From sequence record NC_049391.1: a stretch of DNA of 37,100 nucleotides. One strand, written 5' to 3'. Numbering within the stretch: the stretch's first letter is position 1; each line of letters starts with the position of its first letter. The DNA is from Xuanwuvirus P884B11. The translations under genes and the position numbers were made by a program. Below are positions 1 through 37,100 of the stretch, piece after piece. The notes below the pieces were generated by a model that worked only from the letters and a program-made list of their open reading frames with translations, was not told where the DNA came from and ran no database searches.

Positions 1-401
1 TGCCCTTCCAGCCCGCGTGGCGGCTGGATCCGTCAAGGATCCGTGCGTGCACAAAAAAACGCGCTTTTTCTGCGCGCAGGTGACGGGGGGACAGGTTTCA
101 GGGGGTAAATAGCATCCCCTGAACGATGTCGCAGCAACACAACAGAATGGCTGTATTTCTCACGCTGAGCGTGAAAAAGACGTGAGGGCTTTTGATTTGA
201 TGGGGTGAAAGGTAAGGCCGTCAAAATCGCACTGAGGCGGCGAGAACATGCAGTTAACGCGGTGGGATTGCGTAAGAATCAGACCGTCGATGATGGCAAT
301 AAGCAGGAAAGCGTCGTGAAATTATCTGACTGATACAGGAGCTGGAGAGTCGGGGCATAAATTTTTTATGCCCCGGCGAAGCAGCAGACAAGCGAAGCGC
401 G

Positions 402-1448
402 TCAGGATGTGGGCTGGGTGTCCAGCAGTGCATAAGGGTTAAAGCGGATCACCTCTTCGCCAAGCCAGTCATTGATGTGCTTCATGGCCTCCATGACGGG
501 CATCAGCTCGTTAATTGCGTAAACCCGCGCGGCCTTCTCCACATCACCAAACGCACTTTTTTCACCCGGCATCGCCCCCATCAGTTGCGGCGGGACACGG
601 TGCGCAGCCAGCACATCATCACGGGATGCCGCCTTAACATTCATGAACTCATCCTTTGCGGTGATCTGCTGGAACGGCAAAATTTGCACCCCCTCTTTGC
701 CCCCGTTGGGCGCATGAATGAGCACGTTTTTAAACGCACCACCACCACGTGCACCCTGTAACGTTTCTTTCAGGGAGTCCATGCTTTCGCGGTTTACCTG
801 CGCTGCACCGATGTAGATGATGCACCCGGCGTGGGATCCGTTGTCGTAATACAGTTTTCTGAACATGTCCGCCGAATGAGACAGGCTGGCCGAGAGTAAT
901 GCGCCGAGATATTCCGGCATGCCGTAGATTTCCTGGTTAATATCCGGATTCATCAGGTGACACACTTTGCCGGGGCGAAACTGGAACGCGTCCTTGCCAT
1001 CCTGCACATACCACCATGATTCAAGATCGCTTCCGCGTCGCATGTATTTCGCCAGGGCGTGCCGTAATTTAAGCGGTTCGCCGAGCATATTGCTTCGAAG
1101 CTCAAGGAATGCGTTACCGAACACAAACCAGTCCAGCGCCAGCGCCGAGAAATCCTGCCGGGAAAGCAGCGGGTGCGGGATGTAGCAACCGAGTAATACA
1201 TTGCGCTTAAAGTAAAGCGCAGACTGATGCCAGGACGTTTGCCGGGCAGCTCTTGCCAGACCGTACCAGTCCACCGGGGTTTCATACCACCGCCCGTTAT
1301 CAGCACAGTACATATTATCCAGCAGGTCATGCCCGGTCAGGCGATAAGGCCCATCAAATGTGAATGCACTGAGCGACGATTCATTCCTGAGCGCATCAGC
1401 GAGATCAATGCGTGAACTCATGCGCACTTTTTTATTTTTTCTGCTCAT
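402..1448 (-). CDS. Q: Portal (capsid portal) protein, P2 gpQ-like
   Basis: 348-aa ORF; length, position next to terminase P and sequence resemble P2 Q as I recall it; start overlaps the P stop. Confidence 0.85.
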   Translation of the reverse strand: MSRKNKKVRMSSRIDLADALRNESSLSAFTFDGPYRLTGHDLLDNMYCADNGRWYETPVDWYGLARAARQTSWHQSALYFKRNVLLGCYIPHPLLSRQDFSALALDWFVFGNAFLELRSNMLGEPLKLRHALAKYMRRGSDLESWWYVQDGKDAFQFRPGKVCHLMNPDINQEIYGMPEYLGALLSASLSHSADMFRKLYYDNGSHAGCIIYIGAAQVNRESMDSLKETLQGARGGGAFKNVLIHAPNGGKEGVQILPFQQITAKDEFMNVKAASRDDVLAAHRVPPQLMGAMPGEKSAFGDVEKAARVYAINELMPVMEAMKHINDWLGEEVIRFNPYALLDTQPTS

Positions 1449-3199
1449 CAGAACTCCATAACCGTGAAACGCTCGTTTTCTCCTTCGCCGCCAATTGGTT
1501 CGTTAATGACAGCAAGCATGGTTGCCCACGCAAGGTCGCCGTGGCTGATCCCCCTCGCGCGGTCCGTTTCGTAAGTGATAAAGCCGCCCGGTGTTTTCAC
1601 CTTACGCACGGCGTTAAAGGCTGCGACCAGTTCGCGTTCGGCGCGATCGTATTCCCACCGCCCGGCGCGCATTATTTGCAGCATTTTCAGTACCAGCGAC
1701 CGTTTTGATGACAGCGTGAAGGTGTACGGAATAGCAGCAGGGAAAAACCGTTTCACTATCTGATAAACAGCCTCCCCGTTCCCGCCCGTCACATCAATGC
1801 CGATGTGTTCCACGTTGTAGCGACACGTGAACTCTTCAATGACTCTGGCCTGTTCTTCAAACTCCAGCCCCTGAACGCGTCGCGTCTCCACCGTTCGAAA
1901 ACGGCCACCAGGAACAGCCGGAGGGACCACCACGGACACCGCGCCGCTGTCGCCGTTGCCACTGCTGCCGTTTGCGTCATACCCAATCCATACCGGGCGA
2001 TTCCCCATCGGGCGGGGAGCAAAAGGTTTCCAGTCTTTCCAGTCGTCGTATCCGTCAACACCGCAGCCAATCAGGATATTCAGGTTAAATGCCGATTCCC
2101 CTTCGCGGACAAACTCACACATATAGAGATTGAGGAACTCGTCTTCGGTGTTTTCATCACGAATTTCGTCGATATCGGTGTGTTTCCAGCCGTGATTAAC
2201 CACATCTTCCAGCGTGACAATTTGCCGCCACGTCCGGTCAGGGCAGATAAGCCCGTTATGCAGCGTTTTCCAGTCCACAGAAAAACGCTGGCGTTTATGC
2301 GTGGCCTTTTTCTCGTTCCAGCGGTCGCCGTTCCAGTAGGCGTATGCCTCGTGCGTTTCGGTGGATGGCGTGGAGAAGTAGGTGCGCCGCAGTCCGCTGA
2401 GGGTTGCCATAGCGCCAGCCACCTTGCGCAGTTCAGCAAAGCGGCTGACCCAGAAAAATTCATCAAAATAAAAATTGCCAGTATAGGACTGTGCCGACGC
2501 AGCAGAAGTGCCGAGGAAATGCAGCTCTGCGCCGTTGGAGAGGATGATTTTATCACCCCCTTTCAGCTCCACATCAACTTCAGCCGCGGCCTTCTGAATA
2601 ATGCTTTTAAACTGGAACGCCTGACGACGCGACGCAGACAAAAAAATCTGGTTACGCTGGTAAGGTTGCGCCACATCGTCACGCAGCGCCATCAACAGTG
2701 CTTCCTGTGCAAAATACCAGGTCGCCCCAATCTGTCGGGATTTCAGGATCATCCTGTTACGTATCCCGGCTTCCCTGCAAAGGGTCAGGGCGTCAAACCA
2801 GCCCCGCTGATGCCACTCCAGCCTGCTGATGATTTTTTCCCGCAGTGCGGCAATCTGTTCCGGCGTGAAATGATTTTTAAGTTTTTTCGCCCGGGTTTTC
2901 TTTCCTGTGGCCGTCGCATCCGGCTGGTCATTATGCAGTTTTTTAAGCTGCCGGGTCAGCAGGTCTATTTCCTTGAAGTCACCACCTGTTTTATTCTGTT
3001 TTTCAGTAAGCTGGATGAGGCGCGCATCGATGGACTGCGTGACACGCTGCACGGGTGGCGTTTCATCCCACTGATCGCGTTTTTTCCACGCATAAATCGT
3101 GTTCGGGTTTATTCCCATCAGACGTGATATTTCTGCGGGCGGATAACCCTGCCAGTAAAGTTGTCGCGCACGCTGGCGCACAAAAGCGTCCTGAATCAT
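1448..3199 (-). CDS. P: Terminase large (ATPase) subunit, P2 gpP-like
   Basis: 583-aa ORF divergent from the O-N-M capsid operon, as in P2; N-terminal HTH-like segment followed by a large ATPase/nuclease body. Confidence 0.85.
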   Translation of the reverse strand: MIQDAFVRQRARQLYWQGYPPAEISRLMGINPNTIYAWKKRDQWDETPPVQRVTQSIDARLIQLTEKQNKTGGDFKEIDLLTRQLKKLHNDQPDATATGKKTRAKKLKNHFTPEQIAALREKIISRLEWHQRGWFDALTLCREAGIRNRMILKSRQIGATWYFAQEALLMALRDDVAQPYQRNQIFLSASRRQAFQFKSIIQKAAAEVDVELKGGDKIILSNGAELHFLGTSAASAQSYTGNFYFDEFFWVSRFAELRKVAGAMATLSGLRRTYFSTPSTETHEAYAYWNGDRWNEKKATHKRQRFSVDWKTLHNGLICPDRTWRQIVTLEDVVNHGWKHTDIDEIRDENTEDEFLNLYMCEFVREGESAFNLNILIGCGVDGYDDWKDWKPFAPRPMGNRPVWIGYDANGSSGNGDSGAVSVVVPPAVPGGRFRTVETRRVQGLEFEEQARVIEEFTCRYNVEHIGIDVTGGNGEAVYQIVKRFFPAAIPYTFTLSSKRSLVLKMLQIMRAGRWEYDRAERELVAAFNAVRKVKTPGGFITYETDRARGISHGDLAWATMLAVINEPIGGEGENERFTVMEF

Positions 3200-3353
3200 T
3201 GCTCCCCCTGAGTAATTACAGGAAGATTACCCGCGCGCGAAATCGTTCTCCTTACCCCCCTGTTCTGGCTGTTTTCTTACAACAAAAGCCCTTTGTATCA
3301 GCCTGTTACGCTTTGCCATCATGACTGAAGAACCAGTCAGAGGGGCAAAAACT

Positions 3354-4190
3354 ATGGCTAATGAAAAAAAGACATCCCGCAAAAAGTTTCGCGTGGCTGT
3401 CTCCGGATCAACTGTTGATGGACGCGAAATCAGCCCGGTACATCTGCGTGAAGCCGCCGAGAACTTCAACCCGGATGTTTACGCTGCCCGCGTGAACGTT
3501 GAGCACTATCTCTCGCCATGCCCGTCAAGCGAATTTTCCGCAATGGGCGATGTCACCGCACTGAGTACGGAAGATATTACGGAAGGCCCGCTGGCCGGAC
3601 GTACTGCGTTGTATGCAGAAATCGAACCGACCGAGCGCATGAAGCAGCTTGTCGCTGACGGCAAGAAAATCTATTCCAGTATCGAACTGCACCCGCAGTT
3701 CTCCGTTAACGGGCGCGCCTATCTGGTCGGGCTGGCGATGACCGACACCCCGGCAAGCCTGGGCACTGAGCGCCTGAAATTCACGGCACAGCAACGTCAG
3801 GCAGTAATGACGTTCAACAGTGTCCAGGGTGAGGCACCGCTCATTTCCGAAGCCATCGAGTCTGAAATCATCGAAATGGCAGAACAACGCCAGGAAGAAG
3901 GCACCCAGTGGTTTAACCGCGTAATGGGGATTATTGGTCGTGGCCGCAAAGCGGATGACGCCAGTTTCTCCCGTATTCAGGAAGCGGTGGAAGGCGTCGC
4001 AACGTCACAGGCCGACATTATCGACCGTTTTAATGTGCTGGAAACCCGCCATCAGCAGGACCGCCAGAAAATCACGTCACTGACCACAGAGCTGGCAGCA
4101 CTGAAGGAAAAACTGCGCACGCAGGACGGCGATCCGCAGAACCGCTTCACCGCAACGGGCGCAGCCTCCGACCAGCTGGCTGACTTCTGA
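3354..4190 (+). CDS. O: Capsid scaffolding protein, P2 gpO-like
   Basis: Start set at MANEKK (GAGGGG RBS-like upstream), which aligns with the P2 gpO N-terminus; ORF track starts 11 codons earlier at 3321. Confidence 0.85.
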   Translation: MANEKKTSRKKFRVAVSGSTVDGREISPVHLREAAENFNPDVYAARVNVEHYLSPCPSSEFSAMGDVTALSTEDITEGPLAGRTALYAEIEPTERMKQLVADGKKIYSSIELHPQFSVNGRAYLVGLAMTDTPASLGTERLKFTAQQRQAVMTFNSVQGEAPLISEAIESEIIEMAEQRQEEGTQWFNRVMGIIGRGRKADDASFSRIQEAVEGVATSQADIIDRFNVLETRHQQDRQKITSLTTELAALKEKLRTQDGDPQNRFTATGAASDQLADF

Positions 4191-4213
4191 TAAGACAAAG
4201 GAGCAAATTTTTT

Positions 4214-5266
4214 ATGAATCTGGTGATGTCAGATATTACCCGCAACAAGCTGGGTTGCTATATGGCGCAGCAGGCGTCGCTTAACAACATCCCGGTATCT
4301 GCACTGGTATCGCGATTTACCGTGGAACCCTCGGTGCAGCAGCGTTTTGAAAACGCAGTAAAGGAGAGCACTGAATTTACAAAAAAAATTAACGTGTTCG
4401 GTGTGACCGACCAGAAAGGCGAAAAAATCCTCCTGGACACCACCGGGCCGATTGCGCGCACGAATACCAGTTATGACGGCACAAAACGCCGTAACCCGAA
4501 TAACGTGGTTGATCTGAAAAACCGCAAATACCAGTGCGAACAGGTGAACTACGACACGTTTATTTCGTATCCGCAGCTTGATGCCTGGGCGGCACACCCT
4601 GATTTTCAGTCCCGCGTCAGCACACAGATTGCCCGGCAGGTGGCGCTTGACCGCATCATGATCGGTTTCAACGGCACGTCTCACGCAGATGAGTCCAACT
4701 TCAGCACCAACAAGCTGCTTCAGGACGTTAACGTGGGATGGCTGGAGCACATCAGAACCGACGCCAGCGAGCGCGTAATGAATGACGTGACGCTGACCTC
4801 CCGCAACATGGACAACACCGTGGCGCACGCGGGTAAGTATGCGAACGCTGATGCACTGGTACAGGACGCGCGCTCATCCCTGCTGGATGAATGGCACAAG
4901 GAAGCTGACGACCTCGTGGTGATTATGGGGCGCAACCTGTTTAACTCGCTGCGTCTGCCCGTGCTGAACAGCATCAGCGGCCAGAATCCCAATGCGGAAT
5001 TACTTGCCGGGCAGCTCATCCTGTCATCGCGCGCCATTGGCGGACTGGATGTATTCCTTGCGCCGTTCTTCCCGGATTCAACGATGCTGATCACCTCGTT
5101 CAACAACCTGTCGATTTACTGGCAGAAAGGAACAATGCGTCGCCTGATGAAAGACGAGCCGGAATACAACCGCATCGCCACCTACCAGTCCATCAATGAC
5201 GCTTATGTCGTTGAAGACTATGGCAAGTGCGCGATGGTCACTGGCCTGAAGTTCGCCGACAGCTAA
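4214..5266 (+). CDS. N: Major capsid protein, P2 gpN-like
   Basis: 350-aa ORF with AAGGAG RBS 9 nt upstream; FTVEPSV N-terminal motif and VEDY C-terminal region as in P2 N. Confidence 0.88.
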   Translation: MNLVMSDITRNKLGCYMAQQASLNNIPVSALVSRFTVEPSVQQRFENAVKESTEFTKKINVFGVTDQKGEKILLDTTGPIARTNTSYDGTKRRNPNNVVDLKNRKYQCEQVNYDTFISYPQLDAWAAHPDFQSRVSTQIARQVALDRIMIGFNGTSHADESNFSTNKLLQDVNVGWLEHIRTDASERVMNDVTLTSRNMDNTVAHAGKYANADALVQDARSSLLDEWHKEADDLVVIMGRNLFNSLRLPVLNSISGQNPNAELLAGQLILSSRAIGGLDVFLAPFFPDSTMLITSFNNLSIYWQKGTMRRLMKDEPEYNRIATYQSINDAYVVEDYGKCAMVTGLKFADS

Positions 5267-5311
5267 TCAAATCACGGCGGGCATCATGCCCGCCTGTAAC
5301 GGAGAGAAAAA

Positions 5312-6112
5312 ATGATTACTCCTGCACAGCAACACTGGCAGAACGTGATGGCACAGCGCGCAGGCCGGGCGAATGAAGGCGTGGACCACGCCGCGCGTAC
5401 CGCGCATGAAGAGGTGCTGTATCGTCTGCGTCTGGCACAGGCCCGGCTTAAGGGCGTACAGGCCAGAAGCGCGAAAGCCGCCATCAAAAAAGAGTTGTTG
5501 CCGGACTTTTCCGGCTGGATTGAGGGAACGCTGGAGGCTGACGGCGGGCAGCAGGATGAAGTGATTGCCACGCTGATGGTGTGGGCGATTGACTGCGGCG
5601 ATCTTCCGCTGGCGCTGCGTATTGGTGCATATGTGGTCCGTCACAACCTCATCATGCCGGATAACTTTGGCCGTACTGCTGCCACGGTACTGACCGAAGA
5701 AATCTGCAACCCGGTACTGACGCAGGCCGGGACGGATGCCGACGCGGATTTGTCCGCCTTTATCGAACCACTGGACACCCTCCGGGAGATTGTCACCGAC
5801 CAGGACATGCCGGACGAAGTGCGCGCCAAATTATGCAAGGCGTGCGCCTTTGCCCGTCGTGGTCTGCGTGATGCGGACAGCATGGCCCTGTCACTGAAGC
5901 TGCTGCGCGAAGCAATGCACCTGAACCCGAACGCAGGTGTGAAACGCGAGATTGCAACCCTTTCCCGCGCCCTGAAAAAAGCCGATTCCGCAGCCGCACC
6001 AGAAGATGCCAGCACACCGCAGGCGCAGGACGAAAGCAGCAAAAGTAAAAAGACAACGCGGAAGCCTGCAACACGAAAAACCACCGCGACGCAGAAGGCG
6101 AAGCGCGGTTAA
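5312..6112 (+). CDS. M: Terminase small (endonuclease) subunit, P2 gpM-like
   Basis: 266-aa ORF directly after N; basic Lys/Arg/Thr-rich C-terminal tail; position as in the P2 O-N-M-L operon. Confidence 0.8.
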   Translation: MITPAQQHWQNVMAQRAGRANEGVDHAARTAHEEVLYRLRLAQARLKGVQARSAKAAIKKELLPDFSGWIEGTLEADGGQQDEVIATLMVWAIDCGDLPLALRIGAYVVRHNLIMPDNFGRTAATVLTEEICNPVLTQAGTDADADLSAFIEPLDTLREIVTDQDMPDEVRAKLCKACAFARRGLRDADSMALSLKLLREAMHLNPNAGVKREIATLSRALKKADSAAAPEDASTPQAQDESSKSKKTTRKPATRKTTATQKAKRG

Positions 6113-6214
6113 CGACTGACCCCGTCAGCGGGCGGCGTGCGCGGTGTTCCGGTTTGACTCCGTGACCGTTTACACCGCGCACCCACCGCCCGATTTTTTT
6201 CAGGAGTGAACCCC

Positions 6215-6709
6215 ATGAGTATGGTTGCCAGAACCAACCCCGGACCCGCAGAGGACGACATCACCGATACCGATGATGGTGATACCCGTATTTCAGCGGG
6301 TGCATTCTGGCCGGATATTGTGCTGCGTGAGCTGCGTCTGGCGATACGACTGCCGGGCCGTGTGACCACCTCCCGCCTGCTGCATACCGCCACCGGGGCC
6401 GTGGCACACGTTACCCGCGAGCTGGAAGCGTGGCAGCAGGAACAGCAGGCGGCTGGCCATCAGACGCTGGCCGATGTTCCGGCACCCGTAATTAACGGAG
6501 AAAGCGTCAATCTCTGGCACTGGCGCAATGCCGTTTATACCGCCACACGCGCCCTGATTCTGGAGCGTTACCGCGATGCGGACACAACGGATAAGGGCGA
6601 CCGCCGCGCGGACGCACTGGATATACAGACATCGGATTTGTGGCGCGATGTAAGCTGGGCCATCTCTGACATTCTGCGCCGCCCGCGAATCTTTGCGGAG
6701 TTGTGCTGA
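6215..6709 (+). CDS. L: Head completion/stabilisation protein, P2 gpL-like
   Basis: ATG at 6215 with CAGGAG RBS 8 nt upstream (track offers GTG at 6206); size and position match P2 L. Confidence 0.8.
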   Translation: MSMVARTNPGPAEDDITDTDDGDTRISAGAFWPDIVLRELRLAIRLPGRVTTSRLLHTATGAVAHVTRELEAWQQEQQAAGHQTLADVPAPVINGESVNLWHWRNAVYTATRALILERYRDADTTDKGDRRADALDIQTSDLWRDVSWAISDILRRPRIFAELC

Positions 6710-6909
6710 TGAAAGTGAAGGCACTGGAAAGCGACACCGTGGATTCGCTCTGTTTCCGGTACTACGGCACGACGCAGGGCGTCACCGAAAAGGTGCTGGA
6801 TGCAAACCCCGGACTCTGTCAGCAGGTATTTCTGGACGCCGGGCAGGAAGTGGAGATGCCGGAGCCGGAGAAGAAGAAACGAGAAATGATTCAGTTGTGG
6901 GGGGAGTAG
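6709..6909 (+). CDS. X: Tail protein X (LysM-like), P2 gpX-like
   Basis: About 67 aa; ATG overlaps the L stop (TGATG); CxRYYG..G..E.VL.ANPGL motif as in P2 X. Confidence 0.8.
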   Translation: MKVKALESDTVDSLCFRYYGTTQGVTEKVLDANPGLCQQVFLDAGQEVEMPEPEKKKREMIQLWGE

Positions 6910-6911
6910 CA

Positions 6912-7235
6912 GTGAGCACCATTCAAACAGGGATCACAGAGCAGGTTATTGCATGGCTCTTTGACCACCTGCCAACGGTGTATGCAGTAGGCGCGGCGGT
7001 CAGCATTTCCGCGCTGATGAGTCTTTATGACGGACGAACACTGGTTCAGACCGTAACGGGATCGCTGGCGTGCGGCGTTCTTGCCATGGCCGTGGCCGGG
7101 TCGTTGCGCTTCTTCGGTTTTCCTGAAGATGCCGTGACGTTTATCGGCGCATCAATCGGTTTTATGGGGGCAGAGAAAGCACGCGACAAGGTTATTGCTG
7201 CCTTTAATCGCAGGGTGAAGGAGAAGGACGAATGA
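6912..7235 (+). CDS. Holin (P2 gpY position)
   Basis: GTG start with GGGGAG RBS; about 107 aa with predicted TM helices (AVGAAVSISALM, GSLACGVLAMAVAG); immediately upstream of the endolysin. Confidence 0.65.
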   Translation: MSTIQTGITEQVIAWLFDHLPTVYAVGAAVSISALMSLYDGRTLVQTVTGSLACGVLAMAVAGSLRFFGFPEDAVTFIGASIGFMGAEKARDKVIAAFNRRVKEKDE

Positions 7236-7624
7236 GCAACACATTTAAATTCAGCAGCCGGAGCGAAAAGAATTTGCAGGGCGTAAATCCTGATCTGGTG
7301 AAAGTGACCAGACGGGCACTGGAAATTTCGGAAGTGGATTTTGGTATCACCGAAGGGTTGCGCAGCCGTTACCGCCAGAAGCAACTTGTGGCCACAGGTA
7401 AGAGCCAGACCATGAACAGCCGCCACCTTACGGGACATGCCGTGGATGTTGTGGCTTATATCGGCAGCCAGGTGTCATGGGAATGGCCGCTGTACGAAAA
7501 AATCGCAGCAGCATTCAGACAGGCCAGCCGGGAACTGAATATTCCGGTGGAATGGGGCGGCGACTGGAAGACCCTGAAAGACGGACCGCATTTTCAGTTA
7601 CCACACGGAGCCTATCCGGCATGA
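7232..7624 (+). CDS. Endolysin, peptidase M15 family (zinc D-Ala-D-Ala carboxypeptidase-like / L-Ala-D-Glu peptidase-like)
   Basis: 130 aa; SRHLTGHAVDV and a C-terminal H motif typical of M15/VanY-like peptidases; sits in the lysis-cassette position held by lysozyme K in P2. Confidence 0.75.
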   Translation: MSNTFKFSSRSEKNLQGVNPDLVKVTRRALEISEVDFGITEGLRSRYRQKQLVATGKSQTMNSRHLTGHAVDVVAYIGSQVSWEWPLYEKIAAAFRQASRELNIPVEWGGDWKTLKDGPHFQLPHGAYPA

Positions 7625-8028
7625 AGCTCTGGCCCACGCTGGGCGTCGCTTTCCTTCTGATTGCCGCATGGGGAACATCCATGCGTCTGTCGTGGTCGCT
7701 GGGCCGGGAGAACGCCAGAAACGAAGCGCAGGCCAGCACCCTGAAAAGTACCGCCGACACCCTGAATATCATCAGCGCCGGGGTACAGGATATGCAGCAG
7801 GTGCTGGCGCAACTCCGCGTGGAAAATCAGCAACGCAATCAGGACGGAGAGGTAAGACGTGAACAGCTACGCAACGATATTGCAAAAGATGAATGCGCCC
7901 ACGCTTTGCCTGACGCTCGTTTTACTGACAGGCTGCGCAGGCACGCAGAACGCGCCACTGCCAGCGCCGTCAGTCCGGCTTATACCGCAGACGCTGACCA
8001 TACCGGTAACGCCTCCCCCCTTCCCTGA
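7621..8028 (+). CDS. i-spanin (Rz / P2 LysB-like)
   Basis: ATG at 7621 overlaps the endolysin stop; N-terminal TM (LWPTLGVAFLLIAAWG) then charged coiled-coil-like periplasmic domain; a lipoprotein ORF is nested in another frame. Confidence 0.7.
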   Translation: MKLWPTLGVAFLLIAAWGTSMRLSWSLGRENARNEAQASTLKSTADTLNIISAGVQDMQQVLAQLRVENQQRNQDGEVRREQLRNDIAKDECAHALPDARFTDRLRRHAERATASAVSPAYTADADHTGNASPLP

Positions 8029-8179
8029 TACTCCCACCTGGGGAAATCTCGGTATATGGGGCGACCGCCTTCTGGATGCACTGGAAACCTGTAACGCGGA
8101 TAAACGGGCCATTGAATTACTGGAACAGCGCAGGCTGCAACGACTGAACAACGAGGATAACAACCATGCTGAAAACTGA
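7859..8179 (+). CDS. o-spanin lipoprotein (Rz1 / P2 LysC-like), nested in and extending beyond the i-spanin gene
   Basis: Signal peptide with lipobox LLTGC, proline-rich mature region; overlapped out of frame with the i-spanin ORF. Start could be GTG 7859 or ATG 7889. Confidence 0.65.
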   Translation: MNSYATILQKMNAPTLCLTLVLLTGCAGTQNAPLPAPSVRLIPQTLTIPVTPPPFPDTPTWGNLGIWGDRLLDALETCNADKRAIELLEQRRLQRLNNEDNNHAEN

Positions 8180-8633
8180 TTCCCTGCGTGAAGCCATGAC
8201 CCGTTCATGCCGATGGTGTCAGGCCAACCCGGAAAAATTCACCATTTTCGTGGAGAGCGGCAACATTGAAACGACCGGAGAAACGCCCTCGTTTGTTTAC
8301 CGCTATCAGATGGTGATGTTTGTCATGGATTACGCCGGGGAGCTGGACGACCTCACGCTGCCGCTGCTGGCGTGGTTATCCGAAAATCAGCCACAGTTGT
8401 TGCTCAATCCGGAGCGTAATCAGGACATCAAATTCTCCGCCGTTATCAATGACGATGACAGCGCCGATCTCCTGTTTACGCTCCCCCTGCGGGAACGCGT
8501 TCGCATCACGCGCAGCAGTCAGGGCACACCGCAGGCAGAACACCTGCCTGAGCCAAAACCCCGCCTGCCATCTTCCGAAGGCGACTGGTCGCATGTATTC
8601 CAGGATGTGACGTGGGGTGAAAGCGATGGATAA
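8166..8633 (+). CDS. R: Tail completion protein, P2 gpR-like
   Basis: 155 aa, same length and position as P2 R. Confidence 0.8.
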   Translation: MLKTDSLREAMTRSCRWCQANPEKFTIFVESGNIETTGETPSFVYRYQMVMFVMDYAGELDDLTLPLLAWLSENQPQLLLNPERNQDIKFSAVINDDDSADLLFTLPLRERVRITRSSQGTPQAEHLPEPKPRLPSSEGDWSHVFQDVTWGESDG

Positions 8634-9261
8634 GGCATTCACCCGCGTGGATGAAACCTTTGAGGCCATCCGCGACAGCCTGAATCAGCAGGCCATCAAT
8701 AACATCGCCAGAAAGCTGGCACAGGATTTACGCCGCGCCCAGCAGGCGCGTATCCGGTCACAGAAAGCGCCGGACGGGACCGCGTGGACACCACGCAGAC
8801 GCCGCGTAACCCGGATACAGGAACGCATTCGCTTTATCTGGAATAACGAAGCACGCACGCTGAAAAACTGGCATCACGACACGGGGAAATACGGGCGAAC
8901 CATTACCGGGTGGGATGAGGATAAAAACAATATCCGCACGTTTTACCGGGATGACATCGACCGTTTTCTGGAAATACGCACCCGGCGCATCAACCAGGAC
9001 AGCACAAAGCGCGTCCCCATGTTCGTAAAAATGCGCACCGCCCGCTACCTGAAAGCCCGTGCAGATGCTTCCGGTGTGACGGTGGGTTACAGCGGCGTGG
9101 CTGCACGTATTGCACGCGTTCATCAGTTCGGTGAGCGCGATCAGGTTGCGTCGGGCATTTTCACCGATTACCCGGTACGTGAGCTGTTGGGCATCAGTCA
9201 GGCAGATGAGCGCCTGATTTATAACACTGTGCTGGGCCGGATTGCGGAGGCTGTACGGTGA
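8626..9261 (+). CDS. S: Tail completion / virion morphogenesis protein, P2 gpS-like
   Basis: ORF after R with overlapping start; longer than P2 S (about 211 vs about 150 aa); assigned by position and size class, start codon uncertain (8617 GTG or 8626 ATG). Confidence 0.65.
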   Translation: MDKAFTRVDETFEAIRDSLNQQAINNIARKLAQDLRRAQQARIRSQKAPDGTAWTPRRRRVTRIQERIRFIWNNEARTLKNWHHDTGKYGRTITGWDEDKNNIRTFYRDDIDRFLEIRTRRINQDSTKRVPMFVKMRTARYLKARADASGVTVGYSGVAARIARVHQFGERDQVASGIFTDYPVRELLGISQADERLIYNTVLGRIAEAVR

Positions 9262-9839
9262 GCGCAGAACTCATGCGACTGCTGAGCAATATCATCCGCA
9301 CCGGGATCATCTCTGAAGTTGATGAGGGATCCTGGTGCGTGCGCGTTCGCAGCGGCGAACTGGAAACAGGCTGGCTGCGCTGGAACACCACGCGCGCAGG
9401 TGCCTTCAATGTGTGGCTGCCGCCATCACCCGGCGAACAGGTGGTAATTGCCTGCATCGGCGGCAATCCGGAAACCGCCATGATAATCGGCAGCCTGTGG
9501 AGTGATGCCAGTCCGGCCCCCGGCAAAAGCCTGAAAGAAATCGTGGTCAGCGCGCCGGATGGCGCGGTGTTCCGCTACGACGCAGACGCAGGCGCACTGA
9601 GCGCCAGCGGCATGAAAACAGCCACCCTGCAGGCATCCGTCAGCGTGACACTGGATACGCCTGTCGTGGAATGCACAGACCTTCTGAGAACAGCGACGCT
9701 TGACGTCACAAAAGGGGGAAAGATGAGCGGCAATATCACGCACAGCGGCGGCGATTTCACCTCAAACGGCATCACAGTGCATACGCATAAGCACGGTGGC
9801 GTTAAAGGTGGCAGCGATTCGACAGGAGGCCCGCAGTGA
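9258..9839 (+). CDS. V: Baseplate spike / assembly protein, P2 gpV-like
   Basis: 193 aa; position before W-J-I; Gly/Ser-rich C-terminus typical of spike apex proteins. Confidence 0.8.
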   Translation: MSAELMRLLSNIIRTGIISEVDEGSWCVRVRSGELETGWLRWNTTRAGAFNVWLPPSPGEQVVIACIGGNPETAMIIGSLWSDASPAPGKSLKEIVVSAPDGAVFRYDADAGALSASGMKTATLQASVSVTLDTPVVECTDLLRTATLDVTKGGKMSGNITHSGGDFTSNGITVHTHKHGGVKGGSDSTGGPQ

Positions 9840-10186
9840 CAACCCGCTACACAGGAATGAATCCGGACGGGACGGGAAACCTGAACGATACGGAGCACCT
9901 GAAACAGTCAGTCAGGGACATCCTGACCACCCCGCTGGCAAGCCGGGTTATGCGACGGGAATATGGCAGCCTTGTGCCTGATTTGATTGACGAACCCATG
10001 AATAACACCACGCGTCTGCAATGCATGAGTGCTGCCGTGATTGCGCTGACACGATGGGAACCCCGCATTGCCCTGGACGCCATCGACGTTGTCTGGAAAG
10101 CGGGAGGCCGCGCCGGGGTGACGCTGTCGGGCACTGTCATGCAGACCATGCAGAATGTTGAATTAACCATCACGCTGAGGGAGTAA
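9836..10186 (+). CDS. W: Baseplate wedge protein, P2 gpW-like (gp25-like)
   Basis: 116 aa, overlapping start with the V stop; size and position as P2 W. Confidence 0.8.
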   Translation: MTTRYTGMNPDGTGNLNDTEHLKQSVRDILTTPLASRVMRREYGSLVPDLIDEPMNNTTRLQCMSAAVIALTRWEPRIALDAIDVVWKAGGRAGVTLSGTVMQTMQNVELTITLRE

Positions 10187-10189
10187 ATC

Positions 10190-11086
10190 ATGCCCGCCGT
10201 TGACCTTTCCCAGTTACCGGAACCCGCCATCATCGCGGAGCCTGACTTTGAAGCAATTCTGGCTGACACAAAGGCCATGATGATTGCGGCTTATCCCGCC
10301 GAACAGCGTGAAGCCGTTTCCGCCGCGCTGGAGCTGGAATCGGAACCCCTTAACGTTATCGCTCAAACCATGTCGTTTCGTGAAATGCTGTTACGCCAGC
10401 GGGTTAACGAGGGTGCACGCGCCTGCATGTTAAGCCACAGCGCCGGGACAGACCTGGACAACCTCGCGGGCAATATGAACACAAAGCGCCTGGTTATCAC
10501 TCCGGCAACGGATACCACCGACGCGGTGATGGAGAGCGACACCTCGCTGAGACTGCGGGCGCAGCGGGCGTACGACGGCCTGAGTGTTGCTGGCCCGTCA
10601 GGTGCATACGAGTATTTTGCCCGCAGCGCCAGCGGTCTGGTGCGTGATGCGCGGGCTATCAGTCCGTCTCCGGCAAATGTGACGGTTTCCATCCTGTCCA
10701 CTGAAGGCGACGGCACGGCAACGGAGGCGTTGCTTAATACCGTTCGCGCCGTTCTGAATGCAGAGGATACCCGCCCGGTGGCCGACCGCCTGACCGTACA
10801 GAGCGCCAGCATCGTGACATGGCGGCTGAATGCAAAACTGTACTTTTACCCCGGTCCGGAATCCGAACCTATTCTGGCCGCGGCGGAATCGTCATTCAGG
10901 AAGTGGCTGGCTGAACAGGGGCTTATCGGTCAGGACGTGGCGTTGTCCGCCATTGCTGCCGCACTTCATGTACACGGCGTGCAACGCGTGGAGATAATCG
11001 AACCCACACAGAATATGGCCATCAGCGACATACAGGCGGCGCGCTGTGAGTCATTCACCATCAGCGAAGGTGGGCGTAATGAGTAA
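10190..11086 (+). CDS. J: Baseplate assembly protein, P2 gpJ-like
   Basis: 298 aa following W; canonical V-W-J-I order. Confidence 0.8.
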   Translation: MPAVDLSQLPEPAIIAEPDFEAILADTKAMMIAAYPAEQREAVSAALELESEPLNVIAQTMSFREMLLRQRVNEGARACMLSHSAGTDLDNLAGNMNTKRLVITPATDTTDAVMESDTSLRLRAQRAYDGLSVAGPSGAYEYFARSASGLVRDARAISPSPANVTVSILSTEGDGTATEALLNTVRAVLNAEDTRPVADRLTVQSASIVTWRLNAKLYFYPGPESEPILAAAESSFRKWLAEQGLIGQDVALSAIAAALHVHGVQRVEIIEPTQNMAISDIQAARCESFTISEGGRNE

Positions 11087-11609
11087 TTCACTGTTACCGC
11101 CATCAGCCAGCAATTTCATGCGTTGTGCCGAAGCTGTCGGAACGCGCATTACAGACATCCCGGTAGACCTCAACACGCTGTGGTCGCCGGACACCTGCCC
11201 GGTGCACCTGCTGCCTTATCTCGCCTGGGCATTTTCCGTTGACCGCTGGGATCGCAACTGGCCGGAAGAGACAAAACGACAGGTGATTCGTGATGCATGG
11301 CTGATACACCGACACAAGGGAACCATCAGCGCACTGCGCCGGGCCATTGAGCCGCTGGGATACCTCATTCGTGTGTCTGAGTGGTGGGAGTTCGGCGGAG
11401 AACCGGGAACATTTACCGTTGAAGTGGGCACGCTGGACAGTGGCGTGACGGAGGAAATGTATCTGGAAATGGAGCGGTTGATTGCTGATGCCCGCCCGGT
11501 CAGCCGCGACATGACAGGGCTGAATATCATTCAGGAGATCCCTGGAGATATTTTCGCGGCGGCAGCAACTTACGACGGTGAAGTCATTACCATTTATCCG
11601 GACGATTAA
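11079..11609 (+). CDS. I: Baseplate/tail protein, P2 gpI-like
   Basis: About 176 aa from MSNSLLPP (track start 11046 is upstream and overlaps J); precedes tail fibre H. Confidence 0.8.
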   Translation: MSNSLLPPSASNFMRCAEAVGTRITDIPVDLNTLWSPDTCPVHLLPYLAWAFSVDRWDRNWPEETKRQVIRDAWLIHRHKGTISALRRAIEPLGYLIRVSEWWEFGGEPGTFTVEVGTLDSGVTEEMYLEMERLIADARPVSRDMTGLNIIQEIPGDIFAAAATYDGEVITIYPDD

Positions 11610-11611
11610 GC

Positions 11612-13762
11612 ATGAGTACCACAACACGAAAATTTAAAACCGTTATCACCGATACGGGTGCAAAAAAATTAGCGCAGGCAGCCGCGCCAGATGGTAAGCC
11701 TGTCCGCCTGACTCATATGGCCGTGGGCGACGGTGGCGGTACATTGCCCACACCTGACAGTAAGCAGACCCGTCTGGTGCATGAGGTGTGGCGACACGCT
11801 GTTAATCGCGTCATCCTGGACGCAACACATCAGAACCGCATTATTGCAGAGCTGGTTATTCCTCCAGAAACGGGCGGATTCTGGATCCGGGAAATTGGTG
11901 TATTTGATGAGCACGGCGATTTAATCGCGGTGGGCAATACTGCCGAAAGTTACAAGCCAGCCGTTGCCGAAGGGTCCGGTCGTGCACAAACATTTCGCAC
12001 CATTCTGACCGTATCCAGCACTGCCACCGTGGCGCTTACCGTGGATAACACCATGGTGATGGCCACAGTGGATTACGTGGATGACAAACTGAAAGAGCAT
12101 GAACAGTCACGACGTCACCCGGACGCCTCGCTGACCGCAAAAGGCTTTGTTCAACTCAGTAGCGCCACTAACAGCGTGTCTGAAACGCAGGCTGCAACGC
12201 CGAAAGCGGTTAAGGCCGCGTATGATCTTGCTAACGGTAAATATACTGCGCAGGATGCCAGCACGACGCGAAAAGGCCTTGTCCAGCTCAGTAGCGCCAC
12301 CAACAGCACGTCTGAAACGCAGGCTGCAACGCCGAAAGCAGTAAAGGCCGCGTATGATCTTGCTAACGCAAAATATACCGCTCAGGACGCCACGACAGCA
12401 CAAAAAGGGATTGTCCAGCTCAGTAGTGCCACCAACAGCACGTCTGAAACATTGGCCGCGACATCGAAAGCGGTTAAGGCGGTAATGGATGAAACAAATA
12501 AGAAAGCCCCATTAAACAGCCCGGCGCTGACCGGAACACCAACAACACCAACTGCGCGACAGGGAACGAATAATACCCAAATCGCAAGCACGGCTTTCGT
12601 TATGGCTGCGATTGCCGCCCTTGTAGATTCGTCACCTGATGCACTGAACACGCTGAACGAGCTGGCTGCGGCGTTGGGCAACGACCCGAATTTTGCGACC
12701 ACCATGACTAACGCGCTTGCGGGTAAGCAACCGAAAGATGCCACCCTGACGGCGCTGGCCGGGCTTGCTACTGCGGCAGACAGGTTTCCGTATTTTACGG
12801 GGAATGATGTCGCCAGCCTGGCAACTCTGACAAAAGTCGGGCGGGATATTCTTGCGAAATCGACCGTTGCCGCCGTTATCGAATACCTCGGTTTACAGGA
12901 AACGGTAAACAGGGCTGGTAACGCCGTGCAAAAAAATGGCGATACCTTGTCCGGTGGGCTTACTTTTGAAAATGACTCAATCCTTGCCTGGATTCGAAAT
13001 ACTGACTGGGCGAAGATTGGATTTAAAAATGATGCTGATGGTGACACTGATTCATACATGTGGTTTGAAACAGGCGACAACGGCAATGAATATTTCAAAT
13101 GGAGAAGCCGCCAGAGCACCACAACAAAAGACCTGATGACGCTGAAATGGGATGCACTAAATATTCTGGTAAATGCCGTCATTAATGGCAGTCTTGGAGT
13201 TGGTACGACGAATGCGTTAGGTGGTAGCTCTATTGTTCTTGGTGATAATGACACCGGATTCAAACAGAATGGTGATGGTATTCTGGATGTTTACGCTAAT
13301 AGTCAGCGAGTATTCCGCTTTCAGAATGGAGTTGCTATTGCTTTTAAAAACATTCAGGCAGGTGATAGTAAAAAGTTCTCGCTATCCAGCTCCAACACCT
13401 CCACAAAGAATGCAACGTTTAATTTATGGGGTGCTTCAACCCGTCCAGTAGTTGCAGAGTTAGGCGATGAGGCAGGATGGCATTTCTATAGCCAGCGAAA
13501 TACAGATAACTCGGTAATATTTTCTGTTAACGGTCAGATACAGCCCAGCAACTGGGGGAATTTTGATTCACGCTATGTAAAAGATGTTCGCCTGGGTACG
13601 CGAGTTGTTCAATTGATGGCGCGTGGTGGTCGTTATGAAAAAGCCGGACACGCAATTACCGGATTAAGAATCATTGGTGAAGTAGATGGCGATGATGAAG
13701 CCATCTTCAGACCAATACAAAAATACATCAATGGCACATGGTATAACGTCGCACAGGTGTAA
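11612..13762 (+). CDS. H: Tail fibre protein H (constant N-terminal part fused to currently expressed variable C-terminal tip)
   Basis: 716 aa; the crossover site lies in frame at codons about 422-430 (IEYLGLQE); C-terminus ends INGTWYNVAQV, mirrored by the inverted silent tip (INGTWYNAGSI). Confidence 0.85.
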   Translation: MSTTTRKFKTVITDTGAKKLAQAAAPDGKPVRLTHMAVGDGGGTLPTPDSKQTRLVHEVWRHAVNRVILDATHQNRIIAELVIPPETGGFWIREIGVFDEHGDLIAVGNTAESYKPAVAEGSGRAQTFRTILTVSSTATVALTVDNTMVMATVDYVDDKLKEHEQSRRHPDASLTAKGFVQLSSATNSVSETQAATPKAVKAAYDLANGKYTAQDASTTRKGLVQLSSATNSTSETQAATPKAVKAAYDLANAKYTAQDATTAQKGIVQLSSATNSTSETLAATSKAVKAVMDETNKKAPLNSPALTGTPTTPTARQGTNNTQIASTAFVMAAIAALVDSSPDALNTLNELAAALGNDPNFATTMTNALAGKQPKDATLTALAGLATAADRFPYFTGNDVASLATLTKVGRDILAKSTVAAVIEYLGLQETVNRAGNAVQKNGDTLSGGLTFENDSILAWIRNTDWAKIGFKNDADGDTDSYMWFETGDNGNEYFKWRSRQSTTTKDLMTLKWDALNILVNAVINGSLGVGTTNALGGSSIVLGDNDTGFKQNGDGILDVYANSQRVFRFQNGVAIAFKNIQAGDSKKFSLSSSNTSTKNATFNLWGASTRPVVAELGDEAGWHFYSQRNTDNSVIFSVNGQIQPSNWGNFDSRYVKDVRLGTRVVQLMARGGRYEKAGHAITGLRIIGEVDGDDEAIFRPIQKYINGTWYNVAQV
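12133..12490 (+). repeat. Three tandem ~126-bp (42-aa) repeats inside tail fibre gene H
   Basis: Near-identical units encoding G(F/L/I)VQLSSATNS(V/T)SET(Q/L)AAT(P/S)KAVKA...; visible as DNA repeats. Boundaries approximate. Confidence 0.8.
12876..12901. other. Invertase crossover site (gix/hix/cix-like), left, inside H
   Basis: TTATCGAATACC-TC-GGTTTACAGGAA; inverted repeat of the right site with complementary central dinucleotides (TC vs GA); matches the Gin/Hin-family site pattern of 12-bp half-sites around AAACC..GGTTT. Confidence 0.8.
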
Positions 13763-13765
13763 ATT

Positions 13766-14293
13766 ATGCAGCATTTAAAAAATATTAAGTCCGGAAATCC
13801 AAAAACAAAAGAACAATATCAGCTAACAAAGAATTTTGATGTTATCTGGTTATGGTCCGAAGACGGTAAAAACTGGTATGAGGAAGTAAATAACTTTCAG
13901 GACGACACCATAAAGATTGTATACGACGAAAATAATATTATTGTTGCCATAACCAAAGATGCCTCAACGCTTAATCCCGAAGGCTTTAGTGTCGTTGAGA
14001 TTCCAGATATAACAGCCAATCGTCGTGCCGATGATTCAGGGAAGTGGATGTTTAAGGACGGAACTGTGGTTAAGCGGATTTATACAGCAGACGAACAGCA
14101 ACAACAGGCCGAATCACAAAAGGTCGCGTTGCTTTCTGAAGCTGAAAGCGTTATTCAGCCACTGGAACGCGCTGTCAGGCTGAATATGGCGACGGATGAG
14201 GAACGCACACGACTGGAGTCATGGGAACGCTACAGCGTTCTGGTCAGCCGTGTGGATACAGCAAATCCCGAATGGCCACAAAAGCCTGAGTAA
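13766..14293 (+). CDS. G: Tail fibre assembly protein (chaperone), P2 gpG-like
   Basis: 175 aa directly after H; N-terminus [22 protein letters not shown] is shared with the inverted paralogue at 14322-14855. Confidence 0.85.
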
Positions 14294-14321
14294 AAATTAA
14301 GGCCCAATATCGAGCCTTCTC

Positions 14322-14855
14322 TCATTCTGGTTGTTCGGGAAACGTTACTGGCAGGCTGGAGGTGTCTGTAGATTCGACTTTCTGCGCATAGAGCATCCAC
14401 TCGGTTAATTTTTGTTTATTCTCGTCGGAAATGATGCCCAGCCGTAGCTGTGAGTCCCATAGCTGGGTTTTATCCCTGACAAGTTGCAACAGGCTTTGCT
14501 TTTCATTTTCCGCTTGTTGCCTCTGCTCTTCCTCGGTATAAGTTCGCTTTATCACTACGCCATCTTTGAACAACCATTTCCCCGAAATATCAGCCCGGCG
14601 ATTTGCTGTAATATCAGGTAATTCAACGACGCTTGCGCCTTCCGGATTAATTGCTGAAACATCCTTTTCAATACAAATAATAACGCCGTTATGGTCATAG
14701 ACCATTTTCAAAGTGTCTGGCTGGAAATTCTTTTGTTCCTCATACCAGTTTTTTCCATCATCTGAATAAAGCCATTTGATGTTAAATTGCTTTGTTAGCT
14801 GGTATTGCTCTTTTGTTTTAGGGTTGCCAGCAGTAATGTTTTTTAAGTGCATCAT
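14322..14855 (-). CDS. Alternative tail fibre assembly protein (G-prime) in the invertible segment
   Basis: 177 aa on the minus strand; N-terminal 40 aa nearly identical to G, C-terminus diverged; follows the alternative fibre tip. Confidence 0.8.
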   Translation of the reverse strand: MMHLKNITAGNPKTKEQYQLTKQFNIKWLYSDDGKNWYEEQKNFQPDTLKMVYDHNGVIICIEKDVSAINPEGASVVELPDITANRRADISGKWLFKDGVVIKRTYTEEEQRQQAENEKQSLLQLVRDKTQLWDSQLRLGIISDENKQKLTEWMLYAQKVESTDTSSLPVTFPEQPE

Positions 14856-14857
14856 CG

Positions 14858-15553
14858 TTAAATACTCCCCGCGTTATACCACGTCCCATTAATGCAATAC
14901 TGAATTGGCCTTGCCTGTGTTGTATCAATTAATTCATCACGGTTTCCGTTAACTGAACCCGTAACGACATAACCTGACCTGTCAGACCAGCCGGGACCAT
15001 TCCATGTCTGAACAGATGACAGACCGCCAAGGCGAATACCTGTAATAAACCTTGAGTTACATTCTGCCTGCGTATATGCACCAACATCTCCCGCTGAAGG
15101 TTTTCGTGTCGTGGTATAGAAATCTGACCAACCTAATTCAAACCCATAACCATCACGAGCCGACCTGTAGGAAATGCCACCATTTTTATAATTCACACGG
15201 AATTGTACGGCAGGACAGCTACCAGCATTTATATTAAAGTGAAGAATTAATGCAGATGCACCACTAATCAGGGCGTTATATGCACCACTATCCCAATTCC
15301 ATCCAACGGATGTATCACCATTAACAGTATTACCTGTTTGTCGGAGTGCAAATGCATTGACATTTTTGGCACTAATTGAAATATCGCTAGAACCATCAAA
15401 ACCAACTCCAGCAATTTTTCGTGCTGTTTTCAGCTTTGTTGCAGTAGCGGCATTGCCGGACAGTTCCCCAGAAAGGCCACCGCTGAATGTTTGTCGATTG
15501 GTCCAGGTATTCGCTGTACTGAGTAACGGTATTTTCTCCCCGCTTGTGCCGAG
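14858..15553 (-). CDS. Alternative tail fibre C-terminal segment (promoterless; becomes fused to H after inversion)
   Basis: Minus-strand frame is open from the right crossover site down to the stop at 14858, in the phase that continues H across the site; no start codon or RBS of its own at the 5-prime end. Confidence 0.75.
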   Translation of the reverse strand, partial: LGTSGEKIPLLSTANTWTNRQTFSGGLSGELSGNAATATKLKTARKIAGVGFDGSSDISISAKNVNAFALRQTGNTVNGDTSVGWNWDSGAYNALISGASALILHFNINAGSCPAVQFRVNYKNGGISYRSARDGYGFELGWSDFYTTTRKPSAGDVGAYTQAECNSRFITGIRLGGLSSVQTWNGPGWSDRSGYVVTGSVNGNRDELIDTTQARPIQYCINGTWYNAGSI

Positions 15554-15579
15554 TTCTCGTAAACCGAGGTTTTAAATAA
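15554..15579. other. Invertase crossover site (gix-like), right, adjacent to invertase gene
   Basis: TTCTCGTAAACC-GA-GGTTTTAAATAA, close to the Gin/Hin-family site consensus as I recall it; inverted relative to the site at 12876-12901. Confidence 0.8.
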
Positions 15580-15632
15580 TGGCCGTTTCTGGCCTGCATG
15601 GCATGATTTGCGCTTTTGGACGGGAGATTCAG

Positions 15633-16233
15633 TGTGCTGATTGGCTATGTAAGGGTATCAACAAATGACCAGAATACAGACCTGCAACGAAACGCTCTTG
15701 TTTGTGCAGGATGTGAACAAATATTTGAAGATAAATTAAGCGGGACAAAGACAGACCGACCGGGATTAAAACGCGCTTTAAAGCGCCTTCAAAAAGGTGA
15801 CACGCTGGTTGTCTGGAAACTGGATCGCCTCGGGCGAAGCATGAAACATCTGATTTCTCTCGTCGGGGAACTACGGGAGCGAGGGATTAATTTTCGCAGT
15901 CTGACCGACAGCATAGACACATCTTCTCCAATGGGGCGTTTTTTCTTCCACGTGATGGGTGCCCTAGCTGAAATGGAACGTGAATTAATTGTTGAACGTA
16001 CACTGGCCGGGCTGGCGGCAGCGCGCGCAAGGGGACGCACAGGCGGACGTCGACCGAAGCTGACAAAAGAACAGCATGAGCAAATAGCAAGGCTAATCAA
16101 AAACGGGCACGACAGAAAACAACTGGCAATAATTTACGGCATTGGCACATCGACGATTTATCGTTATCACCCTGTAGGCGATATACAGACTGAAGAAACA
16201 ACCGGGCAGACTCAGGAAAATGAAAACCGCTAA
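15633..16233 (+). CDS. Serine DNA invertase, Gin/Pin/Cin/Hin family
   Basis: GTG start with GGGAGA RBS (track offers TTG 15616); LIGYVRVSTNDQNTDLQRNAL catalytic N-terminus and C-terminal HTH, very close to Mu Gin / e14 Pin as I recall them. Confidence 0.9.
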
Positions 16234-16252
16234 TCTGACCATTAGCGGTTTT
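16223..16252. terminator. Bidirectional intrinsic terminator between invertase and U (convergent)
   Basis: Perfect 12-bp stem AAAACCGCTAAT / ATTAGCGGTTTT with 6-nt loop and T-run; overlaps the invertase stop codon. Confidence 0.6.
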
Positions 16253-16261
16253 TGTGTTAAA

Positions 16262-16756
16262 TCAGAACAGCCCTTTAACTGAACTGGCCGCGCTGTTAAG
16301 AGATGATGTCACCTTATCTTTGAAGCCGGACAGCATATCACTGAACGATGAGGATTGCAGGCGCTCCCGCAAATCCTCATCACAGCGTTCAAGAGTCAGT
16401 GAAAATTCTATCTTTTTCGCCTTACCGTAGCGATCAAACTCGGAGCGGGTCGTATTCGTTTCAGTCAGGACATACATGCCGTAAATCTGCCCGACGCCAT
16501 CAATCAAAGGCCAGGGTCGTCCTGTATACGCCTGCGTGGTCAGCAGCGACAGCGACACTTCGCCACCTGTAATTTCAGGATAAAGCACACCAGAAAGAAC
16601 GATGCGATCATCACCTGCACCGATATACTGCCAGCTTGCTGAACGGTTAACGCGTTCATTTTTCACATGCCGCCAGCTTTTGTTTTGCTGTAACTGCTGA
16701 TGCGGCAGCGTGCGCAGCTCAAAAACAAACATGCCGTAGATCATCATCATGGCCAT
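16262..16756 (-). CDS. U: Tail protein, P2 gpU-like
   Basis: 164 aa; follows the tape measure in transcription direction, as U follows T in P2. Confidence 0.8.
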   Translation of the reverse strand: MAMMMIYGMFVFELRTLPHQQLQQNKSWRHVKNERVNRSASWQYIGAGDDRIVLSGVLYPEITGGEVSLSLLTTQAYTGRPWPLIDGVGQIYGMYVLTETNTTRSEFDRYGKAKKIEFSLTLERCDEDLRERLQSSSFSDMLSGFKDKVTSSLNSAASSVKGLF

Positions 16757-16762
16757 GACTCC

Positions 16763-19606
16763 TCAATCTTTATCGTAAAAACTGCCACGCCCGGCACGGG
16801 CGCGCCGTTCCATTTCTGCCCTGACCATTTCACCGACCAGTTTCGCCAGTTCGCGGGGATTCTGCGTAACAACGTTATGCAGATGAACATGAATTTCACC
16901 ACCAAATCCGGAGGCAACAGGCTCCCGGTTACGGGAAGTTACAGGAACTGATGCCACTGGAGATCGTATAGCCTCCGCCACCGGGCGGGAGCTGGCCGCA
17001 ACAACAGGGACCAGCGCCGGAGGCAGCGGAGCCGGGACCACGGGTGTGATATTAATTGCGGGGGCAGGCTTACTGACCTGCGCAATCTTCCGCTCCTGCC
17101 ACTCCCCACGAACAGCAAGTGCTCGGGGCAGGTTTTTAAAGACAATATCGCCGGGGCCAATGCGTTTTTTCGTCTCCTCAACCAGCTTACCTGTGTTATC
17201 AGCAATTTTGCTGAGTCTGCGCAGCGTACCGGTATTGCTGTCTGTGAGCGGTTTATTGTCTTTGGGGTTATCACCTCCGGTGCCATTGCCATTTTCCACA
17301 GGCTTCGGCGGATTGATTTTCGCCAGGTCCCCCTGAAGCAAGGCAACCTTGTCCTGAAGAATGGCCGCACGCTGTGCGTCTTCGATTTTCTTGCGCGCCC
17401 TTTCCGCTTCATCCGGAAGCACACCAAGCTTTTCAAGTATCCACGCCAGCGTATCCAGCAACATTTTTGCAGGTGTCAGAACAAGTTGTAACGCACCGCC
17501 AAGAACGTTACCGAATATCTCGCCAGCACTGGTACATTTATCCAGAGTTTCCTTGCTGGACTCCATCGGTGACAGCAGCGATTTAAACCAGTTAAACACC
17601 TGGCTGATCCCACTCCCGATTGCGTCAAAAACAGGACCAAACCGTTCAAAGGTTTCGCGCAACGGGGTCAGCCTTTCCATAATCCCGCTGAACACCCCGG
17701 CAAAAAATGCCCTGATGGGATCCCAGTATTTCCAGATAAGAACGGCAGCTCCGGCAAGCGCAGCCACGATAAGACCAACCGGACTGAACAACGCCCCGAT
17801 AGCGCCTCCCAGTAAAGAAACGGAACCCGTCACCATTCCCCATAGTGCTGGCAGAACCCTGACAGCATTCATTGATCCGGTCAGGAGGGAAAAACCAAGA
17901 CGCAGTTTTGCCAGCGGGCCAGCAAGCACACCAATAGCCAGCGACAACGAGCCAACCGTTGCAGTCATTGCCAGCAGTGCACCGCCTGCAATCAGTAGCT
18001 GGCGCGTCAGTGCGGGATGGGCCTGCGCCAGCGCCGTCACCTTTGATACCACACGCGTGAGCCACTGCGTGACAGAACGCAGCGGACCGTCAATCAGATC
18101 TGCAATGCGGATGCGCAACCCTTCCCATGCACTGCTGAGTGATTTCAGATCGCCGTCAAGGTTGTTGGCCATAACCTTTGCCGTGCGTTCAGCCTCACCG
18201 CGCGCGCCTTCAAGTTCTTTTCTCAGTTTGGGTAAGGAGCCGTCACCTGCCGCATCAACGAGGGCCATAAATGATGTGAAAGCCTCTTCTCCGGCAATGT
18301 CCTTAAAGAACGATACCCGGTCAACTTCCCCGTATTTGCGGGTAGCTTTATAAAGGTCAGCCAGCACATCCTCCATCGGGCGCATTTTGCCCCCGGCATC
18401 CGAGACAGACACGCCAAGCTCTTTCAGCGCCTCTGCTGCCGCCTTTGGCGGTGATGCCAGACGAGCCAGGCTGGCACGCATTGCCGTACCAGCATCACTC
18501 CCCCTGATACCCATATTCGCCAGTACGCCCGCCATCGCTGCGGCCTGCTCCAGCGATATTCCCAGCTTACCCGCCACCGGACCTGCATATTTCATGGTTT
18601 CACCCAGTGCGCGAAGGTCAGTGTTGGTACGGGTAAACGCTGCGGTGAGTGTGTCGCCGACCCGGTCCATCTGGTCAGCAGAAAGACCGAACTGCGTCAG
18701 AATATTTGAGCCAATATCCGCCGTCTCACCGAGGTCCATACCGCCAGCCGTTGCCATGCTCAGTACGCCAGGGAGCGCAGCCTGAATGGCCTGTGGTGTA
18801 AAGCCAGCCATTGCAAGAAATGCCTGTCCACTGGCGGCATCGCCTGCGGTGAACTGCGTTTCAGAGCCAAGTTTTAACGCCTGCTCACGCAGCGCCTTAA
18901 ACTGCGGGCTGTTCTGGTCGATTCGCGTCAGTGCCTGAACGCGGGACATATCTTTGCCGAACCCGATCGCAGGCTGCAAAAAACGCCCGGCAGCATAGCC
19001 GCCCGCCGCTGCCGCACCAATTGCCAGCGCACCACCTGTTTTCAGTTTTCCCGCTGTTTCCTGCGCGCGCGAATACCGCTCACGCGCCCGTGTTACACGC
19101 GCAAGCGCCTGCCGTTCGCGTTCAAGCTGGTTGTTGTACTGTTCGGTGCGTCTGATGGCCTGCTGGATGGTGTTATCGCTGCCTGTCAGGGAAATGCCGT
19201 GGCGTTTCAGCTCTCCGCCAAGCTCCCGCATTTTCTGAATTTCCCGTGTGCGCGATTCATTCAGGCGTTCAAGCCGGGTGCTTAACTGCTGCATCAGCTT
19301 TTGTTGTTTTTCGCTGAGCACTGTACCCGTGCGTTGTAACTGATTAAGGGCGTTAAGCTGGCGTCGTGCTTTCACGATGCCCGCATCCGCTTTACTGACA
19401 GCGTCACGGGCGCGCTCAAATGATCGCGCCTGACGCTCGAGATTTTTGATCGCCCCCTGCGTTCGCTGGATGGAGTCACCAAACTGCCCCATCAGGCGGC
19501 GGGCGTTTTCGGCAGGCCGGGTCAGCCTGTCAACGGCGCTGAAAGCGACCCGGATATCAAGAGTCTTCATTGTCTGCATTCCCGCTACGAAGTGCCGCCC
19601 GCTCAC
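16763..19606 (-). CDS. T: Tail tape measure protein, P2 gpT-like
   Basis: 947 aa, Ala/Gly-rich with coiled-coil N-terminus and hydrophobic central segments; follows the E/E-prime chaperone pair. Start ambiguous (GTG 19606 or ATG 19579/19570). Confidence 0.85.
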   Translation of the reverse strand: MSGRHFVAGMQTMKTLDIRVAFSAVDRLTRPAENARRLMGQFGDSIQRTQGAIKNLERQARSFERARDAVSKADAGIVKARRQLNALNQLQRTGTVLSEKQQKLMQQLSTRLERLNESRTREIQKMRELGGELKRHGISLTGSDNTIQQAIRRTEQYNNQLERERQALARVTRARERYSRAQETAGKLKTGGALAIGAAAAGGYAAGRFLQPAIGFGKDMSRVQALTRIDQNSPQFKALREQALKLGSETQFTAGDAASGQAFLAMAGFTPQAIQAALPGVLSMATAGGMDLGETADIGSNILTQFGLSADQMDRVGDTLTAAFTRTNTDLRALGETMKYAGPVAGKLGISLEQAAAMAGVLANMGIRGSDAGTAMRASLARLASPPKAAAEALKELGVSVSDAGGKMRPMEDVLADLYKATRKYGEVDRVSFFKDIAGEEAFTSFMALVDAAGDGSLPKLRKELEGARGEAERTAKVMANNLDGDLKSLSSAWEGLRIRIADLIDGPLRSVTQWLTRVVSKVTALAQAHPALTRQLLIAGGALLAMTATVGSLSLAIGVLAGPLAKLRLGFSLLTGSMNAVRVLPALWGMVTGSVSLLGGAIGALFSPVGLIVAALAGAAVLIWKYWDPIRAFFAGVFSGIMERLTPLRETFERFGPVFDAIGSGISQVFNWFKSLLSPMESSKETLDKCTSAGEIFGNVLGGALQLVLTPAKMLLDTLAWILEKLGVLPDEAERARKKIEDAQRAAILQDKVALLQGDLAKINPPKPVENGNGTGGDNPKDNKPLTDSNTGTLRRLSKIADNTGKLVEETKKRIGPGDIVFKNLPRALAVRGEWQERKIAQVSKPAPAINITPVVPAPLPPALVPVVAASSRPVAEAIRSPVASVPVTSRNREPVASGFGGEIHVHLHNVVTQNPRELAKLVGEMVRAEMERRARAGRGSFYDKD

Positions 19607-19793
19607 GCCAGCTAACCACTTCGCCGGGCGTCATCATGAAGATTTCGGCGGGCGACCAGTTAAAAATGGCGGCAATATCCGCCACCAGATCTTCGATGTG
19701 CTCAAAGCACACCAGGGTGATTACGCTGCCGTCTCCTGCACGCTCTTCGCGCCAGAGTCTGGCTCGCTCATAAAATTTACAGCCACAGCGCAC
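19557..19793 (-). CDS. E-prime extension (made as an E+E-prime fusion by programmed -1 frameshift)
   Basis: Open -1 frame overlapping the 3-prime end of E and running into the T start; a run of seven A on the coding strand (plus-strand T7 at 19819-19825) sits just 5-prime of the overlap. Confidence 0.6.
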   Translation of the reverse strand: MRCGCKFYERARLWREERAGDGSVITLVCFEHIEDLVADIAAIFNWSPAEIFMMTPGEVVSWRERAALRSGNADNEDS

Positions 19794-20095
19794 AACTGAA
19801 TAAAATCGCGTGACGACATTTTTTTAATCATCACTTCATCCAGTCGTGGCGAGGTCACGCGAGGCAACAGCGTAAACATGGTATCCGCTTTCAGATTCAG
19901 CACATCAGACAGCGACAGACCACGCAGGGATCCAGCCTGCTCAATAGCCCCGGTGATCTCCACATACGTGATTTTTTCGCCACCACGCTCAATTGGTCGG
20001 GTCAGTTTTACGCCACGTTCGACAGCCATATCCTCACCTGCCGTCACATCATCCGCCACGGTGTTATTCCGGGTTTCAGTATCGATGTCTTTCAT
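19721..20095 (-). CDS. E: Tail assembly chaperone, P2 gpE-like
   Basis: 124 aa with AAGGAG RBS 7 nt upstream; GSLRGLSLSDV region aligns with P2 E (GTLRGVSLAAV). Confidence 0.8.
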   Translation of the reverse strand: MKDIDTETRNNTVADDVTAGEDMAVERGVKLTRPIERGGEKITYVEITGAIEQAGSLRGLSLSDVLNLKADTMFTLLPRVTSPRLDEVMIKKMSSRDFIQLCAVAVNFMSEPDSGAKSVQETAA

Positions 20096-20150
20096 CAGTT
20101 GTCTCCTTTTCAGTCAGAGGCGACGCACTGCGCCGCCTGCATATTACTTA

Positions 20151-20663
20151 TCAGCCAAGCCCAAGCGCGGAACGGATACGGTCAGGCACAATGTCCTTGC
20201 CGTCCTTCCGGTAGATGTGGTTCAACAGGTCGATTTCCCACAGCGGGCGATCGTTAACGCTCAGCTTGTAGTAGGTGTTTTTGACAGCGTAAGTGTGTGA
20301 TGTGGCTTCGCCCTGTTTGGCTTCCCCCATATCAATTTCCGTCACACGCCCGCGCATCTCGATTTCATACAGATCGCTTTCTGCATCGGTGTAGTATTCA
20401 CCCGCAAAACGCAGCAGCGTGCCGTCAATCGTGCCGCCATATTTAAGGAACAGCGCACGAACAGCTCCCCCCATGACAAAACTCGCATCAAGCGCGGAGT
20501 CGTCCAGACCGAGATCAATACTTACCGCCCCCATCATGCCACCACCACGATAGCTGTCGGTTTTGCGCGTCAGTTTGGGCGGCGTGACGGATGTCACTTT
20601 GCCCACTTCGTTTTCACCATCCACAAACAACGTAAAAAAGCGAAGATGTTTTGGTACAGCCAT
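20151..20663 (-). CDS. FII: Tail tube protein, P2 gpFII-like
   Basis: 170 aa; PKLTRK..YRGGGM..DLGLDD matches P2 FII motifs. Confidence 0.88.
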   Translation of the reverse strand: MAVPKHLRFFTLFVDGENEVGKVTSVTPPKLTRKTDSYRGGGMMGAVSIDLGLDDSALDASFVMGGAVRALFLKYGGTIDGTLLRFAGEYYTDAESDLYEIEMRGRVTEIDMGEAKQGEATSHTYAVKNTYYKLSVNDRPLWEIDLLNHIYRKDGKDIVPDRIRSALGLG

Positions 20664-21847
20664 CAGGCACCTCCCAGCACCGCAAATGCGGGACCAAAGA
20701 ATTCATCAGTAAACGTCTGGTAAAGCTCCATGTCTTCCAGTGGCGGAACGGGCGTATATTTGTAGCGAATACGCACACGTCCCTGACGTAAATTCGTGGT
20801 GCCGTTATCCACCACGTCATACCAGCACTCCGCACCAATCAGTTTCCCGGCAGTAACCAGCGAATCCAGTTTTGCCCTGATGGCGCTGATAACATCCTTC
20901 ACGTTCGCAGGTGTCAGTGGACTGTCGATGGTTTCAAACTGCGCTTCCGCAATTGAATCAGCCAGCACCTGTGCGGTTCGGGTATACACCTCAAAGATGT
21001 AGGCGTTCGTTTCCGGTGTGCGGTTGCCCCAGAAGCGGAACCCGTTGCGACGAATAATGGTCGTGATTTCTTTGTTGTTGAGGCTGTTGGCATCACTGTC
21101 TTCGGCCTGCAACGACCAGAACACATGCCTGGACATTCCCAGCACATTTTTAACCGGAACGTTGGACAGCGATTTGTGCCAGCCCTGCTCATGGTCAATG
21201 TACGCACGAAGGCCGCACGCATAAGCAGGCGCGGGGAACGTTTCGTTTTTGCCACTTTTCGGGTTGTAGGCGATGAAGTCAGGCCATAAGAGCATCACCT
21301 CACGTTCGTTGAATTTCTGGCGGTAGGTAATCGCCTCAGCCATCGTGTTACAACCATGACATGTGGCATACACAAACGCGCGCAGTTTACCCGCAATCAC
21401 GCACAAGGATTTTGTCACCGCCTCCGTGTCCAGCTCCGGCGCGGCCAGAATACGCGGACGGTATCCGATGCTTTCATCCTGCTCTGCAACAAGCAGCGCA
21501 TACATCCCCGTATAGCTGCCGTCAGATTCAGAACCACCGATAACCAGTTGATCCTGCGTTTTTCCGTCTTCTTCTTTGTGTTCAGCCACGCGAACGACGA
21601 TCACCTTTGTGCTCACCTGGTCTGCGATGGCCTTAAGCGCACGATAAAGCGTCCCCGTTGTTCCGCATTTTCCCAGCACGTCATTGACGCGGGTCAGCAA
21701 TGTGGGCTTGTTCAGCGGGAACAGCTCCGCGTCCGCATCATCCGCCGTTACCACGATACCGATAACGCTGGAATCAACATCGTTAATCGCTGTTACCAGG
21801 TCGGTATTTTCCGTAACACGGGCACCATGAAAACGAGTTTCACTCAT
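20663..21847 (-). CDS. FI: Contractile tail sheath protein, P2 gpFI-like
   Basis: 394 aa; motifs DADAELFPLNKP, QGWHKSLSNV, RRNGFRFWGNRT, YKYTPVPPLE match P2 FI. Confidence 0.9.
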   Translation of the reverse strand: MSETRFHGARVTENTDLVTAINDVDSSVIGIVVTADDADAELFPLNKPTLLTRVNDVLGKCGTTGTLYRALKAIADQVSTKVIVVRVAEHKEEDGKTQDQLVIGGSESDGSYTGMYALLVAEQDESIGYRPRILAAPELDTEAVTKSLCVIAGKLRAFVYATCHGCNTMAEAITYRQKFNEREVMLLWPDFIAYNPKSGKNETFPAPAYACGLRAYIDHEQGWHKSLSNVPVKNVLGMSRHVFWSLQAEDSDANSLNNKEITTIIRRNGFRFWGNRTPETNAYIFEVYTRTAQVLADSIAEAQFETIDSPLTPANVKDVISAIRAKLDSLVTAGKLIGAECWYDVVDNGTTNLRQGRVRIRYKYTPVPPLEDMELYQTFTDEFFGPAFAVLGGA

Positions 21848-22004
21848 AGCTTCAGCCCCTTGTATCCGTTAAATGATTCGGCAACAATCATCACCCACCA
21901 CGCGCGTAATCTCACCCCTGCGCCGTTCTCCCGCCACGGCGACAACAAAAAGCAGTAACCCCCTCCGCACGCACATGCGACCATGCCGCACAGGGAGGGA
22001 ACAG

Positions 22005-23114
22005 ATGACCGACACCACCATGCAATTGCTCAGTCAGGGCACAGACCCCGTGAAAATGCCGGATTTTGATATTCTCGCGGAGGGTAAAACGCTGTCAGGC
22101 GTGGCAGAGCGCCTGATGAGCCTGTCACTGACCGACAACCGGGGATTTGAGGCGGACCAGCTCACCATCACGCTGGATGATGCAGATGGTCAGTTGCAGC
22201 TACCGCCACGGGGCGCGCGCCTGACGGTTCTCATTGGCTGGAAAGGAGAACCGCTGACAGAAAAAGGCACTTACATTGTTGATGAAATCGCTCACGAAGG
22301 ACCGCCGGACAGGCTGACTGTTTCAGCCAGAAGCGCAGATTTTCGGGATGAATTTAACGTTAAACGTGAGGTGTCCTGGCATGATGTGACCGTTGAGCGT
22401 GTGGTATCCGCCATCGCTCATCGGTACGGTCTGAAACCGCAAATCAGCGAAATGCTGATGGATATCGAAATCGACCACGCCGACCAGACCGAAGAAAGCG
22501 ACATGTCCTTTCTTACGCGCATGGCGGAAATGCTGGGCGCAATCACCACGGTAAAAAGCGGTAATCTGTTATTCATTATGCCAGGCGGTGGCGTGAACGC
22601 ACAGGGCCAACCGTTGCCATCGTTCGCCATCACGCGCAGCAGTGGCGATCGCCATCAGTTCCGCATTGCTGACCGCGAAGCGTATACGGGTGTACGCGCC
22701 TACTGGCTTGATCTTAATTACGGGAAAAAGAAAAAAGTCAGCGTGAAACGCCGCAAACCGCCAAAACCCAAAAAGGAGAAAAGCAGCAGCCGTGAAGGTG
22801 ATTATATGGAAGGCGCGGAAGGAAATGTGTTTGTGTTACGCAAGACTTATCAGAACGAGCAGGCAGCAAGACGCGCAGCGGCGGCAAAGTGGCAGCAGCT
22901 ACAACGCGGAGCCGCATCATTCTCCATCACACTGGCTCGTGGACGCGCAGAACTCTACCCCGAAATGCATGGCACGGTAACAGGATTTAAAAGCGAGATT
23001 GATAATCAGGACTGGATTATTGCGAAAGCCGATCACACCATTGATAACAGTGGCTTTACCACGCAGCTTGAGCTTGAAGCAAAAATTCCGGAATGGATAG
23101 CAGAAACAGAGTGA
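22005..23114 (+). CDS. D: Tail/late gene D protein, P2 gpD-like
   Basis: Start at MTDTTMQ with GGGAGGG RBS (track ORF starts at 21873, overlapping FI); about 369 aa. Confidence 0.8.
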   Translation: MTDTTMQLLSQGTDPVKMPDFDILAEGKTLSGVAERLMSLSLTDNRGFEADQLTITLDDADGQLQLPPRGARLTVLIGWKGEPLTEKGTYIVDEIAHEGPPDRLTVSARSADFRDEFNVKREVSWHDVTVERVVSAIAHRYGLKPQISEMLMDIEIDHADQTEESDMSFLTRMAEMLGAITTVKSGNLLFIMPGGGVNAQGQPLPSFAITRSSGDRHQFRIADREAYTGVRAYWLDLNYGKKKKVSVKRRKPPKPKKEKSSSREGDYMEGAEGNVFVLRKTYQNEQAARRAAAAKWQQLQRGAASFSITLARGRAELYPEMHGTVTGFKSEIDNQDWIIAKADHTIDNSGFTTQLELEAKIPEWIAETE

Positions 23115-23156
23115 GCAACTTAGAATAGCAGCAGCACCACGTTAAGGGAGGTCGCT

Positions 23157-23417
23157 ATGTTCCGTTGTCCGCTTTGTGGCGCATCTGCCCGTATCCGCAC
23201 CAGTCGTTCGGAAAATGATTCAAACACCGTACGGAAAAAATATTACCAGTGTAACAACCTGGAATGCGGCATAAGTTTCTCAACACTGGAAGCTTTCCAT
23301 AAATTCACATCGAAACACGCCCCCGGCGTTCACTCTTCAGAAGGTATCCCGTGGCATGAGTTGCCAGCTTCACACAGGGGAAACAATCAGATGAGTTTGC
23401 CTTTATCTCAGAATTAA
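23157..23417 (+). CDS. ogr: Late gene transcriptional activator Ogr (zinc-finger), P2 Ogr/186 B-like
   Basis: MFRCPLCG...RTSR...YYQCNNLECGISF: the Cys4 zinc-finger spacing and N-terminus of P2 Ogr. Confidence 0.88.
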   Translation: MFRCPLCGASARIRTSRSENDSNTVRKKYYQCNNLECGISFSTLEAFHKFTSKHAPGVHSSEGIPWHELPASHRGNNQMSLPLSQN

Positions 23418-23607
23418 CAGGCAGAATTGCCGGAGTAACAAAAAAGCGATAGATTACGCGCGGGTGCCTTTCGGCTGATGGTCGGAGGGAATACCCGAAG
23501 GCCAGATGTGGAAAGGCCCCGGAAAACATTTCTGTTTAACCGAGGCCCTAACCGTCTAACCTTAGCAAGTGATAGGTTAGCGCCTCCCTGAAAAAGGAGC
23601 AAGCGCT

Positions 23608-23748
23608 ATGTCGCAAAAATCGCTTACGGCCATCACGTTCTGCGTGACGGCAATCCTCATCATCTGGATGCTGCACGGTTCGCTGTGCGAAATACGGATG
23701 AGCTTCTGGGGAGCGGAGTTTGCGGCGTTCTTACAGTGTAAGCAGTAA
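23608..23748 (+). CDS. Hok/Gef-family type I toxin (small membrane peptide)
   Basis: 46-aa ORF missed by the 60-aa track; hydrophobic TM then SLCEIR...AAF core shared with Hok/Gef; GGAG RBS; upstream hairpin (CTAACCT/AGGTTAG) and strong 3-prime hairpin at 23757-23779. Confidence 0.6.
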   Translation: MSQKSLTAITFCVTAILIIWMLHGSLCEIRMSFWGAEFAAFLQCKQ

Positions 23749-23821
23749 GGAAACCGCGACGGGGGAGCAATCCCCCGTCAATCGGTTGCCAGGGTAAGGT
23801 CGATAAGGCACCCTATCTCAC

Positions 23822-23931
23822 CAATGCCGTTCAGTTAGTTAAGGAATTGAGGTTCGATAGCCCGAACCTCGCGCAGAGGCAATATGACCGAAAGCCTGAT
23901 TCCTTAATGCCCAAGATGAGTCTCTATTCAT
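23822..23931. repeat. Left ~110-bp terminal inverted repeat of the 1.49-kb element
   Basis: Near-identical to the reverse complement of 25201-25307 (a few substitutions, one 3-bp indel); contains nested sub-palindromes TTAAGGAAT...ATTCCTTAA and GAGGTTCG...CGAACCTC. Confidence 0.8.
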
Positions 23932-24157
23932 AAAAGCGCTTAACTACTCGACATTGGCGGTGTATCCCCCGCATTGTCTGAATGCCGCCTCTTACCTTTC
24001 GCGGTCAACTGACGACTTCTAGTTCTAGAACGCCTTGATTTTTTGTACTTGTACATTGAAAAATAACCATAAATTGTTAGCCTGTGCAGTAGACTCAGTG
24101 GTGGTAACTGGTCAGCATGAAGTGTAAAGTGAATAACGAAGCTCTAAAATTATAGGG

Positions 24158-24406
24158 ATGGTCATGAATAATAAGCTAAAGGTAATTGAGTTAAATAGTC
24201 TTGATCTGTTTCGTAAAGAATTACTAACTACTATAAAGCCAGAGAAAGTAGAGAAATTACTTAGATGGTATCTTCAATCATATGGCGGTGTTAATTTCAA
24301 GTTCGGTTATGACAGACCAATTTTTAGAGCGCGAAAGTGCCCAAATGAATGCGGATATAATAACATCAGTGAGATATATCCCCCTCACCAGAAAAATGTA
24401 AAATAG
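24158..24406 (+). CDS. Hypothetical protein; probable N-terminal part of a frameshift-split RES-domain protein
   Basis: 82-aa ORF ending 6 nt before the next ORF; contains PIFRARK, positioned like the conserved N-terminal Arg of RES domains. Confidence 0.5.
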   Translation: MVMNNKLKVIELNSLDLFRKELLTTIKPEKVEKLLRWYLQSYGGVNFKFGYDRPIFRARKCPNECGYNNISEIYPPHQKNVK

Positions 24407-24411
24407 GCCGA

Positions 24412-24990
24412 ATGAATGATGATGGACAAGCTATCTTCTATGGCGCTTATAGTATCGGAACAGCTTTAGCCGAAATTAATGCAAAAGAAGGGGATTATGT
24501 TCACATAGCTCACTTTAAGATGCCGGAAAATTCAGAGTCTGGAATGCGATGTTTTGCTATCGGTGAGGTCTTTAATGTGTATCACGGTGTAAATACAATT
24601 TCAATTGAAGTGTTTAATGAAATTCGCGACATCATTAGCAGAATTGGTAAGGACGACATCCGAGCTTTGCTATCATATTTGTATATGGATGCCCTTTCTG
24701 CTGAGTTGCTTAATAGTATCAATGCCCATGAGGTAAATTATATTTACTCAAGAATTTTTTGCCGTCTTCTTCTTGATAAATACCCTGATGTTGATGGTCT
24801 TATTTATCCTAGCGCTAAAATAAAAGGGGCCTCAAATATCGCTTTGCGCACAGAAACAGTTAAATTGAGAATGCATTTAGTTGCTAATCTTGTGTTTAAA
24901 GTAAATAAAATTTATCCATATGGAATAGTAGATTTCAGTATAGTAAAACAAGCCAAAGGACATACATCAGATGGGCGCATCGTTTGGTGA
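24412..24990 (+). CDS. RES-domain protein (putative NAD-targeting toxin family), C-terminal part
   Basis: 192-aa ORF; the frame is open upstream to give GR-MNDDGQAIFYGAYSIGTALAE (GRxN...Y...E pattern) and later DGLIYPSAKIKGASNIAL (PS motif), the hallmark RES residues as I recall the family. Confidence 0.55.
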   Translation: MNDDGQAIFYGAYSIGTALAEINAKEGDYVHIAHFKMPENSESGMRCFAIGEVFNVYHGVNTISIEVFNEIRDIISRIGKDDIRALLSYLYMDALSAELLNSINAHEVNYIYSRIFCRLLLDKYPDVDGLIYPSAKIKGASNIALRTETVKLRMHLVANLVFKVNKIYPYGIVDFSIVKQAKGHTSDGRIVW

Positions 24991-25200
24991 GCCAAACTTT
25001 TAGTTAGCTGATTGAAAAACCGATGCGTCAGTTTGCACTGCATGTGGTGTATGGGAAGCGCGGGCTTGTAGTGCAGGTCATTTCAGAAGAAGCTAACGAG
25101 AAAGCTTAGACATACTGTGACTACTAAACAAGCAGAAAGCCCGTGTTTATGGGGGCAATCCACACAACAGGCGATGTCGATTAGTTAATACACTTGTATG

Positions 25201-25307
25201 AATAGAGACTCATTTTTGTGCATTAAGGAATCAGGCTTTCAGTCATCTTGCCTCTGCGCGAGGTTCGGGCTATCGAACCTCAATTCCTTAACTGAACTAC
25301 ATTGCCC
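25201..25307. repeat. Right ~110-bp terminal inverted repeat of the 1.49-kb element
   Basis: Reverse complement of the left repeat at 23822-23931. Confidence 0.8.
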
Positions 25308-25502
25308 TATCTCACAGCTCTAAATGCAAAAATCCCATGAAACTGTGGGTATTTCATCACACACTGACACTGCTCTACCTTTCTATATGTATCACTCTAA
25401 ACCAGTTAATCAATTGGCACTTATCAACAACAAAAAATCTGATAAAATCAAAATGTTTTGTAACAAATTTCAGCTTGTAGTGTTCCAAAGGAGACGGATT
25501 AC

Positions 25503-25835
25503 ATGGCATTAATCAAATGTCCTGAATGCCAGAAAGAGGTCAGCGATTCAGCATTATGTTGCCCTGCTTGTGGTAAACAACTGAAAAAACTTAAGCGTTC
25601 ATTTTTTGGAAAACTCATTAAATGGGCTTTTATATTTTTTAATATTTTTATGATCTATACACTTTTAGTTGGACTAGGAGGCGCTGATGAAATAATAAAC
25701 AATACCACATCCGATGCCGAAAAAGCTGGGGCAGTTATTGGTACGGGCTTAGGTTTAATTGTCATTGGAGGCTTATGGGTTATTGGCGATATCATTATCG
25801 GAATTTTAGTATTTCTTACTAAACCAAAGGGATAA
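25503..25835 (+). CDS. Small zinc-ribbon inner-membrane protein (hypothetical)
   Basis: 110 aa; CPEC...CCPACG zinc ribbon, then two hydrophobic helices; AAGGAG RBS; AT-rich codon usage unlike the phage core. Confidence 0.6.
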   Translation: MALIKCPECQKEVSDSALCCPACGKQLKKLKRSFFGKLIKWAFIFFNIFMIYTLLVGLGGADEIINNTTSDAEKAGAVIGTGLGLIVIGGLWVIGDIIIGILVFLTKPKG

Positions 25836-25839
25836 TAAA

Positions 25840-26733
25840 ATGAAAAATATGATTTTTACTATAGGTGCATTATTTATATCAATTAGTGTACTGCCTGTTC
25901 ACGCAGCAACTGAACATAAGAATTTCAATGCAGTGCTCCAGTGCCGAGCGATAGAAAACAATAAAGACAGACTTTCTTGTTATGATAAGTCAATACAACC
26001 GACTCGAACGAAAGTTGCTGAAAAATTTGAAAGCAGGGATCAATGCCCTGATGAGAAAGATGATGACAAACGTTTATCTTGTTATGATCGTTTTTTTTCT
26101 CCAACATTTACTCCATCTGTAAACTCAAAATCTAAAACGGAAAAGCTAGTAACAACAGAGGCTCAGCAACCAAATCTTTCTGAAATATCTAAATGCCGAG
26201 CAGAAAATGATAAAGAAACCAGACTAAACTGCTACGATAAACTATTCCCACAGGATGAAGCTGTTCAATCTGAATCACAATTAGAGAAAGCCACAGATGC
26301 AGGAAAATGGCACACGTCCATTACTACATCGCCAATTGATGATTCGAAAAATGTAATTTTATCGTTAGAAAGTGATGATTATATCAGAACTCCATTTGGA
26401 GAAGCTGTTACTCCCACTCTGTTTATAGCTTGCCGAGAAAAGAAAACCGAAGTATTTCTTAGTTGGGATGTATATTTAGGCCTTGAACAAACCAGCATGC
26501 TGTATCGTCTTGATAAACAGAAAGCAGTTGAAAGAAACTGGCTAATATCTACAGATACAAAGGCTGTTTTTTATAAAGGTAATGATATTGATTTCATAAG
26601 AAAACTTGCCAACTCACATAAAATGTACACAAAAATAACCCCCTATAATGAAAGCCCTGTAAGTGCAACTTTCAATTTAAGCGGCCTGTCAAATGCACTA
26701 AAACCGCTTCAAGATGCTTGTAACTGGAAATAG
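25840..26733 (+). CDS. Secreted (periplasmic) protein with three tandem Cys-pair repeats (hypothetical)
   Basis: 297 aa; signal peptide ending VHA-A; three copies of C-x11-C-YD(K/R) (QCRAIENNKDRLSCYDK, QCPDEKDDDKRLSCYDR, KCRAENDKETRLNCYDK); starts 5 nt after the previous ORF; AT-rich. Confidence 0.6.
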   Translation: MKNMIFTIGALFISISVLPVHAATEHKNFNAVLQCRAIENNKDRLSCYDKSIQPTRTKVAEKFESRDQCPDEKDDDKRLSCYDRFFSPTFTPSVNSKSKTEKLVTTEAQQPNLSEISKCRAENDKETRLNCYDKLFPQDEAVQSESQLEKATDAGKWHTSITTSPIDDSKNVILSLESDDYIRTPFGEAVTPTLFIACREKKTEVFLSWDVYLGLEQTSMLYRLDKQKAVERNWLISTDTKAVFYKGNDIDFIRKLANSHKMYTKITPYNESPVSATFNLSGLSNALKPLQDACNWK

Positions 26734-26754
26734 TATATACCTCCCCAATATCAG

Positions 26755-26792
26755 ATGACAAAACGCCCGTGAAAACGGGCGTTTTGTCATCT
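26755..26792. terminator. Intrinsic terminator-like hairpin after the accessory cassette
   Basis: Perfect 16-bp inverted repeat GATGACAAAACGCCCG / CGGGCGTTTTGTCATC with a 6-nt loop, T-run within the 3-prime arm. Confidence 0.6.
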
Positions 26793-27071
26793 GTAACTCG
26801 AAAATGTGGTCATTGCGTGGACATACGATGATATAAATCCTTTTATATCAAAAGATTAAACCACTATTATTTTCCTCAACAAGGATTTTTAACCCTTTTT
26901 CAGTCTCTGACAATCTAAGGCTCCTTTATCAACAAACGCCCATTTGCAAACTGCTGTTTAATCTGAAAAAACATTAATAATCACACAGATAACAACATAA
27001 CCATTTAGACGGGCAATACTGAAAAATTGTTATTCAGTATCGCCCTTTAAGCCGTTTCAGGCTATATAAAA

Positions 27072-28076
27072 TTAATCCCCCGTGGACACTGCGTGGACAC
27101 TTACGCCACCTTTCAGCGGATTAAGGGCCACCGCATCCTGCAGGTAATCCGGTGCAAAATGCGCATATGCCATTGTTTGCTGAATGGTTGCGTGACCAAG
27201 AATCTTCTGAAGCGCAATAATGTTTCCTCCGTTCATCACAAAATGGCTGGCGAACGTATGCCGCAGCACATGTGCAGCCTGGCCTTTTGGTAAATCGGGC
27301 TTAACTCTTTTCAGTGCCAGGCAGAATTCCCGGTACTTCACCTCAAACAAGCCGCCTGTTTCTCTGGTTTTGATCGCCTCACAAACTGCCTGCGAAATTG
27401 GCACTGTTCTCTTCCGGCCATTTTTGGTTTCAAGAAACGTTACACGGTTATGAACTATCTGTTCACCACGAAGCTTACAAGCTTCACTCCAGCGCGCCCC
27501 TGTGCTTAAACACAAAAGCGCAACACGCCAGTAGTCGCCCTCCAGTGTATCGAGCAATAGCGCCACTTCCTTCTGTGACAGGAACGCCATTTCTCGTGGA
27601 GATACATAAAGAATAGAAATTCCCCTTACTGGATGTTCTGCATCCCAAAGACCTATTTTTTTCAGCACGGTAAACATTCCGGATAACCGATTCATGTACC
27701 TGTTAGCAGATGACGGTTTCAATCCTTCAGCTATCTTTTGAGAACGCCACGCGATAATTTTCAGCTTATCAAGATCCACAGCCTGCATATCAGCGCCAAG
27801 CTCATTGATTATGTTGCGCAGTTGTTTTCGGTCTTCTTCCGCCTTACGCCTGTGCTGGCCGTGATACATCCACCACAACTCAAGCAAATCATTTAGCGTT
27901 CGACGATCACGGTAGCCCTGTATATATTCCCGCTTTTCAGCGTTCGCCATGATGTAGCGTTCAGTGGCCACCGCTACCGATTTTTTGTCAAATACCTTAC
28001 GCACGCGCTTTCCCTTGCGTCCGTTCGGCCTGATGTCCAGCAAATAACGACCATCTTCGAGCTTCTTAATCGACAT
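27072..28076 (-). CDS. int: Tyrosine integrase, P2 Int family
   Basis: Start at MSIKKLEDGRY (P2 Int begins MAIKKLDDGRY); C-terminal ARWSEA...HVLRHTFASH...LGHATIQQTMAYAH catalytic motifs (R, H-x-x-R, Y). Confidence 0.9.
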   Translation of the reverse strand: MSIKKLEDGRYLLDIRPNGRKGKRVRKVFDKKSVAVATERYIMANAEKREYIQGYRDRRTLNDLLELWWMYHGQHRRKAEEDRKQLRNIINELGADMQAVDLDKLKIIAWRSQKIAEGLKPSSANRYMNRLSGMFTVLKKIGLWDAEHPVRGISILYVSPREMAFLSQKEVALLLDTLEGDYWRVALLCLSTGARWSEACKLRGEQIVHNRVTFLETKNGRKRTVPISQAVCEAIKTRETGGLFEVKYREFCLALKRVKPDLPKGQAAHVLRHTFASHFVMNGGNIIALQKILGHATIQQTMAYAHFAPDYLQDAVALNPLKGGVSVHAVSTGD

Positions 28077-28172
28077 TACGAAGCCCTCCAATGAACCGCT
28101 CTACAATTTCTCCAGCCTCTTTCCAGCAATAATCAGACCAGACAAAAAGCAGGTCTAACCAGTTTTCTGGCC

Positions 28173-28493
28173 TCAGCGGGATAATTTTTGGATTGTTTCG
28201 GTTGAAACGCGATCTCCCTCCGAATTGCAGGAACCATCAAGAGAGAGAGCCGGAGAAATTTGCCCGACCTCCGGCATCGTTTCATCTGTTGATAACCAAT
28301 AAGCATACTTCTTAAATTTAGGGTGTTTCGTAACCTTAAGTAAGGCACCCTCTGTTACTTGCTTCCCCCTCACCTCATAGTTAGTTACCGTCCCATAAGG
28401 CAGCCCAACACAATCCGCAAACTCCTGGCGGGTCATACCTTCTGCTTCACGAATCAGGCGAAATTTTTCACCCATGCTTGACAAAGATGCCAT
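28173..28493 (-). CDS. C: Immunity repressor, P2 C-like
   Basis: HTH (MTRQEFADCVGLPYGTVTNYE) and QISPAL region resemble P2 C; start among several in-frame Met codons (28493 chosen; track gives 28547). Confidence 0.75.
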   Translation of the reverse strand: MASLSSMGEKFRLIREAEGMTRQEFADCVGLPYGTVTNYEVRGKQVTEGALLKVTKHPKFKKYAYWLSTDETMPEVGQISPALSLDGSCNSEGDRVSTETIQKLSR

Positions 28494-28533
28494 ATCGGGC
28501 ATATCCTCCATCGCAACATGCCACATCGGGCAC
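28493..28533. promoter_or_regulatory. Candidate operator direct repeats in the C/cox switch region
   Basis: ATATCGGGCAT and ACATCGGGCAC, direct repeats about 30 bp apart between the divergent C and cox genes; P2 C is known to bind direct repeats. Confidence 0.4.
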
Positions 28534-28606
28534 AAACATAAAAACACTCAAATAAGCCGATATAAGCCATTTTGAGCCATTCGAACGAATTAGGGAGATT
28601 ACCACA

Positions 28607-28894
28607 ATGAGCGAATCAGAGCTTGGGGGGTTCATTCAGGTAGCACCATATCCACTTGAAGCGGTGCCATATCAACTATTCGCCAAGATGATCGGCCGCA
28701 AGGAATCCACAGTCAGAACCATGATTGACGCAGCAAAGCTACCGACAATTGACTTTGTGAAACCAGGTTCAGTAAAGACGCGTGCATCAGAAAACTGGGT
28801 ATATCTGCCAGCATTTAACGAAGGCATGCGCAAAGCGTTTTTTGAGCAACCGAAAGAACGCCGCGACGCATGGTTGTTGTGGCTGGGACTTTAG
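28607..28894 (+). CDS. cox: Cox-like excisionase / lytic-switch regulator
   Basis: 95 aa; PYQLFAKMIG...WVYLPA...WLLWLGL resembles P2 Cox (PYQEFAKLIG...WVYLPA...WLMWLGL); GGGAG RBS. Confidence 0.8.
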   Translation: MSESELGGFIQVAPYPLEAVPYQLFAKMIGRKESTVRTMIDAAKLPTIDFVKPGSVKTRASENWVYLPAFNEGMRKAFFEQPKERRDAWLLWLGL

Positions 28895-28900
28895 TCATAA

Positions 28901-29107
28901 ATGACCAGCCATATCATCAGCGCCATTCTGACCCTTGTTTTTATTGAGATAGGCGTAATAGAGATCTATTTGTTTCGCAAGTTAACGGGACATGAAGAAC
29001 GCTTTATTGAACTCAGCATTGAATATATCGCCGCTTATACCAAAGGACTTTTCCCGGCAGCTATTGGGGCGATGTTTATAGCGTTTGTTATCTGGTTTAT
29101 CGGGTGA
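28901..29107 (+). CDS. Small hydrophobic membrane protein (hypothetical)
   Basis: 68 aa with two hydrophobic segments; first gene after cox. Confidence 0.45.
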   Translation: MTSHIISAILTLVFIEIGVIEIYLFRKLTGHEERFIELSIEYIAAYTKGLFPAAIGAMFIAFVIWFIG

Positions 29108-29359
29108 GAAACCTGACAACCCACAACTACTGCAATGAGGGTAATTATGTGTGGCATGGACAAATTGGACCTTATGTTAATTGTAATACTATCAATTAAC
29201 TTCGGTTACCTCTTAAGCGGCGCAATTCTCATGTGCGGAGGCAAACGAAAATGAACCAGCAGTCCGCAAAACGTGAAAACAATGCGATGCGATTTAATCG
29301 CAAATATTTTGAGTTCGGCCTCTATGCCGGAATAATTAAATCTGTACAGAGTCTTTAAC

Positions 29360-29701
29360 ATGAAACAGCAACGTAATTCACGCTTTCGCAATGGTGCAGA
29401 ACGCCACGCTAACCGTTTTGCTACCAGTGCATCACGCAGCAACATCCGCTACAGCCTGAGTGATACACACGCAACGCCGGATGGCTACCCAGTAAAACAA
29501 ATCGGCGAGCATGCCTGGCTGATTGAGAAAGCTGGAATCGTGATCCACAAATGCCCACGCAATCCGTTTACCGGAAACCGCATTTTTGCTCTAAGCAGTG
29601 GCGACAATCAGTTCGGGCAGGATTTCACATTATACGAAGCACTTCGCACGGTTGATCGTCTGCTTCGCGGGCAAAGTTTTATTAAACAGGCTGATTTATA
29701 A
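29360..29701 (+). CDS. Hypothetical early protein
   Basis: 113-aa ORF in the early operon; no recognisable motif. Confidence 0.45.
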   Translation: MKQQRNSRFRNGAERHANRFATSASRSNIRYSLSDTHATPDGYPVKQIGEHAWLIEKAGIVIHKCPRNPFTGNRIFALSSGDNQFGQDFTLYEALRTVDRLLRGQSFIKQADL

Positions 29702-29711
29702 CAGGTGCTTT

Positions 29712-29999
29712 ATGACCAAAGACCATGCACAAGGTGTATTTATCCGTTTTATTGATTTTCGCGGTGAACTGTTATTACGTGCATCCGCTATTGACGGAGT
29801 AACTCCGGCGGGTAAAAACGGAGCCGACGAAGCCACTTACGTTTATCTGAACGGCACGCGACTGCTTGTGGAACTTCCGTACCAGACCGTACGAGAAATC
29901 ATTAGCGAAGCTGAAAAGGCACGCCAGGTTAATGGCGATGAACCCTATATCGAAATTATTTGTATGGATTCAGAAGCTGAAATACAGAAAGCAGATTAA
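29712..29999 (+). CDS. Hypothetical early protein
   Basis: About 95 aa from MTKDHAQG; the track ORF (29598) extends upstream and overlaps the previous gene. Confidence 0.45.
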   Translation: MTKDHAQGVFIRFIDFRGELLLRASAIDGVTPAGKNGADEATYVYLNGTRLLVELPYQTVREIISEAEKARQVNGDEPYIEIICMDSEAEIQKAD

Positions 30000-30007
30000 G
30001 GGGCGTT

Positions 30008-30253
30008 GTGATGGGCAAAGAATATAAAACTCTCATTAACAAAGCACTTGAGCGTTTTTATTTTCGCTTAAGTGCATCAGGCGCTCATGCTGAACGTGCG
30101 GCCCGTGACTCATTGACCAGAGCAATCCGAAGTCTGTATGACGTGGCTTTTTACGCTGATGATCTGGATGCACTTAACGAACTTTCCGAGCTGATCTGTG
30201 CCGCAGAGTGCGGGGAACATATTGAACCGTATAAGCTGGGGAATATCGCATGA
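30008..30253 (+). CDS. Hypothetical early protein
   Basis: 81-aa ORF, same strand and tight spacing. Confidence 0.45.
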   Translation: MMGKEYKTLINKALERFYFRLSASGAHAERAARDSLTRAIRSLYDVAFYADDLDALNELSELICAAECGEHIEPYKLGNIA

Positions 30254-30363
30254 GTATATTTATCTCATGGCTTGTTCTGATTATTTCGGTGGCCTGCGCT
30301 ATTGGGATTATGCGAATTATTCATTCAATAAAAAAGATTGAACGCTTTTTCACTGGCGAATAA
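30250..30363 (+). CDS. Small hydrophobic peptide (hypothetical), start overlaps upstream stop (ATGA)
   Basis: 37-aa ORF MSIFISWLVLIISVACAIGIMRIIHSIKK... read by eye; below the track cut-off. Confidence 0.3.
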   Translation: MSIFISWLVLIISVACAIGIMRIIHSIKKIERFFTGE

Positions 30364-30448
30364 CAGAGCAAATAAAACCACAGATTAAATAAGAAAATGT
30401 AAAACAATCCGCATTCGCGGAGGTATTCGCACACGCCAAGGAGGCGTA

Positions 30449-30652
30449 ATGGCAATTAAGCATTTTCCTGTCGTTCGTTTTACCTCCAGAGGGCGTGAAT
30501 ACGAAGTCGACGAACGCCTGATTACCACAATCGACAAACACCGTTCAGAAAAGGATGCACATCACATCTATCTCACTGACGGCACTTACTTCTGCGCCAC
30601 GAATGTGGTGCGGGTGAACCTTATCCGACAGGTACAGGAGTCACGCAGATGA
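30449..30652 (+). CDS. Hypothetical early protein
   Basis: 67-aa ORF with AAGGAGG RBS. Confidence 0.5.
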   Translation: MAIKHFPVVRFTSRGREYEVDERLITTIDKHRSEKDAHHIYLTDGTYFCATNVVRVNLIRQVQESRR

Positions 30653-30894
30653 CCATTCTGGACTATATCGCCGCCAATCCGGGGTGTAGTGGTGGAGAAA
30701 TCGCCGCAGCACTGAATACCCCAACCACAGCCATTAATGCGGAGTTACGCCGACTCTGGCGCAGCGGTTCAGTCATAAGAAAAGAGCGCAAAACAGGCGG
30801 TCGCTTTTCTTACCAGATAAACCCGATGCCGTTCGGGTGCGGCAATCCACTTACCAACATGTTTAACCAGCTACTAAAGGAAGCCAGAGCATGA
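30649..30894 (+). CDS. Putative small winged-helix DNA-binding protein (hypothetical)
   Basis: 81 aa; overlapping start/stop with neighbours; basic helix-rich sequence. Confidence 0.4.
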   Translation: MTILDYIAANPGCSGGEIAAALNTPTTAINAELRRLWRSGSVIRKERKTGGRFSYQINPMPFGCGNPLTNMFNQLLKEARA

Positions 30895-31190
30895 GCGCCA
30901 TCAACCACCAGGAATTACGCGAACTGGCGACTGACCTGCAACGAATGGCAACGCCTCAAAAATTACTGGCGTTTCGCGCAATGCTCTCGCCGTCTGCTGT
31001 GCTGGCGCTGCTGGATGAGCTGGAGCACGCCAGAACCACACCTCTCGCCATTCGCCTGACGCTCCGTCATGAAATCGAGGATTTCTGCGCGACGTTGGAG
31101 GCGCCAGGCGAACCGGAAACGCCGGAAGCAATACAGCAAGAGCTGCTGCAACGCATTGACAAGGTTTTTGATTTTTTTCTGAACCACTAA
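30891..31190 (+). CDS. Hypothetical early protein
   Basis: 99-aa ORF, overlapping start with the previous gene. Confidence 0.45.
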   Translation: MSAINHQELRELATDLQRMATPQKLLAFRAMLSPSAVLALLDELEHARTTPLAIRLTLRHEIEDFCATLEAPGEPETPEAIQQELLQRIDKVFDFFLNH

Positions 31191-31512
31191 GAAACCAGAA
31201 CATGCACACACAAAAAAACCGCTTGCCATGCCGCAATCAGTCAGGTTACATTTCCGCTGCACCTCACAAAACGGGTGCCGGGTTTCGCAGCCTGCTGACT
31301 ACACAAGCGCACAACCGCGCCAGCGGTTTTTTTGTGCGTACTGTATTGCCACGTTTTTTTCGCGTCAGAATTATGGCGGGGCGTACGGGGCCGACTTCGG
31401 TCGGGCCGGGTTCTTGTGTAGCCGGTACTGCGAACCTCGTACGTCTCGCCACCCACAGTTTCGCAGCTCTGGATGGTGAGTTTTCACAACTTACTACACA
31501 AGGGGCCACACC

Positions 31513-31743
31513 ATGGCAAACCGCAAACCACACCGCGCTATCGCGGAGCGTCGTCACATCCAGACTGAAATCAACCGCAGACTTTCCCGCGCATCACGCG
31601 TCGCGCAAATCATGCACATCAATATGCTGCATGAGCGCAGCCACGCACTATCAAACATTTATTCCGCCTCTGTTTTCAGCTATCTGGCGGATGATCTGCA
31701 CGAGCTTCAACAGCTCATCCAGCAGCAAAACAAACTCCATTAA
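31513..31743 (+). CDS. Hypothetical early protein
   Basis: 76-aa ORF after a 320-bp non-coding gap; the track's 31202-31819 ORF in another frame looks spurious. Confidence 0.4.
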   Translation: MANRKPHRAIAERRHIQTEINRRLSRASRVAQIMHINMLHERSHALSNIYSASVFSYLADDLHELQQLIQQQNKLH

Positions 31744-31815
31744 CTCCTGTTCCGGGCCTTTCCTGCACCTTGCGGCGGGAGGCCTTCGCACATCTGTAAC
31801 AAGAGGATTGCCGCA

Positions 31816-32181
31816 ATGATTCTCGCCAACGACTTTCTTGAATACCTGCTCAACACAGAACGTGATCTTGCCGCTCGCGTGCGTGATCGTTATGACATGT
31901 ACCTGAAATCCCTGCCTGTACCGCAGCTCGCTGACGGAAAGATTGTTATTGATGGTCGCTACATGATTGACAGCCACGAGGGAAATTACAGGCTTTACCG
32001 CATTGAAGGTGGCACCCCGTCCGTTATTGGCATTTACCAGCGCCCATCCTCTGCAATCGTCGATGTGATTGCCGACAGCATCCGCATCACACATCGCCAT
32101 GCCGACACAGAAGACACCGTGCTGGAAATTCAGCGGCTGGCTACAGTCTGCCGCGACACCCTGAATGGCATGACGAAGTAA
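31816..32181 (+). CDS. Hypothetical early protein
   Basis: 121-aa ORF immediately upstream of A. Confidence 0.45.
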   Translation: MILANDFLEYLLNTERDLAARVRDRYDMYLKSLPVPQLADGKIVIDGRYMIDSHEGNYRLYRIEGGTPSVIGIYQRPSSAIVDVIADSIRITHRHADTEDTVLEIQRLATVCRDTLNGMTK

Positions 32182-32187
32182 ATCACT

Positions 32188-35010
32188 ATGACGGCAGAGT
32201 ACATCAGGGACTGGCAACAACCGCGCCACGCAGTGGGGCGTGAAGGAACGGGGATCCCCGCTCCTGAATCCGCGCTTTCCTCCTGGCTGGATGCCTACCG
32301 GGTAGAGAACGAGCGCCGCCAGGAAATGGCTGATGCGGCGTTCTCCGCAACGCCGCTGGGCAACCTGATTAATAAAAGCCTGGACGCACAGGAAAAACAG
32401 GACAAAACCATCACACTGGCAGGAGATGCCAGAAAACAGGCACGCGGCGCGGTGGATGAAGCCATGGCCTCGCTGCGCCTGCTGCCGTCCTATCTGCGCG
32501 ATCCGCTTATTCGCCACCTCTCCTTCCTGCGCAAAAAACAGGAAGCCGATCGTCAGAAAGGCAAAAAGAGCTGGCAGGCTGAACGCTACGCGCGCGGAAA
32601 CCTGCGCAAAATATTCGAACGTCTGGAGCGCACCGATCACCGCTGGCTGACACAGGGTTATCGCTCCCTTGCCGGACGCGAACGCCTGGACGATTTGCTT
32701 TACCTGCCGCAGCTCAACAAACACCAGATACAGACACTGGCCACCATGACGGCGGCGATGTTCAGCAGCACCTTCGAAAAACTCTGCGATGGCTTTGGCG
32801 CGACCGATGGCGAACTGACCATGGATGTAACGCTGAAGGCGTATCAGATGCTGGCCCGCATGGCGTTACACCTGCACGCCATACCTCCACATTATGACGC
32901 ACTGACAACAGACAAAGACCGGAGGAACGAACCGGACACGGAGCTGCTGCCGGGCGCAATCCTTCGCCTGACCTGTGCAGAATGGTGGAAACGCAAACTG
33001 TGGCTGTTACGTTGCGAGTGGAGAGAAGAACAACTCCGCGCCGCCTGTCTGGTTTCCAGAAAAACATCGCCCTATCTGAGCCAGGACGCGTTAAGCGAGT
33101 TTCGCGCACAGCGCGAGAAAACACGCGATTTCCTGAAAAGTTTCATGCTGGAAAATGAAGACGGGTTCACGATTGATCTCGAGACAGTGTATTACGCGGG
33201 AGTAAGTAACCCGGTTCACCGTAAGGCAGAAATGATGGCCACCATGAAGGGGCTGGAACTTCTGGCCGAAGCCCGTGGTGACAAAGCGGTGTTTCTGACT
33301 GTCACCTGCCCGTCAAAATACCACGCAACAACGGAGAACGGTCATCCGAACCCCAAATGGAACGGGGCCACCATGCGCGACTCCAGCGATTACCTGGTTA
33401 ACACGTTTTTTGCGGCGGTCCGCAAAAAACTGAACCGCGACGGCCTGCGCTGGTATGGCATCCGCACGGTGGAGCCTCACCATGACGGCACCGTGCACTG
33501 GCATATGATGGTCTTTGCTCATCCGGAAGAAATCGACAGCATCGTGGCCATCACCCGCGATATTGCCATTCAGGAAGATCGTCACGAACTGGGCGATGAT
33601 ATTACTCCGCGCTTTAAGGCGGAGTATGTCGACGGCTCAAAAGGCACACCAACCAGCTATATCGCGACCTACATCGGAAAAAACCTGGACAGCCGCGCCG
33701 TAGATGGCATCGACCCGAAAACGGGCAAGCCACGCGTTGACCACGAAACCGGAAAATCAATGGCCGAGAGCGTGGAGCGCGCCATTGGCTGGGCGCGTCT
33801 TCATCGGGTCCGCCAGTTCCAGTTCTTTGGCATCCCCTCCCGTCAGGTATGGCGTGAACTCCGCCGCCTTGCCAGCCAGATGGCACGCAACCCGGAAGGC
33901 CCGCAACGGCTGAAGGATGATGCAATGGATGCGGTACTCGCTGCCGCTGATGCCGGGTGTTTTGCCTCCTACATTGAAAAACAGGGCGGCGTACTTGTTC
34001 CACGTAAAGACTACCTGATTCGCACCGCCTACGACCTCGCAGATGAGCTGAACGATTACGGCGAGCAGAGTGTACAGATTTACGGGATCTGGTCGCCGCT
34101 CATCGGGGAGTCTTCCCGCGTGTGTACGCACCCGGATAACTGGAAGCTGGTAAGACGTAAACCGGAAGCGGAAGACAGCGCCCGCGAAAATGGTTTTGAC
34201 CTTCAGGGCGGCCCTACCGCCCCTTGGACTCGTGGCAATAACTGTCCCCGTGTACAGGAAACGGACAACAACGGGACAGAACAGCCGGAAGAACGGCCAG
34301 CACCGTGGCCGCAGCTTCCTGACGGCGTTGACGTGAATGAATGGATGCGCTCACTGAAACGGCACGAACGCCGGGCGCTGATGCGTTCGCTGCGTGACAA
34401 ACAGGCAAAAAACAGCAGTGATGAAATGCAGAACTGGACACAGAGCCGCAAACAGCCACGGCCTTTGCCTGATAACCACGAGTTACTCGCTAAAGAATGG
34501 CGGGAGTCTGCTGAATCTCTCGGCCTGCATATCGGTGAACAGCAGATGCAGCACCTGTTACGGGGCGGCAGTCTGTACGTTGACGGCAGCATCATTGCAC
34601 CGCAGGGATTTGAAATTGTACGCAAACCAGATACCCGCCCGGACAGCCGAATCACGCAACTCTGGCAGCGCCTGAGCCGTAATCACGGCGTAAGCAGCAC
34701 GGAGATCCGCCATAACCCGGTCGCCAGCTATCTGGAACAGCTGGGGGCATCAGACCCCGAAGCCGCCGCACACCTGGCATCCACACTTCAGCAGGACCAG
34801 AACACCATGAAAACCCCCGTTACCGTGCTTTCTGACATGCTGCGCGCCATCCGTGACGCAGAGCACGCACAGAGAATCAGTGAAACCACTGAACGCGCCC
34901 ACCGCAAAGCAGACCTGCTGCGGGGTAGCCTGACCAGTGGAAACAAAAAACAGACAGAAACGGGACTCACAAATCCCGTAAATGAGCAAAAAACGTGCCG
35001 CGATATATGA
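32188..35010 (+). CDS. A: Replication initiation protein A (rolling-circle, HUH endonuclease), P2 gpA-like with long C-terminal extension
   Basis: 940 aa; HUH-type TVHWHMMVF motif; position after the early ORFs as in P2. Confidence 0.85.
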   Translation: MTAEYIRDWQQPRHAVGREGTGIPAPESALSSWLDAYRVENERRQEMADAAFSATPLGNLINKSLDAQEKQDKTITLAGDARKQARGAVDEAMASLRLLPSYLRDPLIRHLSFLRKKQEADRQKGKKSWQAERYARGNLRKIFERLERTDHRWLTQGYRSLAGRERLDDLLYLPQLNKHQIQTLATMTAAMFSSTFEKLCDGFGATDGELTMDVTLKAYQMLARMALHLHAIPPHYDALTTDKDRRNEPDTELLPGAILRLTCAEWWKRKLWLLRCEWREEQLRAACLVSRKTSPYLSQDALSEFRAQREKTRDFLKSFMLENEDGFTIDLETVYYAGVSNPVHRKAEMMATMKGLELLAEARGDKAVFLTVTCPSKYHATTENGHPNPKWNGATMRDSSDYLVNTFFAAVRKKLNRDGLRWYGIRTVEPHHDGTVHWHMMVFAHPEEIDSIVAITRDIAIQEDRHELGDDITPRFKAEYVDGSKGTPTSYIATYIGKNLDSRAVDGIDPKTGKPRVDHETGKSMAESVERAIGWARLHRVRQFQFFGIPSRQVWRELRRLASQMARNPEGPQRLKDDAMDAVLAAADAGCFASYIEKQGGVLVPRKDYLIRTAYDLADELNDYGEQSVQIYGIWSPLIGESSRVCTHPDNWKLVRRKPEAEDSARENGFDLQGGPTAPWTRGNNCPRVQETDNNGTEQPEERPAPWPQLPDGVDVNEWMRSLKRHERRALMRSLRDKQAKNSSDEMQNWTQSRKQPRPLPDNHELLAKEWRESAESLGLHIGEQQMQHLLRGGSLYVDGSIIAPQGFEIVRKPDTRPDSRITQLWQRLSRNHGVSSTEIRHNPVASYLEQLGASDPEAAAHLASTLQQDQNTMKTPVTVLSDMLRAIRDAEHAQRISETTERAHRKADLLRGSLTSGNKKQTETGLTNPVNEQKTCRDI

Positions 35011-35086
35011 AGCGCGCACAAAACAGGCAAAAGCGGGATTTAAAAATCCTGTAACCGATTAATTAATCAACATAAGGAAAAGCGAC

Positions 35087-36046
35087 ATGAAAATTTGTAT
35101 CGACGACGGCTCCACCAACATCAAGCTGGCATGGACTGAGAACGGCGAACGCCGCAACGCCATCAGCCCGAACAGCTTCAAGTCGGAATGGTCTGCGCCG
35201 TTCGGTGGCACGCAGCCCGCGAACTACATGCTTGATGGCGTGCGCTATGGTTTTGATCCGGTCAGCGATCGCTTTGTCCAGACGACCGACACGCAATACC
35301 AGTACAGCGATGTGAATATAATTGCCATTCATCACGCGCTGGTCAAATCAGGCATCACACCACAGGAAGTGGATGTGGTTGTCACCCTGCCACTAAGCGA
35401 GTATTTCGATACAAACGCACAGCCGGACATGGCCAACATCAACCGCAAAAAAGCGAACGTCATGCGCCCGGTGGAGTACCAGAACGGCGAAGCATTCACT
35501 ATCCGTAACGTACGGGTTATGCCTGAATCCATTCCGGCTGGCTTTAAGGCACTGGCTGACATGAGTCCGTTTGAATCCCTGCTGATTGTGGATTTGGGCG
35601 GAACCACGCTGGATGTGGCAAAGGTTCAGGGGCAACTGGCAGGTATCAGCCAGGTGTTTTGCGATCCACACGTGGGCGTTTCTCTGATGGCCGATGCCGT
35701 ACTGTCGGTGATGGCCACTAACGGTATGCGCACCAGTCACCACATCGCCAATACCATTATCGAACATCGCCATGATGAAGCCTGGCTGCGCCAGCACATC
35801 CACAATGACGCGCATTACGCCAGCCTGATGGCGGTAATTCGTGAAAAGGAAGAAACACTGAAACAACGCGTGATCCGCGCGCTGGCGGGTTTTTCGGGTT
35901 ACGGGCGGGTGATGGTTGTCGGTGGAGGGGCGGAGATTGTGGCACCCGCTATCCGCGAAGCCTGCGGAGTTAATGCGACTTTCATCGCGGACGGGGTGCC
36001 ACAGTTTGCTCTGGTTAATGGGCTGTACGCAATGGACAAGGAGTAA
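35087..36046 (+). CDS. parM: Actin-like segregation ATPase ParM (StbA) family
   Basis: 319 aa; N-terminus DDGSTNIKLAW, ISPNSFK, YSDVNIIAIHHAL, VMPESIPAG, LIVDLGGTTLD, VVGGGAE track plasmid R1 ParM almost motif for motif as I recall it. Confidence 0.85.
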   Translation: MKICIDDGSTNIKLAWTENGERRNAISPNSFKSEWSAPFGGTQPANYMLDGVRYGFDPVSDRFVQTTDTQYQYSDVNIIAIHHALVKSGITPQEVDVVVTLPLSEYFDTNAQPDMANINRKKANVMRPVEYQNGEAFTIRNVRVMPESIPAGFKALADMSPFESLLIVDLGGTTLDVAKVQGQLAGISQVFCDPHVGVSLMADAVLSVMATNGMRTSHHIANTIIEHRHDEAWLRQHIHNDAHYASLMAVIREKEETLKQRVIRALAGFSGYGRVMVVGGGAEIVAPAIREACGVNATFIADGVPQFALVNGLYAMDKE

Positions 36047-36050
36047 ACCA

Positions 36051-36362
36051 ATGACGACTCCAACCAGACGGATAAGTTTCTATCTGAAGCCCACCGCCGT
36101 CAAGAACGAAGGAGAAGCATGCGCCTGGCTGGACAGCCTTACACCAGAAGCCCGCAAAAGCGGCCAACGCGTGGCTTTTCTGGCCGGGCTGGCACTTCTG
36201 AAAATGAATCCGGCAGAGGCTTATCGACTGGCTGCATGGGCTGGTGATGAAGCGTTATCAGTGACACAAACCAGGACAGAACGCCCCGCATCACAGCCAG
36301 TATCAACCGCACAGATAACCAGTCAGATGGCCGGAAATATCCGGGCGTTATTTCCTGAATAA
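36051..36362 (+). CDS. parR: ParR (StbB) centromere-binding adaptor
   Basis: About 103 aa from MTTPTRR; RRISFYLKP...LDSL...AFLAGLALLKMNP mirrors R1 ParR (RTIAFKLNP...LDSI...ALTAGLALYRQDP); start 5 nt after the parM stop with AAGGAG RBS. Confidence 0.75.
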   Translation: MTTPTRRISFYLKPTAVKNEGEACAWLDSLTPEARKSGQRVAFLAGLALLKMNPAEAYRLAAWAGDEALSVTQTRTERPASQPVSTAQITSQMAGNIRALFPE

Positions 36363-36425
36363 CACAACATCAGGGCGAGTTCGCCCTGCTCTCCACCTCA
36401 GAACATAAACAAGGAGAACGACTTA

Positions 36426-37016
36426 ATGAGCGAAATCAACTATCAGGCATTACGTGAACGTTATTCACCTGTGCCAGTACCGAAATGCCCTATTTGCGGC
36501 GAGGAAATGTCAATTCAGCGAATATCTGGAGCACAGGTTGTTTATGCCTGCTCCGGTTATGGTGATGATGGAGATTTCAAAATTGGCCGAACTCTTGCTG
36601 ACGAACATTATGAAAAATCACGCGTAACAGTGTTGGATGTCGGGGATCCTGAAGTATTGGCGCTACTTGATTGGCTGGAAACCAAAGACAACCGAATCGC
36701 TGAACTGGAAAAAATCGCCACTGACTATGCACTTAAATTCCAGAAAGCACAGGACGCATTAAAGCATGCCGCTTTGCTGCATAGCAGGACGGCGCAACAA
36801 ACAAATAATTTTGCAGTATCGCTTCCGGACATAAGCGAATATTTCATTAATGACGTATTTCAGCCCTTGCGATACGAGCGGGATGTTGAAAGAGCCATCA
36901 TAAAGGCTGGCGGAAAAGCATTGTGGCAGGAGAAACACGAGGACAGAACGCATCAGTCATGCGATGTAAATTGTGGATGGTTTAGCCCACTGACGACAGA
37001 TAAAAATAACACCTGA
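36426..37016 (+). CDS. Hypothetical protein with N-terminal zinc-ribbon-like CxxC motif
   Basis: 196-aa ORF with AAGGAG RBS; CPICGEE...YACSG motif, helical middle; no family recognised. Confidence 0.45.
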   Translation: MSEINYQALRERYSPVPVPKCPICGEEMSIQRISGAQVVYACSGYGDDGDFKIGRTLADEHYEKSRVTVLDVGDPEVLALLDWLETKDNRIAELEKIATDYALKFQKAQDALKHAALLHSRTAQQTNNFAVSLPDISEYFINDVFQPLRYERDVERAIIKAGGKALWQEKHEDRTHQSCDVNCGWFSPLTTDKNNT

Positions 37017-37100
37017 TCCCCCTCAAACCAGGGCGATAATCGCACATCGCCCTGCTGCACAATAGTGCACAAATTTGCACAATTTTTTTGAACGAATTTT

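Follow-up and report, generated by a model that had tools for sequence, protein, structure and literature searches.

The DNA analysed here, hereafter the window, is the whole 37,100-nt sequence of Xuanwuvirus P884B11 (NC_049391.1). It appears to represent a complete phage, in which the head, tail, lysis and replication modules are all full. The locus under study (12876-16233) extends from a first crossover site, located within the tail-fibre gene H, to the stop codon of a gene encoding a DNA invertase, and upstream of H lie the baseplate genes gpV, W, J and I, recognized by the Pfam Tail_P2_I and gpV spike domains. The locus is 97.4% identical in nucleotide sequence to that of phiSM, which is classified in Xuanwuvirus, and the phage is accordingly assigned to this genus (P88/phiSM group) of the family Peduoviridae. 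An earlier, sequence-only reading of this DNA proposed a Gin/Pin-type switch within a P2-like locus. The P2-like context is borne out by the gpV-W-J-I neighbourhood and by an amino acid identity of 84% between H and P2 gpH, and the switch by a Gin-like invertase and two sites, although the genus is Xuanwuvirus and not that of P2. The features of the locus are collected in Table 1.

Table 1. Features of the tail-fibre locus of P884B11, with positions in the window
Feature	Position	Strand	Basis or remarks
Hc, constant 5' part of H	11612..12887	+	Outside the segment; supplies both tips with promoter, start codon and 425 N-terminal aa
Left crossover site (gix-like)	12876-12901		Inside H; TTATCGAATACC-TC-GGTTTACAGGAA; core TC 12888-12889
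Variable 3' part of H, expressed, P2 gpH-type tip	12888..13762	+	Comparison with P2 gpH
G, assembly chaperone of the expressed tip	13766..14293	+	Pfam Caudo_TAP, E=2.5e-36
G', alternative chaperone, silent here	14322..14855	-	Pfam Caudo_TAP, E=1.1e-36
H'v, alternative variable tip, Mu S'-type	14858..15565	-	Translation; without start codon
Right crossover site (gix-like)	15554-15579		Minus strand TTATTTAAAACC-TC-GGTTTACGAGAA; core 15566-15567, GA on the + strand
Spacer, right site to invertase start	15580..15633	+	GGGAGA Shine-Dalgarno sequence
Gin-family serine DNA invertase, 199 aa	15634..16233	+	Pfam Resolvase, E=1.4e-50; HTH_7, E=4e-13
Candidate recombinational (Fis) enhancer	15656..15741		Within the 5' end of the invertase ORF
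Hairpin terminator where the invertase and gpU genes converge	16223..16252		Stem of 12 pairs, then a run of T

The H ORF (11612-13762) encodes in the present orientation a product of 716 aa, whose constant part has, according to Pfam, an N-terminal Phage_tail_fib domain and three copies of the Phage_fiber_2 repeat. The expressed tip is nearly identical to the C-terminal ca. 410 aa of P2 gpH. It is also 46% identical overall to Mu Sv, the first ca. 110 aa being almost identical, and in the PDB it matches 5yvq, protein S of the Mu tail fibre (E=6e-83). The G gene that follows matches both P2 G and Mu U in DNA comparisons. The second cassette of the segment faces the first, so that G and G', the latter a counterpart of Mu U', are convergent; both are intact Caudo_TAP genes, and one chaperone is found behind each tip. 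Along most of their length the two tips show no relationship. H'v ends like Mu S', with an identity of 88% over its C-terminal 165 aa that is complete over the last ca. 95 aa.

The two crossover sites share 21 of 26 positions, are inverted with respect to each other, and have a common core, TC, when read in one sense. With gixL from the Mu record as the reference, the left site matches at 24/26 positions and the right site, inverted, at 22/26, while the best match obtained by chance across 200 dinucleotide shuffles was 19/26. The right site also aligns with Mu gixR without gaps. The locus has therefore the arrangement of a Din-type system, with two inverted 26-bp sites, imperfect half-sites of 12 bp and an identical 2-bp core, and the complementary cores that had been proposed (TC and GA on the + strand) are indeed present, as is the bracketing of the 3' part of H plus G together with an inverted alternative tip and its chaperone. 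No other match to gixL above 17/26 was found anywhere in the 37,100 nt, and a search of the whole window for the core motif, allowing one mismatch, rendered these two sites and no third. A multi-site, shufflon-like system of the Min/p15B type is thus ruled out, there being only two sites in the whole sequence. A further candidate, the opposite-strand tail block U-T-E-FII-FI (16262-21847), was considered as a second, larger segment inverted by the same invertase and rejected, as neither an inverted repeat nor a gix-like site was found to flank it; the same arrangement is found in phiSM and P88 and is a fixed feature of the genus.

The reading frame of the silent tip is open exactly up to the right site. 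On the minus strand it runs ...TAA AAC CTC GGT TTA CGA..., where the TAA (15574-15572), located in the outer half of the right site, closes the frame, and the core-bearing CTC codon shares its phase with the CTC (Leu) codon of H. No ATG is found in the first ca. 120 codons of H'v, the first listed start being a GTG at 15196. Inversion in silico of 12888-15567 generates a single ORF of 661 aa (...AAVIEYLGLRELGTSGEK...NGTWYNAGSI*), in agreement with the proposal that the alternative tip is in phase with H; the tip has no start codon of its own. A scan for consensus promoter sequences found no promoter-like site upstream of H'v, and no strong sigma-70-like promoter upstream of the invertase gene, with fewer hits than expected by chance (4 versus 6.3), a level at which the scan is uninformative.

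The invertase most likely starts at the GTG at 15634 (MLIGYVRVST...) rather than at the TTG at 15616. Its N-terminus, MLIGYVRVSTNDQ, is the same as that of Gin, the catalytic Ser9 is kept, and the top two matches in the PDB, 4m6f and 3uj3, are 193-aa entries described as "DNA-invertase" (E about 1e-100). Comparison with Mu Gin showed 154 identical residues out of 181 (85%), with 119/120 within residues 1-120, in line with its earlier description as almost Mu Gin-like. The gene is a mosaic, whose break falls where the catalytic domain gives way to the DNA-binding domain. The C-terminal DNA-binding domain is only ca. 54% identical to Mu gin at the nucleotide level, so that the site preference of the enzyme could differ in detail from that of Gin.

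The distance from the core of the right site to the start of the invertase gene is 68 nt, equal to that in Mu, and the spacer is 80% identical to that of Mu and 94% identical to that of P88; by analogy with Mu, it may contain the invertase promoter. From the site onward no indels are found with respect to Mu, and over its first 200 nt the gene differs from gin at only three positions (197/200 identical). Two stretches of this region, at 15656 and 15704, fit the Fis consensus; their centres are separated by 48 bp, and both are identical in Mu, at the same offset from the core. As judged by sequence conservation, this region is a candidate enhancer with two Fis sites; in Mu, the enhancer is reported to lie in the 5' part of gin (Kahmann et al. 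1985). The near-identity of the enzyme to Gin, and of this region to the Gin enhancer, suggests that inversion would need Fis and negative supercoiling.

The window itself, being a single assembled sequence, contains one orientation only, in which the P2 gpH-type tip is joined to Hc. Near-identical prophage copies were compared in 282 complete genomes of Escherichia coli in which the 4.7-kb locus is collinear. The orientation found here was present in 136 of them and the inverted form in 146, and the predicted inverted junction was found full-length in nature, with an identity of up to 99.9%; inversion could be recognized on copies that are 98-99.9% identical. In the near-clonal strains NU14 and UTI89, alignment of the DNA of the four junctions mapped a reciprocal exchange within the stretch shared by the sites, ACCTCGGTTTAC. 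The flanking proteins have identical accessions in both strains, and the invertase is identical to that of P884B11 at all 199 residues. In another clonal pair, 33E and 32F4, a precise exchange is likewise seen inside the sites, with an invertase that is 100% identical to that of P884B11. Fibre proteins of exactly 661 aa are annotated in UTI89 and 32F4, and in NU14 and 33E the silent tip fragment is labelled a pseudogene by RefSeq. Our literature search rendered no published note on the inversion between NU14 and UTI89. Sequence comparison thus indicates that, in near-identical copies, the segment inverts by exchange at the sites.

These results also bear on other possible sources of the two orientations. 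Homologous recombination between inverted stretches, dependent on RecA, could produce such a polymorphism, and an inverted repeat of 40 nt with 78% identity does exist within the segment (13709-13748 and 14872-14911); alternatively, the polymorphism could arise in assembly, as regions flanked by repeats can be mis-oriented by assemblers. The exchange maps, however, to the 26-bp sites and not to the 40-nt repeat, and the 12-13 bp of identity in the sites are far below what RecA needs. Moreover, the same precise junction is found in independent finished genomes obtained with different sequencing technologies, and a repeat of 26 bp is no obstacle to assembly from long or Sanger reads. An origin of the polymorphism in either RecA or assembly is therefore extremely unlikely.

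It could also be the case that P884B11 has inherited the sites and the invertase but that this copy no longer inverts, the phage having in effect a fixed fibre of the P2 type, for instance through lack of invertase expression or of a compatible Fis in the host. The single orientation in the assembled sequence and the lack of a strong sigma-70-like promoter before the invertase in the consensus scan would fit with such a relic, although the latter carries little weight given the uninformative level of that scan. Against it, the NU14/UTI89 prophage, which is known in both states, has an identical invertase protein and an identical pair of sites, the two orientations are close to 1:1 over the 282 genomes, and the ORFs of the silent tip and chaperone are intact. 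Loss of inversion in this copy is thus very improbable. Finding one orientation only, together with a dead invertase, had been put forward as evidence that would count against the switch. What is found instead is an abundance of both orientations, and an invertase in which Ser9 and the catalytic domain are kept. We infer with high confidence that 12888-15567 (2,678 bp, core to core) is a switch of the Mu G-segment type, with two tips that each have their own chaperone. The tail-fibre switch is genuine and, as the near-identical copies indicate, very probably active.

H is thus split by the 26-bp site; its promoter, its start codon and its first 425 codons remain outside the segment, which holds two convergent cassettes, each with a fibre tip and a dedicated assembly chaperone. 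In the mechanism that we propose, the invertase, whose gene lies immediately beyond the right site, would bind both sites as dimers, and strand exchange at the 2-bp TC core, presumably assisted by host Fis bound to the enhancer within the 5' part of this gene, would flip the segment. The present orientation would give the 716-aa fibre with its P2 gpH-type tip and chaperone G, and the inverted one a fibre of 661 aa, which would have a Mu S'-type tip, and chaperone G'. A population of lysogens would then release two types of virion, expected to bind different receptors in the LPS core, and the two host ranges that had been predicted for this phage may exist by analogy with Mu and P1. Along with the difference in host range, the dependence on Fis and the rate of switching are presumed.

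The closest known systems are those of Mu and D108, whose G segment and gin are ca. 92% identical in nucleotide sequence to the segment and invertase described here, and with which the architecture Sc / gix / Sv-U / U'-S'v / gix / gin is shared. In contrast to Mu, Hc and the entire tail module are here of the P2 family, the alternative tip is shorter (235 versus 318 aa) with a distinct proximal part, the segment is shorter (3,058 bp in Mu, core to core), and the invertase has, besides its diverged DNA-binding domain, a longer C-terminal tail than Gin. The C segment of P1/P7 (Cin) and the P segment of e14 (Pin) are 90-93% identical in nucleotide sequence over parts of the segment, and they too are tail-fibre cassette switches served by Fis-dependent invertases of the same family; their constant fibre parts and backbones are different, and the invertase here is closest to Gin. 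Within the genus, P88 and phiSM share the backbone and the order of the locus, with the invertase, two chaperones and the inverted tip, although the expressed tip of P88 is longer and different (61% coverage). The invertase is annotated in both records, but inversion is not mentioned in the published host-range paper on P88, and the phiSM paper speaks only of "a predicted DNA invertase" and does not discuss inversion. On the other hand, P2 itself has a nearly identical tip and a homologous G but neither the second cassette, nor the right site, nor the invertase, its G being followed by a terminator and fun(Z), in agreement with the earlier statement that canonical P2 has a fixed H-G.

A switch of this kind in a P2-like phage has a precedent in the Salmonella prophage Fels-2, for which tail-fibre inversion associated with a pin/fin homologue, STM2702, has been described, with opposite orientations in strains LT2 and LT7 (PMC7953296). 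According to the published description, Fels-2 is also a P2-family phage with a Gin/Pin-type tip switch, and the evidence from sister strains resembles that from NU14 and UTI89, while host and sequences are different. The mechanism is that of the textbook Gin/G-segment system, already known and common in prophages of E. coli. It could be considered that the switch mainly serves the lysogen, with the invertase working in trans at other Din-type segments or affecting surface or defence phenotypes, a role put forward recently for PinQ/PinR of cryptic prophages. It is well established that invertases of the Din family cross-complement, and papers on PinQ/PinR report effects on phage defence of inversions in cryptic prophages. 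The switch is located here, however, in an apparently complete phage, and both cassettes encode complete fibre tips with their chaperones, so that a role mainly in the lysogen is very improbable.

How the switch came to be in this locus can be approached from P2, whose H holds the left crossover site with one mismatch. The earlier reading considered the switch to be grafted onto a P2-like locus; the context is P2-like as stated, but the grafting itself is not established, since P2 H keeps the left site and the fixed H-G of P2 may equally represent a derivative that has lost the switch. Modular exchange of tail fibres is a subject on which related ideas have long been discussed. In this regard, the gix site could serve, besides being the point of flipping, as a point of site-specific exchange of fibre cassettes between otherwise unrelated phages. 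The homology to Mu, which starts precisely at the left site, the retention of this site in P2 H and the mosaic nature of the invertase gene, which breaks at a domain boundary, are all compatible with such exchange, which we nonetheless consider unlikely. If it did take place, a resident Din invertase from a prophage of this kind could work in trans at relic sites, that of P2 H being one example, and tips could be captured by, or swapped between, co-resident prophages.

With a textbook mechanism and a documented P2-like example in Fels-2, the locus opens no new question. It has, on the other hand, practical consequences for this group of phages. A tail fragment annotated as "incomplete" or "hypothetical" beside an invertase gene is to be read as the silent half of a switch rather than as a pseudogene, and prophages of this kind have two valid forms of the tail-fibre protein. 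Studies of the host range of P88-like phages, whether in phage biology or in therapy, should control for the orientation of the segment.

The invertible tail-fibre switch that the sequence-only reading had proposed was confirmed by its crossover sites, its in-phase alternative tip, its Gin-like invertase and the occurrence of both orientations in genomes, and its interpretation as a Gin-type switch at a P2-like locus is likewise supported. A repeat finder returned the inverted repeat pair 12872-12901 / 15554-15583, within which the two 26-bp sites, identical to each other at 21 of 26 positions, each consist of two 12-bp half-sites flanking a common TC core. When Mu gixL, taken from the Mu record, was scored against all 26-mers from both strands of the window, the two sites reached 24/26 and 22/26, with 17/26 for the next best position and a top score of 19/26 in 200 dinucleotide shuffles. 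A core-motif search of the window, with one mismatch allowed, rendered no sites besides these two. Inside the segment there is also a 40-nt inverted repeat (78%; 13709-13748 / 14872-14911), which corresponds to the conserved C-terminal ends of both otherwise unrelated tips (RPIQ.YINGTWYN motif) and was ruled out as a recombination point in the strain pairs examined.

Features of the tail-fibre locus and of the integrase region
Feature	Position	Strand	Description
gpV, W, J, I genes	upstream of tail-fibre locus		P2-type
Tail-fibre gene H	11612-13762	+	716-aa ORF
Left site	12876-12901		TTATCGAATACC-TC-GGTTTACAGGAA; base-by-base reading
Chaperone G	13766-14293	+	Caudo_TAP protein
Second chaperone G'	14322-14855	- (opposite to G)	Caudo_TAP protein
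Alternative tip	14858 up to right site	-	start-less open frame
Right site	15554-15579		other strand: TTATTTAAAACC-TC-GGTTTACGAGAA; base-by-base reading
Serine recombinase (invertase) gene	end 16233		ORF call begins TTG 15616
RES-domain protein	24412-24990		cargo-like
Zinc-ribbon protein	25503-25835		cargo-like
VasI/type VI secretion-associated-like protein	25840-26733		cargo-like
Tyrosine integrase	27072-28091	-	

The alternative-tip frame reads TAA-AAC-CTC-GGT-TTA-CGA on the minus strand, closed by the stop in the outer half-site, and its core-containing CTC is in phase with a CTC (Leu) of H, inversion of 12888-15567 in silico producing a single continuous fibre of 661 aa. Overall, H and P2 gpH share 84% identity, and in the last ~410 residues they are nearly identical; therefore, the currently expressed tip is the P2 tip. 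The silent tip resembles Mu S', the G(-) fibre, its C-terminal 165 aa being 88% identical and the final ~95 residues identical. The shaft of H contains three tandem 132-nt repeats (44 aa, Phage_fiber_2; 12139-12534); P2 gpH has one fewer, the locus of the relative phiSM is ~132 nt shorter and the H protein of P88 is longer (764 aa), so that close relatives differ in how many repeats the fibre shaft has.

The invertase is predicted, almost certainly, to start at GTG 15634, after a GGGAGA Shine-Dalgarno sequence, which gives an N-terminus (MLIGYVRVST...) matching that of Mu Gin. The protein, with Resolvase and HTH_7 domains, is 85% identical to Mu Gin and matches it at 119 of 120 positions of the catalytic domain, Ser9 included; the two top entries in a search of solved structures, 4m6f and 3uj3, are each labelled DNA-invertase. 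Of the first 200 nt of the gene, 197 are identical to Mu gin; in Mu, this stretch carries the Fis-dependent enhancer (Kahmann et al. 1985). The window phage and Mu have identical Fis-consensus matches, whose centres lie 48 bp apart, and the distance from core to invertase start is 68 nt in both. Identity to Mu gin is 94% over nt 1-360 but only 54% over the DNA-binding domain (nt 361-543), which retains 93% nucleotide identity with P88, and the invertase gene (15634-16233) is therefore a mosaic. In the C-terminal tail, which is longer, it departs even from P88.

A search of 5,426 complete E. coli genomes used the inverted junction, as predicted, and the entire 4.7-kb locus in its inverted form. 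The junction had full-length matches with up to 99.9% identity and, with collinearity defined as coverage of 80% or more at a single place, the inverted locus was found in 146 genomes and the native one in 136, two non-overlapping sets, since a genome with one orientation is unable to reach 80% with the opposite query. A single orientation, named in the sequence-only reading (together with an inactive invertase) as contrary to a switch, is thus not what these genomes contain. In NU14 and UTI89 the locus lies at almost the same chromosomal coordinate in opposite orientations, between proteins with identical accessions; the sites are identical, as is the common invertase (199/199 to that of the window), and UTI89 is annotated with a 661-aa fibre, the length predicted. 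Alignment of the four junctions revealed a clean reciprocal exchange within ACCTCGGTTTAC, common to both sites. A second pair, from one Swiss farm study, 33E (5,288,964 bp) and 32F4 (5,288,962 bp), differs by this same swap, flanks and invertase being identical, and the inverted junction is also present in two phage records (520873 and 503458). The exchange in the strain pairs maps to 12-13 bp of identity, less than RecA needs. The switch is very probably active. In E. coli 99-3311 (NZ_CP101310.1, 2047406-2053419) an IS3-family transposase lies within the locus, which matches in two pieces over ~6 kb. RefSeq records the silent tip of native-orientation genomes as a pseudogene ('incomplete; missing N-terminus'; positions 4759-5256 of NU14 locus L002, 4759-5469 of 33E locus L007) and the displaced P2-type tip of inverted ones as 'hypothetical protein' or 'phage tail fiber protein', labels that amount to a systematic artefact in how invertible cassettes are annotated.

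The sequence-only reading had the switch grafted onto a P2-like locus, which was not established, since the left site occurs in P2 gene H itself with one mismatch (locus L006, AF063097, about 2400-2426, against window 12876-12901; TTATCGAATATCTCGGTTTACAGGAA), ATC for ACC beside the core. P2 has neither invertase nor second cassette, with a terminator and fun(Z) coming right after its G, and a P2 that lost the switch is no less plausible than a window phage that gained it. Elsewhere in the genome, minus-strand genes for gpU, tape measure, E/E', FII tube and FI sheath form a tail block that immediately follows the invertase (from 16262), and gpD (21873-23114) is on the plus strand; compared with the gene order of P2, the FI-to-U block is thus inverted. 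No inverted repeat or gix-like site was found flanking this block and its arrangement recurs in phiSM and P88, which makes it look like a trait fixed in the genus. The cargo-like genes beside the tyrosine integrase (24412-28091) are matched in the phiSM record by annotations of 'TagO' and hypothetical proteins.

The 4.7-kb locus is 97.4% identical to that of Citrobacter phage Shae_phiSM (Peduoviridae, Xuanwuvirus) and 99.9% to E. coli prophages; in P88, another member of this genus, the genes come in the same order and a DNA invertase is annotated. The G segment and gin of Mu/D108 show ~92% DNA identity to the window, starting exactly at the left site. The system is a textbook Gin/G-segment switch, known too as P1 Cin/C and e14 Pin/P, on a P2-family backbone. 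The combination is already documented and the switch is of an ordinary, well-known kind. Both P88 and phiSM have this very element, annotated, in their public genomes. The P88 host-range paper makes no mention of inversion anywhere, and the sole remark on the switch in the phiSM paper is 'a predicted DNA invertase'. In Fels-2, inversion of a tail-fibre gene between Salmonella LT2 and LT7 was attributed to the adjoining pin homologue (PMC7953296). A systematic survey found programmed inversions enriched for tail fibre, 'phage tail protein I' and tail-fibre assembly genes, and long reads confirmed such inversions in prophages (PMC9881135).

Judging by the near-identity to Mu, invertase dimers bound at both sites of the supercoiled DNA would come together in a synapse with the enhancer and its bound Fis, and cleavage at the TC core through Ser9, rotation and religation would flip the segment. 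The H promoter, start codon and 425 codons would remain constant outside it, followed, depending on orientation, by Sv-G (P2-type tip and chaperone) or S'v-G' (Mu S'-type), so that each tip would come with its own chaperone. Mu inversion equilibrates slowly in the prophage state, and the near 1:1 ratio of orientations among lysogen genomes fits such behaviour. Since most of each tip is unrelated to the other, the two would be expected to confer different host ranges.

Follow-up and report, generated by a model that had tools for sequence, protein, structure and literature searches.

A block of tail genes running leftward among rightward late genes is the fixed and normal condition in P2-like prophages of a very common group, and is neither an assembly artefact nor a novelty. 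The stretch of DNA in which we analysed this block (hereafter the window, 37.1 kb) is a complete P2-like prophage of the P88/PhiSM type (Peduoviridae, genus Xuanwuvirus). Comparisons of sequence and gene order among relatives argue very strongly that the layout goes back to one ancient inversion in the ancestor of the clade, which would since have been inherited vertically and become fixed. The whole explanation, namely this single inversion together with divergent late promoters that are predicted to share one activator site, appears likely to us. As data, the arrangement is already known, since annotated public records of named genera, along with thousands of bacterial genomes, contain it. 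No explicit description of the inversion was found in the searchable library of literature, and the P88 paper contains no word matching "invert", "orientation" or "synteny".

Gene order and strands of the tail module

Gene identities and strands were established from the ORF map together with Pfam and PHROGs. The portal and terminase genes (402-3199) are oriented leftward and are followed by the rightward genes O to G (about 3354-14293). Next come the tail-fibre G segment, an invertible segment whose silent alternative fibre genes (14322-15196) lie on the minus strand, and a plus-strand gene for a gin-type serine DNA invertase (15616-16233; Pfam Resolvase, 1.5e-50, plus HTH_7; PHROG DNA invertase, 1e-96), which is convergent with U. 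The block itself, on the minus strand throughout, comprises the genes for the tail protein gpU (16262-16756; Pfam Phage_P2_GpU, 5.5e-39; 46% identity to P2 gpU), the tape measure gpT (16763-19570; Pfam PhageMin_Tail, 3.7e-58; PHROG tape measure), the tail assembly chaperone gpE (19721-20095; PHROG_103 tail protein, 1e-36, with a weak match to Pfam Phage_TAC_7), the tail tube gpFII (20151-20663; Pfam Phage_tube, 2.1e-45) and the tail sheath gpFI (20663-21847; Pfam Phage_sheath_1, Gp18_domIII_N and sheath_1C; PHROG tail sheath, 1e-124). For T, the start at ATG 19570 agrees with the 2808-nt coding sequence annotated in phages P88 and Shae_phiSM, while a GTG at 19606 marks the limit of the longest ORF. 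E contains a run of seven A residues (19819-19825), and the -1 frame stays open as far as a TGA at 19557, overlapping the ATG of T at 19570. By analogy with the annotated E+E' of P2, the E' extension read from the sequence in this frame (19557-19825, minus strand) is probably reached by a -1 frameshift at the A7 run.

Beyond FI lies a divergent spacer of 157 bp (21848-22004), which is conserved across the clade in an alignment of 24 relatives, and then, on the plus strand, the gene for the baseplate hub gpD ("late control D"; 22005-23114; PHROG_52, 4e-166; 49% identity to P2 gpD over its full length) and ogr, which encodes an Ogr/Delta-type zinc-finger late activator (23157-23417; Pfam Ogr_Delta, 1e-15; 40% identity to P2 Ogr). 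D begins at ATG 22005 behind a Shine-Dalgarno sequence of its own (GGAGGG) and is separated from U. With PADLOC, the cargo regions gave no match to known defence genes.

The P2-like tail module of Peduoviridae is complete, with FI, FII, E (plus the putative E'), T, U and D all orthologous to their P2 counterparts, E and T with 34% and 32% identity, respectively. The window shares with the P2 F operon (FI-FII-E-E'-T-U-D, transcribed from pF) the seven orthologous tail genes, their internal order, the overlap of the E/E' frames with T, and the position of a gene for an Ogr-family activator just downstream of D. The two differ in orientation: in P2, as a preliminary description of this DNA had stated and the P2 record confirms, the seven genes form one operon downstream of and co-oriented with H-G, whereas here FI to U lie on the minus strand, G and H lie on the plus strand, and D, likewise on the plus strand, forms a separate, divergent unit. 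In P2, D closes the pF operon and overlaps U by one base; here it stands apart. The P2 Z/fun locus, which is situated between G and FI, is absent from the window. Pfam and PHROGs bear out the placement, in the preliminary description, of FI to U on the minus strand (16262-21847) between a plus-strand gin and plus-strand D and ogr, and the 157 bp that it gave for the spacer is exact, with the ATG of D at 22005. Its wording that the block runs opposite to every flanking late gene holds for G, gin, D and ogr and has to be narrowed in one respect: because the silent alternative fibre genes (14322-15196) lie on the minus strand, not literally all flanking late ORFs are rightward.

Both junctions of the block in independent genomes

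The closest known systems are Escherichia phage P88 (NC_026014, Xuanwuvirus P88) and Citrobacter phage PhiSM/Shae_phiSM (OR565851), both of which show 95-98% nucleotide identity to the window over positions 13500-24000. Their gene order and strands are identical to those of the window, including gin, the inverted U-to-FI block and the divergent D-ogr pair, and they differ slightly in the content of the fibre/G segment and in the cargo genes downstream of ogr. A query of 10.5 kb around the block aligned with Shae_phiSM as one collinear piece across both junctions (98% coverage, 97.8% identity) and with E. coli phage P88 collinearly in two joined pieces (95% coverage, 95.1% identity); the high identity and collinearity of this query with P88 place the phage among the P88-like Xuanwuvirus. 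The annotations of both records assign the genes to the same strands as in the window. Separately, we observed that in the Shae_phiSM record the labels are wrong for FI, given as "late control gene D", and for D, given as "ogr". Since P88 is inducible and PhiSM is released spontaneously and forms plaques, both phages being viable (PMC5285337, PMC6456863), the layout is functional. The preliminary description had raised the question whether related P2-like phages carrying Gin have this orientation as their standard; because P88 and Shae_phiSM both carry Gin and share it, the layout is lineage-typical and not novel.

That the 5.6-kb block was misoriented during sequence assembly, the second of the readings offered earlier, has nothing to commend it other than the departure from the P2 textbook order, and it is refuted by the junctions themselves. 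In a search of 5,426 complete E. coli genomes with a 751-bp probe spanning the FI/D junction, that junction was collinear in 1,358 (~25%), and the U/gin junction was collinear in 621 complete E. coli genomes when a 601-bp probe was used. Both junctions are collinear in the independent phage records, a 100% identical copy resides in E. coli O145:NM FWSEC0002, and the same layout occurs in prophages of more than 15 other genera and in plaque-forming or inducible phages. We therefore leave an assembly artefact next to no probability.

At the U/gin end, the two convergent genes are separated by a gap of 28 bp and meet at a hairpin (16223-16252) whose 12-bp stem, AAAACCGCTAAT-6 nt-ATTAGCGGTTTT, has a folding energy of -15.7 kcal/mol (z = -3.4) and whose left arm overlaps the gin stop codon. 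Because T-runs follow on both strands, the hairpin resembles a bidirectional intrinsic terminator, in keeping with the earlier statement that U ends tail-to-tail with the invertase gene at such an element. In the remaining E. coli genomes with a match, which are without this gin, homology ends at about 16255, directly past the hairpin; the terminator is therefore a mosaic boundary and gin an optional neighbour. A hairpin after U is also found in most relatives in the clade.

The proximity of gin raises a further reading, according to which the block is a programmed invertible segment flipped by Gin or another recombinase, with the window capturing one of two states. In its favour are the adjoining invertase gene and the fact that this phage does possess a true Gin-invertible fibre segment. 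A scan of the window, however, returned only two matches to gix (12876-12901 and 15554-15579), one on either side of the tail-fibre G segment; as noted in the preliminary description, the ends of the block carry no gix-like sites, and no inverted repeats pairing the two ends were found there either. Most clade members with the inverted layout, moreover, are without any invertase gene. We conclude from both observations that the block is not a switch. The opposite orientation of the block was seen in none of 25 loci surveyed across bacterial genomes (see below) and in none of four phage records of the clade (P88, Shae_phiSM, phiT5282H and Kp4850-1), and the FI/D junction is fixed in the 1,358 E. 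coli genomes. Flipping the block would, in addition, part FI and D from their respective promoters. A programmed switch is accordingly very improbable, if by a hair less so than an artefact.

Distribution and origin of the inversion

The spread of the layout was surveyed in a collection with one genome per species, in which 57 loci encoding a relative of FI were recovered and the proteins of the window were placed by tblastn; the loci were recruited through peptide patterns of the query FI, such that intermediate lineages could have been missed. All 25 survey loci whose FI is at least 69% identical to that of the window are inverted. Their layout reads ogr-D / FI-FII-E-T-U / G-H-I-J-W-V, with FI to U opposite to all else, and their hosts belong to Salmonella, Citrobacter, Edwardsiella, Enterobacter, Kosakonia, Pantoea, Mixta, Erwinia, Izhakiella, Kluyvera, Trabulsiella, Serratia and Symbiopectobacterium. 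The canonical arrangement, U followed by D on one strand, was found in every classifiable locus with an FI of 48% identity or less (33/33). Among phages, Enterobacter phage phiT5282H (Novemvirus) and Klebsiella phage Kp4850-1 (Reipivirus) are inverted; they share with the window the inverted block and the divergent D-ogr pair, and differ in that their proteins are only 60-79% identical to those of the window. In phiT5282H, which is without an invertase, U converges directly on a fibre-assembly gene. P2, PsP3 and Fels-2 are canonical, as is Yersinia phage vB_YenM_42.18, the nearest outgroup in the phage collection (FI 50%). Phages of the Fels-2/SopE-phi type were considered as carriers of the inversion and rejected, Fels-2 and PsP3 both being canonical.

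We propose that a segment consisting of the PF promoter, FI, FII, E/E', T and U was inverted once in the ancestor of a broad clade of P2-like phages of Enterobacterales, which includes Xuanwuvirus, Novemvirus and Reipivirus. One breakpoint would have separated U from D, and the other would have fallen immediately upstream of the PF activator site. By this event, U would have come to converge on the tail-fibre/gin region at the bidirectional hairpin terminator, and D, whose P2 counterpart overlaps the end of U, would have been orphaned and would have needed a ribosome-binding site and a promoter of its own. Of the two readings put forward in the preliminary description, it is thus the ancient inversion of 5.6 kb, with its late promoters rewired, that is favoured by the clade-fixed layout, the canonical outgroups and the conserved late-promoter-type element in the spacer discussed below.

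The layout might also have come about without an inversion in situ, either through insertion of a foreign FI-U cassette in backward orientation or as the ancestral state from which the P2 order was derived. Tail modules have indeed been rearranged in other P2-like lineages, V-W lying beside FI in alphaproteobacterial loci, for example, and in Smp131 (PMC3931495). A foreign cassette would be hard to reconcile with the extent of divergence from P2, which is about equal for genes inside the block (FI 45%, FII 41% and U 46% identity) and for those outside (D 49%, V 45%, W 43% and J 54%). Over these seven, identity to P2 ranges from 41 to 54%, and from this similarity we read no sign of a foreign cassette. 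D, U and Ogr are ordinary P2 orthologues; the notion that D is a divergent and possibly foreign (mosaic) gene was rejected, given its 74-79% identity within the clade and 49% identity to P2. Against an ancestral divergent layout, Pseudomonas, Burkholderiales, Yersinia and the alphaproteobacteria all have U followed by D on one strand, and since this is true of all distant lineages sampled, the canonical order is taken to be ancestral. Taken together, these two routes to the layout are improbable, and a single inversion of the segment in the clade ancestor remains our strongly preferred account of its origin.

The FI/D spacer and the predicted late promoters

Ogr-dependent late promoters of the P2 type combine a partial dyad centred near -55 with a weak -10 and lack a -35 element, and they rely for transcription on an activator of the Ogr family and on the alpha subunit of RNA polymerase. 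A TGT-N12-ACA dyad is described for P2 late promoters in a passage of PMC3931495 (citing Christie and Calendar 1985), and in the P2 record the pO/pP and pF sites read TGT-N12-CCA. Exact TGT-N12-ACA occurs eight times in the window, versus 9.4 occurrences expected, and in neither of the late spacers (P/O and FI/D). The search of the FI/D spacer for an Ogr-type element that the preliminary description had called for thus yielded no exact match, and recovered instead the variant TGT-N12-AGA, one mismatch removed from it. This putative Ogr-type activator site (21927-21944, read on the minus strand) lies inside an extended element at 21925-21950, and corresponds to the most strongly conserved block of the spacer in the alignment of 24 clade members, which in the FI sense reads TTTTTGTTGTC-N-CAGA. 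A comparable activator-type site is present in the divergent P/O spacer (3264-3281), where it was recovered with the same patterns and position weight matrix (PWM). The extended pattern TTTGTTGT-N12-AGAAC has exactly two copies with zero mismatches, at 3262-3286 in the P/O spacer and at 21925-21949 in the FI/D spacer. As this pattern had been derived from the window itself, the search was repeated with a pattern (N6 spacer) drawn only from phiT5282H and Kp4850-1, which again matched only the P/O and FI/D sites, with 0.02 matches expected by chance. With a PWM built without the sites of the window, these two sites rank first and second in the window (23.0 and 21.7 bits), and the next match scores 15.1. 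One copy of the element occurs in each of the P/O and FI/D spacers in all three genera examined, phiT5282H and Kp4850-1 included.

The P2 pP/pO region offers a precedent for how one such site may serve two promoters. In the P2 record, one "activator binding site; pO, pP promoters" is entered at 3057-3087, and the starts of pP and pO, at 3016 (minus) and 3127 (plus), are 111 bp apart, with the centre of the dyad 55.5 bp from each. The FI/D spacer resembles that region in size (157 bp here, 173 bp in P2), in its one central dyad with predicted starts about 55.5 bp to each side, in its GC-rich cores and in its weak -10-like elements; the dyad here is TGT-N12-AGA versus TGT-N12-CCA at P2 pO/pP. 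It differs in that the architecture occurs twice in this phage, at P/O and at FI/D, the FI/D starts being predicted ones. A distance of about 55 bp between the activator dyad and the start, here again a predicted start, is likewise shared with the P2 F operon. When the P2 geometry is laid on the FI/D site (centre 21935.5), starts are predicted at about 21880 (minus) and 21991 (plus). If the centre lies at -55.5 as in P2, a -10-like hexamer GATGAT (21887-21892, minus) would fall at -12 to -7 of a presumptive PF promoter and, with the geometry mirrored across the site, GACCAT (21979-21984, plus) would do so for a presumptive PD promoter. Both are weak -10-like hexamers placed exactly at -12 to -7, with an A as second and a T as sixth base; the PF position is occupied by GATTAT in most relatives and the PD position by GATCCT or AATCAT. 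The P/O site fits the same geometry if O starts at ATG 3354, a start that aligns with residue 1 of the O proteins of relatives and with the N-terminus of P2 gpO.

These observations suggest a model in which the inversion carried pF, together with its roughly palindromic Ogr-type site, into a back-to-back position with D. The single site at 21927-21944 would then serve a leftward PF and a rightward PD, late promoters that diverge from starts about 111 bp apart, and late transcription would run from two bidirectional promoter pairs, P/O and FI/D; binding of the site by the Ogr homologue of this phage is assumed. On the basis of site geometry and conservation, we consider back-to-back PF and PD promoters on one activator site somewhat more probable than the contrary. 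That the inversion in this way created a second bidirectional late promoter of the pP/pO style, with the pF-borne site co-opted for the orphaned and essential D, we hold to be evenly balanced; no account of such a rewiring turned up in the searchable library of literature.

A promoter for D must lie in or near the spacer, because what precedes D on its own strand is a terminator followed by 5.6 kb of antisense tail genes. Such a promoter might be independent of the shared activator site, whether constitutive or otherwise recognised, and located in that conserved stretch of the spacer which contains CGCGCGCG. The D-side GC-rich block (CACGCGCGCG) is conserved across the clade and resembles the core region of the P-side promoter, and the -10-like hexamer on the D side is poor, all of which would suit an independent promoter. 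A consensus scan of the FI/D spacer, on the other hand, revealed no sigma-70 promoter; the centre of the site is equidistant from the two -10-like hexamers and matches the 111-bp pP/pO geometry of P2; and D, as a structural late protein, is needed simultaneously with FI to U. We regard an independent D promoter as unlikely, albeit well short of negligible, and favour the shared PF/PD site. The regulatory picture may nonetheless be incomplete, since the PWM detected no third site above background in the window that would be equivalent to P2 pV. S overlaps V (9258-9261), and for this reason, together with the missing pV-like site, V to G may be read from the O promoter.

For P2-like prophages at large, the gene order of P2 should not be taken as a template for all members. 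The inverted FI-U block with a divergent D is a reliable synteny marker of the P88/PhiSM-type clade, is present in ~25% of complete E. coli genomes, and should not be flagged as a misassembly. If the promoter model is correct, the whole late regulon of the clade would be controlled from two shared activator sites (P/O and FI/D) and four promoters, with no pV, and the clade would offer a natural and datable case in which an inversion rewired promoters within a classic family of model phages. Confirmation of the model would show how an essential gene severed from its operon by an inversion gained regulated expression.

Start codons and transcription signals of the late genes

Although the longest open reading frame for O begins at position 3321, alignment places the ATG at 3354 (MANEKK...) at residue 1 of the O proteins of relatives, and the N-terminus of P2 gpO also aligns with this codon. 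The downstream start is, in addition, compatible with the start of the P2-type late promoter pO predicted near 3328. At the point between S and V where P2 carries a terminator, orf30 and the late promoter pV, the window instead has an overlap of the two genes (9258-9261), and no activator element of the pV type was present anywhere near V (9100-9290). The O operon and V-G may be co-transcribed. Further along, the 3' end of D contains a sigma-70-like promoter match (GTAACA-18-GATAAT, 22977-23006) ahead of ogr, at the place corresponding to the annotated ogr promoter of P2.

A frameshift candidate in E, and tail genes in related records

The minus-strand E gene contains a run of seven A residues (A7, 19819-19825), and the -1 frame there has no stop before 19557, so that it overlaps the start of T. 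The run is likely the frameshift site for E+E'. Slippery sequences reported from P2-like phages are, by contrast, rich in T, among them the T7C given in the Smp131 paper (PMC3931495).

Two related records carry oddities of their own. A 226-kb contig assigned to 'Vagococcus sp. WN89Y' (NZ_JBQPOM010000071.1) encodes prophage tail proteins 97% identical to those of the window phage; these are of enterobacterial phage type, whereas Vagococcus is a Gram-positive genus, and the record is probably a contamination or a mislabelled assembly. In the Citrobacter phage Shae_phiSM record (OR565851), the name 'late control gene D protein' is given to the sheath gene, while D itself is labelled 'ogr'. The PhiSM virion is described as having a long, non-contractile tail (PMC6456863), which is hard to square with the sheath and tube genes in its genome.

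Cargo and early-region genes

Between ogr and the integrase lies a cargo island of low GC content (36-38%; 24000-27000), in which PADLOC returned no matches. A small ORF and a gene for a RES-domain protein in this island (24158-24990) may form a toxin-antitoxin pair; the island also encodes a zinc-ribbon protein and a VasI/TagO-like T6SS-associated protein (25503-26733). The early/right arm carries a gene for a ParM/StbA actin-like segregation protein (35087-36046; Pfam 3.7e-82), here in a P2-like prophage that integrates.

The invertible fibre segment and the boundary beside U

Gix sites at both ends, one within H (12876-12901) and the other at 15554-15579, delimit a Gin-invertible tail-fibre segment (12876-15579), whose alternative fibre-tip and assembly genes (14322-15196, minus strand) are silent. 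The segment shares 91-92% identity with the G segment of Mu/D108 and about 90-91% with the C segment of P1/P7.

Where a complete E. coli genome has the same prophage type but not the window's gin, homology to a 601-bp probe across the U/gin junction ends at about 16255 (probe position 306/307), just beyond the U-side hairpin (16223-16252). By this sequence comparison, the putative terminator marks a boundary of recombination or mosaicism; its position corresponds to that of the variable Z/fun locus in P2.

Follow-up and report, generated by a model that had tools for sequence, protein, structure and literature searches.

Why does the genome of the P2-like phage Xuanwuvirus P884B11 (NC_049391.1) carry several genes between ogr and int, where P2 has its attachment site, and how did they come to be there? 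The locus was analysed within a window of 37,100 nt, by which we mean the whole stretch of DNA under study. We consider it likely, with a probability of roughly 0.85, that the interval is a P2-like accessory slot filled in three separate steps: by a hok/sok module, an envelope operon, and an IS4-type RES cassette. Coordinates, repeats, duplication, empty and remnant alleles, attP, and distribution are observations, while expression signals and all biochemical functions are predictions.

The enlarged interval and the attachment site

The original prediction of an accessory gene island between ogr and int is confirmed. The interval, positions 23418-27071, runs from the ogr stop at 23417 to the int stop at 27072 and measures 3654 bp, compared with 207 bp in P2 (NC_001895, ogr end 24254, int end 24462). 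The annotation of the P2 interval consists solely of a terminator, P arm, IHF site, attP core, and Cox sites. P2 Ogr shares 29 identities in 75 columns of a full-length alignment with its counterpart in NC_049391.1, and the two Int proteins share 167 identities over 336 aligned positions; beyond int lie a C-type repressor gene and then cox. All three predicted cargo units (Hok, an inverted repeat-bounded RES unit, and a membrane/secreted pair) were found, but the rightmost stretch of approximately 270 bp (26798-27071) belongs to attP, and the RES gene is frameshifted (Table 1). The description of the cargo as mostly AT-rich holds for the RES unit (GC 39.4%) and the pair (35.9%) but not for the hok module, which at 54.0% is core-like; attP has a GC content of 33.2% and the whole window 51.8%.

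Table 1. Positions of the features of the ogr-int interval and its flanks in the window.
Feature	Position	Strand	Basis
ogr (late-gene activator), left conserved flank	23157-23417	+	PF04606, 57.8 bits
hok/sok-like type I toxin-antitoxin module	23418-23821	+	PF01848, phrog_251, sub-threshold RF01794
sok-like region	23462-23621		Rfam RF01794
Hok ORF	23608-23748	+	PF01848, 29.9 bits (cut-off 22)
Target-site duplication CCCTATCTCAC, left copy	23811-23821		read in sequence
Non-autonomous IS4-subgroup-type mobile insertion cassette, 1483 bp	23822-25304	+	termini, 11-bp duplication, empty site
Left terminal inverted repeat, start CAATGCCGTTCAGTTAGTTAAGGA	23822-23936	+	repeat search, arm-to-arm alignment
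RES N-terminal fragment, 82 aa, family-invariant R55 and R57	24158-24406	+	alignment with three intact prophage copies
RES C-terminal fragment, 192 aa, invariant E104 and S217 (intact-protein numbering)	24412-24990	+	PF08808, 39 bits
Right terminal inverted repeat	25193-25304	-	repeat search, arm-to-arm alignment
Target-site duplication CCCTATCTCAC, right copy	25305-25315		read in sequence
Low-GC two-gene unit, GC 36%	25316-26797	+	PF13248/PF13240, PF11319
Promoter-like site	25421-25448		consensus match
Zn-ribbon membrane protein, two hydrophobic segments	25503-25835	+	PF13248/PF13240
Secreted VasI/IalB-fold protein, signal peptide	25840-26733	+	PF11319, 91.7 bits
Terminator-like hairpin, perfect	26752-26793		consensus/hairpin match
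P2-type attP	26798-27099		P arm, IHF-site-like AT block, core, P' arm
attP P arm	26806-26823		repeat matches annotated P2 P arm
attP core TATTTTCCTCAACAAGGATTTT	26868-26889		21/22 positions match K-12 attB
attP P' arm, inside int 3' end	27082-27099		repeat matches annotated P2 P' arm
int (integrase), right conserved flank	27072-28091	-	PF24624, PF00589

The order of P arm, IHF site, core, and P' arm is the same in P2, where the P arm begins 5 bp past the ogr terminator. The K-12 attB lies at the 5' end of pdxB, and phage identity in attR stops at 26889. In lysogens attR immediately adjoins the island, as had been expected of a prophage-end locus. The slot would extend from the terminator of ogr to the P arm bound by Int and would become the attR end of the prophage, here in the 5' end of pdxB.

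Turnover of the slot and its resident modules

Comparison of the interval across 74 relatives from IMG/VR with near-identical gpD shows the predicted turnover: content differs despite gpD being at least 99% identical, and no single gene content is common to these relatives. Conserved flanks, the ogr-hok block on the left and the P arm/int segment on the right, enclose variable content, with at least five states following hok: nothing before the host junction; com and a DNA methyltransferase; a TM2 protein with com and the methyltransferase; the Zn-ribbon and VasI pair; or the RES cassette followed by this pair. The turnover is real, since close relatives carry other cargo or none. Among 5426 complete E. 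coli genomes, the ogr-hok block is present in 1179, the Zn-ribbon/VasI unit in 237, the com/methyltransferase unit in 171, and the RES cassette in 66. The description of the locus as a moron-accretion hotspot is thus apt for a variable slot between conserved flanks, but hok is fixed in this lineage and the RES unit was transposed rather than gained as a classical moron.

The Hok peptide matches phrog_251 ("MokW-like host killing", E = 1e-22), and the sok-like region scores 43.6 bits (E = 1.5e-7) against a gathering score of 59 for RF01794, a sub-threshold match. At the nucleotide level the module is approximately 82% identical over 373 nt to the Hok/Gef (MokW-like) locus of Stx2 phages, which we take to be hokW. 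Like hokW-sokW of the Stx2 prophage Sp5 (Takada et al. 2021, PMC8621323) and the hok/sok family at large, it encodes a peptide of the Hok family and is prophage-borne. It differs from the Sp5 module in phage type and location, here adjoining ogr of a P2-like phage, and its Sok RNA and toxicity are putative, the Rfam match being sub-threshold. The module is fixed in the E. coli lineage of NC_049391.1 and shows no turnover; it is probably retained either for addiction or, by analogy to the hokW-sokW module of Sp5, as an aid to lysis.

Far from being a one-off acquisition, the Zn-ribbon/VasI pair has long resided in the slot and is widespread there. Homologues with 42-63% identity occupy the ogr-to-att slot of P2-like prophages in Klebsiella, Citrobacter, Salmonella, Dickeya, and a second E. 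coli lineage. The VasI homologue usually has a small membrane protein encoded upstream, and in Klebsiella, Citrobacter, and Dickeya the pair occurs without RES or hok. Both proteins belong to PHROG families. An AF2 model of the VasI-domain protein matches IalB (3DTD) with E = 4e-6, suggesting the same predicted fold as the IalB family (PF06776). Its C-terminal ~180 aa match the VasI domain of the type VI secretion system (T6SS)-associated VasI/TagO proteins (PF11319, TIGR03360), from which it differs in its location at P2-like prophage ends, in a TIGR03360 score of 79.4 bits that is under the equivalog cut-off of 124.2, in one to three N-terminal helical modules of the form C..RLxCYD, and in its Zn-ribbon membrane partner. 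The VasI-protein gene lies at a P2-like prophage end in NC_049391.1 and in six other Enterobacterales contexts; none of the seven VasI contexts examined, that of a Photobacterium copy included, is a T6SS cluster (0/7). Promoter and terminator were called from matches to consensus patterns, and the scan totals are no higher than in shuffled sequence. The pair may form a self-contained low-GC operon of an inner-membrane Zn-ribbon protein and a periplasmic VasI/IalB-fold protein, probably a cassette that is swapped when the conserved flanks recombine, and predicted to act in the cell envelope of the lysogen. "TagO" proteins as P2-prophage-end genes appear to be undescribed.

The RES cassette

The RES unit came by transposition and not as a classical moron. 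Its inverted repeat arms are approximately 115 bp long, with a longest ungapped block of 78 nt at 96% identity, and exactly outside both ends lies a perfect 11-bp duplication, CCCTATCTCAC. The empty site with one copy of CCCTATCTCAC is present in phages 500465-2 and Chuche (loci L001 and L002), and another locus (L119) retains, at the same site and with the same duplication, a 71-bp remnant consisting of the cassette ends alone. The IS4 subgroup is characterised by the terminal signature -AATR--------WTW- and target duplications of 10-13 bp (PMC2266710); the signature is found as CAATGCCGTTCAGTTA at the left cassette end and CAATGTAGTTCAGTTA at the right, and the ends of K-12 IS4, for comparison, are TAATGCCGATCAGTTAAGGA and TAATGCCAGTCAGTTAAGCA. 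The ends and duplication of the cassette fit the subgroup of E. coli IS4, whose repeats measure 18-20 bp as opposed to ~115 bp here.

No transposase is encoded inside the cassette: between its ends, no ORF exceeds 40 aa apart from the two RES fragments and their overlaps. In E. coli, all 66 copies occupy one site, after the hok module, and no cassette ends were detected elsewhere in the 5426 E. coli genomes, nor in plasmids or deposited phages. A second insertion site occurs in Enterobacter-type prophages (L091 and L114), where the left cassette end abuts ogr directly and the right end is missing. Two scans of 185,579 species genomes gave no match to an autonomous IS with these ends, although as exact-match scans they may have let a diverged parent escape. 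Because no cognate IS carrying these ends was found, we infer that the cassette was mobilised in trans. A transposase-less 1.48-kb cassette would have transposed into the exact junction of the hok module and the Zn-ribbon/VasI unit, duplicating 11 bp. In this it resembles MIC231 of the IS231 subgroup and the qnrD and qnrS2 mobile insertion cassettes, which likewise combine IS-type inverted repeats, a passenger gene, and a target duplication with the lack of a transposase. It differs from known cassettes of this kind in its RES-domain passenger, in having a phage as host replicon, and in lacking a known parent IS. As of 2008, derivatives with passenger genes were on record for the IS231 subgroup alone (PMC2266710), and an IS4-type RES cassette appears to be undescribed.

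The cassette gene stands alone; when intact, this RES-domain gene encodes 275 aa, has an upstream region of its own, and specifies a candidate NAD+-consuming or ADP-ribosylating toxin fold. An intact relative scores 46.5 bits against PF08808. A profile search of PDB sequences with the RES protein returned no match; when the intact protein was modelled with AF2 (pLDDT 82), the best PDB matches were the P. putida RES toxin, ParT, NatT, and VPA0770, and the top ten Foldseek matches are all RES toxins (probability 0.57-1.0, E about 1e-3). It shares the RES Pfam domain, the RES/ART-like fold, and the invariant Arg, Glu, and Ser positions with RES-Xre type II toxins (the P. putida Xre-RES toxin, ParT, NatT, MbcT). 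These toxins are about 150-190 aa long, whereas the 275-aa protein is extended by helices at its N terminus and contains a further helical insertion. Unlike RES-Xre systems, the cassette gene has no adjacent antitoxin gene: no Xre/DUF2384-type ORF is present in the cassette and none was called in seven homologue contexts. Its homologues are found alone in chromosomes, integrated mobile elements, and prophage edges. In NC_049391.1 the gene carries a 1-bp deletion at 24386/24387 (CCCCCTCACC here, CCCCCTCCACC in 5/5 relatives, all of them intact). This deletion leaves the conserved Arg residues on one fragment and the Glu and Ser on the other, so that, judging from its sequence, the gene has very probably lost its activity; the frameshift could also be a sequencing error.

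Alternative origins and the place of the island among known hotspots

The main competitor to stepwise filling is tentative: that P2-like phages have long kept the Zn-ribbon/VasI pair under selection as an accessory module, for a phage-related function in the envelope, perhaps exclusion of contractile-tail phages, tailocins, or T6SS attack, so that the slot is only partly free for accretion. This possibility draws on the 42-63% homologues in the same slot of four other genera and a second E. coli lineage, on the usual upstream membrane protein and the PHROG membership of both proteins, and on the missing T6SS clusters. Weighing against it, the pair is carried by only 237 of the 1179 genomes of E. 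coli that have the ogr-hok block, its GC content is 36%, com and the methyltransferase or nothing take its place in phages with 99% identical gpD, and its orientation varies between lineages. Host DNA carried off by imprecise excision from an earlier integration site, in the manner of specialised transduction, would account for an island at the attR end, yet the likelihood of this origin is close to negligible. Such excision would put host DNA beyond the core, and so the location of the cargo inside attP, with the P arm and core intact to its right, counts against it, as do cargo found at prophage ends in E. coli, a GC content of 36-39% unlike that of E. coli, and the same cargo in prophages at other attachment sites.

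Adjacency, a common strand, and a common order in 66 genomes could also point to a single system of co-adapted parts, such as a RES toxin checked by its neighbours or a composite defence island. We find this very unlikely: every unit is also found without the other two, the RES unit is bounded by its own inverted ends and target duplication, no PADLOC match was obtained, and the 66 copies appear to descend from a single event, since the class of VasI units with at least 99% identity comprises the same 66 genomes. There is even less to commend the RES unit as an invertible switch or as an ordinary recombination-acquired moron with locally arisen repeats. Repeats of 115 bp could allow inversion by homologous recombination, and neither transposase nor parent IS was found, but the ends fit the IS4-subgroup signature, a perfect 11-bp direct duplication flanks them with a single copy at the empty site of relatives, all copies examined have one orientation, and the only invertase of the window (15616-16233) lies in the tail-fibre region about 7.6 kb upstream of the RES unit.

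In P2-like phages, a hotspot at the same place is already known (bioRxiv 10.1101/2024.10.15.618418). As in the hotspot described earlier (PMC9122126; PMC13586616; 2022), conserved core flanks enclose low-GC cargo that differs in near-identical phages, and both loci fall within the stretch from gpD to C. In the lineage of NC_049391.1 the published "third hotspot" comprises two separate slots, one between gpD and ogr, which is empty here, and one between hok and the P arm, which is filled. The filled slot differs from the published hotspot in having no PADLOC defence matches; because no island protein matched the PADLOC defence models, a defence role for the island is unsupported. As a variable slot with tail genes on one side and the immunity region on the other was already published, our main claim adds an example rather than a principle.

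A more far-reaching but unlikely reading would make the RES cassette the first recognised IS4-subgroup mobile insertion cassette, have it shuttle into the att-proximal slot of P2-like phages a RES toxin of NADase type that regulates itself and has no antitoxin, with the intact gene serving in abortive infection or addiction, and have the Enterobacterales "TagO" proteins form a conserved P2-prophage envelope module with a Zn-ribbon partner, unconnected to T6SS, that shields lysogens from contractile injection machines. The occurrence of such proteins at P2-like prophage ends in several genera calls into question the NCBI pipeline name "T6SS-associated TagO", and their placement points to an unexplored lysogenic-conversion function. 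The antitoxin-less 275-aa RES family, which recurs on phages and integrated mobile elements, could be tested as a candidate toxin that controls itself and targets NAD+. In nature the slot can be observed empty, full, and with a remnant, and it appears to fill in more than one way, by exchange of cassettes through the conserved flanks and by the transposition of an IS4-type element that lacks a transposase.

The ogr-int interval and its attachment site

The window is the complete genome of a P2-like phage, with tail genes and the C-type repressor and cox genes among its contents (see table). Its ogr-int interval (23418-27071) measures 3654 bp versus 207 bp in P2, where the annotation lists solely the ogr terminator, the Int P arm, an IHF site, the attP core and Cox sites, with the P' arm overlapping the 3' end of int. 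The original prediction of an interval enlarged relative to P2, which has only terminator and attachment features there, is therefore correct. Its reading of the interval as cargo holds for the left part, while the right ~270 bp is attP. A AATCCTTTTAT block is the counterpart of the P2 IHF region, phage identity stops at 26889 in lysogens, and the 22-bp core matches E. coli K-12 at 21 positions, at the first codons of pdxB. Because attP occupies the right end, all cargo sits to the right of ogr and to the left of the P arm. In the integrated prophage the island lies at attR, adjoining flk, and so becomes a prophage end as predicted.

The attB site overlaps the first pdxB codons (window 26868-26913; 2827-2852 in the comparison locus L105). 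On integration the phage core restores the pdxB 5' end, yet the gene is cut off from its own promoter, so that its transcription has to come from the prophage's int side. The minus strand has a promoter-like site at 26913..26885.

Two further regions were noted in the genome. The low-GC region 3' of the tail-fibre gene (13766-16233) occupies the classical Z/fun position and is an invertible segment for host range, and the gpA-to-portal hotspot, classically the site of old/tin, holds other genes in their place.

Features of the window bearing on the ogr-int interval and the further regions noted
Feature	Coordinates	Strand	Remark
Portal gene	402-1448	minus	
Tail-fibre assembly gene	13766-14293	plus	
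Tail-fibre assembly gene	14322-14855	minus	opposite to the preceding gene
Cin/Hin-type serine invertase	15616-16233		
gpD	22005-23114		
gpD-ogr gap	23115-23156		42 bp
ogr	23157-23417		
hok module	23418-23821		
RES cassette	23822-25304		
Zn-ribbon/VasI pair	25316-26797		
P-arm repeat	26806-26823		GTGGTCATTGCGTGGACA; corresponds to annotated P arm of P2
attP core	26868-26889		TATTTTCCTCAACAAGGATTTT
int	27072-28091	minus	
P'-arm repeat	27082-27099		GTGGACACTGCGTGGACA; corresponds to annotated P' arm of P2
gpA	32188-35010		
gpA-to-portal hotspot	35011-37100, wrapping to 1-401		
ParM-like actin	35087-36046		gpA-to-portal hotspot
Ead/Ea22-like protein	36426-37016		gpA-to-portal hotspot
148-aa ORF			gpA-to-portal hotspot

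The RES cassette

The second unit of the island has the anatomy of a mobile insertion cassette. It is bounded by inverted repeats of ~115 bp whose arms align with one 4-nt and one 1-nt indel, and the 11-mer CCCTATCTCAC lies directly outside both ends, a sequence present as a single copy in the cassette-free phages 500465-2 and Chuche. The termini (CAATGCCGTTCAGTTA...AGGA) resemble those of E. coli IS4, whose K-12 copy has a flanking duplication of 12 bp. The IS4 subgroup is reported to have the terminal signature -AATR--------WTW- and duplications of 10-13 bp (PMC2266710); the cassette termini fit this signature and its 11-bp duplication falls within this range. Gene calls within the cassette identified no transposase, the RES gene being its sole gene. 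An invertible switch conflicts with the target duplication and the empty site, and with the fact that all copies share one orientation. A tRNA-like element was suspected because of a GGTTCGA hairpin in the repeats, and ARAGORN found none.

The cassette is present in 66 of 5426 complete E. coli genomes, once per genome and invariably in the same context. This equals the number of genomes in the class carrying the neighboring VasI unit at ≥99% identity, and for this reason the distribution looks like a single insertion event followed by spread with the phage. Two exact-pattern scans of the species-genome collection detected no parent IS with these ends, nor were the ends matched in plasmids or deposited phages, or in E. 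coli outside the 66 prophage copies. Scans of viral and metagenome sequences brought up nothing beyond this prophage context, a single Enterobacter-type copy and a single remnant. The remnant, a 71-bp palindrome in a metagenome contig (OLNN01001643.1, 2966-3036), consists of only the outer parts of both ends joined at internal GAGGTTCGA hairpins, and occupies the same site with the same 11-bp duplication bearing one mismatch. Enterobacter-type P2-like prophages (L091, L114) carry the same left end immediately 3' of ogr, followed by a RES gene 88-92% identical; the right end is missing.

In all five relatives compared, the RES gene encodes one intact protein of 275 aa; an intact gene of this length is present, for example, in E. 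coli FWSEC0002 (WP_044869336). The window lacks one C at 24386/24387 (CCCCCTCCACC to CCCCCTCACC), which splits the gene into ORFs of 82 and 192 aa. Residues R55, R57, E104 and S217 are invariant in a 17-member RES family alignment and, following the Pfam family definition, are the putative catalytic R-E-S residues; the frameshift separates the two Arg residues from the Glu and Ser. The intact protein was modelled with AF2 (pLDDT 82). The model shows a helical N-terminal extension and a helical insertion, and its best PDB matches are the RES toxins P. putida RES, ParT, NatT and VPA0770, with modest scores (E ~1e-3, TM to target ~0.5). Searching PDB sequences with a RES-family profile returned only noise, and kinship with RES toxins is visible only through Pfam and fold comparison. 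The intact protein would probably work like a RES toxin. No adjacent Xre/DUF2384-type antitoxin gene was found in the window or in seven homolog contexts, which include a Lelliottia chromosome, a Citrobacter prophage edge, MobA/TraD integrated mobile elements of E. coli and Salmonella and, in Aeromonas, a locus after guaA. This places the gene outside the RES-Xre two-gene family.

On the MobA/TraD elements (L097-L103), where the RES homologs are 57% identical, a 176-aa ORF with no Pfam match always lies ~250 bp upstream of RES. This ORF, missing from the phage cassette, could encode a partner protein.

The hok module and the Zn-ribbon/VasI pair

The 46-aa ORF next to ogr encodes a Hok/Gef peptide (PF01848; phrog_251, "MokW-like host killing"), and its leader region has an Rfam sok match (E = 1.5e-7) scoring under the gathering threshold. 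The module stands beside ogr in nearly all close relatives, the two occurring together in 1179 of 5426 complete E. coli genomes. Neither P2 nor any of the Klebsiella, Enterobacter and Dickeya relatives examined has it. The module was acquired long ago, has become fixed in the present lineage and takes no part in the current turnover. Its GC content of 54% is core-like, so the AT-rich character predicted for most of the island is absent from this module and present in the Zn-ribbon/VasI unit, at 36% GC.

The latter unit has a promoter-like site and is closed by a perfect 19-bp hairpin. Its first protein (110 aa) has an N-terminal Zn ribbon and two hydrophobic segments; the second (297 aa), starting 4 bp after it, has a signal peptide, three helical "C..RLxCYD" modules and a C-terminal VasI domain (PF11319, 91.7 bits), and scores under the TIGR03360 equivalog cut-off. 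Modelled with AF2, the C-terminal domain finds a match in IalB (3DTD; E = 4e-6). The unit occurs in 237 of 5426 E. coli genomes; its 241 matches in complete E. coli genomes include nine on records classified as plasmid. All Enterobacterales homologs looked up, from Klebsiella (60%), Citrobacter, Salmonella, Dickeya and a second E. coli lineage (42%), occupy the ogr-to-att slot of a P2-like prophage, usually adjoined by a small membrane protein; no T6SS cluster was among these contexts. This casts doubt on the NCBI name "T6SS-associated protein TagO" for this VasI subfamily, and the pair has the look of an envelope module that prophages have kept for a long time. Proteins annotated as "type VI secretion system-associated protein TagO" were seen at the ogr end of P2-like prophages in these same four genera and E. 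coli (L106-L112, L120-L123), with one to three copies of the N-terminal module.

Cargo turnover and the history of the island

In 80 IMG/VR loci whose gpD is ≥99% identical, the slot after hok takes five forms: a terminator and then host DNA (serS, ihfA/pheT or tRNA/pgsA sites); com and a DNA methyltransferase; a TM2 protein with com and the methyltransferase; the VasI pair; and the cassette with the VasI pair. Many IMG/VR contigs end precisely at the hok stop codon through trimming; these were excluded from this survey, as they are silent on what lies 3' of it. The com/methyltransferase cargo is present in 171 complete E. coli genomes, and ~490 further complete genomes share only the terminator 3' of hok. 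The same content was thus not seen in all relatives, in keeping with the predicted turnover of cargo.

Other accounts of the island were considered. Capture of host DNA through imprecise excision conflicts with the position of the cargo inside an intact attP, and a single co-adapted three-unit system conflicts with the finding of every unit without the others. A defense role is unsupported by PADLOC, which returned no match for Hok, RES, the Zn-ribbon protein or VasI.

The gpD-ogr gap is empty in the window and filled in 32 of 74 IMG/VR loci with ≥99% identical gpD, by 1-3.8 kb of cargo at 32-43% GC in 17 different clusters. This cargo includes PifA-like, PDC-S06 and PDC-S31 candidates, and an ORF pair, the larger member having a weak match to PADLOC pVip (viperin). 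With cargo in this gap as well, what was published as the "third hotspot" consists of two slots in this lineage.

A P2 hotspot at this place has been described (Egorov et al.), and minor P2 defense hotspots near int and att are listed in PMC13586616; the hotspot as such is therefore already known. The open-access papers searched yielded no description of a RES cassette of the IS4 type, and none of VasI/TagO as cargo of P2 prophages; these newest pieces are secondary to the original prediction. The accessory island is real, was correctly described and is of a known kind, and its history is well resolved and layered.

Follow-up and report, generated by a model that had tools for sequence, protein, structure and literature searches.

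A probable hok/sok-type toxin-antitoxin cassette in the post-ogr cargo slot of Xuanwuvirus P884B11

Location of the cassette and its toxin peptide

In a stretch of 37,100 nucleotides from Xuanwuvirus P884B11 (NC_049391.1; the window below, from whose first letter all positions are counted), a cassette of about 395 bp lies between ogr and the attachment/integrase end of the phage. It extends from the hok -35 hexamer at 23427 to 23821, the last base conserved across unrelated contexts, and its hok promoter begins 10 nt past the ogr stop codon. The first-pass annotation had placed a Hok/Gef-family type I toxin locus of hok/sok architecture at 23440-23780; family and architecture were correct and the Hok profile is positive, but that span is short at both ends, by about 40 nt at the 3' end, and the conserved unit is 23427-23821. 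We put the probability at roughly 0.8 that this unit is an intact hok/sok-type type I toxin-antitoxin (TA) cassette carried as cargo by a P88-like (P2-family) phage, with a mechanism that we infer. The toxin gene comprises two features:

23608-23748, plus strand: hok coding sequence, 46 amino acids, ATG start, Hok/Gef family, cluster 72 (MSQKSLTAITFCVTAILIIWMLHGSLCEIRMSFWGAEFAAFLQCKQ)
23594-23599, plus strand: hok Shine-Dalgarno sequence AAGGAG, 8 nt 5' of the ATG

A search with a Hok/Gef profile had been suggested as a check, and the peptide matches Pfam HOK_GEF (PF01848) above its cut-off, at 29.9 bits (gathering cut-off 22; E 4e-7), with residues 7-44 aligned on profile positions 5-42 of 42. 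The transmembrane helix and the SLCEIR and AAF motifs recognised earlier in the 46-residue frame are all present. Its most hydrophobic 15-residue stretch, residues 8-22 (AITFCVTAILIIWML), has a mean Kyte-Doolittle value of 2.55, and the frame has the form of a small peptide of about 45-55 amino acids with a single N-terminal hydrophobic helix. Among 1264 Hok peptides the residues conserved in more than 80% are, in logo numbering, M1, C16, T18, L30, C31, E32 and E41 (bioRxiv 10.1101/2025.08.07.668861). All have counterparts here, at M1, C12, T14, L26, C27, E28 and E37. When compared by BLASTP with R1 Hok, C12, T14, L26, C27 and E28 are identical and the last residue aligns at E37; M1 falls outside the BLASTP range, and the remaining residues were mapped by reading the 4-residue offset. 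C44 occupies the C/Y position.

Cassette and peptide are already known from RefSeq, phage records and a Hok catalogue. RefSeq WP_000078916.1, 'Hok/Gef family protein', has the identical sequence, as does peptide 72_1621 of the catalogue, a 2026 preprint. Of the 45 homologues assayed for the catalogue, which include 72_1621, 42 were toxic, and 72_1621 is absent from the three named as non-toxic; it was cloned as LRP137, and toxicity on overexpression is reported (bioRxiv 10.1101/2025.08.07.668861). Cluster 72 of that catalogue (Escalera-Maurer et al.) holds the same peptide, with no difference at the protein level, and is rated high-abundance; the predicted Shine-Dalgarno sequence given for the identical peptide in Table S2 of the preprint is 'GGAGC' (bioRxiv 10.1101/2025.08.07.668861). 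The best match in NCBIfam is HokA of E. coli K-12 (NF007290), over residues 6-45, at 34 bits against a cut-off of 89, and the 46-residue Hok is thus not the HokA equivalog.

The cassette is widespread, occurring in 1750 of 5426 complete E. coli genomes, in 196 phage records and on 35 plasmids, with DNA homology of 74-100%; the recurring copies are usually labelled "Hok/Gef family protein". Whatever the flanks, which include ogr, lom, gpJ, IncI1 plasmids, ykgO and serS, the homologous stretch is always about 23441-23821. Copies 3' of ogr are annotated in phages P88, 500465-2 and Chuche and in E. coli prophages, and the lom-adjacent copies of Stx phages belong to the same 46-residue clade, which is also found on IncI1 and IncF plasmids and at chromosomal sites outside prophages. 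The open reading frame is intact across 18 diverged copies.

Promoters, antisense RNA and messenger fold

Two promoters and two transcripts are predicted in the cassette:

23427-23455, plus strand: hok promoter, -35 TTGCCG at 23427-23432, 17-nt spacer, -10 TAGATT at 23450-23455
23462-23821, plus strand: predicted full-length hok mRNA, about 360 nt, 5' end inferred and 3' end predicted
23602 to 23574, minus strand: predicted Sok promoter, -35 TTGCTC at 23602 to 23597, 17-nt spacer, -10 TAACCT at 23579 to 23574
23512-23567, minus strand: predicted Sok antisense RNA, about 55 nt, with a single-stranded 5' tail, a GGGCCUCGG...CCGGGGCC hairpin and then UUU

The hok promoter hexamers (TTGCC, TTGCG or TTGAA with TAGATT, TAGAAT or TACATT) keep a fixed spacing to GGGTGCC in 17 homologues whose contexts are unrelated, and their position agrees with that of the R1-type and 933W promoters. 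For Sok, the -10 TAACCT is invariant among 17 homologues and the -35 is TTGCTC, TTGCCT or TTGACT; each hexamer has 3 of 6 consensus positions, and the -35 overlaps the hok Shine-Dalgarno sequence. A generic sigma-70 scan of 23300-24200 returned no sites, both promoters being sub-threshold, and no terminator-like site on the plus strand; its sole 'terminator' is on the minus strand and is the complement of the hok 3' stem-loop. As it flags only that complement and no promoter, the scan is uninformative for weak, family-specific promoters.

The Sok start was set by analogy with the annotated sokW of 933W, at the 7th-8th nucleotide past the -10. Its predicted terminator hairpin has a folding energy of -21.5 kcal/mol (z = -3.2) and is followed by an invariant 3' CGGGGCCTTT. 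An antisense Sok gene had been anticipated in the first-pass annotation, and the homologous minus-strand promoter with its invariant -10, together with the terminator hairpin and UUU, supports the prediction. Mutations in the sokW promoter sequence (in the figure, the -10 region) abolished the antitoxin effect (PMC8621323).

The 5' end of the hok mRNA is taken as 23462, the start of the match to Rfam RF01794, and the 3' end as about 23821, where homology to all other cassettes stops. Rfam at gathering thresholds gave no match in the region. In E-value mode the RF01794 'sok' model, which the R1-type control shows to derive from the hok-sense leader, aligned end to end with 23462-23621 at 43.6 bits (E 2e-8 in an 801-base search), short of the gathering score of 59. 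Other members of the clade scored 33-51 and the R1-type control 87.2 bits, and the relative span of the match equals that of the control.

When folded, 23462-23821 reaches a minimum free energy (MFE) of -159.5 kcal/mol (z = -6.5), as good as which were none of 100 shuffles. Apart from mok, all RNA hallmarks of hok/sok loci were found and are conserved across 17-18 homologues:

23462-23475, plus strand: tac box GGGTGCCTTTCGGC at the mRNA 5' end, near-invariant among homologues
23508-23520, plus strand: ucb box GTGGAAAGGCCCC, from folding and alignment
23542-23586, plus strand: Sok-target (sokT-like) hairpin of the truncated mRNA, z = -3.5, helix 5, 91% paired
23580-23587, plus strand: dcb or anti-Shine-Dalgarno box GCGCCTCC, from folding and alignment
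23758-23779, plus strand: 3' stem-loop GACGGGGGA/TCCCCCGTC, -19.7 kcal/mol, z = -5.5 against shuffles
23799-23813, plus strand: fbi box, core AAGGCACCC at 23805-23813, pairing with tac

These boxes are predicted to exchange partners between two forms of the messenger. In the full-length fold tac pairs with fbi, as a helix of 14-15 bp (23462-23475 with 23799-23813) present in both the MFE and the centroid structure; 94% of the cells of this helix are paired among 18 homologues, and its 3' side alone varies, by G-U-compatible changes. After 3' truncation tac is predicted to pair instead with ucb at 23508-23520, as seen on folding 23462 to 23780..23800; here 12 of 12 pairs are invariant, hence without covariation. 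The ucb box itself would pair with a CGAGGCC box as long as the mRNA is full-length and with tac once it is truncated; the 3' half of the Sok terminator is complementary to ucb. Folding predicts that dcb pairs with the hok Shine-Dalgarno sequence and AUG (23596-23608) when the mRNA is full-length or Sok-bound, and with GAGGC at 23542-23546 in the truncated fold; the dcb helices 6 and 7 are paired at 100% and 94% in the homologue alignment.

Two hairpins had been noted before. The leader hairpin CTAACCT/AGGTTAG does exist, at 23556-23562/23574-23580, one base from where it had been put, but taken alone its stability is what chance would give (-4.4 kcal/mol, z = -1.1) and homologues differ in its 5' arm, and we rejected it as a relevant structure; the conserved pairing uses an upstream copy of CTAACC, at 23548-23553, within the 23542-23586 hairpin. 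The GC-rich 3' hairpin was confirmed at 23758-23779, though not as the 3' end of the locus, fbi lying further 3' at 23799-23813. Compensatory changes occur at 4 of its 9 pairs, and it is 99% paired in 18 homologues. In R1 the equivalent stem shields the truncated messenger, Tr-hok, from 3' exonucleases (PMC9841398), and by analogy the stem-loop is expected to be the protective end of the processed hok mRNA.

Over the whole structure 91-93% of positions are paired, against about 40% with the partners slid, and changes on both sides occur at 21 pairs, a number reached by none of 500 shuffles. The covariation set consists of 18 E. coli-group sequences because a species-level genome scan gave only five loci. 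We give practically no weight to the view that the reading frame and hairpins arose by chance in a spacer between genes and that no gene is present. The frame is short and the promoters fall below the generic consensus scan, but the Pfam match, the 18 intact copies, the z = -6.5 fold, the compensatory base changes and the reported toxicity of the identical peptide (bioRxiv 10.1101/2025.08.07.668861) refute it.

Directly outside the cassette is an insertion of 1,483 bp (23822-25304) with terminal inverted repeats of about 135 bp, which carries a frameshifted RES-domain gene and is flanked by an 11-bp target duplication, CCCTATCTCAC, at 23811-23821 and 25305-25315. It splits hok from a former downstream hairpin, now 1.5 kb away. 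The element was considered as a multicopy MITE and rejected, as it is single-copy and in a constant context in 66 genomes.

An insertion at this place might have altered the mRNA 3' end and left the cassette silent or deregulated in the phage, which we judge unlikely. The final three bases of fbi fall within the target duplication, the former downstream hairpin has been displaced, and the plus strand of 23300-24200 offers no terminator-like site in its stead. IS insertions beside hokA, hokC and hokE of E. coli K-12 have reportedly been regarded as inactivating those loci (Pedersen and Gerdes 1999). On the other side, all boxes through fbi are intact and identical to the consensus, the peptide is that of the reportedly toxic 72_1621, the arrangement is kept in 66 E. 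coli genomes at an identity of at least 95%, and the left inverted repeat gives a stable hairpin at 23849-23870 that could halt 3' exonucleases.

The leader without mok and a proposed control

A mok-like leader frame, which the first-pass annotation had expected, is absent. In the window, and likewise in 13 of 18 relatives, each of the three frames meets a stop codon 16-79 nt 5' of the hok ATG and has no start codon beyond it; no conserved open reading frame with ATG, GTG or TTG reaches the hok Shine-Dalgarno sequence in the window and the 18 relatives. The R1-type and 933W controls both yielded mok. The Sok-target hairpin holds the GAGG box that serves as mok Shine-Dalgarno sequence in R1, with no mok start codon 3' of it here, and in the alignment with R1 and 933W non-start triplets stand in place of the mok ATG.

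R1 strictly requires that mok be translated as far as the hok Shine-Dalgarno sequence, and only that translation matters (PMC9841398). A coupling of this type might persist through a 37-codon upstream frame, 23478-23591, whose finishing ribosomes would open the anti-Shine-Dalgarno/Shine-Dalgarno helix and would be blocked by Sok. This frame runs through the Sok target to a stop 2 nt 5' of the hok Shine-Dalgarno sequence, at -16 relative to the hok ATG, as the R1 rule (PMC9841398) would have it, and in one relative (pETEC, L006) the frame opened by this ATG is 70 codons long and overlaps hok. We nevertheless regard such coupling as very unlikely. The frame from 23478 is unconserved, with a stop at -43 in Chuche and 500465-2, at -35 in P88 and at -56 in the IncI1 copies; the alignment of the Stx-phage copies has it closing a few codons past the ATG, on our reading, and their ORF lists lack it. 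A frame that reaches the Shine-Dalgarno sequence is missing in 13 of the 18 relatives. The ATG at 23478 moreover has no Shine-Dalgarno sequence (upstream GTGCCTTTCGGCTG) and lies within the first stem of both predicted conformations.

Since a conserved mok frame is absent, we propose that the folding switch acts directly on the hok ribosome-binding site. The weak promoter would give a stable mRNA of about 360 nt whose 5' tac is paired with the 3' fbi. In this closed form ucb would be held by the CGAGGCC box, and the anti-Shine-Dalgarno box GCGCCUCC would cover the hok Shine-Dalgarno sequence and AUG. Slow 3' trimming to the stem-loop at 23758-23779 would delete fbi, upon which tac:ucb would form, the Sok-target hairpin would arise from pairing of CGAGGCC with the anti-Shine-Dalgarno box, and the hok ribosome-binding site would become looser. 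As long as transcription continues, Sok of about 55 nt (minus strand, about 23567 to 23512) would bind the Sok-target hairpin; this should free the anti-Shine-Dalgarno box and re-close the hok ribosome-binding site, and the duplex should also be a substrate for RNase III. Once transcription stops, Sok would decay first and Hok would be made. Possible triggers are prophage induction, shut-off of the host by a second phage, and loss of the element. The instability of Sok beside a stable hok mRNA, and RNase III cleavage of the duplex, are known for R1 (PMC9841398) and in part for hokW-sokW (PMC8621323).

Predicted opening energies agree in direction with this scheme. Opening the hok ribosome-binding site (23592-23621) is predicted to cost 15.3 kcal/mol in the full-length form, 11.0-13.5 in the truncated form and 18.5 in the truncated form with the Sok site occupied; for the Sok-target loop the predicted costs are 9.4 kcal/mol full-length and 5.6-7.2 truncated. 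The gaps between states are modest, 2-7 kcal/mol by thermodynamic folding alone. Opening energies were chosen because the mean unpaired probability of the Shine-Dalgarno sequence was nearly equal between mRNA states and failed to separate them.

Because mok translation is mandatory in R1, a mok-less version is an extrapolation. We hold the chances about even that the 46-residue clade (cluster 72) is naturally mok-less and that the tac/fbi/ucb/dcb relay, together with Sok, gates the hok Shine-Dalgarno sequence by way of GCGCCUCC. No description of mok-less hok/sok control in cluster 72 was met with in the literature searched.

Related systems and possible roles in the phage

The cassette resembles R1 hok/mok/sok (parB) in its promoter, tac, ucb, GAGG box, dcb, 3' stem-loop and fbi, all in identical order, and the R1 Sok promoter (TTGCGC-17-TATCCT) lies in the homologous place. 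It differs in that R1 Hok has 52 residues rather than 46, with 39% identity over 31 residues, in that mok is present in R1 and absent here, in the overlap of its Sok -35 with the hok Shine-Dalgarno sequence, and in its phage rather than plasmid context.

A second relative is hokW/mokW/sokW of the Stx phages 933W and Sp5, likewise prophage-borne, whose Sok has the identical -10 TAACCT and 17-nt spacer and whose leader is similar. HokW belongs, however, to another Hok cluster (51 residues, 31% identity over 35), mokW is an in-frame N-terminal extension of 19 codons starting within the Sok target, sokW measures 71 nt against about 55 nt predicted for Sok here, and the hokW locus lies elsewhere in the phage. 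The hokW-sokW pair is a type I TA system with partial dependence on RNase III and Hfq (PMC8621323). We rejected the identification of the Stx-phage matches as hokW, since the published hokW primers have no sites in the lom-adjacent 46-residue loci and HokW is of a different cluster; hokW-sokW is an analogue of the cassette at a different locus.

The parMR genes cited in the first-pass annotation were confirmed, with parM and a ParR-like gene at 35087-36362. The plasmid-style maintenance that had been read from them stands as one possible role and not as the sole one, given that the phage encodes an integrase, that chromosomal copies exist and that the prophage hok/sok studied has a role in lysis. 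The region from gpD to TagO has near-identical copies (99.4% over 5.1 kb) in E. coli chromosomes beside flk.

The hokW-sokW locus is the one prophage hok/sok studied experimentally, and it aids lysis and phage release (PMC8621323). The cassette might accordingly be mainly a helper of lysis and release rather than an addiction module, Sok being lost on induction and Hok damaging the membrane before holin and endolysin act. In Sp5, sokW vanishes after mitomycin C, HokW precedes endolysin by about 1 h and deletion of the locus halves phage release (PMC8621323). The literature further gives an approximately four-fold enrichment of hok genes in prophages, and the lom-adjacent Stx-phage copies share the 46-residue clade. 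We hold such a role to be possible but rather doubtful as the principal one, as HokW is of a different cluster (31% identity over 35 residues) and has a mok frame, the sequence offers no tie between the present Sok and induction, and the clade also occurs on IncI1/IncF plasmids and at chromosomal sites outside prophages, settings in which the timing of lysis plays no part. On sequence alone, the benefit to the phage may lie in keeping the prophage or episome, in excluding other phages or in assisting lysis.

The finding carries little weight as a discovery, and the absence of mok is its one point for specialists. For phage annotation, it assigns a complete type I TA module to the post-ogr cargo slot and corrects its boundaries. 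The Hok catalogue deliberately left mok, Sok and mRNA structure unanalysed (bioRxiv 10.1101/2025.08.07.668861), and the regulatory anatomy of the cassette lies outside its coverage. If true, the absence of mok would be a caution for annotation tools that expect mok at hok loci, and the cassette would offer a natural test of a folding switch that gates the ribosome-binding site of a toxin without translation of a leader.

Genomic setting of the cassette

The sequence is the entire genome of a P2-family phage of the P88 and 500465-2 type, in which the following landmarks are found.

402-3199, portal and terminase genes
21873-23114, gpD (Pfam Phage_GPD)
23157-23417, ogr (Pfam Ogr_Delta)
27072-28091, integrase
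28607-28894, cox
32188-35010, replication gene A
35087-36362, ParM (Pfam StbA_N and the ParM C-terminal domain, E 4e-82), overlapped by a ParR-like (Plasmid_stab_B) ORF

The Hok cassette lies immediately 3' of ogr, in a cargo region ahead of the integrase. The region from gpD to TagO has near-identical copies in E. coli chromosomes (99.4% over 5.1 kb), adjoining flk. The stretch 25503-26733, past the hok cargo and short of the integrase end, encodes a 110-aa zinc-ribbon protein and a 297-aa VasI/TagO-like 'type VI secretion-associated' protein, a pair that is kept in related flk-adjacent prophages. The ParM/ParR-like pair of this integrase-carrying P2-family phage occupies the slot bounded by gene A and the right end. 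Because the same ParM recurs at 95-99.7% identity in P88, 520873, Shae_phiSM, PhiR44_2, Chuche and others, it is a feature of the P88-like lineage; the sole further phage match is D6 (47.5% identity). In the early region, plus-strand Rfam matches to isrK (31259-31333, 64 bits) and, beside it, C4 antisense RNA (31369-31456, 83 bits), both above gathering score, overlap the beginning of the ORF 31202-31819, which has an Ash-family domain; the two form a P1/P7-type c4 immunity-like RNA module.

The Hok peptide and distribution of the cassette

The first-pass annotation had proposed a Hok/Gef toxin to be checked with the family profile, on the strength of a 46-aa ORF with a transmembrane helix and an SLCEIR...AAF signature. 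Both motifs and a single hydrophobic helix (residues 8-22) are present, and the profile search was positive (Pfam HOK_GEF, 29.9 bits; cut-off 22); the proposed identity is correct. The peptide is 100% identical to RefSeq WP_000078916.1 and to entry 72_1621 in Table S2 of the Hok catalogue of Escalera-Maurer et al. (bioRxiv 10.1101/2025.08.07.668861), who report 42 of 45 cloned homologues to be toxic; 72_1621 is not among the three named as non-toxic. The gene is not hokW of the Stx phages: HokW is only 31% identical over 35 aa, and the published hokW primers are missing from the lom-adjacent 46-aa loci.

DNA searches show that the cassette is one mobile unit. A stretch of about 380-395 bp, starting at approximately 23427/23441 and ending at 23821, has counterparts of 74-100% identity in 1750 of 5426 complete E. 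coli genomes (in up to nine places per genome), in 196 phage records, of which seven are P2-like and the remainder mostly Stx phages, and in 35 plasmids. Flanks are unrelated among copies, which lie 3' of ogr, 3' of lom, between gpJ and a tail-fibre gene, on IncI1 and IncF plasmids, beside ykgO and beside serS, and which are usually annotated as 'Hok/Gef family protein' or 'MokW-like host killing'. When one genome per species was scanned, the cassette was essentially confined to Escherichia and Salmonella. Assemblies bearing the labels Planococcaceae MAG, Vagococcus sp. and Xanthomonas pisi (the last an 857-bp contig) contain near-identical E. coli-type hok ORFs, most likely by contamination or mis-binning and not because they are real hosts. 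E. coli JNEC-KY203 has a hok islet beside serS, in which 330 bp separate two such Hok/Gef genes (locus L021, 88-228 and 560-700), and in E. albertii plasmid pEA5_1 a copy has decayed, its ORF truncated to 33 aa (locus L010, 578-679).

Homology to all other copies ends at 23821, so that the locus as originally delimited was about 40 nt short on its 3' side. Relative to phage 500465-2, a 1,483-bp insertion follows (23822-25304), flanked by an 11-bp direct duplication, CCCTATCTCAC (23811-23821 and 25305-25315), which takes in the last three bases of fbi. Its ends are imperfect terminal inverted repeats of about 135 bp, each starting CAATG and each with a hairpin, GAGGTTCGATAGCCCGAACCTC. As it has a RES-domain gene but lacks a transposase, the insertion resembles a non-autonomous mobile element with cargo; of 5426 E. 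coli genomes, 66 have it, each with one copy and always in this context. The native downstream hairpin of hok has been displaced 1.5 kb by the insertion, and a generic scan of 23300-24200 gave no plus-strand terminator-like site 3' of the cassette. The RES-domain gene (24158-24990) is broken into ORFs of 82 and 192 aa by a frameshift near 24385, where a C-run is one C short of that encoding the intact 275-aa WP_032192010.1, a 'RES family NAD+ phosphorylase' of E. coli chromosomes; either the gene is a pseudogene or the sequence has a homopolymer error. No antitoxin-like gene was seen adjoining it.

Anatomy and predicted control of hok mRNA

The features of the cassette, with boxes named after the hok mRNA of plasmid R1 and all coordinates checked by script, are as follows.

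23427-23432 and 23450-23455, plus, predicted hok promoter (-35 TTGCCG, -10 TAGATT)
23462, plus, G at the putative 5' end of hok mRNA, where the Rfam RF01794 match also starts
23462-23475, plus, tac
23508-23520, plus, ucb
~23567->23512, minus, predicted Sok RNA of ~55 nt, a stable hairpin then UUU at the end
23541-23547, plus, CGAGGCC box, whose counterpart in R1 is the mok Shine-Dalgarno (SD)
23579->23574, minus, predicted Sok -10 TAACCT, 17-nt spacer from the -35
23580-23587, plus, dcb or anti-SD box, GCGCCTCC
23594-23599, plus, hok SD AAGGAG
23602->23597, minus, predicted Sok -35 TTGCTC
23608-23748, plus, hok CDS, 46 aa
23758-23779, plus, GC-rich 3' stem-loop
23799-23813, plus, fbi

The expected antisense promoter in the hok leader was thus located at the sequence level. 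Its -10 is invariant in 17 homologues despite a variable adjacent loop; the same hexamer and spacing precede the annotated sokW of 933W, and R1 has TTGCGC-17-TATCCT at the homologous position. In sokW, mutations in the promoter sequence, the -10 region of which appears in the published figure, removed the antitoxin effect (PMC8621323).

The predicted 360-nt hok transcript folds with z = -6.5, and in both MFE and centroid structures its 5' end pairs with fbi. Once the RNA is trimmed 3' to the stem-loop, the 5' end is predicted to switch to ucb, with a hairpin forming at 23542-23586. Across 18 homologues, pairing is 91-93% in the full-length and truncated structures, versus about 40% with partners slid, and double-sided pair changes exceed all 500 shuffles, in controls that carry tool-stated caveats; the tac, ucb and anti-SD boxes do not vary, and covariation therefore speaks neither for nor against their pairings. 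The GC-rich 3' hairpin noted earlier proved significant (z = -5.5), with compensatory changes at four pairs among the 18 homologues. The proposed leader hairpin CTAACCT/AGGTTAG is present in sequence (23556-23562/23574-23580), but alone it does not exceed chance (z = -1.1) and its 5' arm is variable; as a conserved structure it is replaced by the larger 23542-23586 hairpin, which uses an upstream CTAACC copy. An R1-type plasmid control scored 87.2 bits against RF01794 over the same relative span, whereas this clade scores 33-51 bits, under the gathering score of 59, and is a divergent relative.

The mok-like leader frame that had been expected is absent. R1 and 933W have an ATG 7-8 nt past the GAGG box, within the Sok target, whereas this position here reads CCCTAACCG. 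All three frames are stopped 16-79 nt upstream of the hok ATG in this phage and 13 of 18 relatives, and no ATG, GTG or TTG follows those stops. Leader ORFs vary in length and end point even between phages 95-98% identical; the 37-codon ORF of this phage (23478-23591) ends just ahead of the hok SD, and it has no SD, starts in a predicted stem and is not conserved. Because R1 requires translation of mok as far as the hok SD (PMC9841398), we infer that this clade, without mok, initiates hok directly at its own SD. Thermodynamic folding models suggest control by the anti-SD box, which in full-length mRNA would pair with the hok SD and AUG, in truncated mRNA would be captured by the Sok-target hairpin, and with the Sok site occupied would return to the SD and AUG. 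The predicted cost of opening the hok ribosome-binding site is 15.3 kcal/mol in full-length mRNA, 11.0-13.5 in truncated mRNA and 18.5 in truncated mRNA with the Sok site occupied.

Possible roles in the phage

Existing annotations and a catalogue already cover the cassette, and its peptide has been tested for toxicity; the mok-less regulatory layout is its sole lead of some interest. Family membership would imply conditional killing, in which the toxin mRNA is stable and its antisense RNA unstable. Plasmid-style maintenance, suggested earlier from the co-occurrence with parMR, is consistent with the ParM and ParR-like genes that the P88-like lineage also carries, but retaining the prophage, or an episome, is only one of three candidate roles. 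The cassette may also exclude other phages upon host transcription shut-off, as is known for R1 hok/sok. Lastly, by analogy with hokW-sokW, for which such an effect was demonstrated (PMC8621323), it may aid lysis and release.

Follow-up and report, generated by a model that had tools for sequence, protein, structure and literature searches.

A RES-domain gene between two inverted IS4-derived MITEs: a probable non-autonomous composite transposon in the P2-like phage P884B11

Recombination is regarded as the main source of turnover among the accessory genes at P2-like phage hotspots, and transposable elements as rare constituents of phage genomes (bioRxiv 10.64898/2026.02.27.708500). The genome of Xuanwuvirus P884B11 (NC_049391.1), analyzed here as one stretch of 37,100 nucleotides and called the window below, carries a RES-domain gene between two inverted copies of a structured sequence, which raises the question of how such a block came to lie there and to what kind of element it belongs. 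The surroundings are those of the late-gene end of a P2-like phage and comprise gpD (21873-23114), ogr (23157-23417), a Hok/Gef-family gene identified by Pfam (23608-23748) and the integrase gene on the minus strand (27072-28091), with accessory genes filling the stretch between the Hok/Gef-family gene and the integrase. A first-pass annotation, made from the letters alone, had described a compact, mobile-looking module that carries the RES gene and no transposase, and the present analysis bears this description out.

The element occupies positions 23822-25304, a block of 1,483 bp that was inserted together with one extra copy of an 11-mer. This 11-mer, CCCTATCTCAC, is exactly 11 bp long and was located by repeat finding at 23811-23821 and 25305-25315 (features without strand), where exact copies directly adjoin the left and right termini, in agreement with the direct repeat that had been reported outside each end. 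Identical left and right flanks are joined over a single CCCTATCTCAC in phage PhiR44_2 and in Citrobacter phage Shae_phiSM. Since these two empty sites hold only one copy of the 11-mer, the element was genuinely inserted, with duplication of 11 bp of target site, and the P2-like relatives with a single uninterrupted 11-mer for which the first-pass annotation had proposed a search do exist. The insertion point in the phage DNA lies downstream of hok. The interior is AT-rich, as had been noted, at 33-39% GC compared with 48-56% for the phage genes that lie upstream, and the neighbouring cargo downstream is as AT-rich as the interior. According to the list of open reading frames, the interior consists of the RES gene and a gene remnant only, with no transposase frame between the arms and no recombinase gene within the element. 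At Rfam gathering thresholds no family matched the arms, and C4 and isrK were matched elsewhere in the window.

The two inverted copies, first given as about 110 bp, are real and become longer upon gapped alignment, with a left arm of 135 nt on the plus strand (23822-23956) and a right arm of 133 nt in inverted orientation on the minus strand (25172-25304). The right-arm end given earlier, 25307, had been placed 3 nt too far, into the direct repeat. The arms are identical in 120 of 137 aligned columns, the gaps amounting to one 4-bp indel and two 1-bp indels, and the inverted-repeat segments found by repeat search are collinear (78 nt at 96%, 24 nt at 92% and 16 nt at 88%). The left arm is a MITE-like unit that has an IS4-type end on either side. 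Its outer terminal repeat, CAATGCCGTTC[AGTT]AGTTAAGGA on the plus strand at 23822-23845, contains a 4-bp internal duplication, and its inner repeat, CAATGTCGAGTAGTTAAGCG on the minus strand at 23937-23956, matches the IS4 end at 14 of 20 positions and marks the point where the arm homology stops. The right arm has the outer end CAATGTAGTTCAGTTAAGGA and an inner end at about 25172-25192, so each arm possesses a second IS4-type end at its inner edge that faces the opposite way. Continued inward past these inner ends, an alignment of the two arms gained no score over shuffled sequence. Within a unit, the outer end agrees with the inner end at 11-15 of 20 positions, as scored in register for five phage-borne units.

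The placement of the ends was examined against the published description of the IS4 subgroup, whose members have ends of the form -AATR--------WTW---- and direct repeats of 10-13 bp (PMC2266710 Table 1). The element termini, CAATGCCGTTCAGTTAAGG, fit both the end signature and the duplication length, and match IS4-type ends of E. coli, Ralstonia and Rahnella. AAT at positions 2-4, G at position 5 and TTA at positions 14-16 are common to the outer ends, CAATGCCGTTCAGTTAAGGA and CAATGTAGTTCAGTTAAGGA, and to the inner end CAATGTCGAGTAGTTAAGCG; the left outer end shows this pattern only when its 4-bp duplication is discounted, and the right arm and the ends of three related phage-borne units (L013, L021 and L022, described below) show it without adjustment. 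Duplications of 11 bp were found in the window and at both solo copies in Rahnella, and one of 11-12 bp, imperfect, at L022. The termini of the E. coli K-12 IS4 are TAATGCCGATCAGTTAAGGA and TAATGCCAGTCAGTTAAGCA, flanked by a repeat of 11-12 bp. Compared with the K-12 element, the right terminus CAATGTAGTTCAGTTAAGGA is identical at 16 of 20 positions, ungapped and in register with the junction, the left terminus at 18 of 20 when the 4-bp internal duplication is allowed, and the units of L013, L021 and L022 at 18 of 20. An insertion sequence on a Ralstonia megaplasmid has AATGCCGTTCAGTTAAGG at both ends, which is identical to the unit terminus at 18 of 18 positions, and its transposase shares 37% identity with InsG.

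Free-standing copies of the unit were found on plasmids. The window arm itself gave no match as a BLAST query against plasmids, and the plasmid relatives were reached only with short end probes and through a Duffyella plasmid with a distantly related unit, which led to two Rahnella plasmids with solo copies. These are about 143 bp long, have perfect terminal repeats of about 19 bp, align to the window arms over the whole unit and have 11-bp duplications of their own: TCGGTTACGCC for the copy in R. aquatilis PRA1, and AGCCAGACGGC for the copy in R. aceris pPlas1, which is located between nifQ and a flavodoxin gene. The unit therefore moves as a MITE. A matching autonomous element is also present in the genus, as an IS4-family insertion sequence of Rahnella victoriana has one end identical at 19 of 19 positions to the terminal repeat of the R. 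aquatilis solo copy and encodes a transposase with 51% identity to E. coli InsG. With units of 133-143 bp that are small, non-coding and bounded by IS-related terminal inverted repeats, with independent copies carrying their own duplications on two Rahnella plasmids and with this cognate insertion sequence, each arm is, as judged by sequence comparison, a complete IS4-derived MITE. An autonomous partner with the phage-type CAATG end was searched for and not found.

The origin of such a unit is suggested by the ends of the autonomous elements. In the R. victoriana insertion sequence the end is the palindrome TAATGCCGGTCAC-TTAAG-GTGACCGGCATT, and the same arrangement, a repeat directly followed by its inverted complement, is seen in the K-12 IS4 and the Ralstonia element; in appearance, then, the MITE is a palindromic IS4-type end that has been expanded. 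The palindromic character agrees with the nested stem-loops that the first-pass annotation had seen in each repeat. These are predicted to fold better than shuffled controls (z ~ -2.5), comprise in the left arm an internal hairpin, GAGGTTCG/CGAACCTC, and a nested stem, TTAAGG/CCTTAA, and are partly conserved among relatives, in which the hairpin and the TTAAGG/CCTTAA stem are kept. In the copies from Rahnella and Duffyella, two hairpin pairs have changed from UA to CG in a compensatory manner, a pattern that is suggestive only, being drawn from three mutually related sequences with few independent events. Arm structure is explained by the MITE together with the palindromy of the IS end.

The element can accordingly be placed, where the first-pass annotation had been unable to assign it to a named family: its ends are IS4-subgroup ends and each of its arms is an IS4-derived MITE. 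With IS4, the insG element of E. coli, it shares the terminal repeat AATGCCG.TCAGTTAAGG, the subgroup end signature, a duplication within the 10-13 bp of the subgroup (11 bp in the element) and the palindromic end architecture. It differs in several respects. IS4 has a gene for a DDE transposase with the YREK motif, encoded in the subgroup by a single open reading frame, and the element has none, so that it is a derivative and not an insertion sequence; the terminal repeats of IS4 are about 18-20 bp long, in contrast to the structured units of about 135 bp in the element; and the element contains passenger genes.

The distribution of the element was then investigated at the genome level. It is present in 66 of 5,426 complete E. 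coli genomes, each with exactly two arms and with identical site and flanks, which indicates a single ancestral insertion inherited with the prophage and not a dispersed repeat or family within E. coli. Scans of IMG/VR and of metagenomes yielded the insertion of the window again at four loci (L008-L010 from IMG/VR and L011 from a metagenome), and a further metagenome locus (L012) in which the two arms stand at the same spacing as in the window. The IMG/VR scans also gave L021 and one hit that was discarded as a chance match inside a coding region (L007). The P0037 contigs (L031-L036) begin inside the RES gene and are uninformative on the arms. No unit turned up when 100,044 representative genomes were scanned for exact patterns, and the family is therefore rare.

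Related copies were identified at three loci, which represent two other phage sites. L013, an Enterobacter-type P2-like prophage, has one unit right after ogr, with the junction ...CCGCAAATGCGG/CAATG, then RES, and no right arm. L021 is a different phage, in which one unit stands after the gene for a 567-aa tail protein, with the junction ...CCCGCATAATGCG/CAATG, followed by RES, and the contig breaks off with the stop codon of RES. L022, a short contig with ogr on one side, holds a complete element of 2,397 bp, in which RES and a second gene, encoding 305 aa, lie between the two arms. When the six phage-borne units were aligned, all started exactly at CAATG, and the outside flanks were unrelated across the three sites. 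The intact ogr terminator of Enterobacter phage ENT4, CCCCGCAAATGCGGGGCTTTTTT, represents the empty site of the insertion in L013 and L022; there may be a preference of the insertions for terminator hairpins. Relative to ogr, the interior of L022 is inverted in comparison with L013 and the junction falls at the same nucleotide, an arrangement that may have arisen either because the arms recombined with each other or because this position was hit by a second insertion. The flanking repeats of L022 are imperfect, with matches at 9 of 11-12 positions. Inverted ends around passenger genes, a flanking duplication and a known empty site consequently come together for the window element; L022 has the full-length version with two arms, and ENT4 its empty site. 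Together with the Rahnella solo copies, these sites answer the search proposed in the first-pass annotation for the repeat elsewhere, with other flanks and other 11-mers, and the outcomes which that annotation had named as arguments against an insertion did not arise. The window element corresponds to the L022 type minus about 0.9 kb, with the deletion junction at approximately 25036/25037, and all 66 E. coli copies are of this deleted form, in which the second gene has been lost.

The gene that remains, at 24164-24990 on the plus strand, encodes a RES-domain protein (Pfam PF08808, E=5.4e-12) of 275 aa when intact and is broken in the window, where one C is deleted at about 24386 (CTCCACC to CTCACC). 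The two RES reading frames reported before are thus a single 275-aa gene split by a one-base deletion, and the statement that the element encodes only RES frames requires the addition of the second-gene remnant at 25037-25109. The deleted C is the sole difference between the window and one E. coli copy (L005), which like other E. coli copies has an intact RES gene of 828 bp (protein WP_044869336 for the intact 275-aa allele); the frameshift could be genuine or an artefact of sequencing. RefSeq names the cargo protein a RES family NAD+ phosphorylase, and residues R83, Y93, E104, S217 and N225 are invariant across the family; on these grounds the protein is probably an NAD+ phosphorylase. The 275-aa family is spread over Gammaproteobacteria, with members in unrelated contexts and most of them without arms, which accompany only the closest relatives. 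In arm-less RES loci (L014 and L023-L027), homology to the element starts at element position 217-218, and the stretch at 24038-24157 on the plus strand thus travels with RES. This upstream region is presumed to hold a candidate RES promoter; a consensus scan of 24038-24157 detected none.

RES enzymes phosphorolyse NAD+ and are usually toxins paired with an HTH antitoxin (PMC9503650). The cargo protein resembles the toxins of RES-Xre modules in its Pfam RES domain and its invariant R, Y, E, S and N residues, but differs in having no adjacent antitoxin gene and in an additional N-terminal region of about 75 aa. No Xre/HTH antitoxin frame of the DUF2384 type was present in the element or beside its homologues in the contexts that were examined. 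The RES protein had no match in PADLOC (PADLOC-DB v2) or NCBIfam, and a PDB sequence search returned no close solved structure.

Of the second cargo gene, the window retains the 3' remnant (...LHVVYGKRGLVVQVISEEANEKA*, where the asterisk is the stop) at 25037-25109 on the plus strand, which was recognized by comparison with the L022 type. The full gene encodes a protein of 289-305 aa that has a weak, below-threshold zinc-ribbon match at its C-terminus and no other Pfam assignment. For the L022 protein, no HTH family match, no significant match in PADLOC-DB v2, no NCBIfam match and nothing useful in a PDB sequence search were obtained. The family is widespread and occurs alone in defence-island-like contexts; a Klebsiella relative lies next to a reverse transcriptase in an island that also encodes an AlpA-family protein, and a Vibrio relative adjoins genes for SIR2-like and ADP-ribosyltransferase proteins. 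An obligate antitoxin role for the partner was considered and rejected on the ground that 66 E. coli genomes keep an intact RES gene without it. As the family is widespread on its own and RES is kept intact in its absence, the second gene is an independent passenger and not a RES antitoxin.

With these data, the element is very probably a non-autonomous composite transposon in which two inverted IS4-subgroup MITEs of about 135 bp flank passenger DNA. An IS4-subgroup DDE transposase, supplied in trans, would recognize the two outermost IS4-type ends, and the segment would then be excised and inserted into phage DNA downstream of hok, where staggered cuts 11 bp apart would produce the duplication of CCCTATCTCAC. 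The original cargo would have comprised two independent single-gene modules of the defence-island kind, the RES enzyme and the 289-305 aa protein; the E. coli lineage would have lost the second gene by the deletion of about 0.9 kb, and the window copy would in addition have acquired the frameshift in RES. Mobilization in trans by an IS4-subgroup transposase is most probably the route, to judge by how the element is built and by the known behaviour of the IS4 family. The window copy may now be immobile, since its left end carries the 4-bp duplication, 2-4 of the 20 positions in its outer ends depart from the IS4 ends of E. coli, and a single event is seen in that species.

The nearest competitor, which we regard as improbable, would make the element one mobile insertion cassette like MIC231, derived from an IS, whose long ends would be copies of one structured IS end and not MITEs that were once independent and joined around the cargo. 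IS4-subgroup elements already own a palindromic end of which the arm could be an expanded form, and the individual arms of the window have no duplications of their own, both as such a cassette would have them; the solo units with their own 11-bp duplications speak against it, as do L013 and L021, each with one unit linked to RES, the second being absent in L013 and the other side of L021 lying beyond the contig end. The distinction between a cassette and a composite is mostly historical, as the transposition chemistry would be identical. Much less credible is an origin by site-specific or homologous recombination, the usual swapping at the hotspot between ogr and int, with the 11-mer as the recombination core. 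Phage Chuche departs from the window sequence within 2 bp of the 11-mer, so that a boundary between conserved and variable DNA does lie at this spot, and the inverted interiors of L013 and L022 with their common junction nucleotide suggest that recombination acts on the arms; nevertheless, the IS4-type ends coincide exactly with the junctions, the duplication has a length typical of IS4, the solo units stand at unrelated sites with different 11-mers and hence without a common core, and the element contains no recombinase gene. The least probable reading is a locally evolved palindromic regulatory structure in which the arms would pair in RNA and sequester the ends of the RES mRNA, for although each arm folds better than shuffled controls and one hairpin has compensatory changes in relatives, the arms occur without RES as solo MITEs, RES occurs without arms at many loci, consensus scanning found no promoter or terminator in the arms and the empty sites show that the whole block arrived at once. 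The conserved region upstream of RES begins at 24038, downstream of the left arm, so the native RES transcript probably lacks that arm, and the pairing of the two arms within one mRNA, which the first-pass annotation had envisaged, finds no support.

Several other kinds of element were rejected on their features. IS200/IS605-type and PATE elements have, to our knowledge, neither terminal inverted repeats nor duplications; an integron cassette is marked by one attC and is not flanked by a duplication; transposition by Tn3 or Tn7 ends duplicates 5 bp, in contrast to the 11 bp found here; and all invertible segments we know of require a recombinase, which the element does not encode.

The composite of two IS4-derived MITEs favoured here has counterparts among known structures. 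Known MITE-bounded composites have 5-bp duplications, and MITE-297 pairs and Tn3-derived TIME composites are reportedly further structures of this kind. MITE pairs that flank class 1 integrons in Acinetobacter act like composite transposons, and the likeness lies in two non-autonomous miniature copies that bracket unrelated genes, with a duplication around the whole (PMC6382973). Those composites, however, involve other MITE families and carry resistance genes or integrons on plasmids, whereas the present element has an IS4-derived MITE, an 11-bp duplication, a RES cargo and temperate phages as replicons. MIC231 belongs to the IS231 subgroup of the IS4 family in the Bacillus cereus group and has passengers that are mobilized in trans (PMC2266710). 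It likewise has IS4-family ends around passenger genes other than a transposase, but it differs in its subgroup, with CAT... ends and repeats of 10-12 bp, and in its phylum. In 2008, passenger modularity had not been seen in IS4 subgroups besides IS231 (PMC2266710), and the element extends passenger-carrying cassettes to the IS4 subgroup. Full-text literature, with ISfinder outside the scope of the search, yielded no description of the MITE or of the cassette.

The kind of element is thus already known, as a MITE-bounded composite or a MIC231-like cassette, and what is unusual is the toxin- or defence-type cargo and the location in a temperate phage hotspot. It clearly exemplifies a transposon that lacks a transposase and has carried a toxin- or defence-type gene to three or more temperate phage sites. 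For annotators, the CAATGCCGTTCAGTTAAGG ends, the 11-bp duplications and the palindromic units of about 135 bp provide a signature, the practical consequences of which are modest, and two uncharacterized single-gene families are flagged as candidates for anti-phage activity. The stand-alone 275-aa RES enzyme could be an uncatalogued one-gene abortive-infection defence, and the modules in transit could be this enzyme and the 289-aa zinc-ribbon protein, delivered to harmless positions beside terminators. That pairs of IS4-derived MITEs form an active shuttle delivering single-gene toxin or defence modules to phages, with RES as a one-gene abortive-infection defence, is a speculation we hold to be rather unlikely. 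If true, it would mean that cargo at these hotspots is exchanged between phages by a transposition-based route beside recombinational swapping.

The flank common to the window (23811-23823) and phage Chuche (L003, about 3110-3125) was found by sequence comparison to extend up to CCCTATCTCACAG, beyond which Chuche carries a different cargo, comprising Com and a DNA methyltransferase. The boundary between the conserved and variable parts of the ogr-int hotspot therefore lies no more than 2 bp from the transposon insertion point. This agreement of hotspot boundary and insertion point could be a coincidence or could mark a recombination-prone site.

GC-rich hairpins resembling terminators (CCCCGCAAATGCGGGG, CCCGCATAATGCG and CTGGCCACCAGGCC) contain or adjoin several of the MITE or IS insertions. 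The sites considered for this association were those of the phage-borne MITE-RES insertions L013 (2637-2648), L021 (about 1181-1193) and L022 (3009-3020), together with L028 (2480-2500), L045 (2180-2200) and L030 (2705-2730). In addition, the left flank of the plasmid-borne Duffyella copy is nearly identical to that of the Rahnella victoriana IS, reading CTGGC(C)ACCAGGCC|TAATG. The hairpin-associated sites and the near-identical flanks hint at strong target-arm specificity, similar to that reported for some members of the IS4 subgroup (PMC2266710). The two solo MITEs on Rahnella plasmids (L043, 2504-2647; L044, 2502-2645) were also compared. Within each copy, both terminal repeats are perfectly complementary, and between the two copies the repeats differ compensatorily (GCCGG/CCGGC versus GCTGG/CCAGC), which suggests that the two ends of one copy are kept identical to each other.

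On the upstream side of the element, a Hok/Gef-family toxin gene (23608-23748; 46 aa, Pfam HOK_GEF) closely follows the 3' end of ogr, and roughly 30 bp separate its terminator-like hairpin (23757-23780) from the insertion site further downstream. Directly downstream, the region 25503-26733 encodes a small zinc-ribbon membrane protein of 110 aa and a VasI/TagO-like protein of 297 aa (Pfam VasI, E=6e-26). Both belong to AT-rich hotspot cargo that was also found in the phages in which this insertion site is empty. Elsewhere in the window, Rfam matches above the gathering score were obtained on the + strand for isrK (31259-31333, 64 bits) and C4 antisense RNA (31369-31456, 83 bits), which adjoin each other.

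The stand-alone RES family (275-279 aa) was found in strongly differing settings (L014, L015, L017-L020 and L023-L027): between YadA-anchor and Hcp genes, adjoining mlrA, within a MobA/TraD region that is ICE-like, and, accompanied by the zinc-ribbon partner, in an island with an integrase. An Xre antitoxin was absent from all of these settings.

The second cargo gene encodes a member of a widespread protein family of 283-305 aa, with 57-94% identity across many Proteobacteria, a weak C-terminal zinc-ribbon match and no Pfam assignment. Its members are encoded at L022 1891-2808, L023 3943-4818, L037 3001-3870 and L040 3001-3852, and a remnant is present in the window (25037-25109). The gene also stands alone: in a Klebsiella island, which encodes an AlpA-family protein as well, its neighbour is a reverse transcriptase, and in Vibrio its neighbours are SIR2-like and ADP-ribosyltransferase genes. 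This zinc-ribbon family is a candidate uncharacterised defence gene.

Follow-up and report, generated by a model that had tools for sequence, protein, structure and literature searches.

A RES-domain gene read in two frames

The window analysed here is the whole 37,100-nt genome of Xuanwuvirus P884B11 (NC_049391.1), a complete P2-like (Peduoviridae) phage of E. coli presented in cos-to-cos order. Its main landmarks are:

402-3199, portal and terminase genes
up to about 23100, tail genes
27072-28091, integrase

The locus of interest lies between ogr/hok and the attachment site, in an accessory region of low GC content. An earlier note on this DNA had described two open reading frames of 82 and 192 aa in different frames, and both are present on the + strand, together with the following features:

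24164..24406, + strand, ORF1, the N-terminal fragment of a RES gene, 80 aa from its likely start and carrying the invariant R55/R57
24412..24990, + strand, ORF2, the C-terminal fragment of the RES gene, 192 aa, in a frame open from 24373
24385..24387, + strand, the lesion, one C lost from a CC dinucleotide (TCA in the window, TCCA in intact copies)
24392..24396, + strand, the A5 run named in the earlier note, which is the same in intact copies (...TCCACCAGAAAAATG) and is not the lesion
24982..24997, + strand, a terminator-like hairpin and T-run overlapping the RES stop codon, seen in a consensus scan only

Read from the ATG at 24158, ORF1 spans 24158-24406 and encodes 82 aa. The ATG at 24164 is the likelier start, with AGGGA 9 nt upstream and the RefSeq start of the intact coding sequence at the equivalent position. 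A sigma-70 consensus scan upstream of the gene returned no convincing promoter. The overlap of about 33 nt claimed for the two ORFs exists between the open frames, where it is 34 nt with ORF2 in the -1 frame, and not between the ATG-to-stop ORFs, which have no mutual overlap; the first residue of ORF2 is M84, one past the invariant R83 of a GRMN motif.

ORF1 and ORF2 derive from a single RES-domain gene of 275 aa, of which each is one half. When the frame is restored, the protein (...EIYPPPPEKCKIGRMNDD..., 275 aa from 24164) differs by one residue from the database cluster P0001 and matches Pfam RES (PF08808) over residues 75-230 with 46.5 bits (E 5.4e-12), the gathering score of this family being 23.2. 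ORF2 alone still scores 39 bits and ORF1 alone has no PF08808 match. The RES assignment made in the earlier note was thus sound, since the same profile search on its own 277-aa fused translation gives 45.3 bits (E 1.2e-11).

A single lost base and its distribution

The earlier note had fused the two frames by inserting an A into the A5 run. This does yield one frame of 277 aa, but the A5 run is unchanged in intact copies, and the junction so produced (PPHQKKCK) is not the true one (PPPPEKCK): the C was lost 6-10 nt upstream of the A5 run. The position comes from alignment with the prophage of E. coli O145 FWSEC0002, which is inserted beside flk and is 99.8-99.97% identical to P884B11. The missing C falls at 24386, after T24385, the window reading ATCCCCCT-CACCAGAAAAATG against ATCCCCCTCCACCAGAAAAATG in the intact copy. 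The intact allele has ...CCCCCTCCACC... in DNA and ...YPPPPEKCKIGRMN... in protein, and IMG/VR contigs also show an intact TCC at this site. A gap placed by MAFFT had pointed to a C6-to-C5 homopolymer change, restoring PPSPEK; this was ruled out by the BLAST alignment, in which the C lost is the one after the T (PPPPEK). The homologue clusters, the family alignment and the NCBIfam and PADLOC runs described below used the PPSPEK variant of the restored protein; the Pfam result is essentially the same for this variant and for the corrected PPPPEK protein.

Intact copies are common in the host. The RES locus is found in 66 of 5426 complete E. coli genomes, at 95-99.9% identity, and its product is annotated as 'RES family NAD+ phosphorylase' in all 60 of the 66 records that were listed. 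A 101-nt query over the lesion matches 102 nt in 60/60 of these listed records, its best identity among all 66 copies is 99.0%, and by this measure none of the 66 carries the deletion. All six copies sampled in full (6/6) hold an intact coding sequence of 828 nt.

The deleted allele itself was found by looking up contigs with the exact 192-aa and 82-aa products. It occurs in two NCBI assemblies, GCA_949767985.1 (on a 4.96-Mb contig, in a prophage at flk) and GCA_044199685.1, and in the Logan assemblies ERR13361374 (the same contig in seven samples) and SRR17241674. In at least four assemblies (contigs L028, L029, L030 and L032) the whole 1483-bp element that holds the gene, described below, is 100% identical to that of P884B11, deletion included; a fifth contig with a deleted-allele product covers the 3′ part only. 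Since at least four assemblies, made in different projects, share this exact allele, it is a circulating pseudogene allele and not a read error, although these assemblies could all derive from one clone. The deleted gene shows no further decay, which indicates that the allele is young.

The earlier note had listed a sequencing error among its options, in which case the phage would in fact carry an intact gene. Losing a single base is a common type of error, and the extra C is indeed present in the complete RefSeq E. coli copies (in all 60 that were listed, of 66). However, the site is a CC dinucleotide with no long homopolymer, and neither the recurrence of the allele nor the quality of the surrounding sequence fits an error: over 37 kb the BLAST alignment of P884B11 with the FWSEC0002 prophage contains 55 substitutions and just two indels, one of 5 nt and the other, the only one of 1 nt, in the RES gene. 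We consider an error very unlikely. The 5-nt indel lies at about 94, at the cos-proximal left end, and is the sole gap besides the RES-gene deletion.

A frameshift of this kind might instead be regulatory, as the earlier note proposed in its slippage-controlled toxin, with phase variation or programmed -1 ribosomal or transcriptional slippage releasing a little full-length protein. The shift needed is indeed -1, and the C5 and A5 runs within the 34-nt overlap could permit occasional slippage. Against this, the ORF1-frame codons of the overlap (TAT CCC CCT CAC CAG AAA AAT GTA AAA TAG) lack an X XXY YYZ heptamer, the lesion falls outside any homopolymer tract, and runs of five bases are far below known transcriptional slippage tracts. 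Neither run varies in length among the E. coli and IMG/VR copies examined, the lost base is kept by all 60 E. coli copies that were listed out of 66, and the split was found in no homologue. Regulatory use of the frameshift is decidedly unlikely.

The break is a real, heritable one-base deletion that inactivates the RES gene. Most carriers of this P2-like prophage keep the gene intact, and P884B11 carries a young pseudogene allele; among the explanations offered in the earlier note, the pseudogene is the one that stands. A second loss has occurred within the same RES family: P0034, the sole short homologue, is an independent pseudogene, 88% identical (Logan SRR33471194-98; contigs L015-L018, e.g. 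L017 1-831), with a GAG-to-TAG in-frame stop just before PPPPEK and its first ~17 codons replaced by unrelated sequence.

A family of long RES proteins

Homologues of the restored protein form 45 clusters with 52-99% identity and, with the one exception of P0034, 100% query cover at ~275 aa. Their hosts include Enterobacter, Lelliottia, Leclercia, Citrobacter, Buttiauxella, Salmonella, Aeromonas, Rheinheimera and Neptunomonas. An exhaustive profile search of clusters at 50% identity gave 62 matches at E <= 1e-30, 373 at E <= 1e-10 and 2213 at E <= 1e-3, and most of the 150 best matches listed are 265-320 aa long and aligned near full length. Searches with NCBIfam and PADLOC assigned the protein to no family, and a profile search of PDB sequences gave no true match.

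Seven residues, R55, R57, R83, N85, Y93, E104 and S217, are invariant across 26 family members, and with G82 they give the layout of an N-terminal Arg, a GRxN motif (G82-R83-x-N85), Tyr, Glu and Ser. Their spacing resembles that of R27, R47, Y58, E69 and S126 in MbcT, an equivalence drawn from motif spacing only. In MbcT, R27, R47 and Y58 are essential for toxicity (PMC6436930).

The structure was modelled for P0001, which is 99% identical to the restored protein. The AF2 model (pLDDT 81, pTM 0.78) has a predicted RES / ADP-ribosyltransferase-like fold; Foldseek ranked MbcT, P. putida Res, ParT and VPA0770 first, and the best matches to the predicted fold include NatT besides MbcT and ParT. 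Two parts of the model are absent from MbcT, an N-terminal extension of two helices (residues 12-39) and a helical insert (about 134-208).

These data bear on the last of the earlier readings, that the two ORFs form a genuine two-part system, through fragment complementation or with ORF1 as an inhibitor of ORF2. Both fragments are still open reading frames, and ORF2 retains its 39-bit match to the RES profile. Nevertheless, the break falls inside the catalytic domain, between two arginines that are essential in MbcT. The conserved residue set of P884B11 is divided between the fragments: ORF1 keeps only the arginine that matches MbcT R27 by spacing, and ORF2 begins one residue past the arginine that matches R47 by spacing, so that R83 is present in neither. 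As the break separates these two arginines, neither product is predicted to be active. Furthermore, the split is limited to one young allele, a single base away from intact copies, and the other family members are single chains. Nowhere among the homologues are the two ORFs conserved as separate unrelated genes; all are single proteins of ~275 aa save P0034, with conservation unbroken across the ORF1/ORF2 junction, which excludes a genuine two-part system among them. We therefore regard a working pair of ORF1 and ORF2 as exceedingly unlikely, and the ORFs as fragments of one chain.

The gene lies in an IS4-like cassette

The RES gene is enclosed by inverted repeats and by a direct repeat, neither of which featured in the earlier note:

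23822..25304, + strand, the cassette, a non-autonomous, IS4-like insertion of 1483 bp with the RES gene as its only cargo
23822..23958, + strand, left terminal inverted repeat of ~137 nt, with the end CAATGCCGTTCAG(TTAG)TTAAGGA
25172..25304, - strand, right terminal inverted repeat of ~133 nt, with the reverse-complement end CAATGTAGTTCAGTTAAGGA
23811..23821, no strand, left copy of the target-site duplication, 11 bp, CCCTATCTCAC
25305..25315, no strand, right copy of the target-site duplication, an exact 11-bp repeat, CCCTATCTCAC

The segment 23822-25304 is an insertion relative to 500465-2, PhiR44_2 and Shae_phiSM, the nearest database phages to P884B11. In phage 500465-2 the site is uninterrupted and a single copy of the 11-mer is present (GGCACCCTATCTCAC running directly into GGCTCTAAATGC). 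Among the 5426 complete E. coli genomes the filled site occurs in 66 and the empty site in 124. The GC content of the cassette is 35-39%, against 50-55% in the phage core.

The left and right inverted repeats are identical in 120/139 aligned columns. Compared with the end of the K-12 IS4 element (TAATGCCGATCAGTTAAGGA), the terminal 20 nt agree at 18/20 positions on the left, once a 4-nt insertion is removed, and at 16/20 on the right. Members of the IS4 subgroup have ends of the form -AATR--------WTW and target duplications of 10-13 bp (PMC2266710, Table 1). Both ends of the cassette read CAATG, positions 14-16 of the left end are TTA, the duplication of 11 bp falls within this range, and the size of the cassette also fits the subgroup. 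The cassette holds no DDE/YREK transposase gene, its ORFs other than the RES fragments being of 46 aa or less, and is therefore not an autonomous insertion sequence. With inverted ends of insertion-sequence type, a passenger gene, a target duplication and no transposase it has the make-up of a mobile insertion cassette. An Rfam search of the cassette found nothing.

A mobile insertion cassette would be recognised by mobilisation in trans or by copies at several sites, and here all copies (those of the 66 E. coli genomes, three in IMG/VR and the frameshifted ones) occupy one site. The cassette repeat was found nowhere else in the E. coli genomes, where a distant blastn search returned only the same 66 loci; the inverted repeat had no match in plasmids, and a 22-mer from it gave 0 matches in GTDB species representatives. 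A parent insertion sequence was found in none of these three collections, and RES homologues elsewhere share the coding sequence alone, without cassette or repeat. With one insertion site and the repeat seen nowhere else, the mobility of the cassette is inferred from a single event. A degenerate pattern of the termini picked out only a ~240-bp miniature inverted-repeat element with an IS4-like end (TAATGCCGGTCAGTTAAGGAATTGA) in Pseudomonas sp. R5(2019) (NZ_JAAAMT010000010.1; contig L027, about 456-699), which was rejected as a relative because its resemblance to the cassette stops at the terminal ~26 nt.

Considering that the element is known from one site, with no cognate transposase and no second copy of the repeat, and that the accessory regions of phages often swap modules by recombination, the inverted repeats could be read as those of a recombination module or an invertible segment. 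Such an origin does not account for the exact 11-bp target duplication and the uninterrupted target in relatives, nor for termini that agree with IS4 at 18/20 and 16/20 positions and fit the consensus and repeat length of its subgroup. An invertible segment is further at odds with the cassette having the same orientation in every copy examined, and the only resolvase-family recombinase found in the phage lies ~8 kb away, beside tail-fibre genes and not at the cassette. Taken together, these points make a recombination module or invertible segment unlikely, and clearly so. The RES gene entered the phage as the sole cargo of a 1483-bp, transposase-less cassette resembling the IS4 subgroup; an IS4-type transposase supplied in trans would have mobilised that cassette.

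Genes around the cassette and elsewhere in the phage

Directly upstream of the cassette is a hok/sok-type type I toxin-antitoxin locus (23462-23748). Its 46-aa ORF (23608-23748) matches Pfam HOK_GEF (E 4e-7), and the Rfam sok match beside it scores 43.6 bits, under the gathering score of 59. The hok stop codon is 73 nt from the cassette insertion, and the hok segment of ~370 nt is about 82% identical in many Stx-converting phages. Downstream (25503-26733) are two low-GC accessory genes that are kept in relatives with and without the cassette, the first encoding a zinc-ribbon protein of 110 aa whose C-terminal half is hydrophobic and the second a 297-aa VasI/TagO-like protein (Pfam VasI, E 6e-26). 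The VasI domain is normally tied to type VI secretion. Between the VasI-like gene and the integrase, just after the former, an inverted repeat at 26752-26793 has perfectly matched arms of 19 bp around a loop of 4 nt (CAGATGACAAAACGCCCGT/ACGGGCGTTTTGTCATCTG) and is probably a terminator adjoining attP.

Two further regions of the genome deserve mention. Between the replication gene and the right end (35087-37016) lie genes for a ParM actin-like segregation protein (Pfam StbA_N, E 4e-82), for a partition/stability protein annotated as such in a related prophage, and for an Ead/Ea22-like protein. Segregation modules of plasmid type are unusual for an integrating P2-like phage. A serine recombinase (15616-16233; Pfam Resolvase and HTH_7, E 1.5e-50) adjoins two tail-fibre-assembly ORFs in opposite orientation (13766-14293 on the + strand and 14322-14855 on the - strand), and the whole of 13766-16233 looks like an invertible host-range segment of the Gin/Cin type. 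The tail-fibre gene holds an internal repeat, 85% identical, around 12136-12480.

A RES protein without an adjacent antitoxin

The earlier note had remarked on the absence of an adjacent Xre-type antitoxin, and this was confirmed. No Xre-HTH or COG5642 (MbcA/ParS-type) gene of the kind that completes a RES-Xre module adjoins the RES gene: within the cassette there is no ORF above 46 aa other than the RES fragments, and the neighbours, hok, the zinc-ribbon membrane protein and the VasI/TagO-like protein, are also found in phages that have no insertion. A partner encoded elsewhere in the phage, which the note had suggested looking for, did not emerge either, no Xre/MbcA/ParS-type product being present in the annotated FWSEC0002 prophage. 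In eight other contexts of RES homologues there is no conserved partner gene; the neighbouring genes vary from one context to the next and show no homology among themselves. In the contexts examined, the intact 'long RES' proteins are a solo, antitoxin-less family. In the literature searched, solo RES proteins were described neither from P2-like phages nor as defence systems.

By analogy with MbcT and NatT, the intact protein would consume NAD+, by phosphorolysis or hydrolysis. It might then act as a stand-alone toxin or abortive-infection effector carried by the lysogen, and an NAD+-depleting role in exclusion or abortive infection is plausible. Such a protein could be silenced by means other than an Xre partner, for example by its own N-terminal helical hairpin and the helical insert of ~75 residues, or by low expression, and the deletion may then be a loss-of-function variant by which a costly gene is shed. 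Since at least 66 lysogens tolerate the intact, antitoxin-less gene, the RES protein may not be toxic at all.

Discussion

The combined reading that we favour has three parts: one RES gene has been broken by a real, inherited deletion of a C; the gene is the cargo of an IS4-like cassette; and the intact protein would consume NAD+, as judged from its RES relatives. We hold this combination to be highly probable. Of the earlier note, the frameshifted RES gene with no Xre partner survives, whilst the position given for the lesion and the options of a sequencing error, slippage control and a two-part system do not. The split in P884B11 is a commonplace pseudogene allele, and reading it as a two-part toxin or as one controlled by slippage would be a mistake.

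Two things are moderately new: a family of 'long RES' proteins that has no antitoxin, and the way in which one of its genes reached a P2-like phage, as cargo of an IS4-like cassette. To our knowledge, every characterised RES toxin has been defined by its Xre antitoxin. With a family that lacks one, it may be asked what restrains a potentially lethal NAD+ phosphorylase and whether the protein is an anti-phage effector. The locus is also a clear case of a temperate phage acquiring a toxin-type gene through an IS4-like cassette that has no transposase, and empty and filled sites coexist in natural populations. Prophages with the intact gene, the frameshifted gene and the empty site make up a ready natural set for testing the effect of the RES gene. 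A broader scheme can be put forward tentatively: the long RES proteins of ~275 aa might be self-restrained, antitoxin-free, NAD+-depleting effectors of prophage abortive infection or exclusion, spread by cassettes of the IS4 subgroup, their recurrent inactivation (the deletion allele and the independent copy with a nonsense codon and disrupted 5′ end) reflecting a fitness cost. We think this scheme possible, though on balance doubtful.

Compared with known RES toxins, the protein is divergent. It shares 8-16% identity with MbcT (M. tuberculosis), NatT (P. aeruginosa), Res (P. putida), ParT (Sphingobium) and VPA0770 (Vibrio), and is about 275 aa long against 145-250 aa for the toxins of RES-Xre modules, from which it differs by the extra two-helix N-terminus and by a helical insert of ~75 residues that separates the Glu motif from the Ser motif. 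The toxins of those modules are paired with an antitoxin, whereas the P884B11 gene has no adjacent Xre, MbcA or ParS and is itself broken.

The closest parallels to the cassette are MIC231 and the other IS231-subgroup cassettes of the Bacillus cereus group, which likewise combine IS4-family ends and a passenger gene with the lack of a transposase and a duplication of ~10-12 bp. The P884B11 cassette differs from MIC231 in having ends of the IS4 subgroup, like those of E. coli IS4, and not of IS231, in inverted repeats of ~135 bp as opposed to ~20 bp, and in being known from one insertion with no parent element found. A 2008 survey of the IS4 family stated that modular elements of this kind had been seen only in IS231 (PMC2266710). 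Set against E. coli K-12 IS4 (insG), the cassette is alike in its terminal 20 bp (16-18/20 identical) and comparable in target duplication (11 bp versus 12 bp at the K-12 copy) and in length (1483 bp versus 1426 bp); unlike IS4 it has no transposase gene, and its interior and the rest of its long repeats are unrelated to that element.

Finally, the locus resembles the moron and defence genes of P2-like phages (old, tin, fun/Z and the hotspot systems) in being a low-GC accessory gene of a P2-like prophage, and the RES gene is oriented with its accessory neighbours, hok and the genes for the zinc-ribbon and VasI/TagO-like proteins. The classic accessory sites of P2 are beside the tail genes (fun/Z) and between the replication gene and cos (tin, old). 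The RES gene instead occupies the ogr-to-att region, has no PADLOC match and, unlike the P2 morons, arrived by transposition and not by module exchange.

What the first reader, a model, noticed from the sequence alone, without database searches (positions are those of the whole stretch)
25503..26733. AT-rich two-gene cassette: zinc-ribbon membrane protein plus secreted protein with three C-x11-C-YD repeats
Two tightly coupled genes of clearly lower GC than the phage core lie between the RES element and the candidate attP, ending in a strong terminator. The first is cytoplasmic zinc ribbon plus two TM helices, an anti-sigma-like or signal-transducer-like topology. The second has a Sec signal peptide, three repeats of a Cys-pair motif and an unrecognised C-terminal domain of about 150 aa. 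Gene pairs at this prophage-end position are typically lysogenic-conversion, superinfection-exclusion or defence functions. I cannot assign this pair to any described system.
Basis: partly seen in the sequence, partly recalled or inferred. Interest (0 to 1): 0.65.

Follow-up and report, generated by a model that had tools for sequence, protein, structure and literature searches.

The report
Prophage cargo: DrpB-like plus TagO/VasI-like pair
A P2-like phage carries a self-contained two-gene unit: a small inner-membrane zinc-ribbon protein and an exported protein of the poorly understood "type VI secretion-associated" TagO/VasI family. Neither function has been tested, and the unit most plausibly changes the lysogen's cell envelope, perhaps to keep out other phages.

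Summary
Two translationally coupled ORFs (25503-25835 and 25840-26733; GC 35-37% against 52-60% in the phage core) sit between a conserved sigma-70-like promoter and a 19-bp hairpin.

The claim of an "unrecognised" C-terminal domain is wrong. Gene 2 matches Pfam VasI (PF11319, 91.7 bits) and RefSeq already calls it TagO. Each C-x11-C-YD repeat is the canonical VasI N-terminal hairpin, here triplicated. The domain models as an IalB-like beta-sandwich.

Gene 1 is a cytoplasmic 4-Cys zinc ribbon fused to a two-helix membrane domain that is distantly similar to the E. coli divisome protein and Rcs activator DrpB.

The pair is a conserved cargo unit at the ogr-attR end of P2-like prophages across Enterobacterales:
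- 240 of 5426 complete E. coli genomes carry it.
- 65 of 80 viral contigs with gene 2 also have gene 1.
- It is never in a T6SS cluster, and each gene also occurs alone.

No function has been tested. My best guess (0.35) is an envelope-acting lysogenic-conversion or superinfection-exclusion module with gene 2 as effector. It is not a member of the SDIC4 defence system.

Overall this is a moderately interesting new variant of a known kind.

The parts
25421..25448 (+). Sigma-70-type promoter-like site: TTATCA, 16 nt spacer, TAAAAT, with TG at 25440-25441 (extended -10)
   Evidence: Found by the consensus scan. The same element (consensus TTGTCA-16-TGaTAAAAT) is conserved upstream of gene 1 in Klebsiella, Raoultella, Pectobacterium, Dickeya and Brenneria prophages. 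There it follows the ogr terminator hairpin. Function is inferred, not shown.
25451..25468 (+). Conserved leader element AAATGTTTTGTAACAAAT, containing the palindrome TGTT-N4-AACA; a possible operator or 5'UTR element
   Evidence: Nearly invariant in the E. coli, Klebsiella and Raoultella copies while the flanking leader diverges. Role unknown.
25490..25493 (+). Shine-Dalgarno GGAG, 9 nt before the gene 1 ATG
   Evidence: Read from the sequence. A purine-rich GGAG/GGGG block is conserved in the alignment.
25503..25835 (+). Gene 1 (110 aa): cytoplasmic 4-Cys zinc ribbon (C6, C9, C20, C23), basic linker, two transmembrane helices with a ~15-residue periplasmic loop, cytoplasmic C-terminal TKPKG. 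The membrane part is DrpB/YedR-like.
   Evidence: ORF. Zn-ribbon Pfam hits. AlphaFold model with helices at 34-67 and 71-105. NCBIfam DrpB hit over profile positions 2-84 of 86, E 0.0012; 26 of 34 family members hit it, best E 7e-7. BLASTP against E. coli DrpB residues 7-92 gives 24% identity, E 3e-5. PHROG 6586, unknown function. dN/dS 0.09-0.44.
25840..26733 (+). Gene 2 (297 aa): exported VasI/TagO-family protein
   Evidence: Pfam PF11319 E 5.9e-26, 91.7 bits against a gathering score of 26.5. TIGR03360 79.4 bits, below its cut-off of 124.2. RefSeq name 'type VI secretion system-associated protein TagO'. 26% identical to the T6SS-2-embedded TagO of E. coli O157 Sakai. PHROG 1848. dN/dS 0.13-0.15.
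25840..25905 (+). Sec-type signal peptide (residues 1-22, cleavage after VHA)
   Evidence: Read from the sequence. Hydrophobic N-termini are conserved in the family alignment. No dedicated predictor was available.
25924..25998 (+). Cys hairpin repeat 1 (residues 29-53; C35 and C47, then YD)
   Evidence: Matches positions 1-26 of the Pfam VasI profile; 3 stretches were found in the N-terminal region alone. Modelled as helix-turn-helix, H29-37 and H41-49.
26026..26100 (+). Cys hairpin repeat 2 (residues 63-87; C69 and C81, then YD)
   Evidence: One of the three stretches matching the VasI profile; helix 75-85 in the model. Absent from the 1-repeat homologues and present in the 2- and 3-repeat ones.
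26176..26250 (+). Cys hairpin repeat 3 (residues 113-137; C119 and C131, then YD). This is the copy present in every family member.
   Evidence: C119, R128, L129, C131 and D133 are invariant in 42 sequences. Aligns with CRRESAALERLDCYD of the T6SS TagO. Helices 113-120 and 125-135.
26299..26733 (+). VasI beta-sandwich domain (residues ~154-297), with invariant C198 and C294 as a likely disulfide
26752..26793 (.). 19-bp perfect hairpin with an A-tract before it and a T-rich tail after it. Terminator-like and possibly bidirectional; it closes the unit about 100 nt before the attP crossover.
   Evidence: -35 kcal/mol, z -11.5. It lies inside the phage-derived DNA, because homology to an integrated copy runs on to 26889.

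Best explanation
The region is a classical prophage 'moron': a horizontally acquired, autonomously transcribed cargo unit (promoter, two genes, terminator) next to attP of a P2-like phage. I propose it is expressed in the lysogen and acts in the cell envelope.

Shown:
- Gene 1 is a two-pass membrane protein, modelled with both ends in the cytoplasm (AlphaFold model plus the charged-residue pattern). It has a cytoplasmic zinc ribbon and a DrpB-like membrane domain.
- Gene 2 has a Sec signal and is built from three helical hairpins, each with a conserved Cys pair, joined by disordered linkers, plus an IalB-like beta-sandwich of the VasI/TagO family.
- The unit is conserved as a unit in P2-like prophages of many Enterobacterales, under purifying selection.
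- It is never embedded in a type VI secretion cluster.

Inferred:
- The periplasmic VasI-like protein is the effector. It would bind an envelope component and interfere with entry of foreign DNA or of puncturing devices, that is, superinfection exclusion at or after adsorption.
- The DrpB-like membrane protein is an accessory that tethers, regulates or senses. One possible route is the Rcs envelope-stress pathway, which DrpB is known to trigger.
- Gene 2 is cast as the main actor because it is often carried alone by phages. In the only tested system with a VasI-like fold (SDIC4), the secreted VasI-like protein alone gives protection.
For: Moron anatomy:
- Low GC.
- A conserved promoter that directly follows the ogr terminator in other lineages.
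- A 4-nt gene spacing.
- A strong hairpin after gene 2.

Conservation:
- 240 of 5426 complete E. coli genomes carry it, 237 at full length.
- It is present in phages 500465-2, Shae_phiSM and PhiR44_2.
- The same ogr, gene 1, gene 2, attR order is found in Klebsiella, Raoultella, Pectobacterium, Dickeya and Enterobacter, and in Brenneria, Salmonella and Klebsiella sp. genomes.
- 65 of 80 viral contigs with gene 2 have gene 1 immediately upstream.
- Pairwise distances of the two proteins correlate, r = 0.87, Mantel p = 0.001.
- dN/dS is 0.09-0.44.

Links between the two genes:
- One contig encodes a zinc ribbon-TM-VasI fusion, P0050.
- A different E. coli P2 lineage places a gene 2 homologue next to an unrelated zinc ribbon + TM2-domain two-helix protein.

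Envelope location: signal peptide, conserved Cys pairs, membrane helices.

Not T6SS-linked:
- All prophage contexts lack T6SS genes.
- 0 of 29 non-enterobacterial loci with the closest relatives have T6SS core genes within 10 kb.

Precedents:
- A secreted protein with a VasI-like fold (SDIC4B) gives 10-200-fold phage protection on its own (bioRxiv 10.1101/2024.01.28.577318).
- Multicopy DrpB activates Rcs, and this depends on T89 (PMC11709261). T89 aligns with the near-invariant T106 of gene 1.
Against: - There is no experimental datum for this pair.
- PADLOC models give no hit.
- Gene 2 has no sequence or profile similarity to SDIC4B (BLASTP E 50; hhalign probability 0.9%). The defence precedent therefore rests on a fold-level statement in a preprint, which I could not re-test.
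- The DrpB similarity is weak: 19 bits against a cut-off of 50, and hhalign probability 13%.
- The ogr-att locus is not one of the named P2 defence hotspots in the two surveys read.
- Each gene occurs without the other, so functional coupling is not proven.
- Expression in lysogens is inferred from a consensus promoter only.
Confidence: 0.35

Rival explanations
1. Type VI secretion accessory or counter-measure. The prophage supplies an extra TagO/VasI in trans. It would either tune the host's own T6SS membrane complex or protect the lysogen's periplasm against incoming T6SS attack. Gene 1 would serve as its membrane partner.
For: - Gene 2 is a genuine sequence-level member of PF11319.
- It is 26% identical to the TagO next to clpV in the E. 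coli O157 T6SS-2 cluster. The shared features include the Cys hairpin and both domain Cys.
- Most hosts of the cassette (Klebsiella, Pectobacterium, Dickeya, Enterobacter, many E. coli) generally carry T6SSs (from general knowledge, not tested here).
Against: - The cassette never lies in or next to a T6SS cluster.
- The closest non-enterobacterial relatives are orphans with no T6SS core gene within 10 kb in 0 of 29 loci.
- It scores below the NCBIfam VasI equivalog cut-off.
- No gene 1-like gene is present in the O157 T6SS-2 locus.
- The function of TagO itself is listed as unknown in a 2026 review (PMC13584744), so this reading explains little.
Confidence: 0.17
2. Envelope-stress or divisome modulator. 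Gene 1 is the active component. As a phage-borne DrpB paralogue it would switch on the Rcs (capsule) and/or Psp responses, or act on septal peptidoglycan remodelling. That would change surface properties or growth of the lysogen. Gene 2 would be a periplasmic co-factor.
For: - Gene 1 aligns colinearly with DrpB across both helices. It shares the RSxxGK...W.F start and the TRPK end, including the residue equivalent to DrpB T89, which is required for Rcs induction.
- Gene 1 homologues are also stand-alone genes: chromosomal in Pantoea and Haemophilus, and carried alone by other phage contigs. This shows it can work without gene 2.
- Capsule is known to restrict infection by a P2-like phage in E. 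coli HS (PMC13622650).
Against: - The homology is weak and below curated thresholds.
- The DrpB effects were seen only on overproduction, and no phenotype of the single-copy gene is known.
- DrpB has no zinc ribbon.
- This reading does not explain why gene 2 is the more widely phage-borne partner.
Confidence: 0.15
3. Two independent cargo genes that merely travel together. They sit in the same insertion-prone spot and share a transcript, but they do not act on the same process.
For: - Both genes are found alone in other P2-like and unrelated phage contigs and in chromosomes.
- The same locus in this window also holds an unrelated hok/gef gene and a RES-toxin insertion.
- The correlated divergence is expected from simple linkage.
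Against: - The 4-nt spacing and gene order persist after synonymous sites are saturated.
- 65 of 80 viral loci keep the pair.
- A fusion protein exists.
- An analogous zinc ribbon + two-helix protein is the neighbour of gene 2 in another lineage.
Confidence: 0.15

Closest known systems
TagO / VasI (Pfam PF11319, TIGR03360), T6SS-associated protein of unknown function, e.g. V. cholerae VCA0118 and E. coli O157 ECs_0222
   Same: - Signal peptide.
- N-terminal C-x11-C-YD hairpin.
- About 150-residue beta-sandwich with two conserved Cys.
- Pfam score well above threshold.
- 26% identity to the cluster-embedded E. coli protein.
   Different: - Encoded on a phage next to attP rather than in a T6SS cluster.
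- Hairpin triplicated on disordered linkers; homologues carry 1, 2 or 3 copies.
- Below the NCBIfam equivalog cut-off.
- Preceded by a zinc-ribbon membrane protein that T6SS loci lack.
SDIC4 anti-phage system of Serratia defence islands (bioRxiv 10.1101/2024.01.28.577318)
   Same: - A small operon whose key product is a Sec-exported protein. The authors report it to have a VasI-like fold.
- Not located in T6SS clusters.
- In subtype II a small multi-pass membrane protein is encoded directly upstream of it.
   Different: - No detectable sequence or profile similarity to gene 2; SDIC4B belongs to a different Pfam family, PF27224.
- SDIC4B has no Cys hairpins.
- SDIC4A is a secreted protein, not a zinc-ribbon membrane protein.
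- SDIC4 is linked to BrxR, which is absent here.
DrpB (YedR), E. coli septal-ring protein and multicopy RcsF-independent Rcs activator (PMC7648144, PMC11709261)
   Same: - About 85 residues with two transmembrane helices, both ends in the cytoplasm and a short periplasmic loop.
- Colinear alignment at 24% identity.
- Conserved distal end of helix 2 with T-R/K-P-K/R, including the T89 equivalent.
   Different: - Gene 1 carries an extra N-terminal 4-Cys zinc ribbon.
- The similarity is below the curated cut-off.
- Gene 1 is phage-borne and operon-linked to a periplasmic protein.
T4 Imm/Sp superinfection exclusion pair (recalled from the literature, not tested here)
   Same: A small inner-membrane protein plus a periplasm-facing protein, made by a phage to block DNA entry by later-arriving phages. 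This is the architecture I propose here.
   Different: No homology is claimed or tested. Imm/Sp are encoded by a lytic phage and are not an operon of this form.
IalB (Bartonella invasion-associated locus B, PDB 3dtd) and the N-terminal domain of Vibrio MotY
   Different: 15-17% identity only. IalB has no assigned molecular mechanism. MotY-N docks onto the flagellar basal body.

Membership tests
VasI/TagO (PF11319 / TIGR03360) | Match to the Pfam VasI profile above the gathering score | tested here: met
   91.7 bits against 26.5, E 5.9e-26, covering profile positions 1-184.
VasI/TagO (PF11319 / TIGR03360) | N-terminal Cys-x11-Cys-Y/F-D hairpin followed by a domain with two conserved Cys | tested here: met
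   Each of the three repeats matches profile positions 1-26. C119, C131, C198 and C294 are invariant. The same features are present in the T6SS-embedded ECs_0222.
VasI/TagO (PF11319 / TIGR03360) | NCBIfam equivalog score for VasI (TIGR03360) | tested here: not met
   79.4 bits against a cut-off of 124.2.
VasI/TagO (PF11319 / TIGR03360) | Encoded within a type VI secretion gene cluster (the basis of the name 'T6SS-associated') | tested here: not met
   The gene lies between ogr/hok/RES and attP of a P2-like phage. All homologous enterobacterial loci are prophage ends. 0 of 29 more distant loci have T6SS core genes within 10 kb.
SDIC4 anti-phage system | Homologue of SDIC4B (PF27224) | tested here: not met
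   BLASTP E 50. hhalign of the two family alignments gives probability 0.9%.
SDIC4 anti-phage system | SDIC4A-type (subtype I) or SDIC4C/D/E-type (subtype II) partner genes | tested here: not met
   By inspection of the translated SDIC4A sequence, it is a 150-residue protein with a signal-peptide-like N-terminus and no zinc ribbon. The partner here is a zinc ribbon + two-helix membrane protein.
SDIC4 anti-phage system | Protection against phage infection | not testable with these tools
   Needs plating assays.
DrpB/YedR | NCBIfam NF038392 equivalog score | tested here: not met
   19.1 bits against a cut-off of 50, although nearly the whole profile (positions 2-84 of 86) is covered. 26 of 34 family members hit it, best E 7e-7.
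DrpB/YedR | Two transmembrane helices, both termini cytoplasmic, conserved distal helix 2 with T89 | tested here: met
   Model helices at 34-67 and 71-105. Basic residues flank both ends. DrpB Y-T89-R-P-R aligns with L-T106-K-P-K, which is near invariant.
DrpB/YedR | Septal localisation, suppression of an ftsEX deletion, Rcs induction | not testable with these tools
   Experimental properties (PMC7648144, PMC11709261).
Prophage moron (autonomous cargo transcription unit) | Own promoter and terminator, deviant base composition, variable presence among related phages | tested here: met
   Promoter-like site conserved across genera and placed after the ogr terminator. Hairpin. GC 0.35-0.37. The cassette is present in only 240 of 5426 complete E. 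coli genomes, and related P2-like prophages carry gene 2 alone, gene 1 alone, or a different zinc-ribbon TM2 partner at the same ogr-att locus.
Zinc-finger anti-sigma factor | Anti-sigma zinc-finger domain and an adjacent ECF sigma-factor gene | tested here: not met
   No anti-sigma family appears among the Pfam or NCBIfam hits at E up to 1. The neighbours are a RES ORF and the integrase.

The most novel reading that the evidence does not exclude
Periplasmic VasI-fold proteins form one broad functional class that guards the envelope against contractile puncturing devices: phage tails, tailocins and T6SS spikes. The T6SS-cluster TagO, the defence-island SDIC4B and this prophage cargo would be three deployments of the same idea. 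The phage version would be tethered or regulated by a DrpB-like zinc-ribbon membrane protein that reports to the cytoplasm. If true, the long-unknown role of TagO/VasI would become testable through a simple phage-plating phenotype.
Probability: 0.1. Interest if true: 0.8.

Novelty: new variant of a known kind. Interest (0 to 1): 0.45.

Why it matters
TagO/VasI is one of the T6SS accessory proteins still listed with unknown function. This work shows three things about it:
- A large clade of the family is not T6SS-linked at all.
- That clade is a very common cargo of P2-like prophages in clinically important Enterobacterales.
- In those prophages it is usually coupled to a DrpB-like zinc-ribbon membrane protein.

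This flags a systematic over-annotation ("type VI secretion system-associated", and "virulence" in one prophage survey). It also offers a compact two-gene unit in which the family's function could be tested by phage plating, Rcs reporters and T6SS competition. If it is an exclusion system, it would add an envelope-level mechanism to the P2 accessory repertoire, at a locus not named among the P2 defence hotspots in the two surveys I read.

Tried and rejected
- PADLOC: no hit for either protein.
- PHROGs: families 6586 and 1848 only, both of unknown function.
- PDB sequence search for gene 2: nothing meaningful, best E 0.049 to an unrelated Tubby protein.
- SDIC4 membership: rejected. I took SDIC4A, B and E from the plasmid sequences in the preprint's supplement. 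There was no BLASTP similarity and SDIC4A/B/E gave no Pfam hits. hhalign against an SDIC4B family alignment gave probability 0.9%.
- Anti-sigma or signal-transducer reading of gene 1: no supporting family hit and no sigma gene nearby.
- Conserved partner genes around distant gene 2 relatives: all-against-all comparison of neighbouring ORFs in 30 loci found none.
- AlphaFold-database fold search (afdb50): library unavailable.
- BFVD search: only uncharacterised proteins of T4-like phages.
- Literature: no functional study of this pair. Two P2 hotspot papers do not mention ogr, TagO, VasI or zinc-ribbon genes. The C. rodentium prophage survey only lists phiSM ORF1 as a 'T6SS VasI family protein'.
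Full report
**1. What is in the sequence**

The window is a complete P2-like phage genome in virion order: portal and terminase at the left, tail genes, gpD, ogr, then attP, integrase, repressor and gpA. This follows from the ORF map and from the annotation of a 99.9% identical prophage in E. coli O145 FWSEC0002. An IMG/VR contig carries a 100% identical gene 2.

The two ORFs of the finding are exactly where stated: 25503-25835 (110 aa) and 25840-26733 (297 aa), 4 nt apart. GC content is 0.35-0.37 here, against 0.52-0.61 in the structural genes. Both genes are real. Each has dozens of homologue clusters, and dN/dS against diverged copies is 0.09-0.44.

**2. The transcription unit**

- A sigma-70-like site, TTATCA-16-TAAAAT with an upstream TG, lies at 25421-25448.
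- I aligned the leaders of ten diverged copies. In lineages where gene 1 directly follows ogr, a GC-rich terminator-like hairpin closes ogr. It is followed by the same promoter (consensus TTGTCA-16-TGaTAAAAT) and then by a conserved AAATGTTTTGTAACAAAT element.
- Downstream of gene 2 there is a 19-bp perfect hairpin at 26752-26793, -35 kcal/mol, z = -11.5.
- Homology with the integrated prophage continues to 26889, so the hairpin is phage DNA and the attP crossover lies about 100 nt further on.

This anatomy of terminator, promoter, two genes, terminator and deviant composition is that of a prophage moron. Transcription in lysogens is inferred, not shown.

**3. Gene 1**

- The N-terminus holds four Cys (C6, C9, C20, C23). 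Three are invariant and one nearly so in 34 homologues. It gives weak Pfam zinc-ribbon hits.
- The AlphaFold model shows a small ribbon followed by two long helices, residues 34-67 and 71-105.
- Basic residues before helix 1 and the C-terminal TKPKG place both ends in the cytoplasm.
- NCBIfam's DrpB/YedR model aligns over almost its whole length: profile positions 2-84 of 86, E 0.0012, 19 bits against a cut-off of 50.
- 26 of 34 family members hit that model, best E 7e-7.
- Newer precomputed Pfam annotation marks some homologues as PF28000 DrpB, at the 'weak' level where a mark is shown.
- BLASTP against E. coli K-12 DrpB aligns residues 25-109 with DrpB 7-92, at 24% identity and E 3e-5 for the single comparison. 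hhalign gives E 0.002 but only 13% probability.
- The alignment pairs DrpB Y-T89-R-P-R with gene 1 L-T106-K-P-K. T106, P108 and K109 are nearly invariant in the family.

What is known about DrpB:
- It is a septal-ring protein (PMC7648144).
- In multicopy it activates the Rcs phosphorelay independently of RcsF and through the RcsC periplasmic domain (PMC11709261).
- T89A abolishes that activation.

I regard gene 1 as a probable distant DrpB relative with an added zinc ribbon. It is not a demonstrated member of the family.

**4. Gene 2**

- The C-terminal region is not unrecognised. Pfam VasI (PF11319) matches with E 5.9e-26, 91.7 bits against a gathering score of 26.5. TIGR03360 matches at 79 bits, below its equivalog cut-off of 124.
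- RefSeq annotates the gene as 'type VI secretion system-associated protein TagO'.
- The N-terminal 120 residues alone match VasI profile positions 1-26 three times. The C-x11-C-YD repeats are therefore the family's own N-terminal hairpin, triplicated.
- Homologues carry one, two or three copies, at lengths of about 210, 250 and 297 residues.
- The last hairpin and the domain hold the invariant residues C119, R128, L129, C131, D133, W157, D167, D168, C198 and C294.
- In the model the hairpins are helix-turn-helix units on disordered linkers. Residues 156-297 form a confident beta-sandwich, pLDDT about 86-96.
- Among viral predicted structures, the matches are uncharacterised proteins of T4-like phages.
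- The TagO encoded next to clpV in the E. coli O157 Sakai T6SS-2 cluster is 26% identical over hairpin 3 plus the domain. It shares the hairpin motif and both domain Cys and scores 179 bits on Pfam VasI.

**5. Distribution and context**

- In complete E. coli genomes the 1.5-kb unit is present in 240 of 5426, and 237 of those copies cover at least 80% of the query. It is mostly chromosomal, with nine plasmid copies.
- The plasmid copies are remnants of an ogr-hok-gene 1-gene 2 segment on ETEC plasmids, with gene 2 split.
- It is present in phage 500465-2, Citrobacter phage Shae_phiSM and PhiR44_2.
- Diverged pairs (40-70% protein identity) sit in the same place, directly after ogr at the attR end. 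This holds for P2-like prophages of Klebsiella, Raoultella, Pectobacterium, Dickeya and Enterobacter, and for Brenneria, Salmonella and Klebsiella sp. genomes.
- In IMG/VR, 65 of 80 contigs with gene 2 have gene 1 immediately upstream.
- Distances between gene 1 copies and between gene 2 domains correlate, r = 0.87, Mantel p = 0.001 over 31 unique pairs. This shows long co-inheritance, which linkage alone would also produce.

The pair is not obligate:
- Gene 1 homologues are single chromosomal genes in Pantoea (between cueR and copA) and in Haemophilus paracuniculus (between uvrB and leuB).
- Gene 1 also occurs alone in other phage contigs.
- Gene 2 homologues occur alone in several settings: convergent with ogr, directly upstream of an integrase, or as orphans.

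Two observations argue for a functional link:
- One contig encodes a zinc ribbon-TM-VasI fusion, P0050.
- In a different E. coli P2 lineage at the ytfP site, the neighbour of the gene 2 homologue is a 98-residue zinc ribbon + TM2-domain protein. That is the same architecture built from an unrelated membrane domain.

**6. Relation to T6SS**

- None of the prophage contexts contains T6SS genes.
- A scan of one genome per species returned 40 loci. I probed them with nine T6SS core proteins from the O157 cluster (TssA, TssB, TssC, TssF, TssH, TssK, TssL, TssM, VgrG) and Hcp.
- None of the 29 loci outside Enterobacterales had T6SS genes within 10 kb. The hosts include Shewanella, Vibrio, Photobacterium, Pseudomonas and Caulobacter. 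The only hit was a single TssH/ClpB-like match 8.5 kb away in one locus (L061), which I read as a probable ClpB rather than a T6SS component.
- Their neighbours share no conserved gene.
- The family is large: 6267 representatives at 50% identity with E below 0.001.
- The clade to which gene 2 belongs is thus 'T6SS-associated' in name only.
- A 2026 review still lists TagO/VasI function as unknown.
- The C. rodentium prophage survey classed phiSM ORF1 as a virulence-related 'T6SS VasI family protein' on annotation alone.

**7. Relation to known defence systems**

- A preprint on Serratia defence islands reports SDIC4. Its secreted component SDIC4B has a VasI-like fold by HHpred and alone gives 10-200-fold protection.
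- I extracted the SDIC4 sequences from the supplement.
- SDIC4B shows no sequence similarity to gene 2 and gives no Pfam hit in the library copy I scanned. It belongs to a separate family, PF27224.
- Profile-profile comparison of the two families gives 0.9% probability.
- By inspection of its translated sequence, SDIC4A is a 150-residue protein with a signal-peptide-like N-terminus and no zinc ribbon, not a zinc-ribbon membrane protein.

The pair is therefore not an SDIC4 system. The precedent remains a fold-level analogy that I could not re-test.

PADLOC has no matching model. The two P2 hotspot surveys I read do not name the ogr-att locus or these genes.

**8. Interpretation**

Shown:
- It is a conserved, autonomously organised, envelope-targeted two-gene cargo unit of P2-like phages.
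- It consists of a DrpB-like zinc-ribbon membrane protein and a VasI/TagO-family periplasmic protein.

Inferred: I think the most likely role (0.35) is lysogenic conversion of the envelope, specifically exclusion of incoming phages or similar puncturing devices. Gene 2 would be the effector and gene 1 a tether, regulator or sensor, possibly signalling through Rcs.

Rivals:
- A T6SS-related role (0.17).
- A gene 1-driven envelope-stress or division effect (0.15).
- Two independent cargo genes (0.15).

All of these can be separated by simple experiments, listed under next steps.

**9. Verdict**

- Novelty: a new variant of a known kind, namely a phage-borne VasI/TagO with a triplicated hairpin and a DrpB-like partner.
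- Interest is moderate.

Noticed in passing
window 23822-25304 (inverted repeats 23833-23954 and 25174-25298; RES ORFs 24158-24406 and 24412-24990): The RES-toxin segment is a ~1.5-kb insertion bracketed by 125-bp inverted repeats that are 91% identical. It is absent from phages 500465-2 and Shae_phiSM, where hok is followed directly by the gene 1 leader. In this window the RES gene is split by a 1-nt deletion in a C-run after position 24385, relative to the intact 275-codon gene of E. coli O145 FWSEC0002.
   Followed up: partly
window 23608-23748 (+): A 46-codon ORF that corresponds to the gene annotated as Hok/Gef family in the near-identical prophage (L001 6308-6448). The ogr-attP interval therefore holds three separate cargo units: hok, RES and the gene 1-gene 2 pair.
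   Followed up: no
window 25451-25468: The leader element AAATGTTTTGTAACAAAT, with palindrome TGTT-N4-AACA, lies just downstream of the -10 hexamer. It is almost invariant in the E. coli, Klebsiella and Raoultella copies while surrounding bases vary. It may be an operator for an unknown regulator.
   Followed up: no
L006-L009 (Pantoea), gene at 10001-10333; L008 10824-11846: In Pantoea a 69%-identical gene 1 homologue is a single chromosomal gene between cueR (MerR family) and copA. In one strain a P2-like prophage is integrated immediately downstream, with its integrase next to the gene. This hints at how such a gene could be picked up by a phage.
   Followed up: no
L018-L020 (E. coli), 8001-9126: A different P2-like prophage, at the ytfP site, carries a 250-residue two-hairpin gene 2 homologue. 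It is convergent with a 98-residue zinc ribbon + TM2-domain (PF05154) protein. This is the same architecture as gene 1 but with an unrelated membrane domain.
   Followed up: partly
protein P0050 (Logan contig, 14.6 kb): A single 243-residue protein joins the first ~29 residues of gene 1 (the zinc ribbon) to a signal-anchor and a one-hairpin VasI domain. It is either a natural fusion or an in-frame deletion of the membrane helices. It was seen on one contig only.
   Followed up: no
L025 (plasmid pCss165Kan, NC_022333.1) 6344-8360: Eleven E. coli plasmids, including ETEC plasmid pCss165Kan, carry an ogr-hok-gene 1-gene 2 remnant at ~89% identity. In at least ten of them, by their annotation, gene 2 is broken into two ORFs. 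This is a decayed P2 fragment on a conjugative plasmid.
   Followed up: no
L037-L065 (genome-contig loci): The closest relatives of this 'T6SS-associated TagO' outside Enterobacterales are stand-alone genes in unrelated neighbourhoods, with no T6SS core gene within 10 kb. The database product name over-reaches for this clade.
   Followed up: yes
window 13001-15500 and 35087-37016: A second low-GC stretch (0.39-0.49) lies around the tail-fibre and adjacent ORFs. ORFs of 319 and 196 codons lie between gpA and the right end of the window, the position of the main P2 defence hotspot described in the literature. Neither was examined.
   Followed up: no
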